DNA from: Eledone cirrhosa
Taxonomy: Eukaryota
Direction of reading: 5' to 3'
Length of the DNA: 64,000 nucleotides
NCBI GenBank assembly: GCA_964016885.1
Contig: OZ024740.1
Span: 31,496,001-31,560,000, forward strand
A model generated the notes under the pieces. That model made no database searches, was not told the origin of the DNA, and saw only the letters and a program-made list of their open reading frames with translations. Position numbers and translations under genes: made by a program. Of this stretch, positions 1 through 64,000 are shown one piece after another; position 1 is the first letter of the stretch, and every line of letters begins with the position of its first letter.

Positions 1-384
1 TAATAAATACACAAACACACACACACACATATATATATATATACACAGATACATACATATATATACACACACACATAATTATAAAAATAAGTAAAGATAA
101 ATAAACAAACATATGCACACTTGACCATGCGCATATACTAAAATAAGCAGTTACATCAACTGGCCAAGATAAATCAGTAAAAAATAAAGTCAAATATAAA
201 AATAAAATATATATATAAGTATAAAATATATATATGAAATATATAAAATATATAAAATATATATATAAAATATATAAGTAAAACATTTCGTTTTAATCAT
301 TTTCTAACCCAGAAAAAAGAGAGAGAGAAACAAAAAAGGAAAAAAAAATATTTTTCTTCCTAATAATCGTCTCTTTCTCCCTAT

Positions 385-387
<3 letters not shown>

Positions 388-424
<37 letters not shown>
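388..424. repeat. (TA)n microsatellite
   Basis: direct reading. Confidence 0.95.
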
Positions 425-426
<2 letters not shown>

Positions 427-427
427 G

Positions 428-1645
428 CGATGACACAGGATCGAGATCTCTGGCATTATGCAGTAATACAGAGGGCCCGCATTCCCATGTGCACGGGTTG
501 AAGCATACATCTTGTATGAACTACCTTCCATACACCTCCACATCCTAATAATGCTCCCTTTGTCCACATCCCCCCTCTTGCACATCCAATGTCATAATCC
601 TCCACCCATGCCCAAACACTCTGCCCCCTCACACACGTCCCTAGATATACCCCCCCCCCCCTCATCCAAATCCCCATCCCACACCATAAAGTGGTTGTGC
701 TGGTGACACAACAAAAAGTACCCATCCCACACTGTAAAGTGGTTGTGATGGTGACAACAAAAAGTACCCATCCCACACTGTAAAGTGGTTGTGATGGTGA
801 CAACAAAAAGTACCCATCCCACACTGTAAAGTGGTTGTGATGGTGACAACAAAAAGTACCCATCCCACACTGTAAAGTGGTTGTGATGGTGACAACAAAA
901 AGTACCCATCCCACACTGTAAAGTGGTTGTGATGGTGACAACAAAAAGTACCCATCCCACACTGTAAAGTGGTTGTGATGGTGACAACAAAAAGTACCCA
1001 TCCCACACTGTAAAGTGGTTGTGATGGTGACAACAAAAAGTACCCATCCCACACTGTAAAGTGGTTGTGATGGTGACAACAAAAAGTACCCATCCCACAC
1101 TGTAAAGTGGTTGTGATGGTGACAACAAAAAGTACCCATCCCACACTGTAAAGTGGTTGTCTAGGTGACACAACAAAAAGCACCTATCCCACACTGTAAA
1201 GTGGTTGTGTAGGTGACACAACAAAAAGCACCTATCCCACACTGTAAAGTGGTTGTGTAGGTGACATAACAAAAAGCACCCAGCACACACTGTAAAGTGG
1301 TTGTGCTGGTGACACAACAAAAAGTACCCATCCCACACTGTAAAGTGGTTGCGATGGTGACACAACAAAAAGCACCCATCCCACACTGTAAAGTGGTTGC
1401 GATGGTGACAACAAAAAGCACCCATCCCACACTGTAAAGTGGTTGTGTAGGTGACACAACAAAAAGCACCCATCCCACACTGTCAATGTGGTTGGTGTTA
1501 GGAAGGGCATCCAGCCATAGAAATGAAGTTAAAACCAGTTCTGTATGAGCAAGACATGGTCATCAGACCTGGCTTGTCTCACATTGGGGAAACTCATCTA
1601 ACCCATGCTAGTGTGGAAAAATGGACATCAAACGGTGATGATGAT
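428..1645 (+). mobile_element. 5'-truncated RTE-clade LINE (ORF end, 3' UTR with expanded minisatellite, (GAT)n tail)
   Basis: 428-498 encodes MTQDRDLWHYAVIQRARIPMCTG*, matching the C-terminus of the RTE ORF at 10977; tail ggttggtgttaggaagggcatccagcc...aaacggtgatgatgatg. Confidence 0.8.
673..1492 (+). repeat. Minisatellite of ~17 units (nine identical 46-bp units at 721-1134, most others 48 bp)
   Basis: unit cccatcccacactgtaaagtggttgtgatggtgac(ac)aacaaaaagta read directly. Confidence 0.95.
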
Positions 1646-2049
1646 GCACCTCAACAGCTGAATTAACAATGCGACTTCATCAGTGATTTGTCCAAGCTCC
1701 CTGTAAAGATGTACAATCCAATGCTTTTGCATACTACTATTATAGTAGTAGCCACAATAGTTAAAGCAGACAATATCACCATCAGACCAGTTGGTAGGAA
1801 AGAATTCAAAAATATTATTCTGGCACCTGAGGCACTCAACTAGTTTATGATAAACTAGGAGCCATATATATATATAAATTTTGAGTATGTGTTGGTTGTT
1901 ATACCAACACCTCAGTATGCAGGTAGGAGCACTCAACGAAATGCGCAGGTTGGTTTGTTCACTCCGGAGTAATGTAAAATAATAAGTTAAGTCAAGCATG
2001 TTAAAGAATATATATCATCATTGTTTAACGCCCAGCTTCCATGCAAGCA

Positions 2050-2175
2050 CATATATATATGTGCTCATTCATATATATATATACTCATGTATACATATAT
2101 ATATACTCATATATACATATATATATACTCATATACACATATATATATACTCATATATACATATATATACACTCA
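2050..2175. repeat. AT/CA-rich compound microsatellite
   Basis: repeated catatatatatactc motifs. Confidence 0.85.
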
Positions 2176-3139
2176 TTCATTACCAAGTGGATCAAAGCTC
2201 AATATGTTAATTACTTATAGAAAAATACAGAGCATAATAATTCAATTTAGGTGAATAACCAAAGATTTATATAGTTCAAATCACTTTATTCATTTCTCTG
2301 ACCATTTCAATTTATCGAAATACAATTGTAAACATCAATAACAATTTGCAGATTAATTAATTAATTAATTCAACAAAAATGGCAATCACATTTCAAAAAT
2401 CTCCTTCAGAAATAAATTTTAGATTTGGATAATAAATGTCCCAATTACTAGTTAGGCATGTAATAAGTAAATTACAGACATAAAACCAGAGATAGTTTTG
2501 AAAGAAAATGTGAGAGATACATAAGTAAAGCAGCAAAGAGCCTTAATGTTTAGCATTATAGAAAGTGATTTAAGCAACAAAGAAGTAAAATGAATAAAGT
2601 AATTTGAACTATAAAAGCTTTGGTTATTTTGGTTATTCACCTGAATTGAATTATATATAATTATATATATATATATATGTGTGTCTGTGTGTGTATATAT
2701 ATATATATATTTATTAAAATAAGTGATTAAAGTTTAAGCAAAGAATTGCTGATTTCACCCTTAACAGGATCTTCTGAAACTCCATATGTATATATATATA
2801 TGGGTGTATTATTCAACTGAAGAAAGTTGGTTGATCAAATAATTTAGTGACTTTAGTTGTAAACAGATGTGTAAAGCACTCTATGACTTGTGTTCCTTAA
2901 AGTATTATCAATTAGGCATCAACTTGAGTATCAATATTATAAAGGAGAGAGACAACACAACCCCGCCACAACTAGCTACAACACTAGGCCTAACACTTCC
3001 TCCCCAATGCATAAAAAAAAAAACTATGTTGAATCCAATGAAACTAGACCACAATGGAGCAAGACCAGATCACGTTCTTACCTATGATATAAGCCACCCT
3101 CTGGACAAAAAACCAACATCACTCAACTTTTCTTCAATG

Positions 3140-3630
3140 CACTAGATAAATCACATAGATACAGCAGGATATTTAATAGACACACTGTCAAGCTAATATA
3201 CCCTACCACCAAAACCTAACCCAAAACATAGCCAGGATTAATTACATAAATTTGAAGATTGAGCATAACGTGAATGCAAACACTACAGAACATTTAGGAA
3301 ACGGAGTAAGGACATGGAATAATAGATAGAATAGACACAACTCTAGTAACCCACAGCAAATAGTTGACCAGACAGACGGCTATAACCATAAGACAACATG
3401 TGACAATAACATCAGCTGTAACTTCAGGATTCCAGCCAACTGCCTTATGTAGAATAAATGCCTCCATAGAAATATAGTATACGAATGTAGAGTTACCACT
3501 AGGGACGAAACATATAACTACATCAGTGCAACAGGGACTAGTTTTAAGGATAGATGGCGGTACAATCATCCTTTAACCGGATAGATAAGAGACAAAGCAC
3601 GGCACTATCTGAACTCATATTGAGGTTGAA
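3140..3630 (+). mobile_element. Degraded Penelope-like element, linker and GIY-YIG endonuclease region
   Basis: translates to NHRYSRIFNRHTVKL...SCNFRIPANCLM*NKCLHRNIVYECRVTTRDETYNYISATGTSFKDRW...STALSELI, the pattern of Penelope-like C-termini (IFNRNTVK, Cys cluster, VY..YIG.T..FK.R); stops and frameshifts present. Confidence 0.7.
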
Positions 3631-4558
3631 ACAGAACCGTGTATAATACTTTCTGTCTTGGCACATTCTCACATTATTCTTAGGAGAAACCAGGTAATTA
3701 ACAAATTTGGTGTGTCATTATATATTTATAGTAGCATCTCTTTCTCTACTACCGCCTAGCCCTGAAATATGAACACATAGCTTTTAGATTAAATAAAATA
3801 ACAAAACACTAAGTAAATTCTTTAACTACTGACCCCTTTGGTATTTGATATCTCAGCCTACTTACCATCCCAAGAAATTTAATAAGACCAGTATCTCCCG
3901 CTTCCTGTCTGCCTTCAAAAATAGCCATGTACATCATATGACTACTGGAGTGGACTACTACCAATACGCTTATAACAAAATACGGGTGTGTATGAATATA
4001 ACAAAGACGATTGGTTTGTGTATATAATATTTAATAAACAATTTGTGGATATATAGAACAGTATAGTTGACATGTCAATGAATAGATGAAAGAATGAAGC
4101 AAAGTTATTAGTTACCGTTTTGGTTGCCAGGCGAACGCGCCTGTCAGAAGACGCCCCTGGGCGAAGATGCCTGGCAAAGGCCAGGAGCCAAAAAGGCAAA
4201 TGAGAGGAAGGGAACTTAAAGTTGTTAGTTTCATAGGGTTCTGACCGGAAGTTACAGAAAGGGTTCTACTTCCTGTCTAGAGAGCGTTAATCTATTGGGG
4301 ATGTGAGTGTCACAACAAGGGAGGCAACTTCTGCTACACGCTCCTAACTACAGTAGCATCTAAAAACAAAACATTACAACTTTGCACCTGTCTGAAGAGA
4401 ACATGTTCAAGAGTTATTATGCAATCACTTTGATGTCTTCAAAATATGTATAACAGGATGATATGATAATATACATTTAAAACGGTCTCTCTTCTTTATA
4501 ATATAATATATATAGATCTATCTATCTATATACATGTATATGTGTGTGTGTGTACATA

Positions 4559-6514
4559 TGTAGTGAGATCTGTCCACACCTTGAACCTTGGGTCACACCT
4601 AAAGGTCAAACTCTAGGTCACCACCCTTTTGGTGTGAACAGGTTCATATGTGGGCTACCCCCTCGAGGTGGGATACAGAAAGCGACAGGTATATAAAGCC
4701 TGTATCATCCCATGTTTAGACAGAGAGATCGGAGCACCACGATACAGACAAGCTATGTGAAAGATTCACCGCTACCTTCAGGCCGCAGAGGTCTACAGAC
4801 CATTACTCTCTCTCTCTCCTGGTCTCAGACTACACCAGCCTCATGAACCAACAACAAAATAACATTGTCAACCTTTGCAACTCGTGGTAACTTGTTTATT
4901 GTTCTTTTTGATTGAAGTGGAGTAAACCTTTTTATATATAAAGTAAATCGCTATTCTTGTTATTACACCTAACAACTAACTACTAAAATACCCTTCGTTC
5001 TATTGGGGAACCCAACGTGATATATATAAAAAAAAATACGAAGTGGTATTTAAAAAAAAAAGAAAACAGCACGCAACCTTTTTTCAACATGGCCAACATC
5101 AACAACTTTCTCAGCAATCTATAATTACCAAGCTTCTCATCTATATGGTACGAAATGATAAAACTTCACTTTTTCAAATTATTCACCAAACTTCCATTCT
5201 ACAGAATATTTCAGTGACTTCGCTTTTATGTTTCGATTCATTATCAAACACTTCACCACGTGCTTCGTAATCTCCAACAACAACAACAACAGACAATACT
5301 ACTAGCTTCCTAACAAGAAAACAATCACATAAAGAAGAGAAAACTGAACTTTTTGTAAAGAACAATTATATAAATATTTAAAAAGATTTTTTTACAGGTT
5401 ATATATGAACGTTCATTTTTATTTATTTATTTTTTTTTTTACTGTATTATATGCCTGTATCAACATACACGTTTTGCATCAAACACACATCATTTTCTTT
5501 GCCACACACCAACATGTTTTTGTCTATGGTATATTTTGGATTCGGTTGGGTCTCAGCGAGATCACTTTTCAACGGGTCGAGGTTCGGCAACAGCTATTAA
5601 ACACATGAGAAACTCACCCACAGGCACTACTCGCTTGGACTCACTCAAGCACTCCTGGACTCACTCAGGCATGCAACTTAAAATTGCACACACTCATGTC
5701 ATAGTGTAAACCTCGACTCACTGGAAGAGAATCTTACGTATGATGATACATCGAGAGAAATAGTCCTCTGTGTTATCATATCGTAATCCGATACCGTAAC
5801 CCCAACGTACATCCATCCATACACAACAGTTCGAAATACATGATCACAACTTTGTATATTTACAGTTTCTTCTAAATGTTACACACACATACATGCATAC
5901 CCAGTTATACAATATTTTTTTTTCTCTCTCCAAATTTCTCTACATTCGAAATGCGGGCGCAGTACCCACATTTTGTGTGTTTTGGGACACGCTTCTGTAA
6001 TCAGATTTCGCTACCCCTTTTGTAATCGATCACTGTTCCTGCATCTATCTGGGTAGGGAATTAATGTAGTGAGATCTGTCCACGCCTTGAACCTTGGGTC
6101 ACACCTAAAGGTCAAACTCTAGGTCACCAGCCTTTTGGTGTGAACAGGTTCATATGTGGGCTATCCCCTTGAGGTGGGAGACAGAAAGCGACAGGTATAT
6201 AAAGCCTGTATCATCCCATGTTTAGACAGAGATCGGAACACCACGATACAGACAAGCTATGTGAAAGATTCACCGCTACCTTCAGGCCGCAGAGGTCTAC
6301 AGACCATTACTCTCTCTCTCTCTCCTGGTCTCAGACTACACCAGCCTCATGAACCAACAACAAAATAACATTGTCAACCTTCGCAACTCGTGGTAACTTG
6401 TTTATTGTTCTTTTTGATTGAAGTGAAGTAAACCTTTTTATATATAAAGTAAATCGCTATTCTTGTTAATCCATCTAACTATTTCTTACTAATACCCTTC
6501 GTCTTAAAAATACA
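4559..6514 (+). mobile_element. Non-autonomous LTR retrotransposon (two ~440-bp LTRs, ~1.06-kb non-coding interior)
   Basis: direct repeats 4559-~5000 and 6065-~6514, both starting TGTAGTGAGATC; 3' copy ends TACA; PBS-like TGGGGAACCCAACGTG at 5004-5019; purine-rich GGGTAGGGAA just before the 3' LTR. Confidence 0.78.
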
Positions 6515-6540
6515 CTTACTATTGATATTTTAACTTACAG

Positions 6541-6669
6541 AGTATCTGCGTCACAACTTGATAGAAAATAGTTTTCATCAACATCTCTGTACAGTTATCT
6601 GCAAATATTTCCAAAATGAGCCTCTGTTAGAGATGATCATGAAAATACTGGTCAATTTGGAGGATAAAA
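6541..6669 (+). CDS. LRRK2: LRRK2-like exon (ARM region), phase 1->1: YLRHNLIENSFHQHLCTVICKYFQNEPLLEMIMKILVNLEDK
   Basis: ttttaacttacag acceptor, gtaagt donor, open frame, phase joins next exon. Confidence 0.75.
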
Positions 6670-9600
6670 GTAAGTCTGCTACATTTATCTTGCTATATTT
6701 CCCAATGTATATGAAGAGTCATACATCAAGGAAGGGTGGAGGCAGTGGTGGTGGTGGTGGTGCGTGTGTGAGTGGGGGGGGGGGGGGGGGCTGGCTAAAT
6801 TCCAATTAATACTAAATTAGTGATATGGTTTTAATTTCTGACTGAAGGCTTTTTATTTCACTTAAATTGGGAAAAATATGAACTTCACAACCTACCAAAT
6901 CTCTCCTTACCTAAAATATTAATGTCTAATTTAGGCATAAGGCCAGCAAGTCTTGGAGAAGCACAGAGTTGATTGAATCAACCTCAGTACTTGACTGGTA
7001 CTTTGTTTTATCAACTCTGGAAGGATGAAAGGCAAAGTAGACCACAGCAGGATTTGAACTTAGATGTAAAGTGCCAGAAGAAATATTGCAATGGCATTTT
7101 ATCCAGTGCTTTACCAATTTTGCCAATTCACCACCCTCCTTACCTAAAATATTAGGTTCTTGTATCAATCAAAATTAACTGGAAGACTACAAAGGGATAA
7201 CCATGGTAGATGTAGATTTTAATGGTACATAACTAGCAACTGTTTGGGCTACAGTAGAAAGTGTTTCATATGATAATTCTATAGCAGTAGTGATAAATAG
7301 AGGAGTTCATTGTTATTGTTGTTGAATAGTCCCAGCAATTCTGCTTGATTAGACCAATGACACTTGGCATAGAGTATAGGGTAAAGGGCAAACACCCCCT
7401 TTAGTCATAAATGACCACAGGTTTTATGCCTAGAAAGTTCCCCTTCAAGGCACAAGTCTGGGCAAGGTTGTTTATGGAAGACCAGCAGTTGCCCATACAT
7501 ACCAGTCTCCCCTCTCCATACCATCAATGTTGTCCATGGGAAAAGCAATGGTCGATACAGCGTTGCACCAGTGACATCACAACTCATTTCTACAATTGAG
7601 TAAACTTAAGCAATATGAAAAAGAGTGTCTTGCTCAAGCACAACACATCACCTGGTCCAGGAATCAAACTCACCATCTCAGAATTGTAAGCCCAACAATC
7701 TAACCACTAAGCCAAATACCTTCATAGAGTAAACTATTAGAATATTAAGAAAAAAGTAACTGGAGTCCATAGAATCTACTGATGGTCTGTGGCGATAACA
7801 GCAGTTGACCTTTTCATTACCATTTTTCTATTGAAATACATTGCCTATGATTTTCAAGTCATTTTGAAAATAATCAAGAATTTGAAAGGATTTAGAAATA
7901 TAACTACCTTTCTCAATATTAACTTGGTGTTTAAAGTATAAATTAACAAACATTCTTATATAAAATTATGATAGAAAGTTATTATAAATATGTACACCTT
8001 GAAATAAACAGTGTAAAACAAACATCCAGCTTGGTATCAAAAGGGTTGATGAAATGTGGTAGCTATATCATGAGTAGAGGTAATAAGTTCATGTGCTGTG
8101 AAGAGAAGGGCTCTGTTTGAAATATCAAAATTCACTTTTCCTTATACTACACAAGCTTATGTTATTTCCCCATTCATATATTAGAAGATTTAAGTATAAG
8201 GAGTTCACATATGATTTGGCTTCAAGAGTTCCCTTCTGATTTGATTTTATATTTTTTATTGAGTTGTCTTGGTTGCCGCGATGTCTTATAGCCTTGTGAG
8301 TAAAATTGAGTAAATAGAAGCTGTTTGGGAGTTTGTCTGATAGACTTTGCAATTCAAAAGGCTACCCTTGTCACACTCAATGTCATACTGAATCTCAATG
8401 TTAAAGAATTTTATGTTTGTAGAATTATCAGTCAGTTGTATGTTAATTTGATGAGCAGTCTGTTCCTTTAATCAAACAACGAGAACACTCATCATAAAAT
8501 TCGATGGATATCCATTTCTCTTCTTTTCTTTTCTTCTTCACTCACTTATTTCTGGGAGGTTTGTGGAGACAGAGTCAACAAGCATACCTTCAGTGAGTCC
8601 TGTCAGAAGCAACCATTTACAATTGATCTGGCTGGATCTCCAAGACCAGTCAAACTCATGAATGTTATCCAAACTCAATGGAGGTCCATTTGTCATTTTT
8701 TTTATTTATCTTGGTTAGTTTTGTAGATTTATTACCAAAGAGAAATAATTTGTTGAATGTTGAAGCTATGGTTATCCCATTTTTCTTGTAAGTAAAATCA
8801 ATATGGATGACTATGATTATGAGTTCAAAAATGTTGTGTTCAACTCCATTGCAAGTGTTTTGTTGTGTATTTAGGTAAAATACATCATTCTGCCTGCCAT
8901 AGTGTACCTGTCAGGAATAAATATCAGATCAGGTAGGGATTTTTCTGGAGAAAGACAACAACCATTCCTACAGAAGATTTGTCTCCTACCCTCCTCAAAA
9001 TATAAAACTAAGGCCCAGAGGAGATTTAGAAATATTTATATTTAAAAATCTTTCTTATAAGATGTTTTTTTAATGGATTTGTACCCATTCTCCGGACAGT
9101 AGGGAATTAGTTGAGGTGATTCTGCTACTATCATGTGAGAGATTTTGCTAGTTGAGTTGTTGTTATTGCTGTTGAAAATAAAATATGCTTGCTTTGTAAT
9201 ATGTCTAATAACTTTATAATGAACTAAATTATTTTATATTGCAGTTGTCTATTGTTTCTTAGCTGAATCCTCTTTCATAGACAAAGACCTTTTGAAAATC
9301 ATGATAGATTATTCTGGAAGCATTTCTATAACCATTGAAGGTTTGAAGTTGCTTAAAACAGCAGGTAAAAGACAAATCTTAACTTAATAACATGCCTGTT
9401 AATTCATGTTTGGATGTGTCCCTTAATTTAACAATTTTTGAAAAATAAACTTGTGATGACTTAGTCAACCTTTGTAGAAAAAACTTAATAGATAATTAAA
9501 TACTTGGAGTGAGAGACCCAAACCTGAAGAAGATCAGATAAGGGTTGATTTACAATGTATCAAGCACAATAGAATAAAGGCAAGATCACATTGACTGTAA

Positions 9601-10659
9601 TTTATTATCCAGTTTCAAATTTTACTTTTATTAATCTTCATGCCATTGATGCTCATAACTCTTTAGCATTTAAACCGGCTGTATCCGGCCAGAATTTTCT
9701 AACCTCTTTTTGTTCAAACCGGCTGTAACTGGCTGCTCATACTGATGTTAAGGTACTGTTCTCAAAATAAATAATATCAAAATATCGTAGATTCAATATT
9801 ATATGAGATAAAGTGTTTACCATGAAAATACAATAGTAAATCTAGAGTAATATAAATGCTAAAGGGTTAAGAAAGGCATGATTCTCAGACTGACATAGTT
9901 CCAATTGACTGTCTCTTAGATGTCAACAGATGCTACAAATTTAAAATATAAAACATTTAAACTTTTTGTTACCATATTTCTAATGAAAGGCACTGCTTAT
10001 GGCTTTCAAATAATTTTGAAAATAATAAAATATTTGGAAGAATTTAATAAAATAACAAACTTTTTCATTAGTAAGCTTTCTTATTATTAAGGTGGCGTCT
10101 GGTGCATTACATAGAAAAGATTCTTACATAAAATTATAATTGTTTCTACTTTTGGCACAAGGCCAGCAATTATCCCAGTGCATTACTGGTACTTTATTTT
10201 ATCGACTCCATAAGGATGAAAGGCAAAGTTAACCTCGGCGGGATTTGTACTCAGATCATAAAGGCCCATAACTCCATGCTGCAAAAGTATGGCGTCCGAC
10301 CCTCTAATGATACTGCCAATCCACCGCCCTCTTACATAAAATTATAATGGAAAGTTCTTAGATAAATATAAACAATTTAAAATTAACTGTCTTGTATCTT
10401 AGAATTAGAGGCATCTTCAAGCAGTTTGGTAATGAAAGGTTAAGATCAACTTAAACATCATCATAATTTTACGTCTGCTTTTCCCTGCTTGTAGATATAA
10501 TTTCAATTTTTTAATGAGAAGCCTTGCTGTAAAAAGAATAAAGCATAAGCACGTTTCACTATTTCTCTGTGCACAGAAAGGCATAGTAGATTATCTTTAT
10601 GAATTTCAGAAATTGTTGTCTCCCAATCAGAAAATGTCTGTCTTCAGAGGAATCTTTTT

Positions 10660-10690
<31 letters not shown>

Positions 10691-13600
10691 CCGTTTTACG
10701 TCCGTCCTTCCATGCTAGCATGGGTTAGACGGGTTGTCCTGTTGTGGGCAGTGTCTGGTCGGCTGACCATGCCTTGCTCATACAGGAACTGATTTTGGCT
10801 TGATTTCTACAGCTGGATGCCCTTCCTAACACCAACCTCATTTACAGTGAGTGTTGGGTGCTTTTTTCCGTGGCGCCTACACGTCCACTTTACAGTGTAG
10901 GCTGGGTGCTTTTTTGCTGTGGCACCTCCACGACCACTTTGCAGTGGGAGGGTGTGGGGCATATTGTCTATATGCTTCAGCTTGTACCCATGGGAGGTCG
11001 GGTACTCTGTATTACTGTGTGACGCCAGAGGTCACAGTCGTGTGTCATCGTCTTTGAGAGGTGTAATTGGGTAAGGTCGGCTTTTATCACTTCATCCCAG
11101 GTCTTCTTGGGTCTCCCCACTCCGCGGTTTCCATTGACTTCTAGTGCTCTGAACTTCTTCCACCCCGTTCTTACCCTAGTTATTGTACTTTCTGAACACC
11201 CACCTCCGCTGCTAATTCGGTCACCTAGGTAGCAGAAGCTCTCTACTGTTTCTACAGAGCCCTCCCAGAGATTGGTGGTACTTGTTTCCTGTGGCTGTTT
11301 GCTGCTTGCTGTCCCAGCACAGCTGCTGCATGTGAATCCTACATTCTTAATTAAGCTTCCTGAAATCCCGCTACATCTCTTGTGTACCCATTGTTTGCAT
11401 TTGGGGCAGAGAATGGAGTTCCTACCTACACCTTTCCTACATACTGAGCAAGGCCATTTCTCTGAGGGGATCTGGGTTCTGTTTTCTTGTCTACTTACAA
11501 GGACCTTAGTCTTTGTCATGTTGACTTTGAGACCCTTTCTTTCTAGTCCCTGCTTCCAAGTTTGGAATTTCTTCTCTAGTTCTACCATAGATTCAGCTAT
11601 AAGTGCGAGGTCATCTGCATACAGGAGTTCCCATGGGCATCCGGTCTTAAACTCCTCTGTTATTGCCTGCAGGACTATGATGAACAGGAGAGGGCTAAGA
11701 ACAGAGCCCAGGTGGACACCAACCTGTACGCTAAATTCCTCGCTATACTCATTGCTAATCCTAACTTTGCTGACTGCTCCCCTATACATGGCTTGTACAG
11801 CTTTCACAAGCCATTCATCTACTCCTAGTTTTCTAAGAGCCCACCAGATTATAGCATGTGGAACTCTGTCAAAGGTTTTCTCGAGATCGATGAATGCCAG
11901 GTAGAGTGGCTTACTTTTAGCTAGGTACTTTTCCTGTAACTGCCTCACAAGGAAGAGGGCATCAGTGGTGCCTCTTCCTGGTACAAACCCAAATTGCATC
12001 TCATCTAGTTTCACCCAGTCCCTAATCAACTGTGCTATAACTCTTTCTGTTACTTTCATGACCTGGTCCATCAGCTTTATACCTCTATAGTTTCCTCTAT
12101 CTAGTGCATCACCTTTACCTTTGTAGCAGTTGACAATGATGCTACTGCACCAATCTTTTGGTATGACACCTTCTAGTATTACCTGGTGAACAATACGTGT
12201 GGTTATAGTGTGACCTACAGACCCAGATGCCTTCAGCATCTCGGCAGCTATACCCGATGGTCTGGTTGCCTTCCCCATCTTCATATCTTTGATTGCCTTA
12301 CTTACTACGCTGCTGCTGATTTGTACTGCTGGCCCCTCTATAGGGTCTACTTGGGGTAGGGTCTCTTCTTCCCATGCATTCTCCTCATTTAGTAATCTAT
12401 CATAATGGCTCTTCCATGCATCTTTCTTCTCAGCACTTGTGAGGGCAAGCTCACCTTTATCATTCCGGATACACTTCTCTCCAATGACATCACAATTCTC
12501 TCTGACATACTGCCTCGCAATCTTGAACACCTCCTGTTTCTGGTCCTCACGTTGCAAAACATGCTTGAATTTTCTATCCTCTGCTTCCCTCCTAGCTAAG
12601 TATACTTGTTGCCTAGCTTCCCTCTTGGTCTCTATGTAATGTACCCTGCTTCCCCCATTCTTCCATTCTTTCCATGCCTGTCTCTTGGCCTTAACTGCCT
12701 CATCTACTTTATTGTTCCACCACCAAGTCACTCTCCTCCTGCTTGTGGTCTTTCTCCAGCCACAGATCTCATCCGTCGCCTCTAGTAAGTTATTTTTTAG
12801 GAACTCCCAGTGCTCTTCTACATTGAATGTCTCTATCTGTTCTTCTTTACTGTCGTAGGCGTTGAGTAAAATATCTTTAAATCTGTTACTGGCTGAGGGG
12901 TCTTTCAGCTTCCAGATCTTTCTTCTCCAGGTTGGCCTCTGTTTCCAGGTTCGTCTAGTTCTGACCGTCAGGTCGCTGACAACTAAGCTATGTTGGGAGG
13001 TACATTCCTCACTAGGGAAGGCTTTTGTGTTTACGACCGTCCATCTGTCACGTCCTCTGATGAGGATAAAATCTATTTGACTAGAATGCTCCCCTGATCT
13101 ATATTTTTATATCATTGTTTATTAACAGGATACAGAACATAGCTGAAATAGTCAGCTCAATTTCCATTGTGTGCATCCATTTGGCAATGTAATTAATTAA
13201 GTAATAAATATTTATGCTAGATACAGCATATATTAGAATATTTAAGGTAAATTTAATTTCGACTTGGCTACAGTTTTTTAAATTAGAAGCCTTTACTGTG
13301 AAAAGAATGAATTGTAAACATTTACCTGACTGTTAATTAAAAAACTATACCTTAAATTGTCTAAGTAAGGAGCAGTTTCCAGGAATAATGGAAAATTGTG
13401 AATTGTGGAGAGACTTTGTCAGGAATGTGGTCACAATGAACATGATGAAATCTTCTAAATAAATACTGTAGTAGGCATGTGTGTGACAGCTCACACCTAT
13501 GCAGGTTTAGCTGGCCTCCTCCAAGATATATCTCGTTGGAAGTGTCTTGGGTAATTTAATGATAGGGACCCCAGTCCTATCATCTCATTTCTACAGCTGA

Positions 13601-16600
13601 GTAAACTGGAGCAACGTGAAATAAATTGTCTTGCTCAAGGAAACAACACATCACCCTGTCCAAGAATTGAACTCACAACCTTTCGATTGCAAGCCCAATG
13701 CTCTAACCACTAAGCCATACGCCTTCACTGTAGTAGGCATAGATACTTTCTATTTAACTTAAGATATAGACATTTATTATTCTATATTTATTTCACCTGT
13801 GTATGAAAAATAAATTGTTTATTATTTTATCTAAACCTGGACCATGTCACAGAATTTGTCATACTTTTCTTGTATAAGATATGATGGTCAAAACAGACCA
13901 CCTCTCATTCTATGTCCAGCTCATTGTTTTACGCTCAGAGAGCCAGGAGAAGATTTGTTGAAATGTTGATATAGAATCTTTACTTAGAATATGTAATACC
14001 AATGTTATCCCCAATTTTATAAAACTGAGCTGGCTGAAGTGAGAAGTGATTAAATTCACAATATCCACATTCAGGGTCACTAACATTGGTGAGTGTTTCT
14101 TATGATTGAGGATTTGGGTTCAACTCCTACATTGGTATAGGTGTAGAGAGATGTGGTCTGCCAGACCAAGTTTCCCTAGATATGCTACAAGAAATACTTT
14201 CAGTGACACCTACACTTACACAAATCTAGGGCATTATGTCTAAATAAAAAAGATATTCTTTCATTTCTAATATATTCTAAAGCATTTTTTTTTTTTTGTT
14301 AGCAAGCTTTCATTGTATTACCCAAACTGAAAAGTGGATTGTCCCTATTTATAATTTACTCCTCAAAAATATGATGTCAACAAAAGTTCAGGTGAGAACA
14401 TATTGTCTATTTCATAATTCAGTTTTTCTTTCTCTTCTCTTGGTTTCAATTTTTCAGAAAAGTTTCATCATCATCAATGCTAATAAAAACAATAACAATA
14501 AGTTTTGATTTCTAATTTTGGCACAGGGCCAGCAATTTATGGGTAGGGGGAAAGTCAGTTATATCAACTCCAGTACTTGACAAGTAATTTATTTTATCAA
14601 CCCTAGAAGGATGAACGGCAAAGTTGGTCTCAGTGGGATTTGAACTCAGAACATAAAGAGCCATAACTAAATGACACATGGCACTTTGTCCAATGCACTA
14701 ATGATTCTGACAATTTGTCACCCTCAATAATGATAAATAATAATTGTTTCTACTTTTGGCACAGGGCCAGCAATTATCCCAGTGCATTACAGGTACTTTA
14801 TTTTATCGACTCCATAAGGATGAAAGGCAAAGTTAACCTCGGCGAGATTTGAACTCAGATTGTAAAGGCCCATAACTCCATGCTGCAAATCATGGCGTCT
14901 GACCTTCTAATGATACTGCCAATAATAATTACAACTCATACTAATAATGATTTCTTGCATTGGTATTAGAAAAGTGTATAGTGTTTTTTACATTTTATAT
15001 CTACCATCCAAGTGAGCTATAGCAGGATTTAAAGTCATAATGCAAAGAACCAGAATAAATACAGTAAAAAACTTATCTGATATTCTAACAATTTTGTCAC
15101 TCCACTGTCCTAGATTGGTACTATATTTTATTGGCCCCAGATAGATAAAGACAAAGTGGAGCTATGTGAGATTTGAACTTAGGAAGCAGAGGTCCAACAT
15201 AAATACTGTAAAGCATTTAATCCAATGCTCTGCCACCTTGCTGCTGATTAAATTGAGCCCAATATGTCACTTGGTCCCTTTGTAGAGCTCAACTGCTATA
15301 GGGTACTAAAATACAATAATAATTTATTGGCAATGACAAATAATCCGAAGAAGAAAGGAGGTAGGTGTAAAAGCCAAACTCCCTCTCTTCAATTCAGAGT
15401 TCGTGCCAACCCTTACCTATTGTCATGAATCTTGAGTATTGACCAAAAGAATACATTCATGACTACAAGTGGTCGAAATGGAGTCATTCCAGATAGAGCT
15501 GCTACTTCTCTGAATTGAGAGATCACAGCTCTGATACAAGTGGAAAGAATCACTGGACAGATTTTGTGAGCAAGCTTGGAAAAACGGCGTAAAAATAAAG
15601 ATGATGTTTCTACTTTTGGCACAAGGCCAAAAATTACTCAGTACATTACTGGTACTTTATTTTATTGACCCCGTAAGGATGAAAGGCAAAGTTAACCTCG
15701 GCAGGATTTGAAATCAGACCATAAAGGGACATAACTGTGCTACAAAGCATGGCATCCAACCCTCTACTGATACTGCAATCCACCACCCTATGATGATGTT
15801 AATGATGAAAGAGAACCAGAAAACTTAAAACTGCTTTTAAGTACATTTCTTTCTTTATTTGCATAATAAACTCTTCTATGTCTAAAGACATGTCCTTGAT
15901 GAAGATTATTATTTAAGTTGAGCCTATCACAATGCACTATTTTATTGATTTTATTAATTCTTAACATCCTATTATGATTTAGTAGAAAATATCTAAAAGT
16001 GGATTTGGTTTGTTAATTCAGATGTTTATAGTATCTTTATTAGGGGACAGATTGTTGTGAAAATTTATTGTATTAGAATAAATATTTTAATTTTTAATGG
16101 GATGCAATCATAGTGTTTTTTTTGTATTTTTTTCAAGAATGTTTTGTTAATGTGGTTCCACAGGATGTTAAGAGTTTAGAGAAATTAATTAAGACTGTAA
16201 TTTTATTTTGTCACAGATTGTAGGTTTTGAAACTGTAATTGAAATACTGAAAAATTATCCAGAGTTTATTAACTTTATAGGAGAAGATTCCTCAAATAAC
16301 CAGTAAGTTAGTGCTTTGAATGTTTCTTATTGATATAACTTTAGTAATGTTTTTGTTTTGTTTTGTTTTAAATCTGTTTTTACATGATTTAAGACTATTT
16401 ATTGCTAATTATGACTAAAGGTTCTCATAAAAGACTTTTAACATTTAGTCAGAGAGAGAGAAAGGTAGTACCTATAATCCTTTATTATTTTCCGAGATTA
16501 ATGTGAGGAAGTTTTCAAACTGGAGATCTGGTCCTAATGCTTACTACCAAATGAATTCTGCTAAGGGCATTCAAGGACCAGGTAGAGGATGTTAAACTGG

Positions 16601-19600
16601 GCAACAGATTAAGTCAACTCCCTTGTTGGATGCTTTGGTTTTGGTTTTGGACAACTCTTTACATTGTCATGAAGTCTTTGCTTGTAAGGGGTGATTTGTA
16701 TAAGTCTCTGCATACACCACCATTCAGTTCGTTATCTAAAATATATTCAACCCCCAAAAGAGTTAGCACAACTGAAAGTCTTCTTAAGTTCAAATGTCAG
16801 TGTTATTTGAAAAAAAATAGTACTACATACTGCAATGTCCTTGTTCATTAATGGTATAATGAGACACAAGTTATTTTGTCATGTCAGGAGGTTTAGGGCT
16901 TCATTGAATATCAGAACTAAGTTGGCCACCTGCAGGAGAGAGACACACTAGTTTGAATGGCTCTTTCAGCATGTCTGCCTTGCTATCTTCTGGGTTAATG
17001 CTTCCTCTATTCGGTCTGCTGGGATCTTGAGGCGGCATGCAGTTGGTAGAAGTGATGAATGGAGTGGGGGTGGGTGGTGCGTGACAACCTTGCTTTGATA
17101 GGTTCATGCTGCTAACATTGACCACTTCATACACACATACATGTATAACATATACTTGAAACCCTCAGATTTATAGTAGATAGATGACAATCCAGCACAA
17201 ACTAAAGATAACATTAATTTAATAACTATTTTAGAGTACATTGTAAATTTGCTGAATATTTTCTTAGATCATATATTTAGAATTTAATACAACTTTGCTG
17301 AGGTATGAATAGGAGTATTTTGATGATCAATAAGCAGAAGGACAACTTAGTCTTTCATTCTTTTGGAATCAGTAAAATAAAGTACCAGTCAAAGATGGTA
17401 GATTGGTGAAATTGTTAGAGCATTGAATGAGTTACTAAGCAGTTTTTGTTCTGGGTCATTAATACCATAGTATGTGTGTGTTTGTGTATGTGTGTATGTG
17501 AATATGTGTGTATGTGTGTATGTGTTCGTATGAGGAGGAGAATGATTGTATAGCAAATTAGTTCGAACGTATGTTTGTAATTCGGTAGATCATGCATATA
17601 TGATCGCCTGCTCGTGTATTCTGAATTTTTAATAACCTTTCTTAATATCACAACTCGAGCATTCAGAACATTAGTTATAGTTGTTGGTAGTGGAAGGTTT
17701 TGCTACATTCCTTCAAGTCTAGTGTATAAAAGACTGATAACATGACAAGTCAGTCAATCCTATTGGTGGCCTCCCCACAGCCTCGGCGGACAGAATATAG
17801 AAGGCATTTCCCTGGAGGACGGCAAGGGAGACGCGCTGCAAAAGCCATTCCAACTCGCGAGGCTCACACCGGTGGCTGGCCAGCTCAGCACCTATGGTGG
17901 TGAGTAGGGAGGTAGCCCTAGGGCTGAGGACACCAGAAGACTCCACTGCCAAGGGTACAACCGCAAACCTGTCGGAGAGCGACCGGTTCATTGTGTTCTG
18001 AGTTAAAATCACACTACGAGCTATTTGGATGGTAGACTTTAATATTCACTTGGCTTAAAACCACCACCTGGTCATTGGTTGCCTTTAGTAGAGTTAACTT
18101 TGTTGTAAGCATTTAGGACTAGTATCCAGTTTGAGGACACCTTCCTCTTTTCTTTCCACCAGCCTTGGTGACTCTGAAAAGAGTAAAATGTTGAGGGCAC
18201 TTCTCATTTCTCCTTAACTAAACAGTGAAAAAAAAAGACTTGAAAATCTCAACCAAAAATATTCTTAGGAAAAGCAAAACTCAGTTAAAGCTATTTAGCA
18301 GTTCAATGTCTTAAGATTTGAAAATAAAGTAAGTCTGGAATACTGAGTTAAATTTTTGATTTTTCCTAAATATTTATTGAATGATTTTTAAGCCATATCA
18401 CCAACTTTTATCTCATTATACCTAGCTGTTAAAGTGTTGGTCTCATAAATGTAAGGTCATATATTTGATCCCTGGATCAGATGATGTGTTGTGTACTTGA
18501 GTAAGGCACTTCATGTTCCCATTGATTTAGTCCACTCAGTTTAAAAATGAGTTACTGTAGCAGCTGGACAAATGTCATGTCCAAAATTGTACTCTGTTGT
18601 TTAACCCTTTAGCATTACATTACTCTATATTTATTATTGTATTTCGTGGTAAAGGCTTTATTTCACATAATTATCTCACATAATATTAAATCTATGATAT
18701 TATTTATTTTGAGAACAATACCTTAACATCAACATGAGTGGCCAGTTACAGCCAGTTTAAACAGAAAAAGATGAGAGTATTCTAGCCGGATACAGCTGGT
18801 TTAAATGCTAAAGGGTTAAAGCAGAATAAGCTCAGATCTGATGAGCCTCTAGACTCAACAAAGGAAGATACCATTGATCGAGAACATTTCAGTAGTATCT
18901 TTCAAACCTGATTTCTTTATTTTCTTTAAAAAAAAAAACATCACAGCATTTAAATTAATAAAACTACATTTAAATATGAGGATCAGCTGAAAAGCTTATA
19001 GGCTGACCAAGATAGTCTCATGGAATCACTAAATGAGGTTTATTTTTCAACATAATCCCTGGAAAGAAAAAAATGCAGTTATTAATGAGAAGAGTTGAAA
19101 TTAATGCATGAAAGATTTTACAGCTCTAGCATCAATCCTTCATAAGCCGACCCTTGTAAATTTATTTTTCTCTTTATTCTGCATTGTTATGACTTTCAGC
19201 CATACTCTGCAAGTGTTTAACATATATGGCAATGGCAAATCTAAATAAAATCAATTAGAGACCAACCATTAATCAGTTATATTCAGTTAAAACAGAGTTT
19301 AATCTTCACAGGTATCCAATTCATATATTATGTCTGGGAACGCTGCTGCAACAAAATGATGACAGCAATGTTTATGTATCAGCTTGTGATGCTATTTATT
19401 GGTTGGCAGCTGGAAATCGTAAGATCCTGTTTATTTATATTGTTTGAAAACTTATTATAATTATACATGTGTGTCTTTGTGTATGTATGTGTATACCTAT
19501 GTAATTATATGTGTAGATAAATTGTGTGATAGTAGAAATTTTGCAGGCATGTTCATTTAATGGGCATTTAAAGATATTATGCACAAAATGTTCACGTGAG

Positions 19601-22600
19601 AGATCACTATCATCATCATTACCATCAGTTTTATGTTCATTTTACTATGCTTGTGTGGAGTAGATGAGTCCTTTCCTGTACAGCATTCCTCCATTTGTCT
19701 TTTTCCTTTTTCCATCTCCTCTGTAAAGTTCAACATCCTGAGATCCAACTTCACAGCCTCAACCCATGTCTTCCTCACCCTACCTCTATCACACAATTTC
19801 TTTCTACATGGAAATCCTTGTACTACACTGATATTTCAAGTAATTATGTAAAGATGTTCACTGGACGAATATCTAAAGAACTTGTGTACCAATATGTACT
19901 TAATGGGTAACCAGAGTTTATTCCAACTGATATCTAACAAATATACTGATTTCTTTAGAGAAGTAAGACTGTTCCGATGATATCCATGTCTTTCTTTCCC
20001 AACTATGTTCACAGTGTGAGTTGAAATGGTTACAATGAGGATTAAAAGAAAATATATCACAGTTTCATTTCACTTGTAACATACCTCCTGCTCCATAGAG
20101 CTCACTGCCCAAATTATAGATATATTAACATATTTTACTAGATACAAGACTTTAAAGATAAATGGAAACACTTTAAAATATACAGCTGTGTATCTTAGAA
20201 ACCAAGGTGGTTTCAGATGGGTTTGTATCAAAAGGATTAAATGAAAATCATTTAACAATATTCAACATTTTTCTTAAAAACATTGGTTTTATCTTTACCA
20301 CTTTTTTTTTTACTAGATCGCATTTCAGAACTTTTTATGCTGAAGAATACTTATTTGCAAATCTTAGAAATAATACAGAATTACCAAACCAATGCTGTTG
20401 TGGTAGGTTCAAGCTGCAGAGCTCTGCGAGCACTCTGTTTGTTCAGGTATGTTAAATATATGTCTATTTATCTTATCTACTGTGTGTATCTCAATAACTT
20501 TTGGCATCTTTTGTAACTACTGTGGTTCTGTAGCATGGACCTCCAGATTGTGTGTACTGATACCACTCTTCAATGCCAGATCCAGAACATCTTTTGGACT
20601 TTTTGAAGATCAGCTAAATGTTTAACATAATACTCAAAGATAATTAAAAGTCATGGTTGGCTGAGTTAATAAAGCTTTAACTTTTCAACATCAATTTTTT
20701 CCTATTACATTACTGATACTAAGTTTATTTTAATTGCTTATTGGAGGGTGGGGGCTGCCCATGACCTTTTTCAGGGACCCAAGACTGATGGGAAGGAGGT
20801 ATGTTTAAACTTGATATCTAACCTGAATGTTTGCAACAGGTTAGACACTGCAAAAACCACCCAAGCGGGTGGTTTTAAACTGAGCATTGTTTAGGGTTAC
20901 CCAAATAGGCCATGGCAGGATTAATGCAAAGGGCCAGAAGAAATGCAGTAAGGCACACCATCCAATATACCATCCAATGCTGTAATGATATTGTCCACCC
21001 ACTGCCTTAGATATCGCTTATATTTCACATACATATTGTTCACATACATACACCACACATGCACACATAGCAGTTGTTTCCCATTCCTATTTTACAGAAG
21101 AAACTAATAATCGTCCTTTTTTTACAGAAATCAAACCCTAGCATTGAGTGTGCTGAACATGGTTTATGCCCGGATTAACGGCAATCAAATAAGCCAATAT
21201 ATATATATATAATGATAGGACAAGGGACCCCTATTATTAAAACACCCTAGAAACTTTCCTATGAGCAGTGACAGATTATGTGGGGAGGAGGACTGATTGG
21301 GCTGTAGCCCGAAGTCCACATGATTTCAATCTATCAAGTTCTCATAACTGGTGCAGCCAGTTGTTGAGGTGCCGCACTAGACATATTAATATGTGTCCAC
21401 CATAGCATTTCAATGTGCCTTTAAAATGTTTGGCAGTGCCCATCTCCTCTTTGAGCATCCAGTCCCTCATTAAATTTAGTCAGCCATAATAAGCTGTTAC
21501 CAGTGTGTGGCTGAAAAATGTCCTTGAGTCAGTGAGTGTCAGGTGCATCCATGCATCCCTAAGGATTCTGCTTCCAAACATCAAAGTATTCTTTCTAGCT
21601 AACACCACTGTTTCAAAATAATGTTTCTTCAAATCTTGGATAATGGTGTGCCTGATATGACAATAATGTTTCTTCAAATCATTTCACATTATTTCCAAAG
21701 GAACATTAGATAACACTATGTCCAATATTTAAAGCACCCAAAATTATTTTTTGTTACTATAAATAATATGTACTTAAGTGAATATCATGATAAGGAAGGA
21801 GACGAAAATATGCCCACTTTTGCTATTTGCAAATATTAATTAGTAATGATTGATTTATGCTTGGCAAGGATCCTGTTAAAATTTTCAGCCCGAGGTCCCC
21901 ATGCAATTTTAACTCACCCTTGTCTATATGATGGGACAGTCATATGGAACTAACATACAAATTATCATCATCATAATCAACATCATCATCATCCATATTG
22001 CATATTAGCCCTTTTTTTGTAGCATGAGTTGGATGGGTCTCACATCACCTCTCCACTCATTGCTCTCCTCTTTCATCTAGCTTACACAGCAACAGAAGAA
22101 ACCAGAGAAAACCAATCAACTTTGTTATTTTATACATCAGCCTGATGAAATAACCTTTCATTAACTCTCTTCTATTTCAGTTCTCATAAAGAAAGATTTG
22201 AGATTACTAACCACAGATATATAAAGGAAATATTTGAAAACATGTTTACATCATTTATCGACAACCCTGCCATTTTGATGGAAGCAATGTGTGTCCTGGC
22301 CAACCTTTTGGAATGCAGTAGGTTTAATTTAGTTGTTACTGTATCATATCATTAAATTGCAATGAATCCATGGATGAAAAGCTGCATGCTTATCAGCAAA
22401 AAATCATGCATGGCTATGTTGCCAGAAAGCTTCAAAGTGAGAGTAATATACAAGGTGTCCCAAAAAATGTATGCACACTTCAACACCATTCTAATAAAAG
22501 TGTGTATACTGTTTTGGGGACACCCTGTAGTAGTCTATCTCGGATTAACACCAAATATATTGGCTCTCACTTTGAAGAATATGCTTTTGCAATCCAAGAA

Positions 22601-25600
22601 CAGGAAATAACTACAAAATAATTAATGCACAAACAAGATAGAGATGCAGGCAAAATTCCTAGATATGGCAACAGATGTGGACTCTGCAGAATAAATATCG
22701 AAGATGTCACCTATATCATAAGCAGCTGTCCAAAGATATCATCGCAGTACTATCTACCTATGAGGCATGATGTAGTGACCAAAACACTATACCATGCAAT
22801 CCATAGAAAGTATAGCCCTGAGAATAAACATATAAAAAGTTACAGTGATGTGTAGGGCATATGCATACATAATATAAAAGAGTACTGGTGGAATGTTCAG
22901 TGAAATTCCCAACAAAATGCAAGCATAACTACAGTGTGGGCTGCACTTCTCTGACCATTCCATCTTTCAGTATTCTAGCATTTTCTGCAGTCTTGTCTTT
23001 CCAAACTTATACTCTTCTACAATGGATTTAAATGGCAACTTCAATTTAGCCTATTGGCAGTACAGAGCTACATTAGTCAGCCCTGGGGTACACCAAGCCA
23101 CTTTCTGGTGAATTTACTAATTTTCTTTTCCATTGCCTCAATTTTGCTCGTGGTAATCTGATATATAAGGAGAGGACATAGCAGCATTGGTACAAGCATG
23201 TGCTGGATGTAGCACACATTGTATTTCCCTAGCAATGGCAATTTTCTTAAGAACTTTGGCTGTTAGATGTCTCACTTGTTTGGTGTCTTTCAAGGAATCC
23301 TCATACCATCGCCCCACACTCTCCACTGGCTCTTCTAACACTGTTGTGATTCTTTGGCTGCTTACATCAAAGCTGCTTTCTTGGCTTACTTTTCCTTTCC
23401 TCGGACAGATGCTTCTGGACCTCTTTAGTTTGAAAGTCACCAGACACCAGGTCATAAGGTCAAGTTGCCTGAGTAAACTCCGCATCTCTGACTCTTTGGA
23501 TGTCAGGGAAGTGACTTAAAGCATAGGCTAAAAAAAATCTCAATCAATATTGAGATTTCTTTTAGCCTATGCTTTTGTTGCTACCACCACTACCACCGCC
23601 ACTACTACTCTCTCTCTCTATTGCACACACTTTTACCATTCTGTTTCCATAGAGTGATTGACAATTTACCCCATATATAATCTAATGTTAGCACTTTAAT
23701 ACAACAGATAAGGCAGTTCTATTAATATGTGGGGACACTGCTATTAATAGCAGTTATAACACCTTTTTCAATTTTACTCTTAACCTTTATTGTCATCTTA
23801 ATAAATACAATCTTGTATATTGGAACATGCTACTATGTCTGTTTGCTTTTTTGTTTCTTTTCCCCAGATTCTGAGGTTCTGTCCACAATAATTCATGATA
23901 GTTTTTACAATATCATAAGTGCATTGAAACAATTTTCAGACTATGTTTTAGTCCAAGAATCAGCATTAGAGGTTTTAACTGTAGCCTCTCAGTGTGGTAA
24001 GCAATCTTTGTGTATGTTTTTTTAATTTTTTTTTATCCCCATTGTTTGACATTTTGAAATATCTACCATGGTTTTTTCAGTATGGGTTGTAGATAGGATA
24101 CTAAATAAACTTGACTACTTCCTAATTTTTAGTGTTGTTCTTTACATTGTTTATTGCATATGTGAACATGTTAGAGTATATAGTATATATATTTATGCAA
24201 TAGTTAATTGTGAATATATGACTTGGTGGGGCTCAAGCAGCCCCCTTGTGCTTCCACACAGTTAGCCTAGAGATCGTTCCACTTTTTGAAGTATGTCTGC
24301 TTGATGTTCTCTTGGGCTCTCAAAGTGGGAGTCTTTCAGTGGTATCTTTATTTTTGGGAACAACCAGAAATCAGAAGGAACCATGTTTAGAGAATAGGGA
24401 ACCTGACTTATGAGTGAAATAGTTTTCTTTACCAAGAGACCTTAGATCAACTGTGATGAATGAGGTAGGGCATTGCACTGATGATGCTTCCAGTTTTGCA
24501 AAGCCCATATATCTGGTCTCTCACACAAAACTGCATCATGAAGACTCCTTTGTAACTGTTTGTTCTTCTGATATGTATTCATGACGCACACAATGGCTCA
24601 GGAGTTGAAGAAAACAGTCACCATCATCTTGATTTTTCTCTGCACCTGACATACTTTTTTGTGGCCTTACCAATGTTGGATGCTTCCACTGTGATTGCTG
24701 AGCTTTGGTTTCTCTGTCGTACCCATACACCCACATCTCATCTCCAATTATCACAGTATTCAGGAACTTAAGATCCTTGTTGACAGTAACCAGCAGGTCA
24801 TGCACAACCTCAAGTTGAAGTTGTTGCTCCCAAGAAAGCAGCTTAGACACAAAATACACTGCCACTCTGCACATGCCCACCAAATTCTCCTTTAAAATTG
24901 CATGTGCACAATCTTTACAGATCCCAACCTCATCACCAATTTCCCCACACTGTCAATCCACAATCCTCCATTATGAAGGCCTGCAATTTCTCAATAACAA
25001 CTGCATCATAGCTTATTGACAGCTTCTCAGAATGCTGGTTACTCTCTACTGATGTGCAGCAATCTTTCAACCAGTTGTACTATTTCACCAAAAGCTTGTT
25101 GAATATTGCGAATTGTTTCTGCTCGGAAGTCTCCAAACCTTTGGCAAAACCTGATGCAATATTGCTGCTCCACATGTTCTGTCATCATGAGTGAAATGAA
25201 AATATGATGAGTAAGTAGTACAGCACCCTACATGTTAGCTGCCTGATAATAATTGACACATCCAATGAACTCACCAAAAATCCCTTATTATTTTTTCCAC
25301 TTTCTCCCTCACATTTTTTATGTCTTTTTACTCTCATCAGCAAAATTATATTTGGAAACATGAACTATAATAAAATGAATTTCTCTAACATGGCCATACC
25401 TGTATGATGTAAAGTAACTAATAAAATTATTAAATAGCTTCAATTAATTAGCTAATTCATTAAAATGCAATTGAGTTTTCTATACAAATTTTACTTTTTA
25501 TATTTTCTTTAGCATGTGTTCGTTCACATTTACAAGAAGAAAAGATTGTGGAATTGTTTGTTGATATTATGTCAAAATTTGCTGAGAATCTCTGTAAGTA

Positions 25601-28600
25601 TTTATATTATAATATGTTTTTCATTAATATTGAGTAGTCTTCTTACTTTTCTTCTTCTTCCTCTATCTCCATCTCCTCTTCCTCACCACCACCACTGCCA
25701 CCACCACCACCACCACTGCCACCGCCACCACCACCACCATCACCACCATTATCATTTAAAGTTTGTTTACCCTGCTAACAAGAGTTTGACTATTGATTAT
25801 ATTTATAATTTGATACATAAGTTTTGAATTAATTATTAATGTACTGGGTAATTGCTGGCCTTGTGCCAAACGTAGAAACAATTATAAGGTGTATCAGCTA
25901 CGACTGTCCATCTTTGTTTCTGGACATAATATCTTTTGGTCTATGTCATTCAATGTATCCTAGGTAGGGTGAAATTTAAAAGAGGTTTGGATGCTATTTC
26001 TAGCAAATGAGCGTCACACACAGGTTTCTTTACTCTCTACAGTTTGATTGTATGTTGAACCTATCTGACTTCAGGGTCGGACGCCATGCTTTGATGCATA
26101 GAGTTAACTTTGCCTTTCATCCTTATGGGGGTCGATAAAATAAAGTACCAGTAATGCACTGGGTAATTGCTGGCCTTGTGCCAAAAGTAGAAACAATTAT
26201 TGAAGTTTGCGATAGCGAGGCTGAATATCCAATTATTTCAAAATTTGTAAAAGGGATTATAAACAAATTTTTTTCTCTTCTAATCAATTAATATGGAACT
26301 TTAATTTGATAAAACATGTAGAAAATAAGAATAAAAATTAGTTGGAAAGGGAAAATAAAAAAAAAATAAAGACATGCGCACTTCCTCAATTACATGCTAC
26401 AAAAACAAATGTTGGTGTTGCCCCCTGAAAAATTTTGAGACAGCCCAAAACACATAGTCTCACTGTGGGTGATAGAGATGCTGAGTTGCTAGAATAGCCA
26501 AGCACCCTTACCAGCATCACCTGATAACTTCAGTACAATGAGCTACCAACAATGACCAGAACTTCATTGTCAGTGACCCAGCTACCAAAAATGCCTTGAA
26601 TGCTACAAGCTGAATTCACTGACAAATTATGGTGTTTCAGTACATTTTTAATCAGTGCACTTAAAATGACCTTTTGTTCAGCTAATGAAAACCTTGTTTC
26701 ATTTAATCAAATCAGCATCTGGTCATATTTTAATGAATTTTACTGTTTCAAATACAATCCATGTATTTCTAAAGCCAATGCAATATTGATTCCTAATTTA
26801 GATACAAGGCCATAAAATTTGGGGGAGGGGAACTTAAGGAGAAGAGAAAGTCAATTATATTAACCCCAGTATTTGACTGGTATTTTATTTTATTGACTCT
26901 GGAAAGATAAAAGGCAAAGTTGAGCTCAGAAAAAATGGATGTTAAACAATGATGATGATGATGATGATGTTGATGAATGTAAAGAGCCAGAACAAATACT
27001 GCAATGACATTTTAACTGACATTCTACATATTGGCTCTAGTGTAATATTAAGAACTAGAATTATTTGTAGTATTGACTAGGTATGTTGCCAATTTTCAAA
27101 GAGGAACCCACACTGTAAAGTGGTTGTGTAGGTGTCATGACAAAAAGCACCCAGTCCACACTGTAAAGTGGTTGTGTAGGTGTCATGACAAAAAGCACCC
27201 AGTCCACACTGTAAAGTGGTTGCGTAGGTGTCATGACAAAAAGCACCCAGTCCACACTGTAAAGTGGTTGTGTAGGTGTCATGACAAAAAGCACCCAGCA
27301 CACACTGTAAAGTGGTTGTGTAGGTGTTATGACTAAAAGGACCCAGTCCACACTGTAAAGTGGTTGTGTAGGTGTCATGACAAAAATCACCCAGTCCACA
27401 CTGTAAAGTGGTTGTGTAGGTGTCATGACAAAAAGCACCCAGCACACACTGTAAAGTGGTTGTGTAGGTGTCATGACAAAAAGCACCCAGCACACACTGT
27501 AAAGTGGTTGTGTAGGTGTCATGACTAAAAGCACCCAGCACACACTGAAAAGTGGTTGTGTAGGTGTCATGACTAAAAGCACCCAGTCCACACTGTAAAG
27601 TGGTTGTGTAGGTGTCATGACAAAAAGCACCCAGCACACACTGTAAAGTGGTTGTGTAGGTGTCATGACTAAAAGCACCCAGTCCACACTGTAAAGTGGT
27701 TGTGTAGGTGTCATGACTAAAAGCACCCAGCACACACTGTAAAGTGGTTGTGTAGGTGTCATGACTAAAAGCACCCAGTCCACACTGTAAAGTGGTTGTG
27801 TAGGTGTCATGACTAAAATCACCCAGTCCACACTGTAAAGTGGTTGTGTAGGTGTCATGACAAAAAGCACCCAGCACACACTGTAAAGTGGTTGTGTAGG
27901 TGTCATGACAAAAAGCACCCAGCACACACTGTAAAGTGGTTGTGTAGGTGTCATGACTAAAAGCACCCAGCACACACTGTAAAGTGGTTGTGTAGGTGTC
28001 ATGACTAAAAGCACCCAGTCCACACTGTAAAGTGGTTGTGTAGGTGTCATGACTAAAATCACCCAGTCCACACTGTAAAGTGGTTGTGTAGGTGTCATGA
28101 CAAAAAGCACCCAGCACACACTGTAAAGTGGTTGTGTAGGTGTCATGACAAAAAGCACCCAGCACACACTGTAAAGTGGTTGTGTAGGTGTCATGACTAA
28201 AAGCACCCAGTCCACACTGTAAAGTGGTTGTGTAGGTGTCATTACTAAAAGCACCTAGGACACACTGTAAAGTGGTTGTGTAGGTGTCATGACAAAAATC
28301 ACCCAGTCCACACTGTAAAGTGGTTGTGTAGGTGTCATGACAAAAAGCACCCAGCACACACTGTAAAGTGGTTGTGTAGGTGTCATGACTAAAAGCACCC
28401 AGCACACACTGTAAAGTGGTTGTGTAGGTGTCATGACTAAAAGCACCCAGTCCACACTGTAAAGTGGTTGTGTAGGTGTCATGACAAAAAGCACCCAGCA
28501 CACACTGTAAAGTGGTTGTGTAGGTGTCATGACAAAAAGCACCCAGTCCACACTGTAAAGTGGTTGTGTAGGTGTCATGACAAAAAGCACCCAGCACACA

Positions 28601-31600
28601 CTGTAAAGTGGTTGTGTAGGTGTCATGACTAAAAACACCCAGTCCACACTGTAAAGTGGTTGTGTAGGTGTCATTACTAAAATCACCCAGTCCACACTGT
28701 AAAGTGGTTGTGTAGGTGTCATGACAAAAAGCACCCAGCACACACTGTAAAGTGGTTGTGTAGGTGTCATGACTAAAAGCACCCAGTCCACACTGTAAAG
28801 TGGTTGTGTAGGTGTCATTACTAAAATCACCCAGCACACACTGTAAAGTGGTTGTGTAGGTGTCATGACTAAAAGCACCCAGCACACACTGTAAAGTGGT
28901 TGTGTAGGTGTCATGACAAAAAGCACCCAGCACACACTGTAAAGTGGTTGTGTAGGTGTCATGACAAAAAGCACCCAGCACACACTGTAAAGTGGTTGTG
29001 TAGGTGTCATGGCAAAAAGCACCCAGCACACACTGTAAAGTGGTTGTGTAGGTGTCATGATAAAAAGCACCCACCACACACTGTAAAGTGGTTGTGTAGG
29101 TGTCATGACTAAAAGCACCCAGCACACACTGTAAAGTGGTTGTGTAGGTGTCATGACAAAAAGCACCCAGTCCACACTGTAAAGTGGTTGTGTAGGTGTC
29201 ATGACTAAAAGCACCCAGCACACACTGTAAAGTGGTTGTGTAGGTGTCATGACTAAAAGCACCCAGCACACACTGTAAAGTGGTTGTGTAGGTGTCATGA
29301 CTAAAAGCACCCAGCACACACTGTAAAGTGGTTGTGTAGGTGTCATGACTAAAAGCACCCAGTCCACACTGTAAAGTGGTTGTGTAGGTGTCATGACTAA
29401 AAGCACCCAGTCCACACTGTAAAGTGGTTGTGTAGGTGTCATGACAAAAAGCACACAGCACACACTGTAAAGTGGTTGTATAGGTGTCATGACAAAAAGC
29501 ACCCAGCACACACTGTAAAGTGGTTGTGTAGGTGTCATGACAAAAAGCACCCAGCACACACTGTAAAGTGGTTGTGTAGGTGTCATGACAAAAAGCACCC
29601 AGCACACACTGTAAAGTGGTTGTGTAGGTGTCATGACTAAAAGCACCCAGCACACACTGTAAAGTGGTTGTGTAGGTGTCATGACTAAAAGCACCCAGTC
29701 CACACTGTAAAGTGGTTGTGTAGGTGTCATGACAAAAAGCACCCAGCACACACTGTAAAGTGGTTGTGTAGGTGTCATGACAAAAAGCACCCAGTCCACA
29801 CTGTAAAGTGGTTGGGTAGGTGTCATGACAAAAAGCACCCAGTCCACACTGTAAAGTGGTTGTGTAGGTGTCATGACAAAAAGCACCCAGCACACACTGT
29901 AAAGTGGTTGTGTAGGTGTCATGACTAAAAACACCCAGTCCACACTGTAAAGTGGTTGTGTAGGTGTCATTACTAAAATCACCCAGTCCACACTGTAAAG
30001 TGGTTGTGTAGGTGTCATGACAAAAAGCACCCAGCACACACTGTAAAGTGGTTGTGTAGGTGTCATGACAAAAAGCACCCAGCACACACTGTAAAGTGGT
30101 TGTGTAGGTGTCATGACTAAAAGCACCCAGCACACACTGTAAAGTGGTTGTGTAGGTGTCATTACTAAAAGCACCCAGTCCACACTGTAAAGTGGTTGTG
30201 TAGGTGTCATGACAAAAAGCACCCAGCACACACTGTAAAGTGGTTGTGTAGGTGTCATGACAAAAAGCACCCAGTCCACACTGTAAAGTGGTTGGGTAGG
30301 TGTCATGACAAAAAGCACCCAGTCCACACTGTAAAGTGGTTGTGTAGGTGTCATGACAAAAAGCACCCAGCACACACTGTAAAGTGGTTGTGTAGGTGTC
30401 ATGACTAAAAACACCCAGTCCACACTGTAAAGTGGTTGTGTAGGTGTCATTACTAAAATCACCCAGTCCACACTGTAAAGTGGTTGTGTAGGTGTCATGA
30501 CAAAAAGCACCCAGCACACACTGTAAAGTGGTTGTGTAGGTGTCATGACAAAAAGCACCCAGCACACACTGTAAAGTGGTTGTGTAGGTGTCATGACTAA
30601 AAGCACCCAGCACACACTGTAAAGTGGTTGTGTAGGTGTCATTACTAAAAGCACCCAGTCCACACTGTAAAGTGGTTGTGTAGGTGTCATGGCAAAAATC
30701 ACCCAGCACACACTGTAAAGTGGTTGTGTAGGTGTCATGACAAAAAGCACCCAGCACACACTGTAAAGTGGTTGTGTAGGTGTCATGACTAAAAGCACCC
30801 AGCACACACTGTAAAGTGGTTGTGTAGGTGTCATGACAAAAAGCACCCAGCACACACTGTAAAGTGGTTGTGTAGGTGTCATGACTAAAAGCACCCACCA
30901 CACACTGTAAAGTGGTTGTGTAGGTGTCATGACTAAAAGCACCCAGTCCACACTGTAAAGTGGTTGTGTAGGTGTCATGACTAAAAGCACCCAGTCCACA
31001 CTGTAAAGTGGTTGTGTAGGTGTCATGACAAAAAGCACCCAGCACACACTGTAAAGTGGTTGTGTAGGTGTCATGACAAAAAGCACCCAGTCCACACTGT
31101 AAAGTGGTTGTGTAGGTGTCATGACAAAAAGCACCCAGTCCACACTGTAAAGTGGTTGTGCAGGTGTCATGACAAAAAGCACCCAGCACACACTGTAAAG
31201 TGGTTGTGTAGGTGTCATGACTAAAAACACCCAGTCCACACTGTTAAGTGGTTGTGTAGGTGTCATTACTAAAATCACCCAGTCCACACTGTAAAGTGGT
31301 TGTGTAGGTGTCATGACAAAAAACACCCAGTCCACACTGTAAAGTGGTTGTGTAGGTGTCATGACTAAAAGCACCCAGCACACACTGTAAACTGGTTGTG
31401 TAGGTGTCATGACTAAAAGCACCCAGCACACACTGTAAAGTGGTTGTGTAGGTGTCATGACTAAAAGCACCCAGTCCACACTGTAAAGTGGTTGTGTAGG
31501 TGTCATTACTAAAATCACCCAGCATACACTGTAAAGTGGTTGTGTAGGTGTCATGACTAAAAGCACCCAGCACACACTGTAAAGTGGTTGTGTAGGTGTC

Positions 31601-34600
31601 ATGACAAAAAGCACCCAGCACACACTGTAAAGTGGTTGTGTAGGTGTCATGACAAAAAGCACCCAGCACACACTGTAAAGTGGTTGTGTAGGTGTCATGG
31701 CAAAAAGCACCCAGCACACACTGTAAAGTGGTTGTGTAGGTGTCATGACAAAAAGCACCCACCACACACTGTAAAGTGGTTGTGTAGGTGTCATGACTAA
31801 AAGCACCCAGCACACACTGTAAAGTGGTTGTGTAGGTGTCATTACTAAAATCACCCAGTCCACACTGTAAAGTGGTTGTGTAGGTGTCATGACAAAAAGC
31901 ACCCAGCACACACTGTAAAGTGGTTGTGTAGGTGTCATGACAAAAAGCACCCAGCACACACTGTAAAGTGGTTGTGTAGGTGTCATGACTAAAAGCACCC
32001 AGCACACACTGTAAAGTGGTTGTGTAGGTGTCATGGCAAAAAGCACCCAGCACACACTGTAAAGTGGTTGTGTAGGTGTCGAGCAAAAAGCACCCAGCAC
32101 ACACTGTAAATGTGGTTGTGTAGGTGTCATGACAAAAAGCACCCAGCACACACTGTAAAGTGGTTGTGTAGGTGTCATGACTAAAAGCACCCAGCACACA
32201 CTGTAAAGTGGTTGTGTAGGTGTCATGACAAAAAGCACCCAGCACACACTGTAAAGTGGTTGTGTAGGTGTCATGACAAAAAGCACCCAGCACACACTGT
32301 AAAGTGGTTGTGTAGGTGTCATGACAAAAAGCACCCAGCACACACTGTAAAGTGGTTGTGTAGGTGTCATGACTAAAAGCACCCAGCACACACTGTAAAG
32401 TGGTTGTGTAGGTGTCATGACAAAAAGAACCCAGTCCACACTGTAAAGTGGTTGTGTAGGTGTCATGACAAAAAGCACCCAGCACACACTGTAAAGTGGT
32501 TGTGTAGGTGTCATGACTAAAAGCACCCAGCACACACTGTAAAGTGGTTGTGTAGGTGTCATGACAAAAAGCACCCAGCACACACTGTAAAGTGGTTGTG
32601 TGGGTGTCATGACAAAAAGCACCCAGCACACACTGTAAAGTGGTTGTGTAGGTGTCATGACAAAAAGCACCCAGCACACACTGTAAAGTGGTTGTGTAGG
32701 TGTCATGACAAAAAGCACCCAGCACACACTGTAAAGTGGTTGTGTAGGTGTCATGACTAAAAGCACCCAGTACACACTGTAAAGTGGTTGTGTAGGTGTC
32801 ATGACTAAAAGCACCCAGCACACACTGTAAAGTGGTTGTGTAGGTGTCATGACAAAAAGCACCCAGCACACACTGTAAAGTGGTTGTGTAGGTGTCATGA
32901 CTAAAAGCACCCAGTCCACACTGTAAAGTGGTTGTGTAGGTGTCATGACTAAAAGCACCCAGTCCACACTGTAAAGTGGTTGTGTTGGTGTCATGACAAA
33001 AAGCACCCAGCACACACTGTAAAGTGGTTGTGTAGGTGTCATGACAAAAAGCACCCAGCACACACTGTAAAGTGGTTGTGTAGGTGTCATGACTAAAAGC
33101 ACCCAGTCCACACTGTAAAGTGGTTGTGTAGGTGTCATGACTAAAAGCACCCAGCACACACTGTAAAGTGGTTGTGTAGGTGTCATGACAAAAAGCACCC
33201 AGCACACACTGTAAAGTGGTTGTGTAGGTGTCATGACTAAAAGCACCCAGTCCACACTGTAAAGTGGTTGTGTAGGTGTCATGACTAAAAGCACCCAGCA
33301 CACACTGTAAAGTGGTTGTGTAGGTGTCATGACTAAAAGCACGCAGCACACACTGTAAAGTGGTTGTGTAGGTGTCATGACTAAAAGCACCCAGCACACA
33401 CTGTAAAGTGGTTGTATAGGTGTCATGACAAAAAGCACCCAGCACACACTGTAAAGTGGTTGTGTAGGTGTCATGACTAAAAGCACCCAGCACACACTGT
33501 AAAGTGGTTGTGTAGGTGTCATGACAAAAAGCACCCAGCACACACTGTAAAGTGGTTGTGTAGGTGTCATGACAAAAAGCACCCAGTCCACACTGTAAAG
33601 TGGTTGTGTAGGTGTCATGACAAAAAGCACCCAGCATACACTGTAAAGTGGTTGTGTAGGTGTCATGACTAAAAGCACCCAGTCCACACTGTAAAGTGGT
33701 TGTGTAGGTGTCATGACTAAAAGCACCCAGCACACACTGTAAAGTGGTTGTGTAGGTGTCATGACTAAAAGCACCCAGTCCACACTGTAAAGTGGTTGTG
33801 TAGGTGTCATGACAAAAAGCACCCAGCACACACTGTAAAGTGGTTGTGTAGGTGTCATGACAAAAAGCACCCAGTCCACACTGTAAAGTGGTTGTGTAGG
33901 TGTCATGACTAAAAGCACCCAGCACACACTGTAAAGTGGTTGTGTAGGTGTCATGACTAAAATCACCCAGCACACACTGTAAAGTGGTTGTGTAGGTGTC
34001 ATGACTAAAAGCACCCAGCACACACTGTAAAGTGGTTGTGTAGGTGTCATGACTAAAAGCACCCAGTCCACACTGTAAAGTGGTTGTGTAGGTGTCATGA
34101 CAAAAAGCACCCAGCACACACTGTAAAGTGGTTGTGTAGGTGTCATGACTAAAAGCACCCAGCACACACTGTAAAGTGGTTGTGTAGGTGTCATGACTAA
34201 AAGCACCCAGTCCGCACTGTAAAGTGGTTGTGTAGGTGTCATGACTAAAAGCACCCAGCACACACTGTAAAGTGGTTGTGTAGGTGTCATGACTAAAAGC
34301 ACCCAGCACACACTGTAAAGTGGTTGTGTAGGTGTCATGACTAAAAGCACCCAGCACACACTGTAAAGTGGTTGTGTAGGTGTCATGACTAAAAGCACCC
34401 AGCACACACTGTAAAGTGGTTGTGTAGGTGTCATGACAAAAAGCACCCAGCACACACTGTAAAGTGGTTGTGTAGGTGTCATGACAAAAAGCACCCAGTC
34501 CACACTGTAAAGTGGTTGTGTAGGTGTCATGACAAAAAGCACCCAGCATACACTGTAAAGTGGTTGTGTAGGTGTCATGACTAAAAGCACCCAGTCCACA

Positions 34601-37600
34601 CTGTAAAGTGGTTGTGTAGGTGTCATGACTAAAAGCACCCAGCACACACTGTAAAGTGGTTGTGTAGGTGTCATGACTAAAAGCACCCAGTCCACACTGT
34701 AAAGTGGTTGTGTAGGTGTCATGACAAAAAGCACCCAGCACACACTGTAAAGTGGTTGTGTAGGTGTCATGACAAAAAGCACCCAGTCCACACTGTAAAG
34801 TGGTTGTGTAGGTGTCATGACTAAAAGCACCCAGCACACACTGTAAAGTGGTTGTGTAGGTGTCATGACAAAAAGCACCCAGCACACACTGTAAAGTGGT
34901 TGTGTAGGTGTCATGACTAAAAGCACCCAGCACACACTGTAAAGTGGTTGTGTAGGTGTCATGACTAAAAGCACCCAGTCCACACTGTAAAGTGGTTGTG
35001 TAGGTGTCATGACAAAAAGCACCCAGCACACACTGTAAAGTGGTTGTGTAGGTGTCATGACTAAAAGCACCCAGCACACACTGTAAAGTGGTTGTGTAGG
35101 TGTCATGACTAAAAGCACCCAGTCCACACTGTAAAGTGGTTGTGTAGGTGTCATGACTAAAAGCACCCAGCACACACTGTAAAGTGGTTGTGTAGGTGTC
35201 ATGACTAAAAGCACCCAGCACACACTGTAAAGTGGTTGTGTAGGTGTCATGACTAAAAGCACCCAGCACACACTGTAAAGTGGTTGTGTAGGTGTCATGA
35301 CTAAAAGCACCCAGTCCACACTGTAAAGTGGTTGTGTAGGTGTCATGACTAAAAGCACCCAGCACACACTGTAAAGTGATTGTGTAGGTGTCATGACTAA
35401 AAGCACCCAGTCCACACTGTAAAGTGGTTGTGTAGGTGTCATGACAAAAAGCACCCAGCACACACTGTAAAGTGGTTGTGTAGGTGTCATGACTAAAAGC
35501 ACCCAGCACACACTGTAAAGTGGTTGTGTAGGTGTCATGACTAAAAGCACCCAGTCCACACTGTAAAGTGGTTGTGTAGGTGTCATGACAAAAAGCACCC
35601 AGCACACACTGTAAAGTGGTTGTGTAGGTGTCATGACTAAAAGCACCCAGTCCACACTGTAAAGTGGTTGTGTAGGTGTCAAGACTAAAAGCACCCAGCA
35701 CACACTGTAAAGTGGTTGTGTAGGTGTCATGACAAAAAGCACCCAGTCCACACTGTAAAGTGGTTGTGTAGGTGTCATGACAAAAAGCACCCAGCACACA
35801 CTGTAAAGTGGTTGTGTAGGTGTCATGACTAAAAACACCCAGCACACACTGTAAAGTGGTTGTGTAGGTGTCATGACAAAAAGCACCCAGTCCACACTGT
35901 AAAGTGGTTGTGTAGGTGTCATTACTAAAATCACCCAGCACACACTGTAAAGTGGTTGTGTAGGTGTCATGGCAAAAAGCACCCAGCACACACTGTAAAG
36001 TGGTTGTGTAGGTGTCATGACTAAAAGCACCCAGCACACACTGTAAAGTGGTTGTGTAGGTGTCATGACAAAAAGCACCCAGCACACACTGTAAAGTGGT
36101 TGTGTAGGTGTCATGACTAAAAGCACCCAGCACACACTGTAAAGTGGTTGTGTAGGTGTCATGACAAAAAGCACCCAGCACACACTGTAAAGTGGTTGTG
36201 TAGGTGTCATGACTAAAAGCACCCAGCACACACTGTAAAGTGGTTGTGTAGGTGTCATGACTAAAAGCACCCAGCACACACTGTAAAGTGGTTGTGTAGG
36301 TGTCATGACTAAAAGCACCCAGCACACACTGTAAAGTGGTTGTGTAGGTGTCATGACTAAAAGCACCCAGCACACACTGTAAAGTGGTTGTGTAGGTGTC
36401 ATGACTAAAATCACCCAGTCCACACTGTAAAGTGGTTGTGTAGGTGTCATGACTAAAAGCACCCAGTCCACACTGTAAAGTGGTTGTGTAGGTGTCATGA
36501 CAAAAAGCACCCAGCACACACTGTAAAGTGGTTGTGTAGGTGTCATGACAAAAAGCACCCAGTCCACACTGTAAAGTGGTTGTGTAGGTGTCATGACAAA
36601 AAGCACCCAGTCCACACTGTAAAGTGGTTGTGCAGGTGTCATGACAAAAAGCACCCAGCACACACTGTAAAGTGGTTGTGTAGGTGTCATGACTAAAAAC
36701 ACCCAGTCCACACTGCAAAGTGGTTGTGTAGGTGTCATGACAAAAAGCACCCAGCACACACTGTAAAGTGGTTGTGTAGGTGTCATGACTAAAAGCACCC
36801 AGTCCACACTGTAAAGTGGTTGTGTAGGTGTCATGACTAAAAGCACCCAGCACACACTGTAAAGTGGTTGTGTAGGTGTCATTACTAAAATCACCCAGTC
36901 CACACTGTAAAGTGGTTGTGTAGGTGTCATGACAAAAAGCACCCAGCACACACTGTAAAGTGGTTGTGTAGGTGTCATGACTAAAAGCACCCAGTCCACA
37001 CTGTAAAGTGGTTGTGTAGGTGTCATGACTAAAAGCACCCAGCACACACTGTAAAGTGGTTGTGTAGGTGTCATTACTAAAATCACCCAGCACACACTGT
37101 AAAGTGGTTGTGTAGGTGTCATGACAAAAAGCACCCAGCACACACTGTAAAGTGGTTGTGTAGGTGTCATGACAAAAAGCACCCAGCACACACTGTAAAG
37201 TGGTTGTGTAGGTGTCATGACAAAAAGCACCCAGCACACACTGTAAAGTGGTTGTGTAGGTGTCATGGCAAAAAGCACCCAGCACACACTGTAAAGTGGT
37301 TGTGTAGGTGTCATGACAAAAAGCACCCAGCACACACTGTAAAGTGGTTGTGTAGGTGTCATGACAAAAAGCACCCAGCACACACTGTAAAGTGGTTGTG
37401 TAGGTGTCATGACAAAAAGCACCCAGCACACACTGTAAAGTGGTTGTGTAGGTGTCATGACTAAAAGCACCCAGCACACACTGTAAAGTGGTTGTGTAGG
37501 TGTCATGACAAAAAGCACCCAGCACACACTGTAAAGTGGTTGTGTAGGTGTCATGACTAAAAGCACCCAGCACACACTGTAAAGTGGTTGTGTAGGTGTC

Positions 37601-40600
37601 ATGACTAAAAGCACGCAGCACACACTGTAAAGTGGTTGTGTAGGTGTCATGACTAAAAGCACCCAGCACACACTGTAAAGTGGTTGTATAGGTGTCATGA
37701 CAAAAAGCACCCAGCACACACTGTAAAGTGGTTGTGTAGGTGTCATGACTAAAAGCACCCAGCACACACTGTAAAGTGGTTGTGTAGGTGTCATGACAAA
37801 AAGCACCCAGCACACACTGTAAAGTGGTTGTGTAGGTGTCATGACAAAAAGCACCCAGTCCACACTGTAAAGTGGTTGTGTAGGTGTCATGACAAAAAGC
37901 ACCCAGCATACACTGTAAAGTGGTTGTGTAGGTGTCATGACTAAAAGCACCCAGTCCACACTGTAAAGTGGTTGTGTAGGTGTCATGACTAAAAGCACCC
38001 AGCACACACTGTAAAGTGGTTGTGTAGGTGTCATGACTAAAAGCACCCAGTCCACACTGTAAAGTGGTTGTGTAGGTGTCATGACAAAAAGCACCCAGCA
38101 CACACTGTAAAGTGGTTGTGTAGGTGTCATGACAAAAAGCACCCAGTCCACACTGTAAAGTGGTTGTGTAGGTGTCATGACTAAAAGCACCCAGCACACA
38201 CTGTAAAGTGGTTGTGTAGGTGTCATGACTAAAATCACCCAGCACACACTGTAAAGTGGTTGTGTAGGTGTCATGACTAAAAGCACCCAGCACACACTGT
38301 AAAGTGGTTGTGTAGGTGTCATGACTAAAAGCACCCAGTCCACACTGTAAAGTGGTTGTGTAGGTGTCATGACAAAAAGCACCCAGCACACACTGTAAAG
38401 TGGTTGTGTAGGTGTCATGACTAAAAGCACCCAGCACACACTGTAAAGTGGTTGTGTAGGTGTCATGACTAAAAGCACCCAGTCCGCACTGTAAAGTGGT
38501 TGTGTAGGTGTCATGACTAAAAGCACCCAGCACACACTGTAAAGTGGTTGTGTAGGTGTCATGACTAAAAGCACCCAGCACACACTGTAAAGTGGTTGTG
38601 TAGGTGTCATGACTAAAAGCACCCAGCACACACTGTAAAGTGGTTGTGTAGGTGTCATGACTAAAAGCACCCAGCACACACTGTAAAGTGGTTGTGTAGG
38701 TGTCATGACAAAAAGCACCCAGCACACACTGTAAAGTGGTTGTGTAGGTGTCATGACAAAAAGCACCCAGTCCACACTGTAAAGTGGTTGTGTAGGTGTC
38801 ATGACAAAAAGCACCCAGCATACACTGTAAAGTGGTTGTGTAGGTGTCATGACTAAAAGCACCCAGTCCACACTGTAAAGTGGTTGTGTAGGTGTCATGA
38901 CTAAAAGCACCCAGCACACACTGTAAAGTGGTTGTGTAGGTGTCATGACTAAAAGCACCCAGTCCACACTGTAAAGTGGTTGTGTAGGTGTCATGACAAA
39001 AAGCACCCAGCACACACTGTAAAGTGGTTGTGTAGGTGTCATGACAAAAAGCACCCAGTCCACACTGTAAAGTGGTTGTGTAGGTGTCATGACTAAAAGC
39101 ACCCAGCACACACTGTAAAGTGGTTGTGTAGGTGTCATGACAAAAAGCACCCAGCACACACTGTAAAGTGGTTGTGTAGGTGTCATGACTAAAAGCACCC
39201 AGCACACACTGTAAAGTGGTTGTGTAGGTGTCATGACTAAAAGCACCCAGTCCACACTGTAAAGTGGTTGTGTAGGTGTCATGACAAAAAGCACCCAGCA
39301 CACACTGTAAAGTGGTTGTGTAGGTGTCATGACTAAAAGCACCCAGCACACACTGTAAAGTGGTTGTGTAGGTGTCATGACTAAAAGCACCCAGTCCACA
39401 CTGTAAAGTGGTTGTGTAGGTGTCATGACTAAAAGCACCCAGCACACACTGTAAAGTGGTTGTGTAGGTGTCATGACTAAAAGCACCCAGCACACACTGT
39501 AAAGTGGTTGTGTAGGTGTCATGACTAAAAGCACCCAGCACACACTGTAAAGTGGTTGTGTAGGTGTCATGACTAAAAGCACCCAGTCCACACTGTAAAG
39601 TGGTTGTGTAGGTGTCATGACTAAAAGCACCCAGCACACACTGTAAAGTGATTGTGTAGGTGTCATGACTAAAAGCACCCAGTCCACACTGTAAAGTGGT
39701 TGTGTAGGTGTCATGACAAAAAGCACCCAGCACACACTGTAAAGTGGTTGTGTAGGTGTCATGACTAAAAGCACCCAGCACACACTGTAAAGTGGTTGTG
39801 TAGGTGTCATGACTAAAAGCACCCAGTCCACACTGTAAAGTGGTTGTGTAGGTGTCATGACAAAAAGCACCCAGCACACACTGTAAAGTGGTTGTGTAGG
39901 TGTCATGACTAAAAGCACCCAGTCCACACTGTAAAGTGGTTGTGTAGGTGTCAAGACTAAAAGCACCCAGCACACACTGTAAAGTGGTTGTGTAGGTGTC
40001 ATGACAAAAAGCACCCAGTCCACACTGTAAAGTGGTTGTGTAGGTGTCATGACAAAAAGCACCCAGCACACACTGTAAAGTGGTTGTGTAGGTGTCATGA
40101 CTAAAAACACCCAGCACACACTGTAAAGTGGTTGTGTAGGTGTCATGACAAAAAGCACCCAGTCCACACTGTAAAGTGGTTGTGTAGGTGTCATTACTAA
40201 AATCACCCAGCACACACTGTAAAGTGGTTGTGTAGGTGTCATGGCAAAAAGCACCCAGCACACACTGTAAAGTGGTTGTGTAGGTGTCATGACTAAAAGC
40301 ACCCAGCACACACTGTAAAGTGGTTGTGTAGGTGTCATGACAAAAAGCACCCAGCACACACTGTAAAGTGGTTGTGTAGGTGTCATGACTAAAAGCACCC
40401 AGCACACACTGTAAAGTGGTTGTGTAGGTGTCATGACAAAAAGCACCCAGCACACACTGTAAAGTGGTTGTGTAGGTGTCATGACTAAAAGCACCCAGCA
40501 CACACTGTAAAGTGGTTGTGTAGGTGTCATGACTAAAAGCACCCAGCACACACTGTAAAGTGGTTGTGTAGGTGTCATGACTAAAAGCACCCAGCACACA

Positions 40601-43600
40601 CTGTAAAGTGGTTGTGTAGGTGTCATGACTAAAAGCACCCAGCACACACTGTAAAGTGGTTGTGTAGGTGTCATGACTAAAATCACCCAGTCCACACTGT
40701 AAAGTGGTTGTGTAGGTGTCATGACTAAAAGCACCCAGTCCACACTGTAAAGTGGTTGTGTAGGTGTCATGACAAAAAGCACCCAGCACACACTGTAAAG
40801 TGGTTGTGTAGGTGTCATGACAAAAAGCACCCAGTCCACACTGTAAAGTGGTTGTGTAGGTGTCATGACAAAAAGCACCCAGTCCACACTGTAAAGTGGT
40901 TGTGCAGGTGTCATGACAAAAAGCACCCAGCACACACTGTAAAGTGGTTGTGTAGGTGTCATGACTAAAAACACCCAGTCCACACTGCAAAGTGGTTGTG
41001 TAGGTGTCATGACAAAAAGCACCCAGCACACACTGTAAAGTGGTTGTGTAGGTGTCATGACTAAAAGCACCCAGTCCACACTGTAAAGTGGTTGTGTAGG
41101 TGTCATGACTAAAAGCACCCAGCACACACTGTAAAGTGGTTGTGTAGGTGTCATTACTAAAATCACCCAGTCCACACTGTAAAGTGGTTGTGTAGGTGTC
41201 ATGACAAAAAGCACCCAGCACACACTGTAAAGTGGTTGTGTAGGTGTCATGACTAAAAGCACCCAGTCCACACTGTAAAGTGGTTGTGTAGGTGTCATGA
41301 CTAAAAGCACCCAGCACACACTGTAAAGTGGTTGTGTAGGTGTCATTACTAAAATCACCCAGCACACACTGTAAAGTGGTTGTGTAGGTGTCATGACAAA
41401 AAGCACCCAGCACACACTGTAAAGTGGTTGTGTAGGTGTCATGACAAAAAGCACCCAGCACACACTGTAAAGTGGTTGTGTAGGTGTCATGACAAAAAGC
41501 ACCCAGCACACACTGTAAAGTGGTTGTGTAGGTGTCATGGCAAAAAGCACCCAGCACACACTGTAAAGTGGTTGTGTAGGTGTCATGACAAAAAGCACCC
41601 AGCACACACTGTAAAGTGGTTGTGTAGGTGTCATGACAAAAAGCACCCAGCACACACTGTAAAGTGGTTGTGTAGGTGTCATGACAAAAAGCACCCAGCA
41701 CACACTGTAAAGTGGTTGTGTAGGTGTCATGACTAAAAGCACCCAGCACACACTGTAAAGTGGTTGTGTAGGTGTCATGACAAAAAGCACCCAGCACACA
41801 CTGTAAAGTGGTTGTGTAGGTGTCATGACTAAAAACACCCAGTCCACACTGTAAAGTGGTTGTGTAGGTGTCATGACTAAAAGCACCCAGCACACACTGT
41901 AAAGTGGTTGTGTAGGTGTCATGACTAAAAGCACCCAGCACACACTGTAAAGTGGTTGTGTAGGTGTCATGACTAAAAGCACCCAGCACACACTGTAAAG
42001 TGGTTGTGTAGGTGTCATGACTAAAAGCACCCAGCACACACTGTAAAGTGGTTGTGTAGGTGTCATGACTAAAAGCACCCAGCACACACTGTAAAGTGGT
42101 TGTGTAGGTGTCATGACAAAAAGCACCCAGCACACACTGTAAAGTGGTTGTGTAGGTGTCATGACAAAAATCACCCAGCACACACTGTAAAGTGGTTGTG
42201 TAGGTGTCATGACAAAAAGCACCCAGCACACACTGTAAAGTGGTTGTGTAGGTGTCATGACTAAAAGCACCCAGCACACACTGTAAAGTGGTTGTGTAGG
42301 TGTCATGACAAAAAGCACCCAGCACACACTGTAAAGTGGTTGTGTAGGTGTCATGACAAAAAGCACCCAGCACACACTGTAAAGTGGTTGTGTAGGTGTC
42401 ATGGCAAAAAGCACCCAGCACACACTGTAAAGTGGTTGTGTAGGTGTCATGACTAAAAGCACCCACCACACACTGTAAAGTGGTTGTGTAGATGTCATGA
42501 CTAAAAGCACCCAGCACACACTGTAAAGTGGTTGTGTAGGTGTCATTTCAAAAAGCACCCAGCACACACTGTAAAGTGGTTGTGTAGGTGTCATGACAAA
42601 AAGCACCCACCACACACTGTAAAGTGGTTGTGTAGGTGTCATGACTAAAAGCACCCAGCACACACTGTAAAGTGGTTGTGTAGGTGTCATGACAAAAAGC
42701 ACCCAGCACACACTGTAAAGTGGTTGTGTAGGTGTCATGACTAAAAGCCCCCAGCACACACTGTAAAGTGGTTGTGTAGGTGTCATGACTAAAAGCACCC
42801 AGCACACACTGTAAAGTGGTTGTGTAGGTGTCATGACAAAAAGCACCCAGCACACACTGTAAAGTGGTTGTGTAGGTGTCATGACAAAAAGCACCCAGCA
42901 CACACTGTAAAGTGGTTGTGTAGGTGTCATGACTAAAAGCACCCACCACACACTGTAAAGTGGTTGTGTAGGTGTCATGACTAAAAGCACCCAGTCCACA
43001 CTGTAAAGTGGTTGTGTAGGTGTCATGACTAAAAGCACCCAGTCCACACTGTAAAGTGGTTGTGTAGGTGTCATGACAAAAAGCACCCAGCACACACTGT
43101 AAAGTGGTTGTGTAGGTGTCATGACAAAAAGCACCCAGTCCACACTGTAAAGTGGTTGTGTAGGTGTCATGACAAAAAGCACCCAGTCCACACTGTAAAG
43201 TGGTTGTGCAGGTGTCATGACAAAAAGCACCCAGCACACACTGTAAAGTGGTTGTGTAGGTGTCATGACTAAAAACACCCAGTCCACACTGTAAAGTGGT
43301 TGTGTAGGTGTCATTACTAAAATCACCCAGTCCACACTGTAAAGTGGTTGTGTAGGTGTCATGACAAAAAACACCCAGTCCACACTGTAAAGTGGTTGTG
43401 TAGGTGTCATGACTAAAAGCACCCAGCACACACTGTAAAGTGGTTGTGTAGGTGTCATGACTAAAAGCACCCAGCACACACTGTAAAGTGGTTGTGTAGG
43501 TGTCATGACTAAAAGCACCCAGCACACACTGTAAAGTGGTTGTGTAGCTGTCATTACTAAAATCACCCAGCATACACTGTAAAGTGGTTGTGTAGGTGTC

Positions 43601-46600
43601 ATGACTAAAAGCACCCAGCACACACTGTAAAGTGGTTGTGTAGGTGTCATGACAAAAAGCACCCAGCACACACTGTAAAGTGGTTGTGTAGGTCTCATGA
43701 CAAAAAGCACCCAGCACACACTGTAAAGTGGTTGTGTAGGTGTCATGGCAAAAAGCACCCAGCACACACTGTAAAGTGGTTGTGTAGGTGTCATGACAAA
43801 AAGCACCCACCACACACTGTAAAGTGGTTGTGTAGGTGTCATGACTAAAAGCACCCAGCACACACTGTAAAGTGGTTGTGTAGGTGTCATTACTAAAATC
43901 ACCCAGTCCACACTGTAAAGTGGTTGTGTAGGTGTCATGACAAAAAGCACCCAGCACACACTGTAAAGTGGTTGTGTAGGTGTCATGACAAAAAGCACCC
44001 AGCACACACTGTAAAGTGGTTGTGTAGGTGTCATGACTAAAAGCACCCAGCACACACTGTAAAGTGGTTGTGTAGGTGTCATGGCAAAAAGCACCCAGCA
44101 CACACTGTAAAGTGGTTGTGTAGGTGTCATGCAAAAAGCACCCAGCACACACTGTAAATGTGGTTGTGTAGGTGTCATGACAAAAAGCACCCAGCACACA
44201 CTGTAAAGTGGTTGTGTAGGTGTCATGACTAAAAGCACCCAGCACACACTGTAAAGTGGTTGTGTAGGTGTCATGACAAAAAGCACCCAGCACACACTGT
44301 AAAGTGGTTGTGTAGGTGTCATGACAAAAAGCACCCAGCACACACTGTAAAGTGGTTGTGTAGGTGTCATGACAAAAAGCACCCAGCACACACTGTAAAG
44401 TGGTTGTGTAGGTGTCATGACTAAAAGCACCCAGCACACACTGTAAAGTGGTTGTGTAGGTGTCATGACAAAAAGCACCCAGTCCACACTGTAAAGTGGT
44501 TGTGTAGGTGTCATGACAAAAAGCACCCAGCACACACTGTAAAGTGGTTGTGTAGGTGTCATGACAAAAAGCACCCAGCACACACTGTAAAGTGGTTGTG
44601 TAGGTGTCATGACTAAAAGCACCCAGCACACACTGTAAAGTGGTTGTGTAGGTGTCATGACAAAAAGCACCCAGCACACACTGTAAAGTGGTTGTGTGGG
44701 TGTCATGACAAAAAGCACCCAGCACACACTGTAAAGTGGTTGTGTAGGTGTCATGACAAAAAGCACCCAGCACACACTGTAAAGTGGTTGTGTAGGTGTC
44801 ATGACAAAAAGCACCCAGCACACACTGTAAAGTGGTTGTGTAGGTGTCATGACTAAAAGCACCCAGCACACACTGTAAAGTGGTTGTGTAGGTGTCATGA
44901 CTAAAAGCACCCAGCACACACTGTAAAGTGGTTGTGTAGGTGTCATAACAAAAAGCACCCAGCACACACTGTAAAGTGGTTGTGTAGGTGTCATGACTAA
45001 AAGCACCCAGTCCACACTGTAAAGTGGTTGTGTAGGTGTCATGACTAAAAGCACCCAGTCCACACTGTAAAGTGGTTGTGTAGGTGTCATGACAAAAAGC
45101 ACCCAGCACACACTGTAAAGTGGTTGTGTAGGTGTCATGACAAAAAGCACCCAGCACACACTGTAAAGTGGTTGTGTAGGTGTCATGACTAAAAGCACCC
45201 AGTCCACACTGTAAAGTGGTTGTGTAGGTGTCATGACTAAAAGCACCCAGCACACACTGTAAAGTGGTTGTGTAGGTGTCATGACAAAAAGCACCCAGCA
45301 CACACTGTAAAGTGGTTGTGTAGGTGTCATGACTAAAAGCACCCAGTCCACACTGTAAAGTGGTTGTGTAGGTGTCATGACTAAAAGCACCCAGTCCACA
45401 CTGTAAAGTGGTTGTGTAGGTGTCATGACTAAAAGCACCCAGCACACACTGTAAAGTGGTTGTGTAGGTGTCATGACTAAAAGCACCCAGTCCACACTGT
45501 AAAGTGGTTGTGTAGGTGTCATGACTAAAAGCACCCAGTCCACACTGTAAAGTGGTTGTGTAGGTGTCATGACTAAAAGCACCCAGCACACACTGTAAAG
45601 TGGTTGTGTAGGTGTCATGACTAAAAGCACCCAGTCCACACTGTAAAGTGGTTGTGTAGGTGTCATGACTAAAAGCACCCAGCACACACTGTAAAGTGGT
45701 TGTGTAGGTGTCATGACTAAAAGCACCCAGCACACACTGTAAAGTGGTTGTGTAGGTGTCATGACTAAAAGCACCCAGCACACACTGTAAAGTGGTTGTG
45801 TAGGTGTCATGACAAAAAGCACCCAGCACACACTGTAAAGTGGTTGTGTAGGTGTCATGACTAAAAGCACCCAGCACACACTGTAAAGTGGTTGTGTAGG
45901 TGTCATGACAAAAAGCACCCAGCACACACTGTAAAGTGGTTGTGTAGGTGTCATGACAAAAAGCACCCAGTCCACACTGTAAAGTGGTTGTGTAGGTGTC
46001 ATGACAAAAAGCACCCAGCATACACTGTAAAGTGGTTGTGTAGGTGTCATGACTAAAAGCACCCAGTCCACACTGTAAAGTGGTTGTGTAGGTGTCATGA
46101 CTAAAAGCACCCAGCACACACTGTAAAGTGGTTGTGTAGGTGTCATGACTAAAAGCACCCAGTCCACACTGTAAAGTGGTTGTGTAGGTGTCATGACAAA
46201 AAGCACCCAGCACACACTGTAAAGTGGTTGTGTAGGTGTCATGACAAAAAGCACCCAGTCCACACTGTAAAGTGGTTGTGTAGGTGTCATGACTAAAAGC
46301 ACCCAGCACACACTGTAAAGTGGTTGTGTAGGTGTCATGACTAAAAGCACCCAGCACACACTGTAAAGTGGTTGTGTAGGTGTCATGACAAAAAGCACCC
46401 AGCACACACTGTAAAGTGGTTGTGTAGGTGTCATGACTAAAAGCACCCAGCACACACTGTAAAGTGGTTGTGTAGGTGTCATGACTAAAAGCACCCAGTC
46501 CACACTGTAAAGTGGTTGTGTAGGTGTCATGACAAAAAGCACCCAGCACACACTGTAAAGTGGTTGTGTAGGTGTCATGACTAAAAGCACCCAGTCCACA

Positions 46601-49600
46601 CTGTAAAGTGGTTGTGTAGGTGTCATGACTAAAAGCACCCAGCACACACTGTAAAGTGGTTGTGTAGGTGTCATGACTAAAAGCACCCAGCACACACTGT
46701 AAAGTGGTTGTGTAGGTGTCATGACTAAAAGCACCCAGCACACACTGTAAAGTGGTTGTGTAGGTGTCATGACTAAAAGCACCCAGTCCACACTGTAAAG
46801 TGGTTGTGTAGGTGTCATGACTAAAAGCACCCAGCACACACTGTAAAGTGGTTGTGTAGGTGTCATGACTAAAAGCACCCAGTCCACACTGTAAAGTGGT
46901 TGTGTAGGTGTCATGACAAAAAGCACCCAGCACACACTGTAAAGTGGTTGTGTAGGTGTCATGACTAAAAGCACCCAGCACACACTGTAAAGTGGTTGTG
47001 TAGGTGTCATGACTAAAAGCACCCAGTCCACACTGTAAAGTGGTTGTGTAGGTGTCATGACAAAAAGCACCCAGCACACACTGTAAAGTGGTTGTGTAGG
47101 TGTCATGACTAAAAGCACCCAGTCCACACTGTAAAGTGGTTGTGTAGGTGTCATGACTAAAAGCACCCAGCACACACTGTAAAGTGGTTGTGTAGGTGTC
47201 ATGACAAAAAGCACCCAGTCCACACTGTAAAGTGGTTGTGTAGGTGTCATGACAAAAAGCACCCAGCACACACTGTAAAGTGGTTGTGTAGGTGTCATGA
47301 CTAAAAACACCCAGCACACACTGTAAAGTGGTTGTGTAGGTGTCATGACAAAAAGCACCCAGTCCACACTGTAAAGTGGTTGTGTAGGTGTCATTACTAA
47401 AATCACCCAGCACACACTGTAAAGTGGTTGTGTAGGTGTCATGGCAAAAAGCACCCAGCACACACTGTAAAGTGGTTGTGTAGGTGTCATGACAAAAAGC
47501 ACCCAGCACACACTGTAAAGTGGTTGTGTAGGTGTCATTACTAAAATCACCCAGTCCACACTGTAAAGTGGTTGTGTAGGTGTCATGACAAAAAGCACCC
47601 AGCACACACTGTAAAGTGGTTGTGTAGGTGTCATGACTAAAAGCACCCAGTCCACACTGTAAAGTGGTTGTGTAGGTGTCATGACTAAAAGCACCCAGCA
47701 CACACTGTAAAGTGGTTGTGTAGGTGTCATTACTAAAATCACCCAGCACACACTGTAAAGTGGTTGTGTAGGTGTCATGACTAAAAGCACCCAGCACACA
47801 CTGTAAAGTGGTTGTGTAGGTGTCATGACAAAAAGCACCCAGCACACACTGTAAAGTGGTTGTGTAGGTGTCATGACAAAAAGCACCCAGCACACACTGT
47901 AAAGTGGTTGTGTAGGTGTCATGGCAAAAAGCACCCAGCACACACTGTAAAGTGGTTGTGTAGGTGTCATGACAAAAAGCACCCAGCACACACTGTAAAG
48001 TGGTTGTGTAGGTGTCATGACAAAAAGCACCCAGCACACACTGTAAAGTGGTTGTGTAGGTGTCATGACAAAAAGCACCCAGCACACACTGTAAAGTGGT
48101 TGTGTAGGTGTCATGACTAAAAGCAACCCAGCACACACTGTAAAGTGGTTGTGTAGGTGTCATGACAAAAAGCACCCAGCACACACTGTAAAGTGGTTGT
48201 GTAGGTGTCATGACTAAAAACACCCAGTCCACACTGTAAAGTGGTTATGTAGGTGTCATGACTAAAAGCACCCAGCACACACTGTAAAGTGGTTGTGTAG
48301 GTGTCATGCTAAAAAGCACCCAGCACACACTGTAAAGTGTTGTGTAGTGTCATGACTAAAAGCACCCAGCACACACTGTAAAGTGGTTGTGTAGGTGTCA
48401 TGACTAAAAAGCACCCAGCACACACTGTAAAGTGGTTGTGTAGGTGTCATGACTAAAAGCACCCAGCACACACTGTAAAGTGGTTGTGTAGGTGTCATGA
48501 CAAAAAGCACCCAGCACACACTGTAAAGTGGTTGTGTAGGTGTCATGACTAAAAAGCACCCAGCACACACTGTAAAGTGGTTGTGTAGGTGTCATGACAA
48601 AAAGCACCCAGCACACACTGTAAAGTGGTTGTGTAGGTGTCATGACTAAAAGCACCCAGCACACACTGTAAACTGGTTGTGTAGGTGTCATGACAAAAAG
48701 CACCCAGCACACACTGTAAAGTGGTTGTGTAGGTGTCATGACAAAAAAGCACCCAGCACACACTGTAAAGTGGTTGTGTAGGTGTCATGACTAAAAGCAC
48801 CCAGCACACCACTGTAAAGTGGTTGTGTAGGTGTCATGACTAAAAAGCACCCAGCACACACTGTAAAGTGGTTGTGTAGGTGTCATGACTAAAAGCACCC
48901 AGCACACACTGTAAAGTGGTTGTGTAGGTGTCATGACTAAAAGCACCCAGTCCCACACTGTAAAGTGGTTGTGTAGGTGTCATGACAAAAAGCACCCAGT
49001 CCACACTGTAAATGTGGTTATGTAGGTGTCATGACAAAAAGCACCCAGTCCACACTGTAAATGTGGTTGTGTAGGTGTCATGACAAAAAGCACCCAGTCC
49101 ACACTGTAAATGTGGTTGGCATTAGGAAGGGCATCCAGCCATAGAAATCTAGTCAGAAACAGTCCTATAATAGCAAGACATGGTCACCTGACCCAACTGG
49201 CCTCTAATGGGACAACCTGTCTAACCCATGCTACCATGAAAAATGGACGTTAAATGATGGTGATGATGAGGAGGAGTTGGTACTCTACTGAATCAACTGT
49301 GGAACATTACAGGTACTGATGTTTGTTTAATCGGCTTTGGGAGATAAAAGGTAAAATATGTTTGGTTTGGTATGATAACTTGACAGTTTCCCTTAACCCT
49401 TTAGCATTCACATTACTCTATATTCACTATTGTATTTTCGCAGTAAATGTTTTATCTTACATAATATCGAATCTATGTGATTTTGATATTATTTATTTTG
49501 AGAACAATACCTTAACATTGGTATAAGTGGTTAGTTAGGACCGATTTGAACAGAAAGAGGTGAGAAAATTCTGGCTGGATATGGCCGGTTTAAATGCTAA

Positions 49601-52600
49601 AGGGTTNNNNNNNNNNNNNNNNNNNNNNNNNNNNNNNNNNNNNNNNNNNNNNNNNNNNNNNNNNNNNNNNNNNNNNNNNNNNNNNNNNNNNNNNNNNNNN
49701 NNNNNNNNNNNNNNNNNNNNNNNNNNNNNNNNNNNNNNNNNNNNNNNNNNNNNNNNNNNNNNNNNNNNNNNNNNNNNNNNNNNNNNNNNNNNNNNNNNNN
49801 NNNNNNTTTATCCTGATTCTTTGCTATGATCATTGTAGCAACTGGCTGTTTTACAGCTGTTCCCACGTTTGAGATTCCTACAATTTTATGAAATATCTTT
49901 GATTAAATTTTTTATACTGTTATTTTTAATTACTGTGTATACTTGTAGATAAGTCAGTTTTTTTACTAAAAAAAAAAAAAAAAATAGTCCCCAAAAACTA
50001 CATGTAACCTATCTACTAAACCTTGTCCTCGAATTGAAATATTAAATAATTGTTTCTATTTTTGGCACAAGGCCAGCAATTACTCAGTACATTACTGGTA
50101 AATGAAGCCAAAATATAAACACAAAGGGAGTGAATTATATACAATTATCAAATTACTTTTCATGAAACAATTTGCATCAAATCATTTTTACTCAACCAAT
50201 CTTTCTTTAAACAAATTTTCATCAAATGATTTTTTATCCATTGACATTTCATCTAAGGATAATTCATCAAACGAATTTTCATAAATCAGCATTTTATTGA
50301 AACAACATTGTATTGGAATTACTTTTTATTGAATGTCTTTTCATCAAACAGCTTCCTTTTTTATCAACCATGCTTTTTATTAAATCTATTTCATAGAATA
50401 ATTTTGTATATTTGGTAATTCTTGTAGAATAATTTTAAATATGGAATAATTTTGGATATAAAATAATTATTGATATAAAATAAAAACAGAATTATCTCTC
50501 AGAAAAATATTTTTCAACAAAATAATATATTTACAAAATTATTTTGTGAAAAGTTTTGATGCAAAATTGTATCAATAAAACGTTATTTAGATGAAATGTA
50601 ATTTAAATAATTTATACAAAGTCATTTCAATAAACGGTCATTCAATAAAAAGTGGTTTTGATGAAAAGTTTTTTGATAAAAGACATGGTGCTATTTAAGT
50701 TATGAATATAGGGCTAACTCTTATACCCCTAATTATAATTACTATAATACTAATAATTATTAGTATTATAAATATAATGCACAAGTAGCAGCAAGTGCCC
50801 ACAAAATACTAGCTCTTTCAACTGCGCAGAGGGTTCTATAGAAATAGTGGACAGCTTCCGTTACCTGGGTGACAAAATCAGCAGTGGGGGAGGGTGCTCT
50901 GAAGGTACTGTAGCTAGAGTCAGAACTGGATGGAAAAAGTTCAGAGAGCTTATACCGCTATTAGCCGCTAAAGGGTTCTCCCTAAAAATGAAAGGCAGGT
51001 TGTACGATGCCTGCATACGAACAGCAATGTTGCATGGCAGTGAGACCTGGGCATTGTGTGCAGAGGATATACGCAGACTAGAGAGGAACGAAGCTTGCAT
51101 GCTCCGCTGGATGTGTAATAGTAATATACGTGAACGGCAAAGCATAAACGAACTAAGGAAAAAATTAGAAATAAGAGGGATCAGATGTTGTTTACTCGAG
51201 AGAAGGCTACGTTGGTATGGTTACGTGATGCGCATGAAGGACGATAGCTGTATAACAAAGTGCAGGGCAATAAAGATAGACGGTAGCCACGGAATAGGCA
51301 GACCCAGGAAAACCTGGGACGAGCTGATAAATTCCGACCTCACACACTTACACCTCATCAAGACAATGTCACTGGACCGAGACCTTTGGCGGTACTCAGT
51401 AATAGAGAAGACCCGCCTTACCTAAGTACAAAGTAAAACCTACTACAGTCAGTAGGCATCTCTAACAAAATACACCCCCGTCCCACCCACCCCACCCCAT
51501 CCACACCGCCCCTTTCAATGTAAAGTTATGTTGGTGCCACAACATCCAGGCCGAAACAAATGAGATCGTGTAGGTGTCACGTCAAAAAACACACAGTTCA
51601 CGCTGTAATGTGGCCGTGTAGGCAACACGGTAAAAACCTCCCAGCCCCACACTGTAAATGTGGTTGGTGTTAGGAAGGGCATCCAGCTGTAGAAAACCCG
51701 CCAGATAGTCCTATGCGAGCAAGATAACCACTCTTGCCTCAAGTGGGAAAACCCTCCGTCCAAACCCATGCAAGCGTGGAACACGGACGTTAAACGATGA
51801 TGATGATGATGATGATATCATTCCCAATACTGGCAGGATCTTTCTTTTCTTCATTCATAATACAAATAGACTGTTTAACTCTTTTATGACCATGTTTTAA
51901 TGAAATATATTTTATTTCAATTAATTAATGAATAATTTTGAGAGATTTACAAAAATTATTCATTATTTCATTACAAAGATAGTAATTAACATATGTTTCT
52001 TATATAAAAATATGCTGGAATATTTTAATTTAACTAGAAACCCTTTAAAAGAACTGGTTTGTTTCATAGAACCAGAGCTGATTTTGACCGTGTTGGTATC
52101 ATAAGAGTTAATATCTTTCTAATTCACCTTGTTAAATATATTTACTTAAAAATAACTTCGGGTGGTTATCTGCTAGCATGTGTAGTGTGCATATTGATAT
52201 TATACACAAGTATATATGCATGAAGATATGATACATCAAATAAAATCATAATTGGCAATATACACAAAAATTGAACAAAGACTACGTTACACTGTCTTCT
52301 GTAATCAGTAACATAATCCATGATACATTAAAAAAAGACGATATTATATATAAACTGCATTAGGAGAAAATTAGTGACGGAAATATATGAATGTTTATTT
52401 AAGCGATCGCTAACCGGAAGTGTTGACATTTGAAGATTTTAAAGAAGTGAATCTTAAAATAAGCAACAAAATTATTTATAATCAAGAATTACGAAAATTA
52501 GTAGATAAATTATGTAATATTCATTCATTATTTATTCAAAATAATCCAACTTATTTTACAAACAGGATAAAAAAAATATATTCTGGACACAGTCCCGCAC

Positions 52601-55600
52601 TCCTTACTTTATTATAGTTTAGATTCTTTATCTTTTAATCATGTCTTTTTTTAGTGCTGTATTTTGATTCTGTTACATCAAAATCTTGAAGTTTATCCAG
52701 ACAAACATATATTTATTAACCAAAAGTGTCAAACCCCAGTGTTTTCCAATGCCTTATACTCAGCTCCCAATTCAGGTAATACTTATTATATCACTAAAAC
52801 TATGTTTACTGTAATATTTACTTCACTTTTGACACTGTAGTTGAAGAGTGTTTTGCTACAATTGTAACAGTTGTACAGTATTGTATTATTGGTCTGTTAT
52901 GAGGGTGGTGGGTTGGCTGAGTCATTAGGGATGTCAGATAAAATGCTTTGTGTGATTTGCTTCAGCTCTTAATGTTCTGAGTTCAAATCCTGCCACGGTC
53001 AACTTTGCTTTTCATTATTCTAGAGTTGATAAAATAAGTACCAGGTAAGTACTGGGGTCAATATAATCTAGTTTTCCATTCTCCTAAATGGCTGGCCTTG
53101 TGACAATGTTAGAAAGAATTATTATTGGTCTGTTATATCTGAAATCCATTAAATTGGAGTCTGTTTAACCAAAGGGGGGTTTAATATATATGTTAGTCAA
53201 TTACAAGACTTGTAAAGTGAATTAATTTGTTTGTTAATTGATTTATGCCAGAAATAAATTGTTAATTTGTTGTTGTTTTCAGAACAATTTGAATCAGCAT
53301 GTAGGTGTCTAAAAGGTCTATGCAGTGGAATTAACAAGTCTGTTATGTTTATGAATGCATGTGCTGAGAAAAGATACATGGTAAGTTGTTGATTGTAATT
53401 ATCTCTGATAATATTATTAACAGCAACAGTATCATTACATACTTCATAACATATTTCGAAGTCACTTTACTCATAACAAAATGTCACTAAGAAGCAGTTA
53501 CCTCCAGCATTAACCTCTATAACTTCCATGTGTCTAACACATGTGGGCATGCCTACAAAGTCAGAAAACAGCACAGTTCCCATGACTTTAGGAAACAATT
53601 TTTCACACTCAGAGTTGCTGAAGCATGGAACAAACTACCTGCATCAGTTGTTAGCTGTCGAGACACTGAATCCTTTAAAACCTCCATGCTTCCTGAGATT
53701 CGCCAACACTACACCTGATATTCCCCCTCCATACACATGCACACATGTATATCATGACTCATACACTATTCACTTCCCTGACATTTGTATATTATTCTAT
53801 GTACTATACATGCACCTTTGATGAGTTGTAGTGCACCTGAGCACTGTACACAATAATTTCATTATTATTATTATAACTGTTTCTCAAAGCGGTGTTAAAA
53901 TTTGATAAAAATTATTTTCTCCTTTTTGTTGCCCCATCTGGGTTGAAACAGATTGGCAGCTAGTTCTCATCCTTTTACAGTTGAAGTTCCTAAATGCAAT
54001 TGCAAATTCTTTTCTGATAGTATCTTCCCTCATACATCTCACCTATGGAATTCTCTTCCAGCTTCTTGCTTTCTTGGCTACTACAATTTACAAAAATTCA
54101 AAACAACATCAATTGTTATCTTCTCTCTCCTTGAATTATGTTCTCTCTATCATCTTTCTCCCTTTTCAGTAATTCCTTGCATTTTAGTGGATTTATTGCC
54201 TTACTTAGAGGGAGCAAGAAAAATACAACAACTACCATTCTAAAGAGGAAGGATACATTGGGCAGGTGTCATCATAGATATTCAAAAAGATGAGATAGTC
54301 ATGGATGGAATGCCTTTGTTTATAGGTCTGCTCAGTCAAAGCTAGCCAAGGACTAAACAACAATAATTATTTAACATCAAGTGGTGCTAGTTGTGGGGTT
54401 GGTGATGATTGATGACAATAATAACGGTTTCTACTTTTGGCACATTTATCCCAGTGTATTACTGGTACCTTATTTTATCGACCCCCGTAAGGATGAAAGG
54501 CAAAGATAACAGTGGCAGGGTTTGAACTCGGACCATAAACGGCTGAAACTCTATGCTGCAAAGTATGGCGTCAGACCCTCTACCGATACTGCCAATCCAC
54601 CGCACATGACAATAATAAGAACAACCATACAATATGACGTAAACAGACATCAGCTGGAAGGAAATTCTAATATTTTGTCATCAAACAAAGGCCTCTCTAA
54701 CTACCTTTCTTAGTTAGGTGGATAAAATATCTTATGGCATTTGTTTCAACCCTCAGTACTATTTGTTCAAGTCCTGCAAAGGTCAACTTTACTTTGATCC
54801 TTTAGAATTTGATGAAATAAAACACCAGTTTAGGGAAGGGGATTAGCGAGATTTGTGTTTTGAATTCAAATTCAGCTGTAGCCTACTTGAGTGGTAAGTT
54901 TGTTGCAAGCTACTTTCCTTTGGTGCATTGATAAGCTGTTCATGTGTGATTTGGCTAAGTCAGGCCAATCGTGAGCCGCGCACAGATATGTATTTTCAAC
55001 TTCCGCCCAAACTGAGACTTTCCCGCTCCTTTCAATAAACTCGATCTCTTGTTGCTTCAACTGTGGAAAGGTAAACAACCATTTTTCTTTTGTCGTGAAA
55101 TCACTAGCCAATATGTAACACTACAACATAATTGCGGCCTTGGCTAACACCTCATCCAGTGGACCGTGCCTTCTGAAATCTTAATTTGTTTGTTTCATTT
55201 GTTTGGCATGTCAGCTCAATCCAGCTCAACCTTTGTAAATAAATGATGTAAAAACATTGTAAAGTCTTGTGGTGCTATTTACCACAGCCATGCCTTTAAA
55301 TGTGATATGGAAAGATTCCTTCCAGAGTTATTATCACAGCAGCAACAGAACCTGAGACTTAAGCCGAACCTCAATTCAACTAATATTTATTGATATAACA
55401 AACCATACCTTTCCTGTTACAACAAACTACATATTGTTGTTGATATTATTATTACATGACATAATAGTATTTAACAGCTAAACTGGTGACTATTAAATGT
55501 CTGCTATATTGGTGACCTCTGTTGATACATATAATACAAGATACAAATACAAATATCTTTATTAATCTTATTGCTAGAAGTTAATCTATCACCCAATCTA

Positions 55601-58600
55601 TCTGTTGTAAGCATTTGAACATGATCTTCAACTTGAAGATAATCTCCCACCAGTATTTCAGGCCCTGAAAATGGTTATGGGTACTGGCCTCTTCTACCTA
55701 ACTAAATAGTAAAAAAGAAAATATGTCTTATTGAAATATAATGTTCCTTAAATGGGTTAATGTAAAGAAGATGAGAGACAATAACAGTTAATTATGAAGT
55801 AGATGTTTATAAGTCATTGAATATTTATAAAACAATATACTCTGAGTTCTGTTAAACTAATGAAACCTTATGTAATCATCATCCTCATCATCATCATCAT
55901 CATTTTAATGTCTGCTTTCCCTGCTAGTTTATATAGACCAAGTCAATACTGAAGACAGGCCAGGTATCTCTCGTCTTACTTATGTATAATCTTATGTTCT
56001 ACTGAGTGCATAGGGGAGGTTGTCATATCTTTGACACAAGTGAGGGTTCTCTTAACCCTTTGGCAAGCTTTCTATGGCTCGATGCCCTTCCTATCACCAA
56101 CCAGTTTACAGCGTGTATTGAGTGCATTTATCATGTAAATCACCAATACTAGGGATGCTGTCATGCTTTGACATGACTGAAGGGTCTTTAAAATTGTCAA
56201 AACTATTTACTCTATTGATGTCAATGAAGAATTATTCTCCAAATATTAAGAAGCATCCAAGTATTAAGAAGCATCAAGGTTGAAACCAAAATCTATGAAT
56301 GCTTGAAATTTTTCAGAGATAAAGATAGCAATCATTTTAAAATGATTTTTAATTTAAGCACAAGGGCAGCAATTTGTGGAGAGGAGGAAATCGATTATAT
56401 TGACCCAGTACTTTACTGGTACTTTAGATGAAAGGCAAAGTTAAACTTAGTGAAATTTTAACTCAGAAAATAAAGAACCAGATCAAATATTGCTAAGCAT
56501 TTATCCAATCTACCAGTCCACCACTCTTACTGATATATAATAAAATTCTATTGTTGTCTCTTTTTCAGGAAGCTGAGTGCCTTTTATACCTTGGTGCTGA
56601 TGTCAACTATAAACAGAGTACAGATACTTCCTTACTATATGCTTGTGGAAATGGTGATGAAGATATTGTTCGCTTAATTTTGCAGAAGGTTCAAAAAATA
56701 ATTTTCTTTCTAACTTTAGTTTGATTTTCTGTATATTCTTTTTGACTGTTCCAGCCAACCAGTCAACCAACCAGTCTTTCCATTTGTATAACTCTCCTTC
56801 AATATAATATCTTCTCATTTAATATTGATAGGCCACTGTGATAAAACTCTAAGCTTAGTAGTCTAGCTCTTTATTAATCCAAGTACTGTATTCAGGGCTT
56901 ATAAGAGCCAAGTAAAGGCCTGTGAATATCTGACATCTCTTTGTACAAAAATAATAATAATAATTGTTGCTACTTTTGGCACAAATAAGACTTCTCAGCT
57001 ACATGAATTTTGAGAAGCACCTGAAAGCCATCTTCAAAAGGAGGGCTTGAAAGCTACCATGTTCTGCAGAGTGATGTGTATGCCTAAGAAGCAAGGCAAG
57101 CATTGCTTTCTCTACATTACTAAATTCCTTATCTTAGTACTTGGAATAATACAATAAATTAACAGTGGCATAAACATTTTCAAGCCTGTTAGATTTTGCT
57201 CTTTGAATATGCAATATTCTATTTGATTGCCCTAACACTTTTTTCACAACACACCACCGATCTCATTACATATAAACATTTTATATTCATCATCATCATC
57301 ATCATCATACATCCATTCTTCCAAGCTTGCATGGGTTAGACGGGTTGTCCTGTTGTGGGAAATGCCAGGTCAGGTGACCTCGTCTTGCTCATATGGGAAC
57401 TGATTTTGGTTTGATTTCTACAGCTGGATGCCCTTCCTAACACCAACCTCATTTAGGTGAGTGCTGGGTGCTTTTTTACCATGGCGCCTACACGACCACT
57501 TTACATTGTGGGCTGGGTGCTTTTTTGTTGTGACACCTCTACAACCACTTTGCAGTGGGAGGGGGTGGGGGGCATGTTGTCTATATGGGAAGTCAGGAAA
57601 CTGATCCTCTTAAATATGACAACCTTGGGACCAGGAAAAATGCTGGAAAACAGAAATTGGTCCCTATAGGGAATCCCTATGTAGACGTAGTCTTACCATC
57701 TCATTACACAAATATTTTGATGTTGTATCAAAGCTAAATAATACAGCTAATGATGCTTCCAATCAGGGTTTTTATTGTTTTATGTCTCAAACCCCAAATA
57801 ATTGTTTCTACTTTTGGCACAAGGCCAGCAATTACCCAGTGCATTACTGGTACTTTATTTTATCGACCCCGTAAGGATGAAAGGCAAAGTTAACCTCGGC
57901 GGGATTTGAACTCAGAATGGCAAGGACCGTAACTCTATGCGTCAAAGCATGGCGTCCGACCCTCTACCGATACTGCCAATCCACCTCAAACCCCAAATAA
58001 TGGTATATGATACATATAGACAGATAACATCAAATTCAAAACATGCAAGGCCATGGAAGTTTCTGGAACATGAGGTAATAGATTTAAGATGCCCAGCCTG
58101 CAATTATAATTGCTTAATTCCCTACATATTATAACAACTGTATCCAAAATTTTAACAAAATTTCATCTTGAACTTTTTTCTGTTATAAAATTTAGTTTGT
58201 TTAAACTTTTAGATATATATTGTGTTTTAGTGTTCTTGTGTTTTAAAACATAATTTGAAATTTCTTTTCTATATTTAATCTATTTAAAAATTTGTCAGCC
58301 TGTATCTGATGTTTTAACACCACTTAAGTTAGTCATTAAAAGTAGACATCACACAATTATTGGACTGCTATTGCAGTATATTGGACAAAAAGAGCAAGGC
58401 AAGTAATTTTTAACATTTTACATACATTTTACACACTGCCTGAGTAATTACAGCTTTTGTAATAAATAACACTGAGATAGGTTATTATTAGATCAATATA
58501 CATGAATTGGCTGTTTAAATTTTTCCACTACTGATCATCTTATTTAATTGGGTTTCTACAACAAAATATTGATAATTTTGAAGTATCAGGAGATACTTAT

Positions 58601-60580
58601 GAGGGTTTTGGCTGTTTCAGTACTCCAGCTTCACCACTACCCATGGTAACGCTGTGAGTGTTTTGGGGTGCCTTAAAAGGTTTCGAAGGGCAACGCCAGC
58701 ATTCCTTGCTGTATCGTGTAATTGGGGAATGTGTATATGTTCTTTTAAATAATAATAATAATGAAATTATTGTGTACAGTGCTCAGGTGCACTACAACTC
58801 ATCAAAGGTGCATGTATAGTACATAAAATAATATACAAATGTCAGGGAAGTGAATAGTGTATCAGTCATGATATACATGTGTGCGTGTGTATGGAGGGGG
58901 AATATTAGGTGTAGTGTTGGCGAATCTCAGGAAGCATGGAGGTTTTAAAGGATGCAGTATCCCAACAGCTAATAACTGATGCAGGTAGTTTGTTCCATGC
59001 TTCAGCAACTATGAGCGTGAAAAAAATGTTTCCAAAAATCATGGGAGCTGTGCTGTTTTCTGACTTTGTTGGCATGCCCACGTGTTAGACACATGGAATT
59101 TTATTCTTTCTCATTCATTTTTATTCTTATTGGCCACTTGCTTTGTCTATCAAAACTGATAAATCTTAAATTTAACATGTTAAATTCAATATGTTAGATA
59201 TCAAGTTTTTAAAAATATTTTCATATCTGTTTTAGATGGAATGATATTCTGGAGTGGTCTTGGACTTGGATGTTTCAATTTTGATTGGTTGATTCCAACA
59301 TTTATCGGTTACCATCACACAAAACATCCTTCATCAGGTACAATTCTTTCTTGTGGCAGCTTTAATTCTATCTCTTTTCACTATACAGAAGATCAATGTT
59401 GTATAGATAAAAGAAGAATATAAACCAACTAAACTGACTTAGCAGCAACTTATTTTATTGATAACAAAATGATAAAAAGCAAATACAACATAAATTCAAT
59501 TTATAACACTGATGTACTTAAATTATGAAGTAGGTTAACATTAACAACAGGAGCAGCTTTACCAAGGATTCCTGCACATACTCTCTGGTAAAATACACTT
59601 TATCAAAAATAATCCTAAAACTCTCAGTAAACCAGGTAAATACCCTACATCAGAGTATTTACCAGGTTTAGCTATTTGATTTACTGAAATTTTTATTAAT
59701 ATTTTAGTTAAGGATTAGGGTTAGGGTTGGGGTTAGGGTTAGGGTTACGGTTAGGCTCCTCTTAACCAAATATACACCCCAATCCACTACCCATACCCTA
59801 TCCTCCCACTCCCACTAACACCACCCTCTCTCTGTAAAGTTGGTACCACGACATCCAGTCCAAATGAGATCGAGATCGTGTAGGTGTCACGACAAAAAAA
59901 CACACACGGTCCACGCTGTAATGTAGCCGTGTGGGTAACACGGTAAAGAGTTCCCAGTTCCACACTGTAAATCTGGTTGGTGTTAGGAAGGGCATCAAGC
60001 CGTAGAAAACCTGCCAGATAGTGCTATATGAGCTAGACACGGTCACCCGACCAGCGTTGCCTCAAGTGGGACAACTCCCGTCTAACCGATGCTAGCGTGG
60101 AAGATAGACATTAAACGATGATGATGATGATGATATATTGCTGTGGGGAAAAAACCCTGAATACCCCCGCATAACTAAAAGTGGACTAGGTGAAAAGTGT
60201 ATAAATAAGAACTGAAGTGAACTGTCAGGGAAACTGTGTGTGTGGAGTCTCATTGTAGTCTCTTGTTGGTAGTTCAGAATTACGGATCGTTGAGTACCTT
60301 GGGTGTTATTCTTGTTTAGTACAGATATACAAAACAGGTGTGTCACACCATTATAACTATATATACATATATATAACAAAGAGGGTGTGGTAAGATACCA
60401 GGTGGACCATAACGCACAAGTGTACTCAATATTTAGGGTAGTAGAGTGGGTAATAGGAAAAGAGTCAGGAATCTGACGCCTGAGCTCCGGTCATATCAAC
60501 AGCTAGATCCGAACCAGGTTCGGATCTAGCTGTTGAAATGGCCGGAGCTCAGGCGTCGTCGGGGTCCTGATTCTTTTCCT

Positions 60581-60611
<31 letters not shown>

Positions 60612-61912
60612 GATGAGATTCTACAGGACTAGAACTGTTTCATTCTTTAGAAATCATCAGATTCCTGATGATTTCTAAAGAATGAAACAGTTCTAGTCCT
60701 GTTGAATCTCATCTATATTAAAACTTTTATACTCTGCTATGTATTGAGTACCTTACTTACTGTGGTTACCTCCAATTCAACCCGGAATAACGTATATATA
60801 TATATATATAATAAAAGCAGGCAAAAGCTATATTTGGTATATGACATGAGAGAAGGAACAAATGCATCTTGTTCCTTCTAATATAATGTTTGAATATTTC
60901 ACAGTGTGTTTGTAAATGTAGAGAGAAAAAGAGAAAGAGAGAGCGTGTGTATGTGTTTATCTGTAAGAGTGAAAGAGAAGAAGAGAGAGTGTGAAACAGA
61001 GGCAGATGATGTCATTAGTGCACCTATCTACTGAGAGAGAGATTGCTGATTTTTTAACATCTTTACAACTCGACTTTGTTACCCCATTGATACCAGCTCA
61101 GATGGTGTGGGGAAATGTTCACTTGTGTGTGGGAGTCCATGTGTAGGCTATCTTCTGGTCCCAGCAGACAGAATGGGGGAAAATGTTGGCCAGAAGATGG
61201 CGAGTGGGAGACATTGGAATAGTAATTCCAGCTCATGGGGCTCACTACTGTGGGTAGCCAACTCCACCCTGATAGCAGTAAGTAGAAAGATGGTCCAGGG
61301 ACCAAAAGTCTCCACTGTTACAGGTTCGACCACAAACCTGTCAGGGAATGACTGATACTTTGACAGCTTGCTTAATGAGCAGTGAAGCATGGGTTAGCAA
61401 ACCAAATGTGCCAGATTGCCAGTAGAGAAGGTATCATTTGACTAACCCTTTTATACAAGAGCAAAAGGCAAGAATTTGGGGTGCAAACCTGTGACCTATG
61501 AAAAAAACAGAGAGTACTATGGCCAGAGCTGGATTAACCAAAATAAACACATGCTTAGGGTATCAAGGAAATAGAAGACACCATTTTATTAAAATTAAAT
61601 GTATTTGTCATTTCCCAAATATTTTTGCAGACTTTATATATGGAAGGCACCATAATCTTTTAAGTGTTTAGGTTCTTAAAAGGCCTTGATCTTGACCTGA
61701 ATATGTCAGTGTCACTAATTCATTACAGATTCAAAGAAACTTCCTTAACTAGTACTGATAAAAATTTTACATTTCAGGTAGAGGTAATGACCTTGCCAGA
61801 AAGATCCAAACCATTAAAACATTAGAGAAAAGGCCAGCATATAACACATATAGCCCCTATAACAGATATTTCTCTCAAGATTCTGAAAGTAGCAGTTCTG
61901 CATCCACCTCAG
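6541..61912 (+). CDS. LRRK2: Partial multi-exon LRRK2-like gene (armadillo-repeat and ankyrin-repeat regions); start and 3' part not in the identified exons
   Basis: 15 exons found by hand with AG acceptors and GT (one GC) donors and matching phases. Peptides such as YPIHILCLGTLL..VYVSACDAI, LQILEIIQNY..VVGSSCRAL, EQFESACRCL..KSVMFMNACAEKRYM-EAECLLYLGADVN and IFWSGLGLGCFNFDWLIPTF resemble, in the same order, human LRRK2 segments recalled as FPAHREVMLSML, LNVLELMQKH..VAESGCKML, QQFLNLCCKCF..KNVMLERACDQNNSIMVECLLLLGADAN and ICLGGFCIGKVEPSWLGPLF. No database search run. Confidence 0.82.
6925..7138 (-). mobile_element. tRNA-derived SINE (Nin/Deu-domain-like), older copy
   Basis: shares ctggtactt..tttatc..aaggatgaaaggcaaagt..ggatttgaact with other copies. 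Confidence 0.65.
7405..7705 (-). mobile_element. tRNA-derived SINE of a second family (related copies 13480-13727, 18425-18560)
   Basis: shared ctcatttctaca..gagtaaact..gcaa..tgaaa..tgtcttgctcaag..caacacatcacc..ccaggaat.gaact..ctaaccactaagcca. Confidence 0.6.
9245..9364 (+). CDS. LRRK2: LRRK2-like exon, phase 1->1: IVYCFLAESSFIDKDLLKIMIDYSGSISITIEGLKLLKTA
   Basis: ttttatattgcag acceptor, cag|gtaaaa donor, 120 bp open. Confidence 0.78.
9656..9870 (-). mobile_element. piggyBac-like MITE
   Basis: TIR ctttagcattt...aaatgctaaaggg followed by TTAA; inverted relative of 18602-18819. Confidence 0.65.
10141..10329 (-). mobile_element. Young tRNA-derived SINE (Nin/Deu-domain-like) with 19-bp TSD
   Basis: tcttacataaaattataat on both sides (10122-10140, 10330-10348); near-identical to 57803-57984 and 62348-62541. 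Confidence 0.85.
10660..13103 (-). mobile_element. 5'-truncated RTE-clade LINE: APE endonuclease C-terminus, reverse transcriptase with PHD-like Cys/His finger, 3' UTR and (GAT)n tail
   Basis: frame open from 13103 (SQIDFIL..SQHSLVV) to the stop at 10977; RT motifs NYRGIKL, QFGF.PGRGT, FIDLEKTFD, GV..GSVLSP, YADD, YLG; CSVC..CPKC..H..C..CSSC; (tca)n at 10660-10690. Confidence 0.93.
14303..14391 (+). CDS. LRRK2: LRRK2-like exon, phase 1->0: ASFHCITQTEKWIVPIYNLLLKNMMSTKVQ
   Basis: poly-T tract + gttag acceptor, cag|gtgaga donor. Confidence 0.78.
14500..14925 (-). mobile_element. Two tandem SINE copies (Nin/Deu-domain-like)
   Basis: two repeats of ttttggcacagggccagcaatt...aaggatgaa.ggcaaagtt...gatttgaactcag. 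Confidence 0.75.
15604..15790 (-). mobile_element. SINE copy (Nin/Deu-domain-like)
   Basis: same family consensus as 10141-10329. Confidence 0.75.
16217..16302 (+). CDS. LRRK2: LRRK2-like exon, phase 0->2: IVGFETVIEILKNYPEFINFIGEDSSNN
   Basis: ttttgtcacag acceptor, gtaagt donor. Confidence 0.78.
17760..17990 (-). mobile_element. CRE-like non-LTR retrotransposon 3' fragment (restriction-like endonuclease end)
   Basis: FAVVPLAVESSG...EPRELEWLLQRVSLAVLQGNA resembles the CRE-clade C-terminus (P.A.E..G...QRLS.A.QRGNA); related copy at 61150-61390. Confidence 0.65.
18602..18819 (+). mobile_element. piggyBac-like MITE with TTAA target duplication
   Basis: TTAA|CCCTTTAGCATT ... AATGCTAAAGGG|TTAA. 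Confidence 0.8.
19312..19418 (+). CDS. LRRK2: LRRK2-like exon, phase 2->1: QYPIHILCLGTLLQQNDDSNVYVSACDAIYWLAAGN
   Basis: cttcacag acceptor, gtaaga donor, ARM-like peptide. Confidence 0.8.
19610..19800 (-). mobile_element. RTE LINE 3' fragment
   Basis: RGRVRKTWVEAVKLDLRMLN and (cat)n tail. Confidence 0.6.
20317..20446 (+). CDS. LRRK2: LRRK2-like exon, phase 1->2: HRISELFMLKNTYLQILEIIQNYQTNAVVVGSSCRALRALCLF
   Basis: poly-T + actag acceptor, cag|gtatgt donor; lies within ORF 20283..20516. Confidence 0.82.
22181..22317 (+). CDS. LRRK2: LRRK2-like exon, phase 2->1: SSHKERFEITNHRYIKEIFENMFTSFIDNPAILMEAMCVLANLLEC
   Basis: tctatttcag acceptor, gtaggt donor. Confidence 0.8.
22360..22930 (+). mobile_element. 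R4/NeSL-like non-LTR fragment interrupted by a small Tc1/mariner-type MITE (22448-22529)
   Basis: MHGY..AIQEQEITT..RCGLC..EDVTYIISSC..YLPMRHDVV (CCHC remnant + RHD motif of RLE elements); MITE TIR tacaaggtgtccc...gggacaccctgta. Confidence 0.65.
22990..23517 (-). mobile_element. Degraded HERO/NeSL-like non-LTR RT fragment
   Basis: WCLVTFKLKRSRSICPRKGKV...EEPVESVGRWYEDSLKD resembles HERO-clade RT C-terminus as recalled. Confidence 0.55.
23868..23996 (+). CDS. LRRK2: LRRK2-like exon, phase 1->1: NSEVLSTIIHDSFYNIISALKQFSDYVLVQESALEVLTVASQC
   Basis: long pyrimidine tract + cag, gtaagc donor; ARM-like VQESALEVL. Confidence 0.82.
24250..25200 (-). mobile_element. Degraded mariner transposase
   Basis: FLNTVIIGDEMWVYGYDRETKAQQSQW and PYSLNMVPSDFWLFPKIK (GDETW / YSPDLAPSD motifs). 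Confidence 0.85.
25513..25593 (+). CDS. LRRK2: LRRK2-like exon, phase 1->1: ACVRSHLQEEKIVELFVDIMSKFAENL
   Basis: ttttctttag acceptor, gtaagt donor. Confidence 0.8.
25683..25750. repeat. (CAC)n trinucleotide microsatellite
   Basis: direct reading. Confidence 0.9.
26071..26200 (+). mobile_element. SINE copy with internal deletion (Nin/Deu-domain-like)
   Basis: gttaactttgcctttcatcc..gggtcgataaaataaagtaccag..aaaagtagaaacaattatt. Confidence 0.7.
27107..49117 (+). repeat. ~22-kb tandem array, 48-bp unit (~458 copies), derived from an RTE 3' UTR
   Basis: unit cacactgtaaagtggttgtgtaggtgtcatgac[a/t]aaaagcacccag[ca/tc]; copy number is span/48. Confidence 0.98.
49118..49270 (+). mobile_element. RTE 3' tail directly continuing the array
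   Basis: ggcattaggaagggcatccagccatagaaa...ctaacccatgcta..aaaatggacgttaaatgatggtgatgatg, same as tails at 1493-1645 and 51667-51815. Confidence 0.88.
49393..49606 (+). mobile_element. piggyBac-like MITE abutting the assembly gap
   Basis: TTAA|CCCTTTAGCATT...AATGCTAAAGGG|TT then Ns; same family as 18602-18819. Confidence 0.78.
49607..49806. other. Assembly gap (200 N)
   Basis: run of n. Confidence 1.
50782..51815 (+). mobile_element. 5'-truncated RTE LINE (ORF C-terminus, 3' UTR with ~3 diverged 48-bp units, (GAT)n tail)
   Basis: FRYLGD..RVRTGWKKFREL..LHGSETW..RRLRWYG..GRPRKTW; tail gatgatgatgat. Confidence 0.92.
52655..52775 (+). CDS. LRRK2: LRRK2-like exon, phase 0->1: CCILILLHQNLEVYPDKHIFINQKCQTPVFSNALYSAPNS
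   Basis: ctttttttag acceptor, cag|gtaata donor; phase joins next exon but not the previous identified exon. Confidence 0.7.
53283..53380 (+). CDS. LRRK2: LRRK2-like exon, phase 1->0: EQFESACRCLKGLCSGINKSVMFMNACAEKRYM
   Basis: gttttcag acceptor, atg|gtaagt donor. Confidence 0.82.
53524..53874 (+). mobile_element. CR1-like LINE 3' end with (ATT)n tail
   Basis: TCGHAYKVRK..RKQFFTLRVAEAWNKLPASVV..FK. Confidence 0.8.
53960..54200 (+). mobile_element. CR1/Jockey-like LINE 3' fragment
   Basis: SIFPHTSHLWNSLPASCF..YNLQKFK. Confidence 0.55.
54424..54602 (-). mobile_element. SINE copy (Nin/Deu-domain-like)
   Basis: family consensus. Confidence 0.75.
56569..56688 (+). CDS. LRRK2: LRRK2-like ankyrin exon, phase 0->0: EAECLLYLGADVNYKQSTDTSLLYACGNGDEDIVRLILQK
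   Basis: tttttcag acceptor, aag|gttcaa donor; ankyrin consensus GADVN...TSLLYAC.NG..IVRLIL. Confidence 0.85.
57288..57587 (-). mobile_element. RTE 3' UTR/tail fragment with two 48-bp-type units
   Basis: (cat)n tail, gctggatgcccttcctaacaccaacc, two gctgggtgcttttt...accacttt units at 57463-57560. Confidence 0.85.
57803..57984 (-). mobile_element. Young SINE (Nin/Deu-domain-like) with 17-bp TSD
   Basis: ctcaaaccccaaataat at 57786-57802 and 57985-58001; B-box-like gagttcaaatccc on the minus strand. Confidence 0.88.
58299..58398 (+). CDS. LRRK2: LRRK2-like exon, phase 0->1 with GC donor: PVSDVLTPLKLVIKSRHHTIIGLLLQYIGQKEQ
   Basis: tttgtcag acceptor; aag|gcaagt donor needed to keep frame with the next exon. 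Confidence 0.72.
58748..59098 (-). mobile_element. CR1-like 3' end, inverted close relative of 53524-53874
   Basis: reverse complement matches over ~350 bp with the same 5' endpoint. Confidence 0.85.
59236..59337 (+). CDS. LRRK2: LRRK2-like exon, phase 1->1: DGMIFWSGLGLGCFNFDWLIPTFIGYHHTKHPSS
   Basis: gttttag acceptor, cag|gtacaa donor. Confidence 0.78.
59715..59755 (+). repeat. Degenerate interstitial (TTAGGG)n
   Basis: ttaggg ttaggg ttgggg ttaggg ttaggg ttacgg ttagg. Confidence 0.8.
59757..60133 (+). mobile_element. RTE 3' UTR/tail fragment
   Basis: similar to 51460-51815, ends (gat)n. Confidence 0.85.
60453..60718. repeat. Two adjacent long inverted repeats (hairpins)
   Basis: 60453-60582 centred on 60516; arms 60607-60660 / 60665-60718 with a 4-nt loop. 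Confidence 0.9.
61150..61390 (-). mobile_element. CRE-like non-LTR 3' fragment
   Basis: KYQSFPDRFVVEPVTVETFGPW...EPHELELLFQCL. Confidence 0.55.
61778..61912 (+). CDS. LRRK2: LRRK2-like exon, phase 1->1: GRGNDLARKIQTIKTLEKRPAYNTYSPYNRYFSQDSESSSSASTS
   Basis: atttcag acceptor, cag|gtaagt donor; Ser-rich linker expected after the ankyrin region. Confidence 0.75.
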
Positions 61913-62347
61913 GTAAGTAATCTGGAAAACTATTGTTTTTATCTATGTAAAATAAATTATTGAATCATTTATACTGCTTTCTCATTAAAAAAAATGTAAT
62001 TGGTATGAATTTGGTGGCTTTATCAAAAAATTCTGTATGAGTGTGTGTGTGTATATATATATCTCCTTATAATATATAACCAGCAATTTCTCTGTCTGTC
62101 TGTCCGACAGTGGAAACACGTGCGCGCGTGGTTGCTATCTCTCTCTCTCTCTCCAGCTATCCCTTTCTTTTAGTCTGTCTGTTTCTCTCACTCTCACTCT
62201 TTCTCTTTGTAACACACTAACATTCCTCCCCTCTATCGCTGTGACGAATGGGGAGATGGAGGAGGAGGAGGAGGAGAGAGTCACTTTGTCACTTCACCTC
62301 TGCCTTTCTTTCTCTCCCCTCTCACTCCCTCATTACGTACAGACATT

Positions 62348-62541
62348 AGGGCGGTGGATTGGCAGAATCTGTAGAGAGTCGGACACCATGCTTCATAGCA
62401 TGGAGTTACGTCCCTTTACGGTCTGAGTTCAAATACCGCCGAGGTTAACTTTGCCTTTCATCCTCACGGGGTCGATAAAATAAAGTACCAGTAATGTACT
62501 GGGTAATTGCTGGCCTTGTGCCAAAAGTAGAAACAATTATT
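62348..62541 (+). mobile_element. Full-length young SINE (Nin/Deu-domain-like)
   Basis: ggcggtggattggcagaat (A-box-like) ... gagttcaaatacc (B-box-like) ... gcctttcatcctcacggggtcgataaaataaagtaccag. Confidence 0.85.
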
Positions 62542-62659
62542 AGAAACATTGCTTCATTTTTACATATCTAAGCATTAGTAAAATAACTAATAATTTCAAA
62601 AGTAATTTTTCAATTCCAATTGTTATGAACAGCAAAACATTAATAATAATTTTGTTCTA

Positions 62660-62914
62660 AGAAATATATATACATTTCTGTGTGTGTAATATATATATAT
62701 ATACACACACAGAAATATATATACATTTCTGTGTGTGTAATATATATATATACACACAGAAATATATATACATTTCTGTGTGTGTAATATATATATATAT
62801 ACACACACAGAAATATATATATATATACACACAGAAATATATATACATTTCTGTGTGTGTAATATATATATATATATATACACACACAGAAATATATATA
62901 CATTTCTGTGTGTG

Positions 62915-62953
<39 letters not shown>

Positions 62954-62962
62954 GAAATATAT
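62660..62962. repeat. Self-complementary ~50-bp minisatellite
   Basis: repeats of cacacacagaaat(at)n-acatttctgtgtgtgtaa(ta)n. Confidence 0.9.
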
Positions 62963-63212
62963 GGGCATTTCTCTGTTTGTCTGTCTGTCCTTCCCTAAAA
63001 CTCAAATGTAGGTGCTACAGAAATATTACCTTCCCCTTCCTTTCTCCACTTTGGTACTACCAAGAGAAACACTGTCGCTATAGAAACATTACCTTCCCCT
63101 CTCCACTGACTTTGGTCACTGAGGCCGAGGGAATCGCTGGTTGCTATAGAGACACCTTGCACAAGCCAGAAGTAACCAGTTCGAGGCGGTTCTGACTTGA
63201 CACCATGCCAAG

Positions 63213-63710
63213 TCTACTTATAATATATAATGGGCATTTCTCTGTTTGTTTGTCTGTCTGTCCGTCTGTAAAAAATGCCAAGGAAACAAATAGACGCGGT
63301 TTCAAATCTTTATGCTTTTCAAATTCATTACATTAATCTTTATTTATACGTTTCGCTTTACGAGTGTTTCGACTTATGAGTGTTTCGGCTTATCATTATA
63401 TATAAACGTTTCTATTTCCATCGTTTTATCGTAAACGTTTATATATTTCCATCGTTATATCATAACGTTTATGTATCATAACGTTTATATTTCCGTCACT
63501 AATCTCTTTTTCTCCTTTTTCGTTTTAACATATATTTATTTCAAAGATTTCACCGTACAGATAACATATATATTTATACATGCATAAAAGACACACCGAG
63601 AGACGGTGAACATGTGGTGCCGAAAACATTTCTCATCCAAATCTCAACAATATCAGTATATACACTAGATTTGCTAGCAGAAAACCGCCCACCGGGTGGT
63701 TTTCTGCTAG
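63213..63710 (+). mobile_element. Non-autonomous Helitron-like element, followed head-to-tail by another from 63711
   Basis: 5' TCTAC..ATATA then (gtct)n-like run; 3' hairpin gcagaaaaccgccc-acc-gggtggttttctgc ending CTAG; next TCTACTATATA starts at 63711. Confidence 0.65.
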
Positions 63711-64000
63711 TCTACTATATAAATAGCATTTCTGTCTGTCTGTGTATCTGTGTATAACCAATTGGCACCTACACCAGTGATCCGATCCTGATGAAACTTT
63801 ACACACATGTTAAGCTAATATTCACAAACAGAACTGGCTAATTGGATTCAATAAAAATCAATAATGGAACCCCTGGGGACATCTTTACAATGGAGAAAGA
63901 AAGAGATGACATTTCAGTGAGAGAGGGGGAAGAGGCGATACTACTGTATGTTAAACCCTCCCTACCACTACTCCCCTTCCATCTCCCACAACTCAGTCCT

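Follow-up and report, generated by a model that had tools for sequence, protein, structure and literature searches.

A 22-kb tandem array in a probable intron of an LRRK2-like gene of Eledone cirrhosa and its probable growth from the 3' UTR repeat of an RTE-like LINE

Arguments over how a few tandem units become a satellite, and in which settings they do so, still draw on single cases. The window analysed here, i.e., a stretch of 64,000 nucleotides from Eledone cirrhosa (assembly GCA_964016885.1, contig OZ024740.1, positions 31,496,001 to 31,560,000), contains a 48-bp tandem array that is joined to the end of a LINE. The features that define the locus are:

27108..49118, + strand: 48-bp tandem array of 458 units with 61 variants, 5' end cut inside a unit (TRF and anchor splitting)
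49119..49270, + strand: 3' tail of an RTE-like LINE with a (GAT)n terminus, directly after the last array unit
27101..27105 (+ strand, left copy) and 49268-49272 (right copy): candidate 5-bp target-site duplication, which may be chance

A first-pass annotation of the window had described about 458 units running without a break into an RTE tail, as well as a left edge that falls inside a unit with no RTE ORF upstream, and both descriptions were borne out. TRF reported a period of 48, 458.4 copies, 95% matches and 0% indels, and splitting at the anchor yielded 458 units, 444 of them 48 bp long, with 61 distinct sequences. The left edge lies mid-unit, 2 bases before the anchor, and the 2 kb upstream contain no ORF or UTR match. 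There are no Ns within the array, the sole gap in the window being at 49607-49806. Relative to the majority in its subfamily sample, the tail has diverged by 4.4%; it matches the other copies in the window over its full length (four at 76-79%, a fifth at 71%). Neither an empty site nor a clear target-site duplication was seen at this locus; a duplication search around 30 arrays, run without a control, returned matches of 3-11 bp at varied offsets.

Five further copies of the carrier LINE in the window indicate what such an array may have started from:

430..1646, + strand: second copy with ORF end (430-495), UTR, array of ~17.5 units of 46-48 bp (672-1494) and tail
10672..13106, - strand: 5'-truncated LINE copy with a 709-aa RT+PHD frame, UTR with 2 units, and tail
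50778..51817, + strand: truncated LINE copy with ORF end (50778-51425), UTR, ~2 units and tail
57287..57560, - strand: short copy with ~2 units and tail, without ORF
59805..60138, + strand: short copy with UTR piece, ~2 units and tail, without ORF

The last four are the copies for which 2-3 units had been claimed, and they hold ~1.8-2.2 units plus a terminal part-unit; an upstream ORF is present in two of them (10977-13106 and 50778-51425) and absent from the other two (at 57453 and 59870). The array at 672-1494, which was absent from the earlier observations, represents an intermediate stage of array growth. Across the family, the UTR carries ~2 units and a part-unit ahead of the tail, with most copies holding 0-3 units and a minority holding tens to hundreds. 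The ORF at 10977-13106 matches RVT_1 (E 1e-31) plus PHD, and the copy that contains it, which judging from its sequence is young, has relatives of 96-98% identity across the genome.

We call the carrier RTE-like on its architecture, no named RTE references being among its closest proteins. RTE elements typically have a single ORF of about 1,000-1,100 aa with APE endonuclease and RT. The closest proteins are mostly 900-1,100 aa long with PF03372 and PF00078, many also with PF00628, and the coding length of the carrier's relatives is ~3.2 kb. Carrier copies align in broken pieces to residues 32-1047 of one of these proteins (P0002), and no intact full-length copy was found among 8 loci. The family shows an RVT_1 frame and 5' truncation and has relatives with an APE endonuclease; its copies in the window, as well as most of 58 matches to tail queries, terminate in (GAT)n. 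The 3' end of RTE elements is described as made up of short tandem repeats of three to five nucleotides and not of poly(A) (PMC2887409), and the end of the carrier is of this kind.

With regard to the origin of the long array, we consider it probable that it is the 3' UTR repeat of a 5'-truncated copy of this LINE, still joined to its tail, which grew from 1-3 to 458 units in place, after insertion, by duplication at the DNA level. Target-primed reverse transcription would start at the (GAT)n end, with the units lying ~150 bp inside, so that even the shortest truncated copies would deliver units and the element would be an efficient seeder. Slipped replication or repair between adjacent units would then add the first few copies, and unequal exchange or repair-driven block duplication would amplify segments comprising tens to hundreds of units, together with any mutations acquired after insertion (including CpG decay). 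Some arrays would later lose their tail or 5' part through deletion.

The window array itself consists of nested block duplications of different ages:

33253..41834, + strand: tandem duplication of a block, without any difference over 4,310 bp, at an offset of 4,272, i.e., 89 units
30700..32850, + strand: older duplicated block whose counterpart lies 12,048 bp further downstream, the two showing 18 differences over 2,151 bp

The longest identical run spans 89 units, compared to at most 8 in shuffles, and 13 of 16 other long arrays likewise exceed their shuffles in identical-run length. The exact duplicate may be either very recent or an assembly duplicate; the older duplicated blocks differ by 0.8-0.9%, compared to the 4.4% by which the tail has diverged.

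Variation between arrays also points to growth after insertion. Unit distance was 0.072 within 39 arrays versus 0.162 between them, and the majority unit changes from array to array. For 35 of these 39, 75% or more of the units were absent from every other array of the sample. The window array has the lowest share of such private units (47%), in part owing to the use of its unit as the query that retrieved the others. At the two dinucleotides that vary most, CG, TG and CA replace one another, with individual arrays close to fixation for a single decayed state; in the window array, TG occupies these positions in 456 and 431 of the 458 units. A young copy (L145), the tail of which is 0.7% from the majority, has 19 units, the first and last of family type and those inside including multiplied CpG-decay variants. 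Under unequal exchange, edge units are expected to be more diverged than interior ones. Across 26 arrays, the distance to the array majority was about twice as large for units at the edge (0.08) as for those in the interior (0.037). The proposal that the family carries a built-in repeat that expands after or during insertion thus stands for the built-in repeat and, given private variants, multiplied CpG decay and nested blocks, for expansion afterwards; expansion during insertion was not supported.

To place this array among others, the genome was queried with the unit, the tail, and the ORF end plus UTR; array lengths were taken from one assembly. The unit-only query returned 2,502 candidates, of which 37 were scored. 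Anchoring on the tail at the 3' side, the constancy of which had been raised as a point to check, proved usual, with 29 of 34 targeted arrays ending in the LINE tail, and not constant, as 5 of the 34, along with 3 of 6 incidentally found arrays of at least 10 units, lack one; the situation named beforehand as contradicting the proposal, i.e., most large arrays lacking a tail, was not observed. Beyond four of the five targeted tail-less arrays, no tail was found in the 1.9-4 kb read, and all that remains of it in the fifth (C2:12.83 Mb) is the terminal ~50 bp; we assume tail loss by deletion. Arrays with a tail, spread over many contigs, measured 4, 9, 17, 19, 26, 49, 157, 339, 431, 458, 513 and 809 units. 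The 513-unit array (24.6 kb, C2:389.75-389.78 Mb) has UTR-matching sequence upstream and a tail downstream, and the arrays of 49 and 157 units (L072 and L076) keep UTR, tail and ORF end. Five other places harbour arrays of 16-39 kb, so that the window locus is one of many and not a special event.

Copies picked by tail alone had a median of ~2 units, with 10 or more in 4 of 58; medians were 2.1 units in a young subfamily (at least 10 units in 1 of 29) and 1.7 in the older subfamily of the window array (3 of 29). At least 3.5 units were found in 6/29 older and 2/29 young copies, a difference that was not significant (p=0.25). The query with ORF end and UTR, which biases the result, gave ~2 units at all 30 loci fetched. 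The 5' break lies within 11 bases of the anchor in 21 of 42 arrays; as ~7 of these 21 keep their UTR, we do not claim a hot spot for breakage.

An alternative source of units is the insertion itself, through reverse transcriptase slipping on its RNA template, as proposed for RTE-borne microsatellites of moths (PMC2887409), or through a master element that already had a long array. In most arrays the 5' edge falls mid-unit, the pattern expected from truncation within a long template, and L145, although very young, already has 19 units. Slippage would recopy only the 2-3 variants of the parent, however, whereas 61 are present in the window array, arranged in nested blocks that differ in age; variants are not common to different arrays, 27 of 29 young copies hold fewer than 3.5 units, and arrays of 22-39 kb are several times longer than the ~3.2 kb of coding sequence in relatives. 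We therefore regard growth at insertion as very unlikely for the array as a whole, though slippage at that stage may have supplied the first few extra units. Spread at the DNA level between dead copies, with the short UTR repeat serving as a homology handle for ectopic conversion or circle re-insertion, would turn the eight tail-less arrays (five targeted, three incidental) into transfers and could draw on ~140,000 homologous handles. Against it, majority units differ per array and most units are private (in 39 of perhaps 15,000 arrays, a sample in which donors could be missed), and the units of L145 match its own young subfamily; this route, too, seems very unlikely.

That array length is largely an artefact of assembly is suggested by the 4,310-bp stretch duplicated without one difference and by the location of 10 of the 14 off-length units within the last 1 kb, 0.5 kb from the gap, a clustering that suggests a weaker consensus there. 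The other duplicated blocks, however, differ by ~0.9%, two occurrences of a 47+49-bp variant pair are separated by 12,048 bp, which needs a real history, ~369 units remain without the exact block, and the 16-39 kb arrays at the five other loci are free of gaps and carry their own variants. We thus find an artefact highly improbable, and growth in place after insertion remains our preferred explanation.

As for the setting, the array was claimed to lie in an LRRK2-like intron, a placement supported by an exon to its left and by domains to its right on the same strand:

23868..23996, + strand: ARM-type exon, 129 bp, AG/GT, upstream of the array; ARM-clan look-alikes including ARM_LRRK2 clusters

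Within the 80 kb read past the window end, exons for LRR, Roc and COR-A were found, in that order, at a distance of 17-61 kb, each below Pfam cut-offs singly; the best PDB match of the Roc exon is LRRK2. ARM, LRR, Roc and COR thus follow in order on one strand, as in an LRRK2-like ROCO kinase gene, in which kinase and WD40 domains would be expected further downstream, with one transcript running across the array. The stretch from the array to the window end yielded no identifiable exon, so the intron is placed from domain order, and the array likely lies in an intron of such a gene. Word and representative searches for a full-length host protein (limited to 2,000 aa) returned a 93-aa fragment or nothing, a strictly filtered genome search with the ARM_LRRK2 family gave no match, and Pfam and PDB scans of exon candidates in the window were uninformative. 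We regard the array as most likely a neutral filler of the intron, with no function implied.

Among known systems, the closest case is the 3' UTR tandem repeats of plant Ogre LTR retrotransposons, among them PisTR-A in pea and nine satellites in Lathyrus sativus (PMC7004042; PMC9659126); the principle of satellites derived from UTR repeats is already known from plants. Ogre elements likewise carry short 3' UTR tandem repeats, dispersed by transposition and occasionally forming long arrays, with all stages visible (PMC7004042). The carrier here, in contrast, is an animal non-LTR LINE rather than a Tat/Ogre LTR retrotransposon, so that it works like Ogre without being a member, and its units adjoin the priming end, so that truncated copies carry them too. 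Long Ogre arrays are reported to concentrate in primary constrictions (PMC7004042); the LINE arrays lie on many chromosomes, one of them in a probable intron. RTE-type LINEs also seed tandem repeats from their 3' end in Lepidoptera (PMC2887409) and in octopus, where RTE-2_OV has a "microsatellite" 3' UTR (PMC9115989), but those repeats are described as simple, at or near the very end, and ascribed to slippage during retrotransposition, whereas the unit here is an internal 48-mer ahead of a unique ~140-bp tail, with arrays reaching 39 kb. Four RTE-2_OV primers had no match with up to 3 mismatches in the window and loci L001-L110, and by this primer comparison the carrier is unlikely to be identical to RTE-2_OV.

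The human SVA VNTR is an internal repeat that expands after insertion within a non-autonomous composite element. Element-internal repeats also expand after insertion in Drosophila virilis Tetris and in DINE/Helitron central repeats, the carriers there being DNA transposons (PMC4079207; PMC9659126). Satellite monomers are derived from LINE 3' regions in the cetacean common satellite (L1 3' UTR), chicken HinfI (CR1) and Drosophila 18HT (HeT-A), each described as one family with a LINE-like monomer (PMC9659126), in contrast to the many separate arrays found here, each attached to an element and with its own variants. Our literature search found no LINE or octopus report of such a system; the repeat library of PMC13282606 (Zenodo) may already contain this family's consensus.

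We lean, somewhat cautiously, toward a broader reading in which an octopod LINE family acts as a genome-wide satellite factory: of ~140,000 tails with a two-unit seed, ~15,000 (95% range 2,000-56,000) would have grown independently to between 10 and more than 800 units, all units would amount to ~1% of the genome, and introns of conserved genes, e.g., LRRK2, would have swollen within a few million years, probably making the family a large hidden source of genic length polymorphism. If this is true, each array keeps a datable tail, and the family would provide thousands of replicated, clocked experiments on satellite birth; element-dispersed arrays have been called a natural experiment for satellite origin (PMC7004042). 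With one seed at ~1e5 places, each with an age marker, the rate of expansion becomes measurable in relation to age and unit identity, as well as to methylation, recombination and transcription. The system is relevant to the size of introns and genomes in octopods and to repeat annotation and assembly, in which LINE-tail arrays would be split from their LINE.

Several minor observations concern the junction, the unit and the tail. In a comparison over 27022-27126, a contig of run X4, labelled as another species, matches 27038-27126 except for 2 differences and continues past the end; its ~20 aligned letters on the array side fall below the 31 needed, and this hint that the left junction may be common to two species was left uncounted. 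There was no match in Rfam. Folding gave z values of about -1.6 to -3.1 for unit pairs and 0.2 for the array's tail, shuffles being a poor control for tandem DNA, and a proposed path from CpG decay through a palindrome to array growth was dropped, since long arrays have CG, CA and TG states and the query favoured TG. A subfamily claim from a tail tree was also dropped, 137 bp with biased sampling being insufficient; in that tree, array-bearing tails fell on long branches in several groups and short copies in others.

The 48-bp unit native to the 3'UTR of an RTE-like LINE forms a long array in the window, where the following features were recorded.

27109-49118 (plus strand): array with a period of 48, 458.4 copies and 95% matches
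49119-49270 (plus strand): RTE-like tail, the 3' end of the element
430-1646: second array-bearing copy, overlooked by the first-pass annotation (ORF end, UTR, 17 units and tail)
about 10853-10948, 51516-51660, 57463-57560 and 59830-59975: short copies
10977-13106: frame of the carrier LINE, with RVT_1 and a PHD-like finger
23138-23515 and 24536-24952: frames that by eye look LINE-like and mariner-transposase-like, respectively, and are presumably left over from other mobile elements
23868-23996: 129-bp exon with canonical splice sites
26780-27040: ~45-bp tail fragment (26931-26968), 140 bp before the array's left edge and embedded in a different short repeat of high copy number
49607-49806: 200-N gap, 340 bp right of the tail

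As annotated at first pass, some 458 units are joined to an RTE tail; the array splits into 458 units (61 distinct sequences; 444 units of 48 bp) and continues into a 150-bp tail with a (GAT)n end, which matches five other tail copies in the window at 71-79%. Its left edge does fall within a unit, with neither ORF nor UTR in the 2 kb upstream, and the four short copies, said to have 2-3 units, carry about 2 each, two of them with an upstream ORF. Off-length units concentrate in the final kilobase of the array.

By its architecture and tail, the carrier is best called RTE-like. The nearest database proteins to its frame, at ~50% identity, are mostly 900-1,100 aa long and combine an APE endonuclease with RT; its copies in the genome also align to the endonuclease part, and none of eight loci examined held an intact full-length copy. 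A common shorter repeat, which shares a single unit and just the initial ~44 bp of the tail (loci L041, L046, L053, L062, L063 and L073 and random stretches; 8 in 389.6 kb), is probably a SINE having part of the carrier's 3' region in common. At locus L004 (G000:C3:244.61 Mb), a 4-unit tailed copy appears by eye to interrupt a further, similar LINE copy within its coding region, the frame resuming on the other side, and at L003 two unrelated short tandem arrays (~30-bp units) directly adjoin the upstream side of a 6-unit copy.

Ordinary copies carry a built-in seed of two units. Tabulated per RTE copy with tail-only queries, which are unbiased for unit number, 29 young relatives (94-99%) had a median of 2.1 units (two with at least 3.5, one with 19; some with an intact UTR carry one unit), and the 29 copies whose tails come closest to that of the window array (90-93%) had a median of 1.7 (six with at least 3.5, three with at least 10); the difference between these sets of 29 was not significant. 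Across 389.6 kb, sampled as 39 stretches of 10 kb at even intervals, there were 18 full tails, 16 with short tracts, and two arrays of at least 10 units, which scales to ~138,000 tails (82,000-219,000) and ~15,000 such arrays (1,900-56,000) in the genome; 3,762 bases of the sample (~1%) were unit-like, single units of the shorter repeat included.

Anchoring on the RTE tail, raised at first pass as possibly universal, proved frequent. A unit-only query of the assembly (3.0 Gb, 1,796 contigs) gave 2,502 candidates, of which 37 were scored, yielding 34 distinct arrays that were each read to the 3' end; 29 terminate in the tail, four lack it and one (19 kb) retains only the last ~50 bp. Among incidental arrays of at least 10 units (window, flanks and random stretches), only three of six had a tail, and the targeted proportion may therefore be too high. 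Large arrays measured 16.3, 19.0, 20.7, 24.6 and 38.8 kb, the 24.6-kb array retaining both the UTR at its left end and the tail at its right. At G000:C15:35.866-35.874 Mb, a tailed 33-unit array (L062) faces a tail-less 134-unit array with a shortened unit (L183), 220 bp apart.

The window array is quite likely a LINE 3'UTR repeat grown after insertion. The first-pass annotation allowed expansion after or during insertion; private variants, multiplied decay variants and nested blocks uphold the former, and growth during reverse transcription, or inheritance from a long master element, is improbable. Across 39 arrays, unit distance was 0.072 within and 0.162 between arrays, and most units were private to their own array (least so in the window array, the query source, at 47%); copying between loci is only marginally less improbable. 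The most variable sites switch among CG, TG and CA, the mark of methyl-CpG decay, with single arrays often fixed for one decayed state, and the young 19-unit copy has family-type units at its ends and multiplied decay variants inside. Edge units are twice as divergent as interior ones.

The window array contains an 89-unit identical run, compared with a maximum of 8 units after shuffling; of 16 other long arrays, 13 likewise exceed their own shuffles, and three do not. That exact block may well be an assembly error by itself; assembly inflation of the array's length is the least probable of the alternatives. No assembly gap is present inside the array. At a rate of 0.0036 per million years, as quoted in PMC13282606, the tail's 4.4% divergence from the subfamily majority (137 bp) suggests insertion ~12 million years ago, and older duplicated blocks (18 of 2,151 and 18 of 1,901 bases differ) suggest duplication ~1 million years ago or later, both being rough ages that borrow another species' rate and ignore conversion.

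For growth after insertion, priming at the (GAT)n end would bring the seed even into short copies, first extra units could arise from slipped replication or repair, kilobase growth could proceed via unequal exchange or repair-driven block copying, and some tails would be lost through deletion. The arrays are real and genome-wide, and most likely neutral and post-insertional. Among described systems, the closest match comes from plant Ogre elements, whose 3'UTR repeats work in the same way but are carried by an LTR element rather than a LINE (PMC7004042; PMC9659126); by analogy, the arrays can be read as the LINE version of a process already known from plant LTR elements. RTE elements are also described as seeding microsatellites (PMC2887409), and the 3'UTR of octopus RTE-2_OV as a 'microsatellite' (PMC9115989); four RTE-2_OV primers had no match here. 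In the two of its three parts that were covered, a 2026 O. vulgaris repeat annotation makes no mention of such arrays (PMC13282606), and no report of the system described here was found in listings of the openly available literature, Repbase/Dfam entries not included. LINE-seeded arrays are a replicated, datable system and hence useful.

As to the host gene, the 23868-23996 exon matches a database fragment at 76% identity and has ARM-clan look-alikes (score 0.96). A domain scan of 77 of the 84 candidate frames beyond the window end identified, successively on the same strand, four LRR frames, then one exon for Roc and one for COR-A; LRRK2 is the top solved-structure match of the Roc exon. ARM-LRR-Roc-COR is the domain order of LRRK2, and we infer that the array lies within an intron of a LRRK2-like gene; no exon was identified within 49270-64000. 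Three further COR-A matches were found (G000:C2:173.65 Mb, C7:85.08 Mb and C11:10.27 Mb), and the Eledone cirrhosa genome therefore has other ROCO genes.
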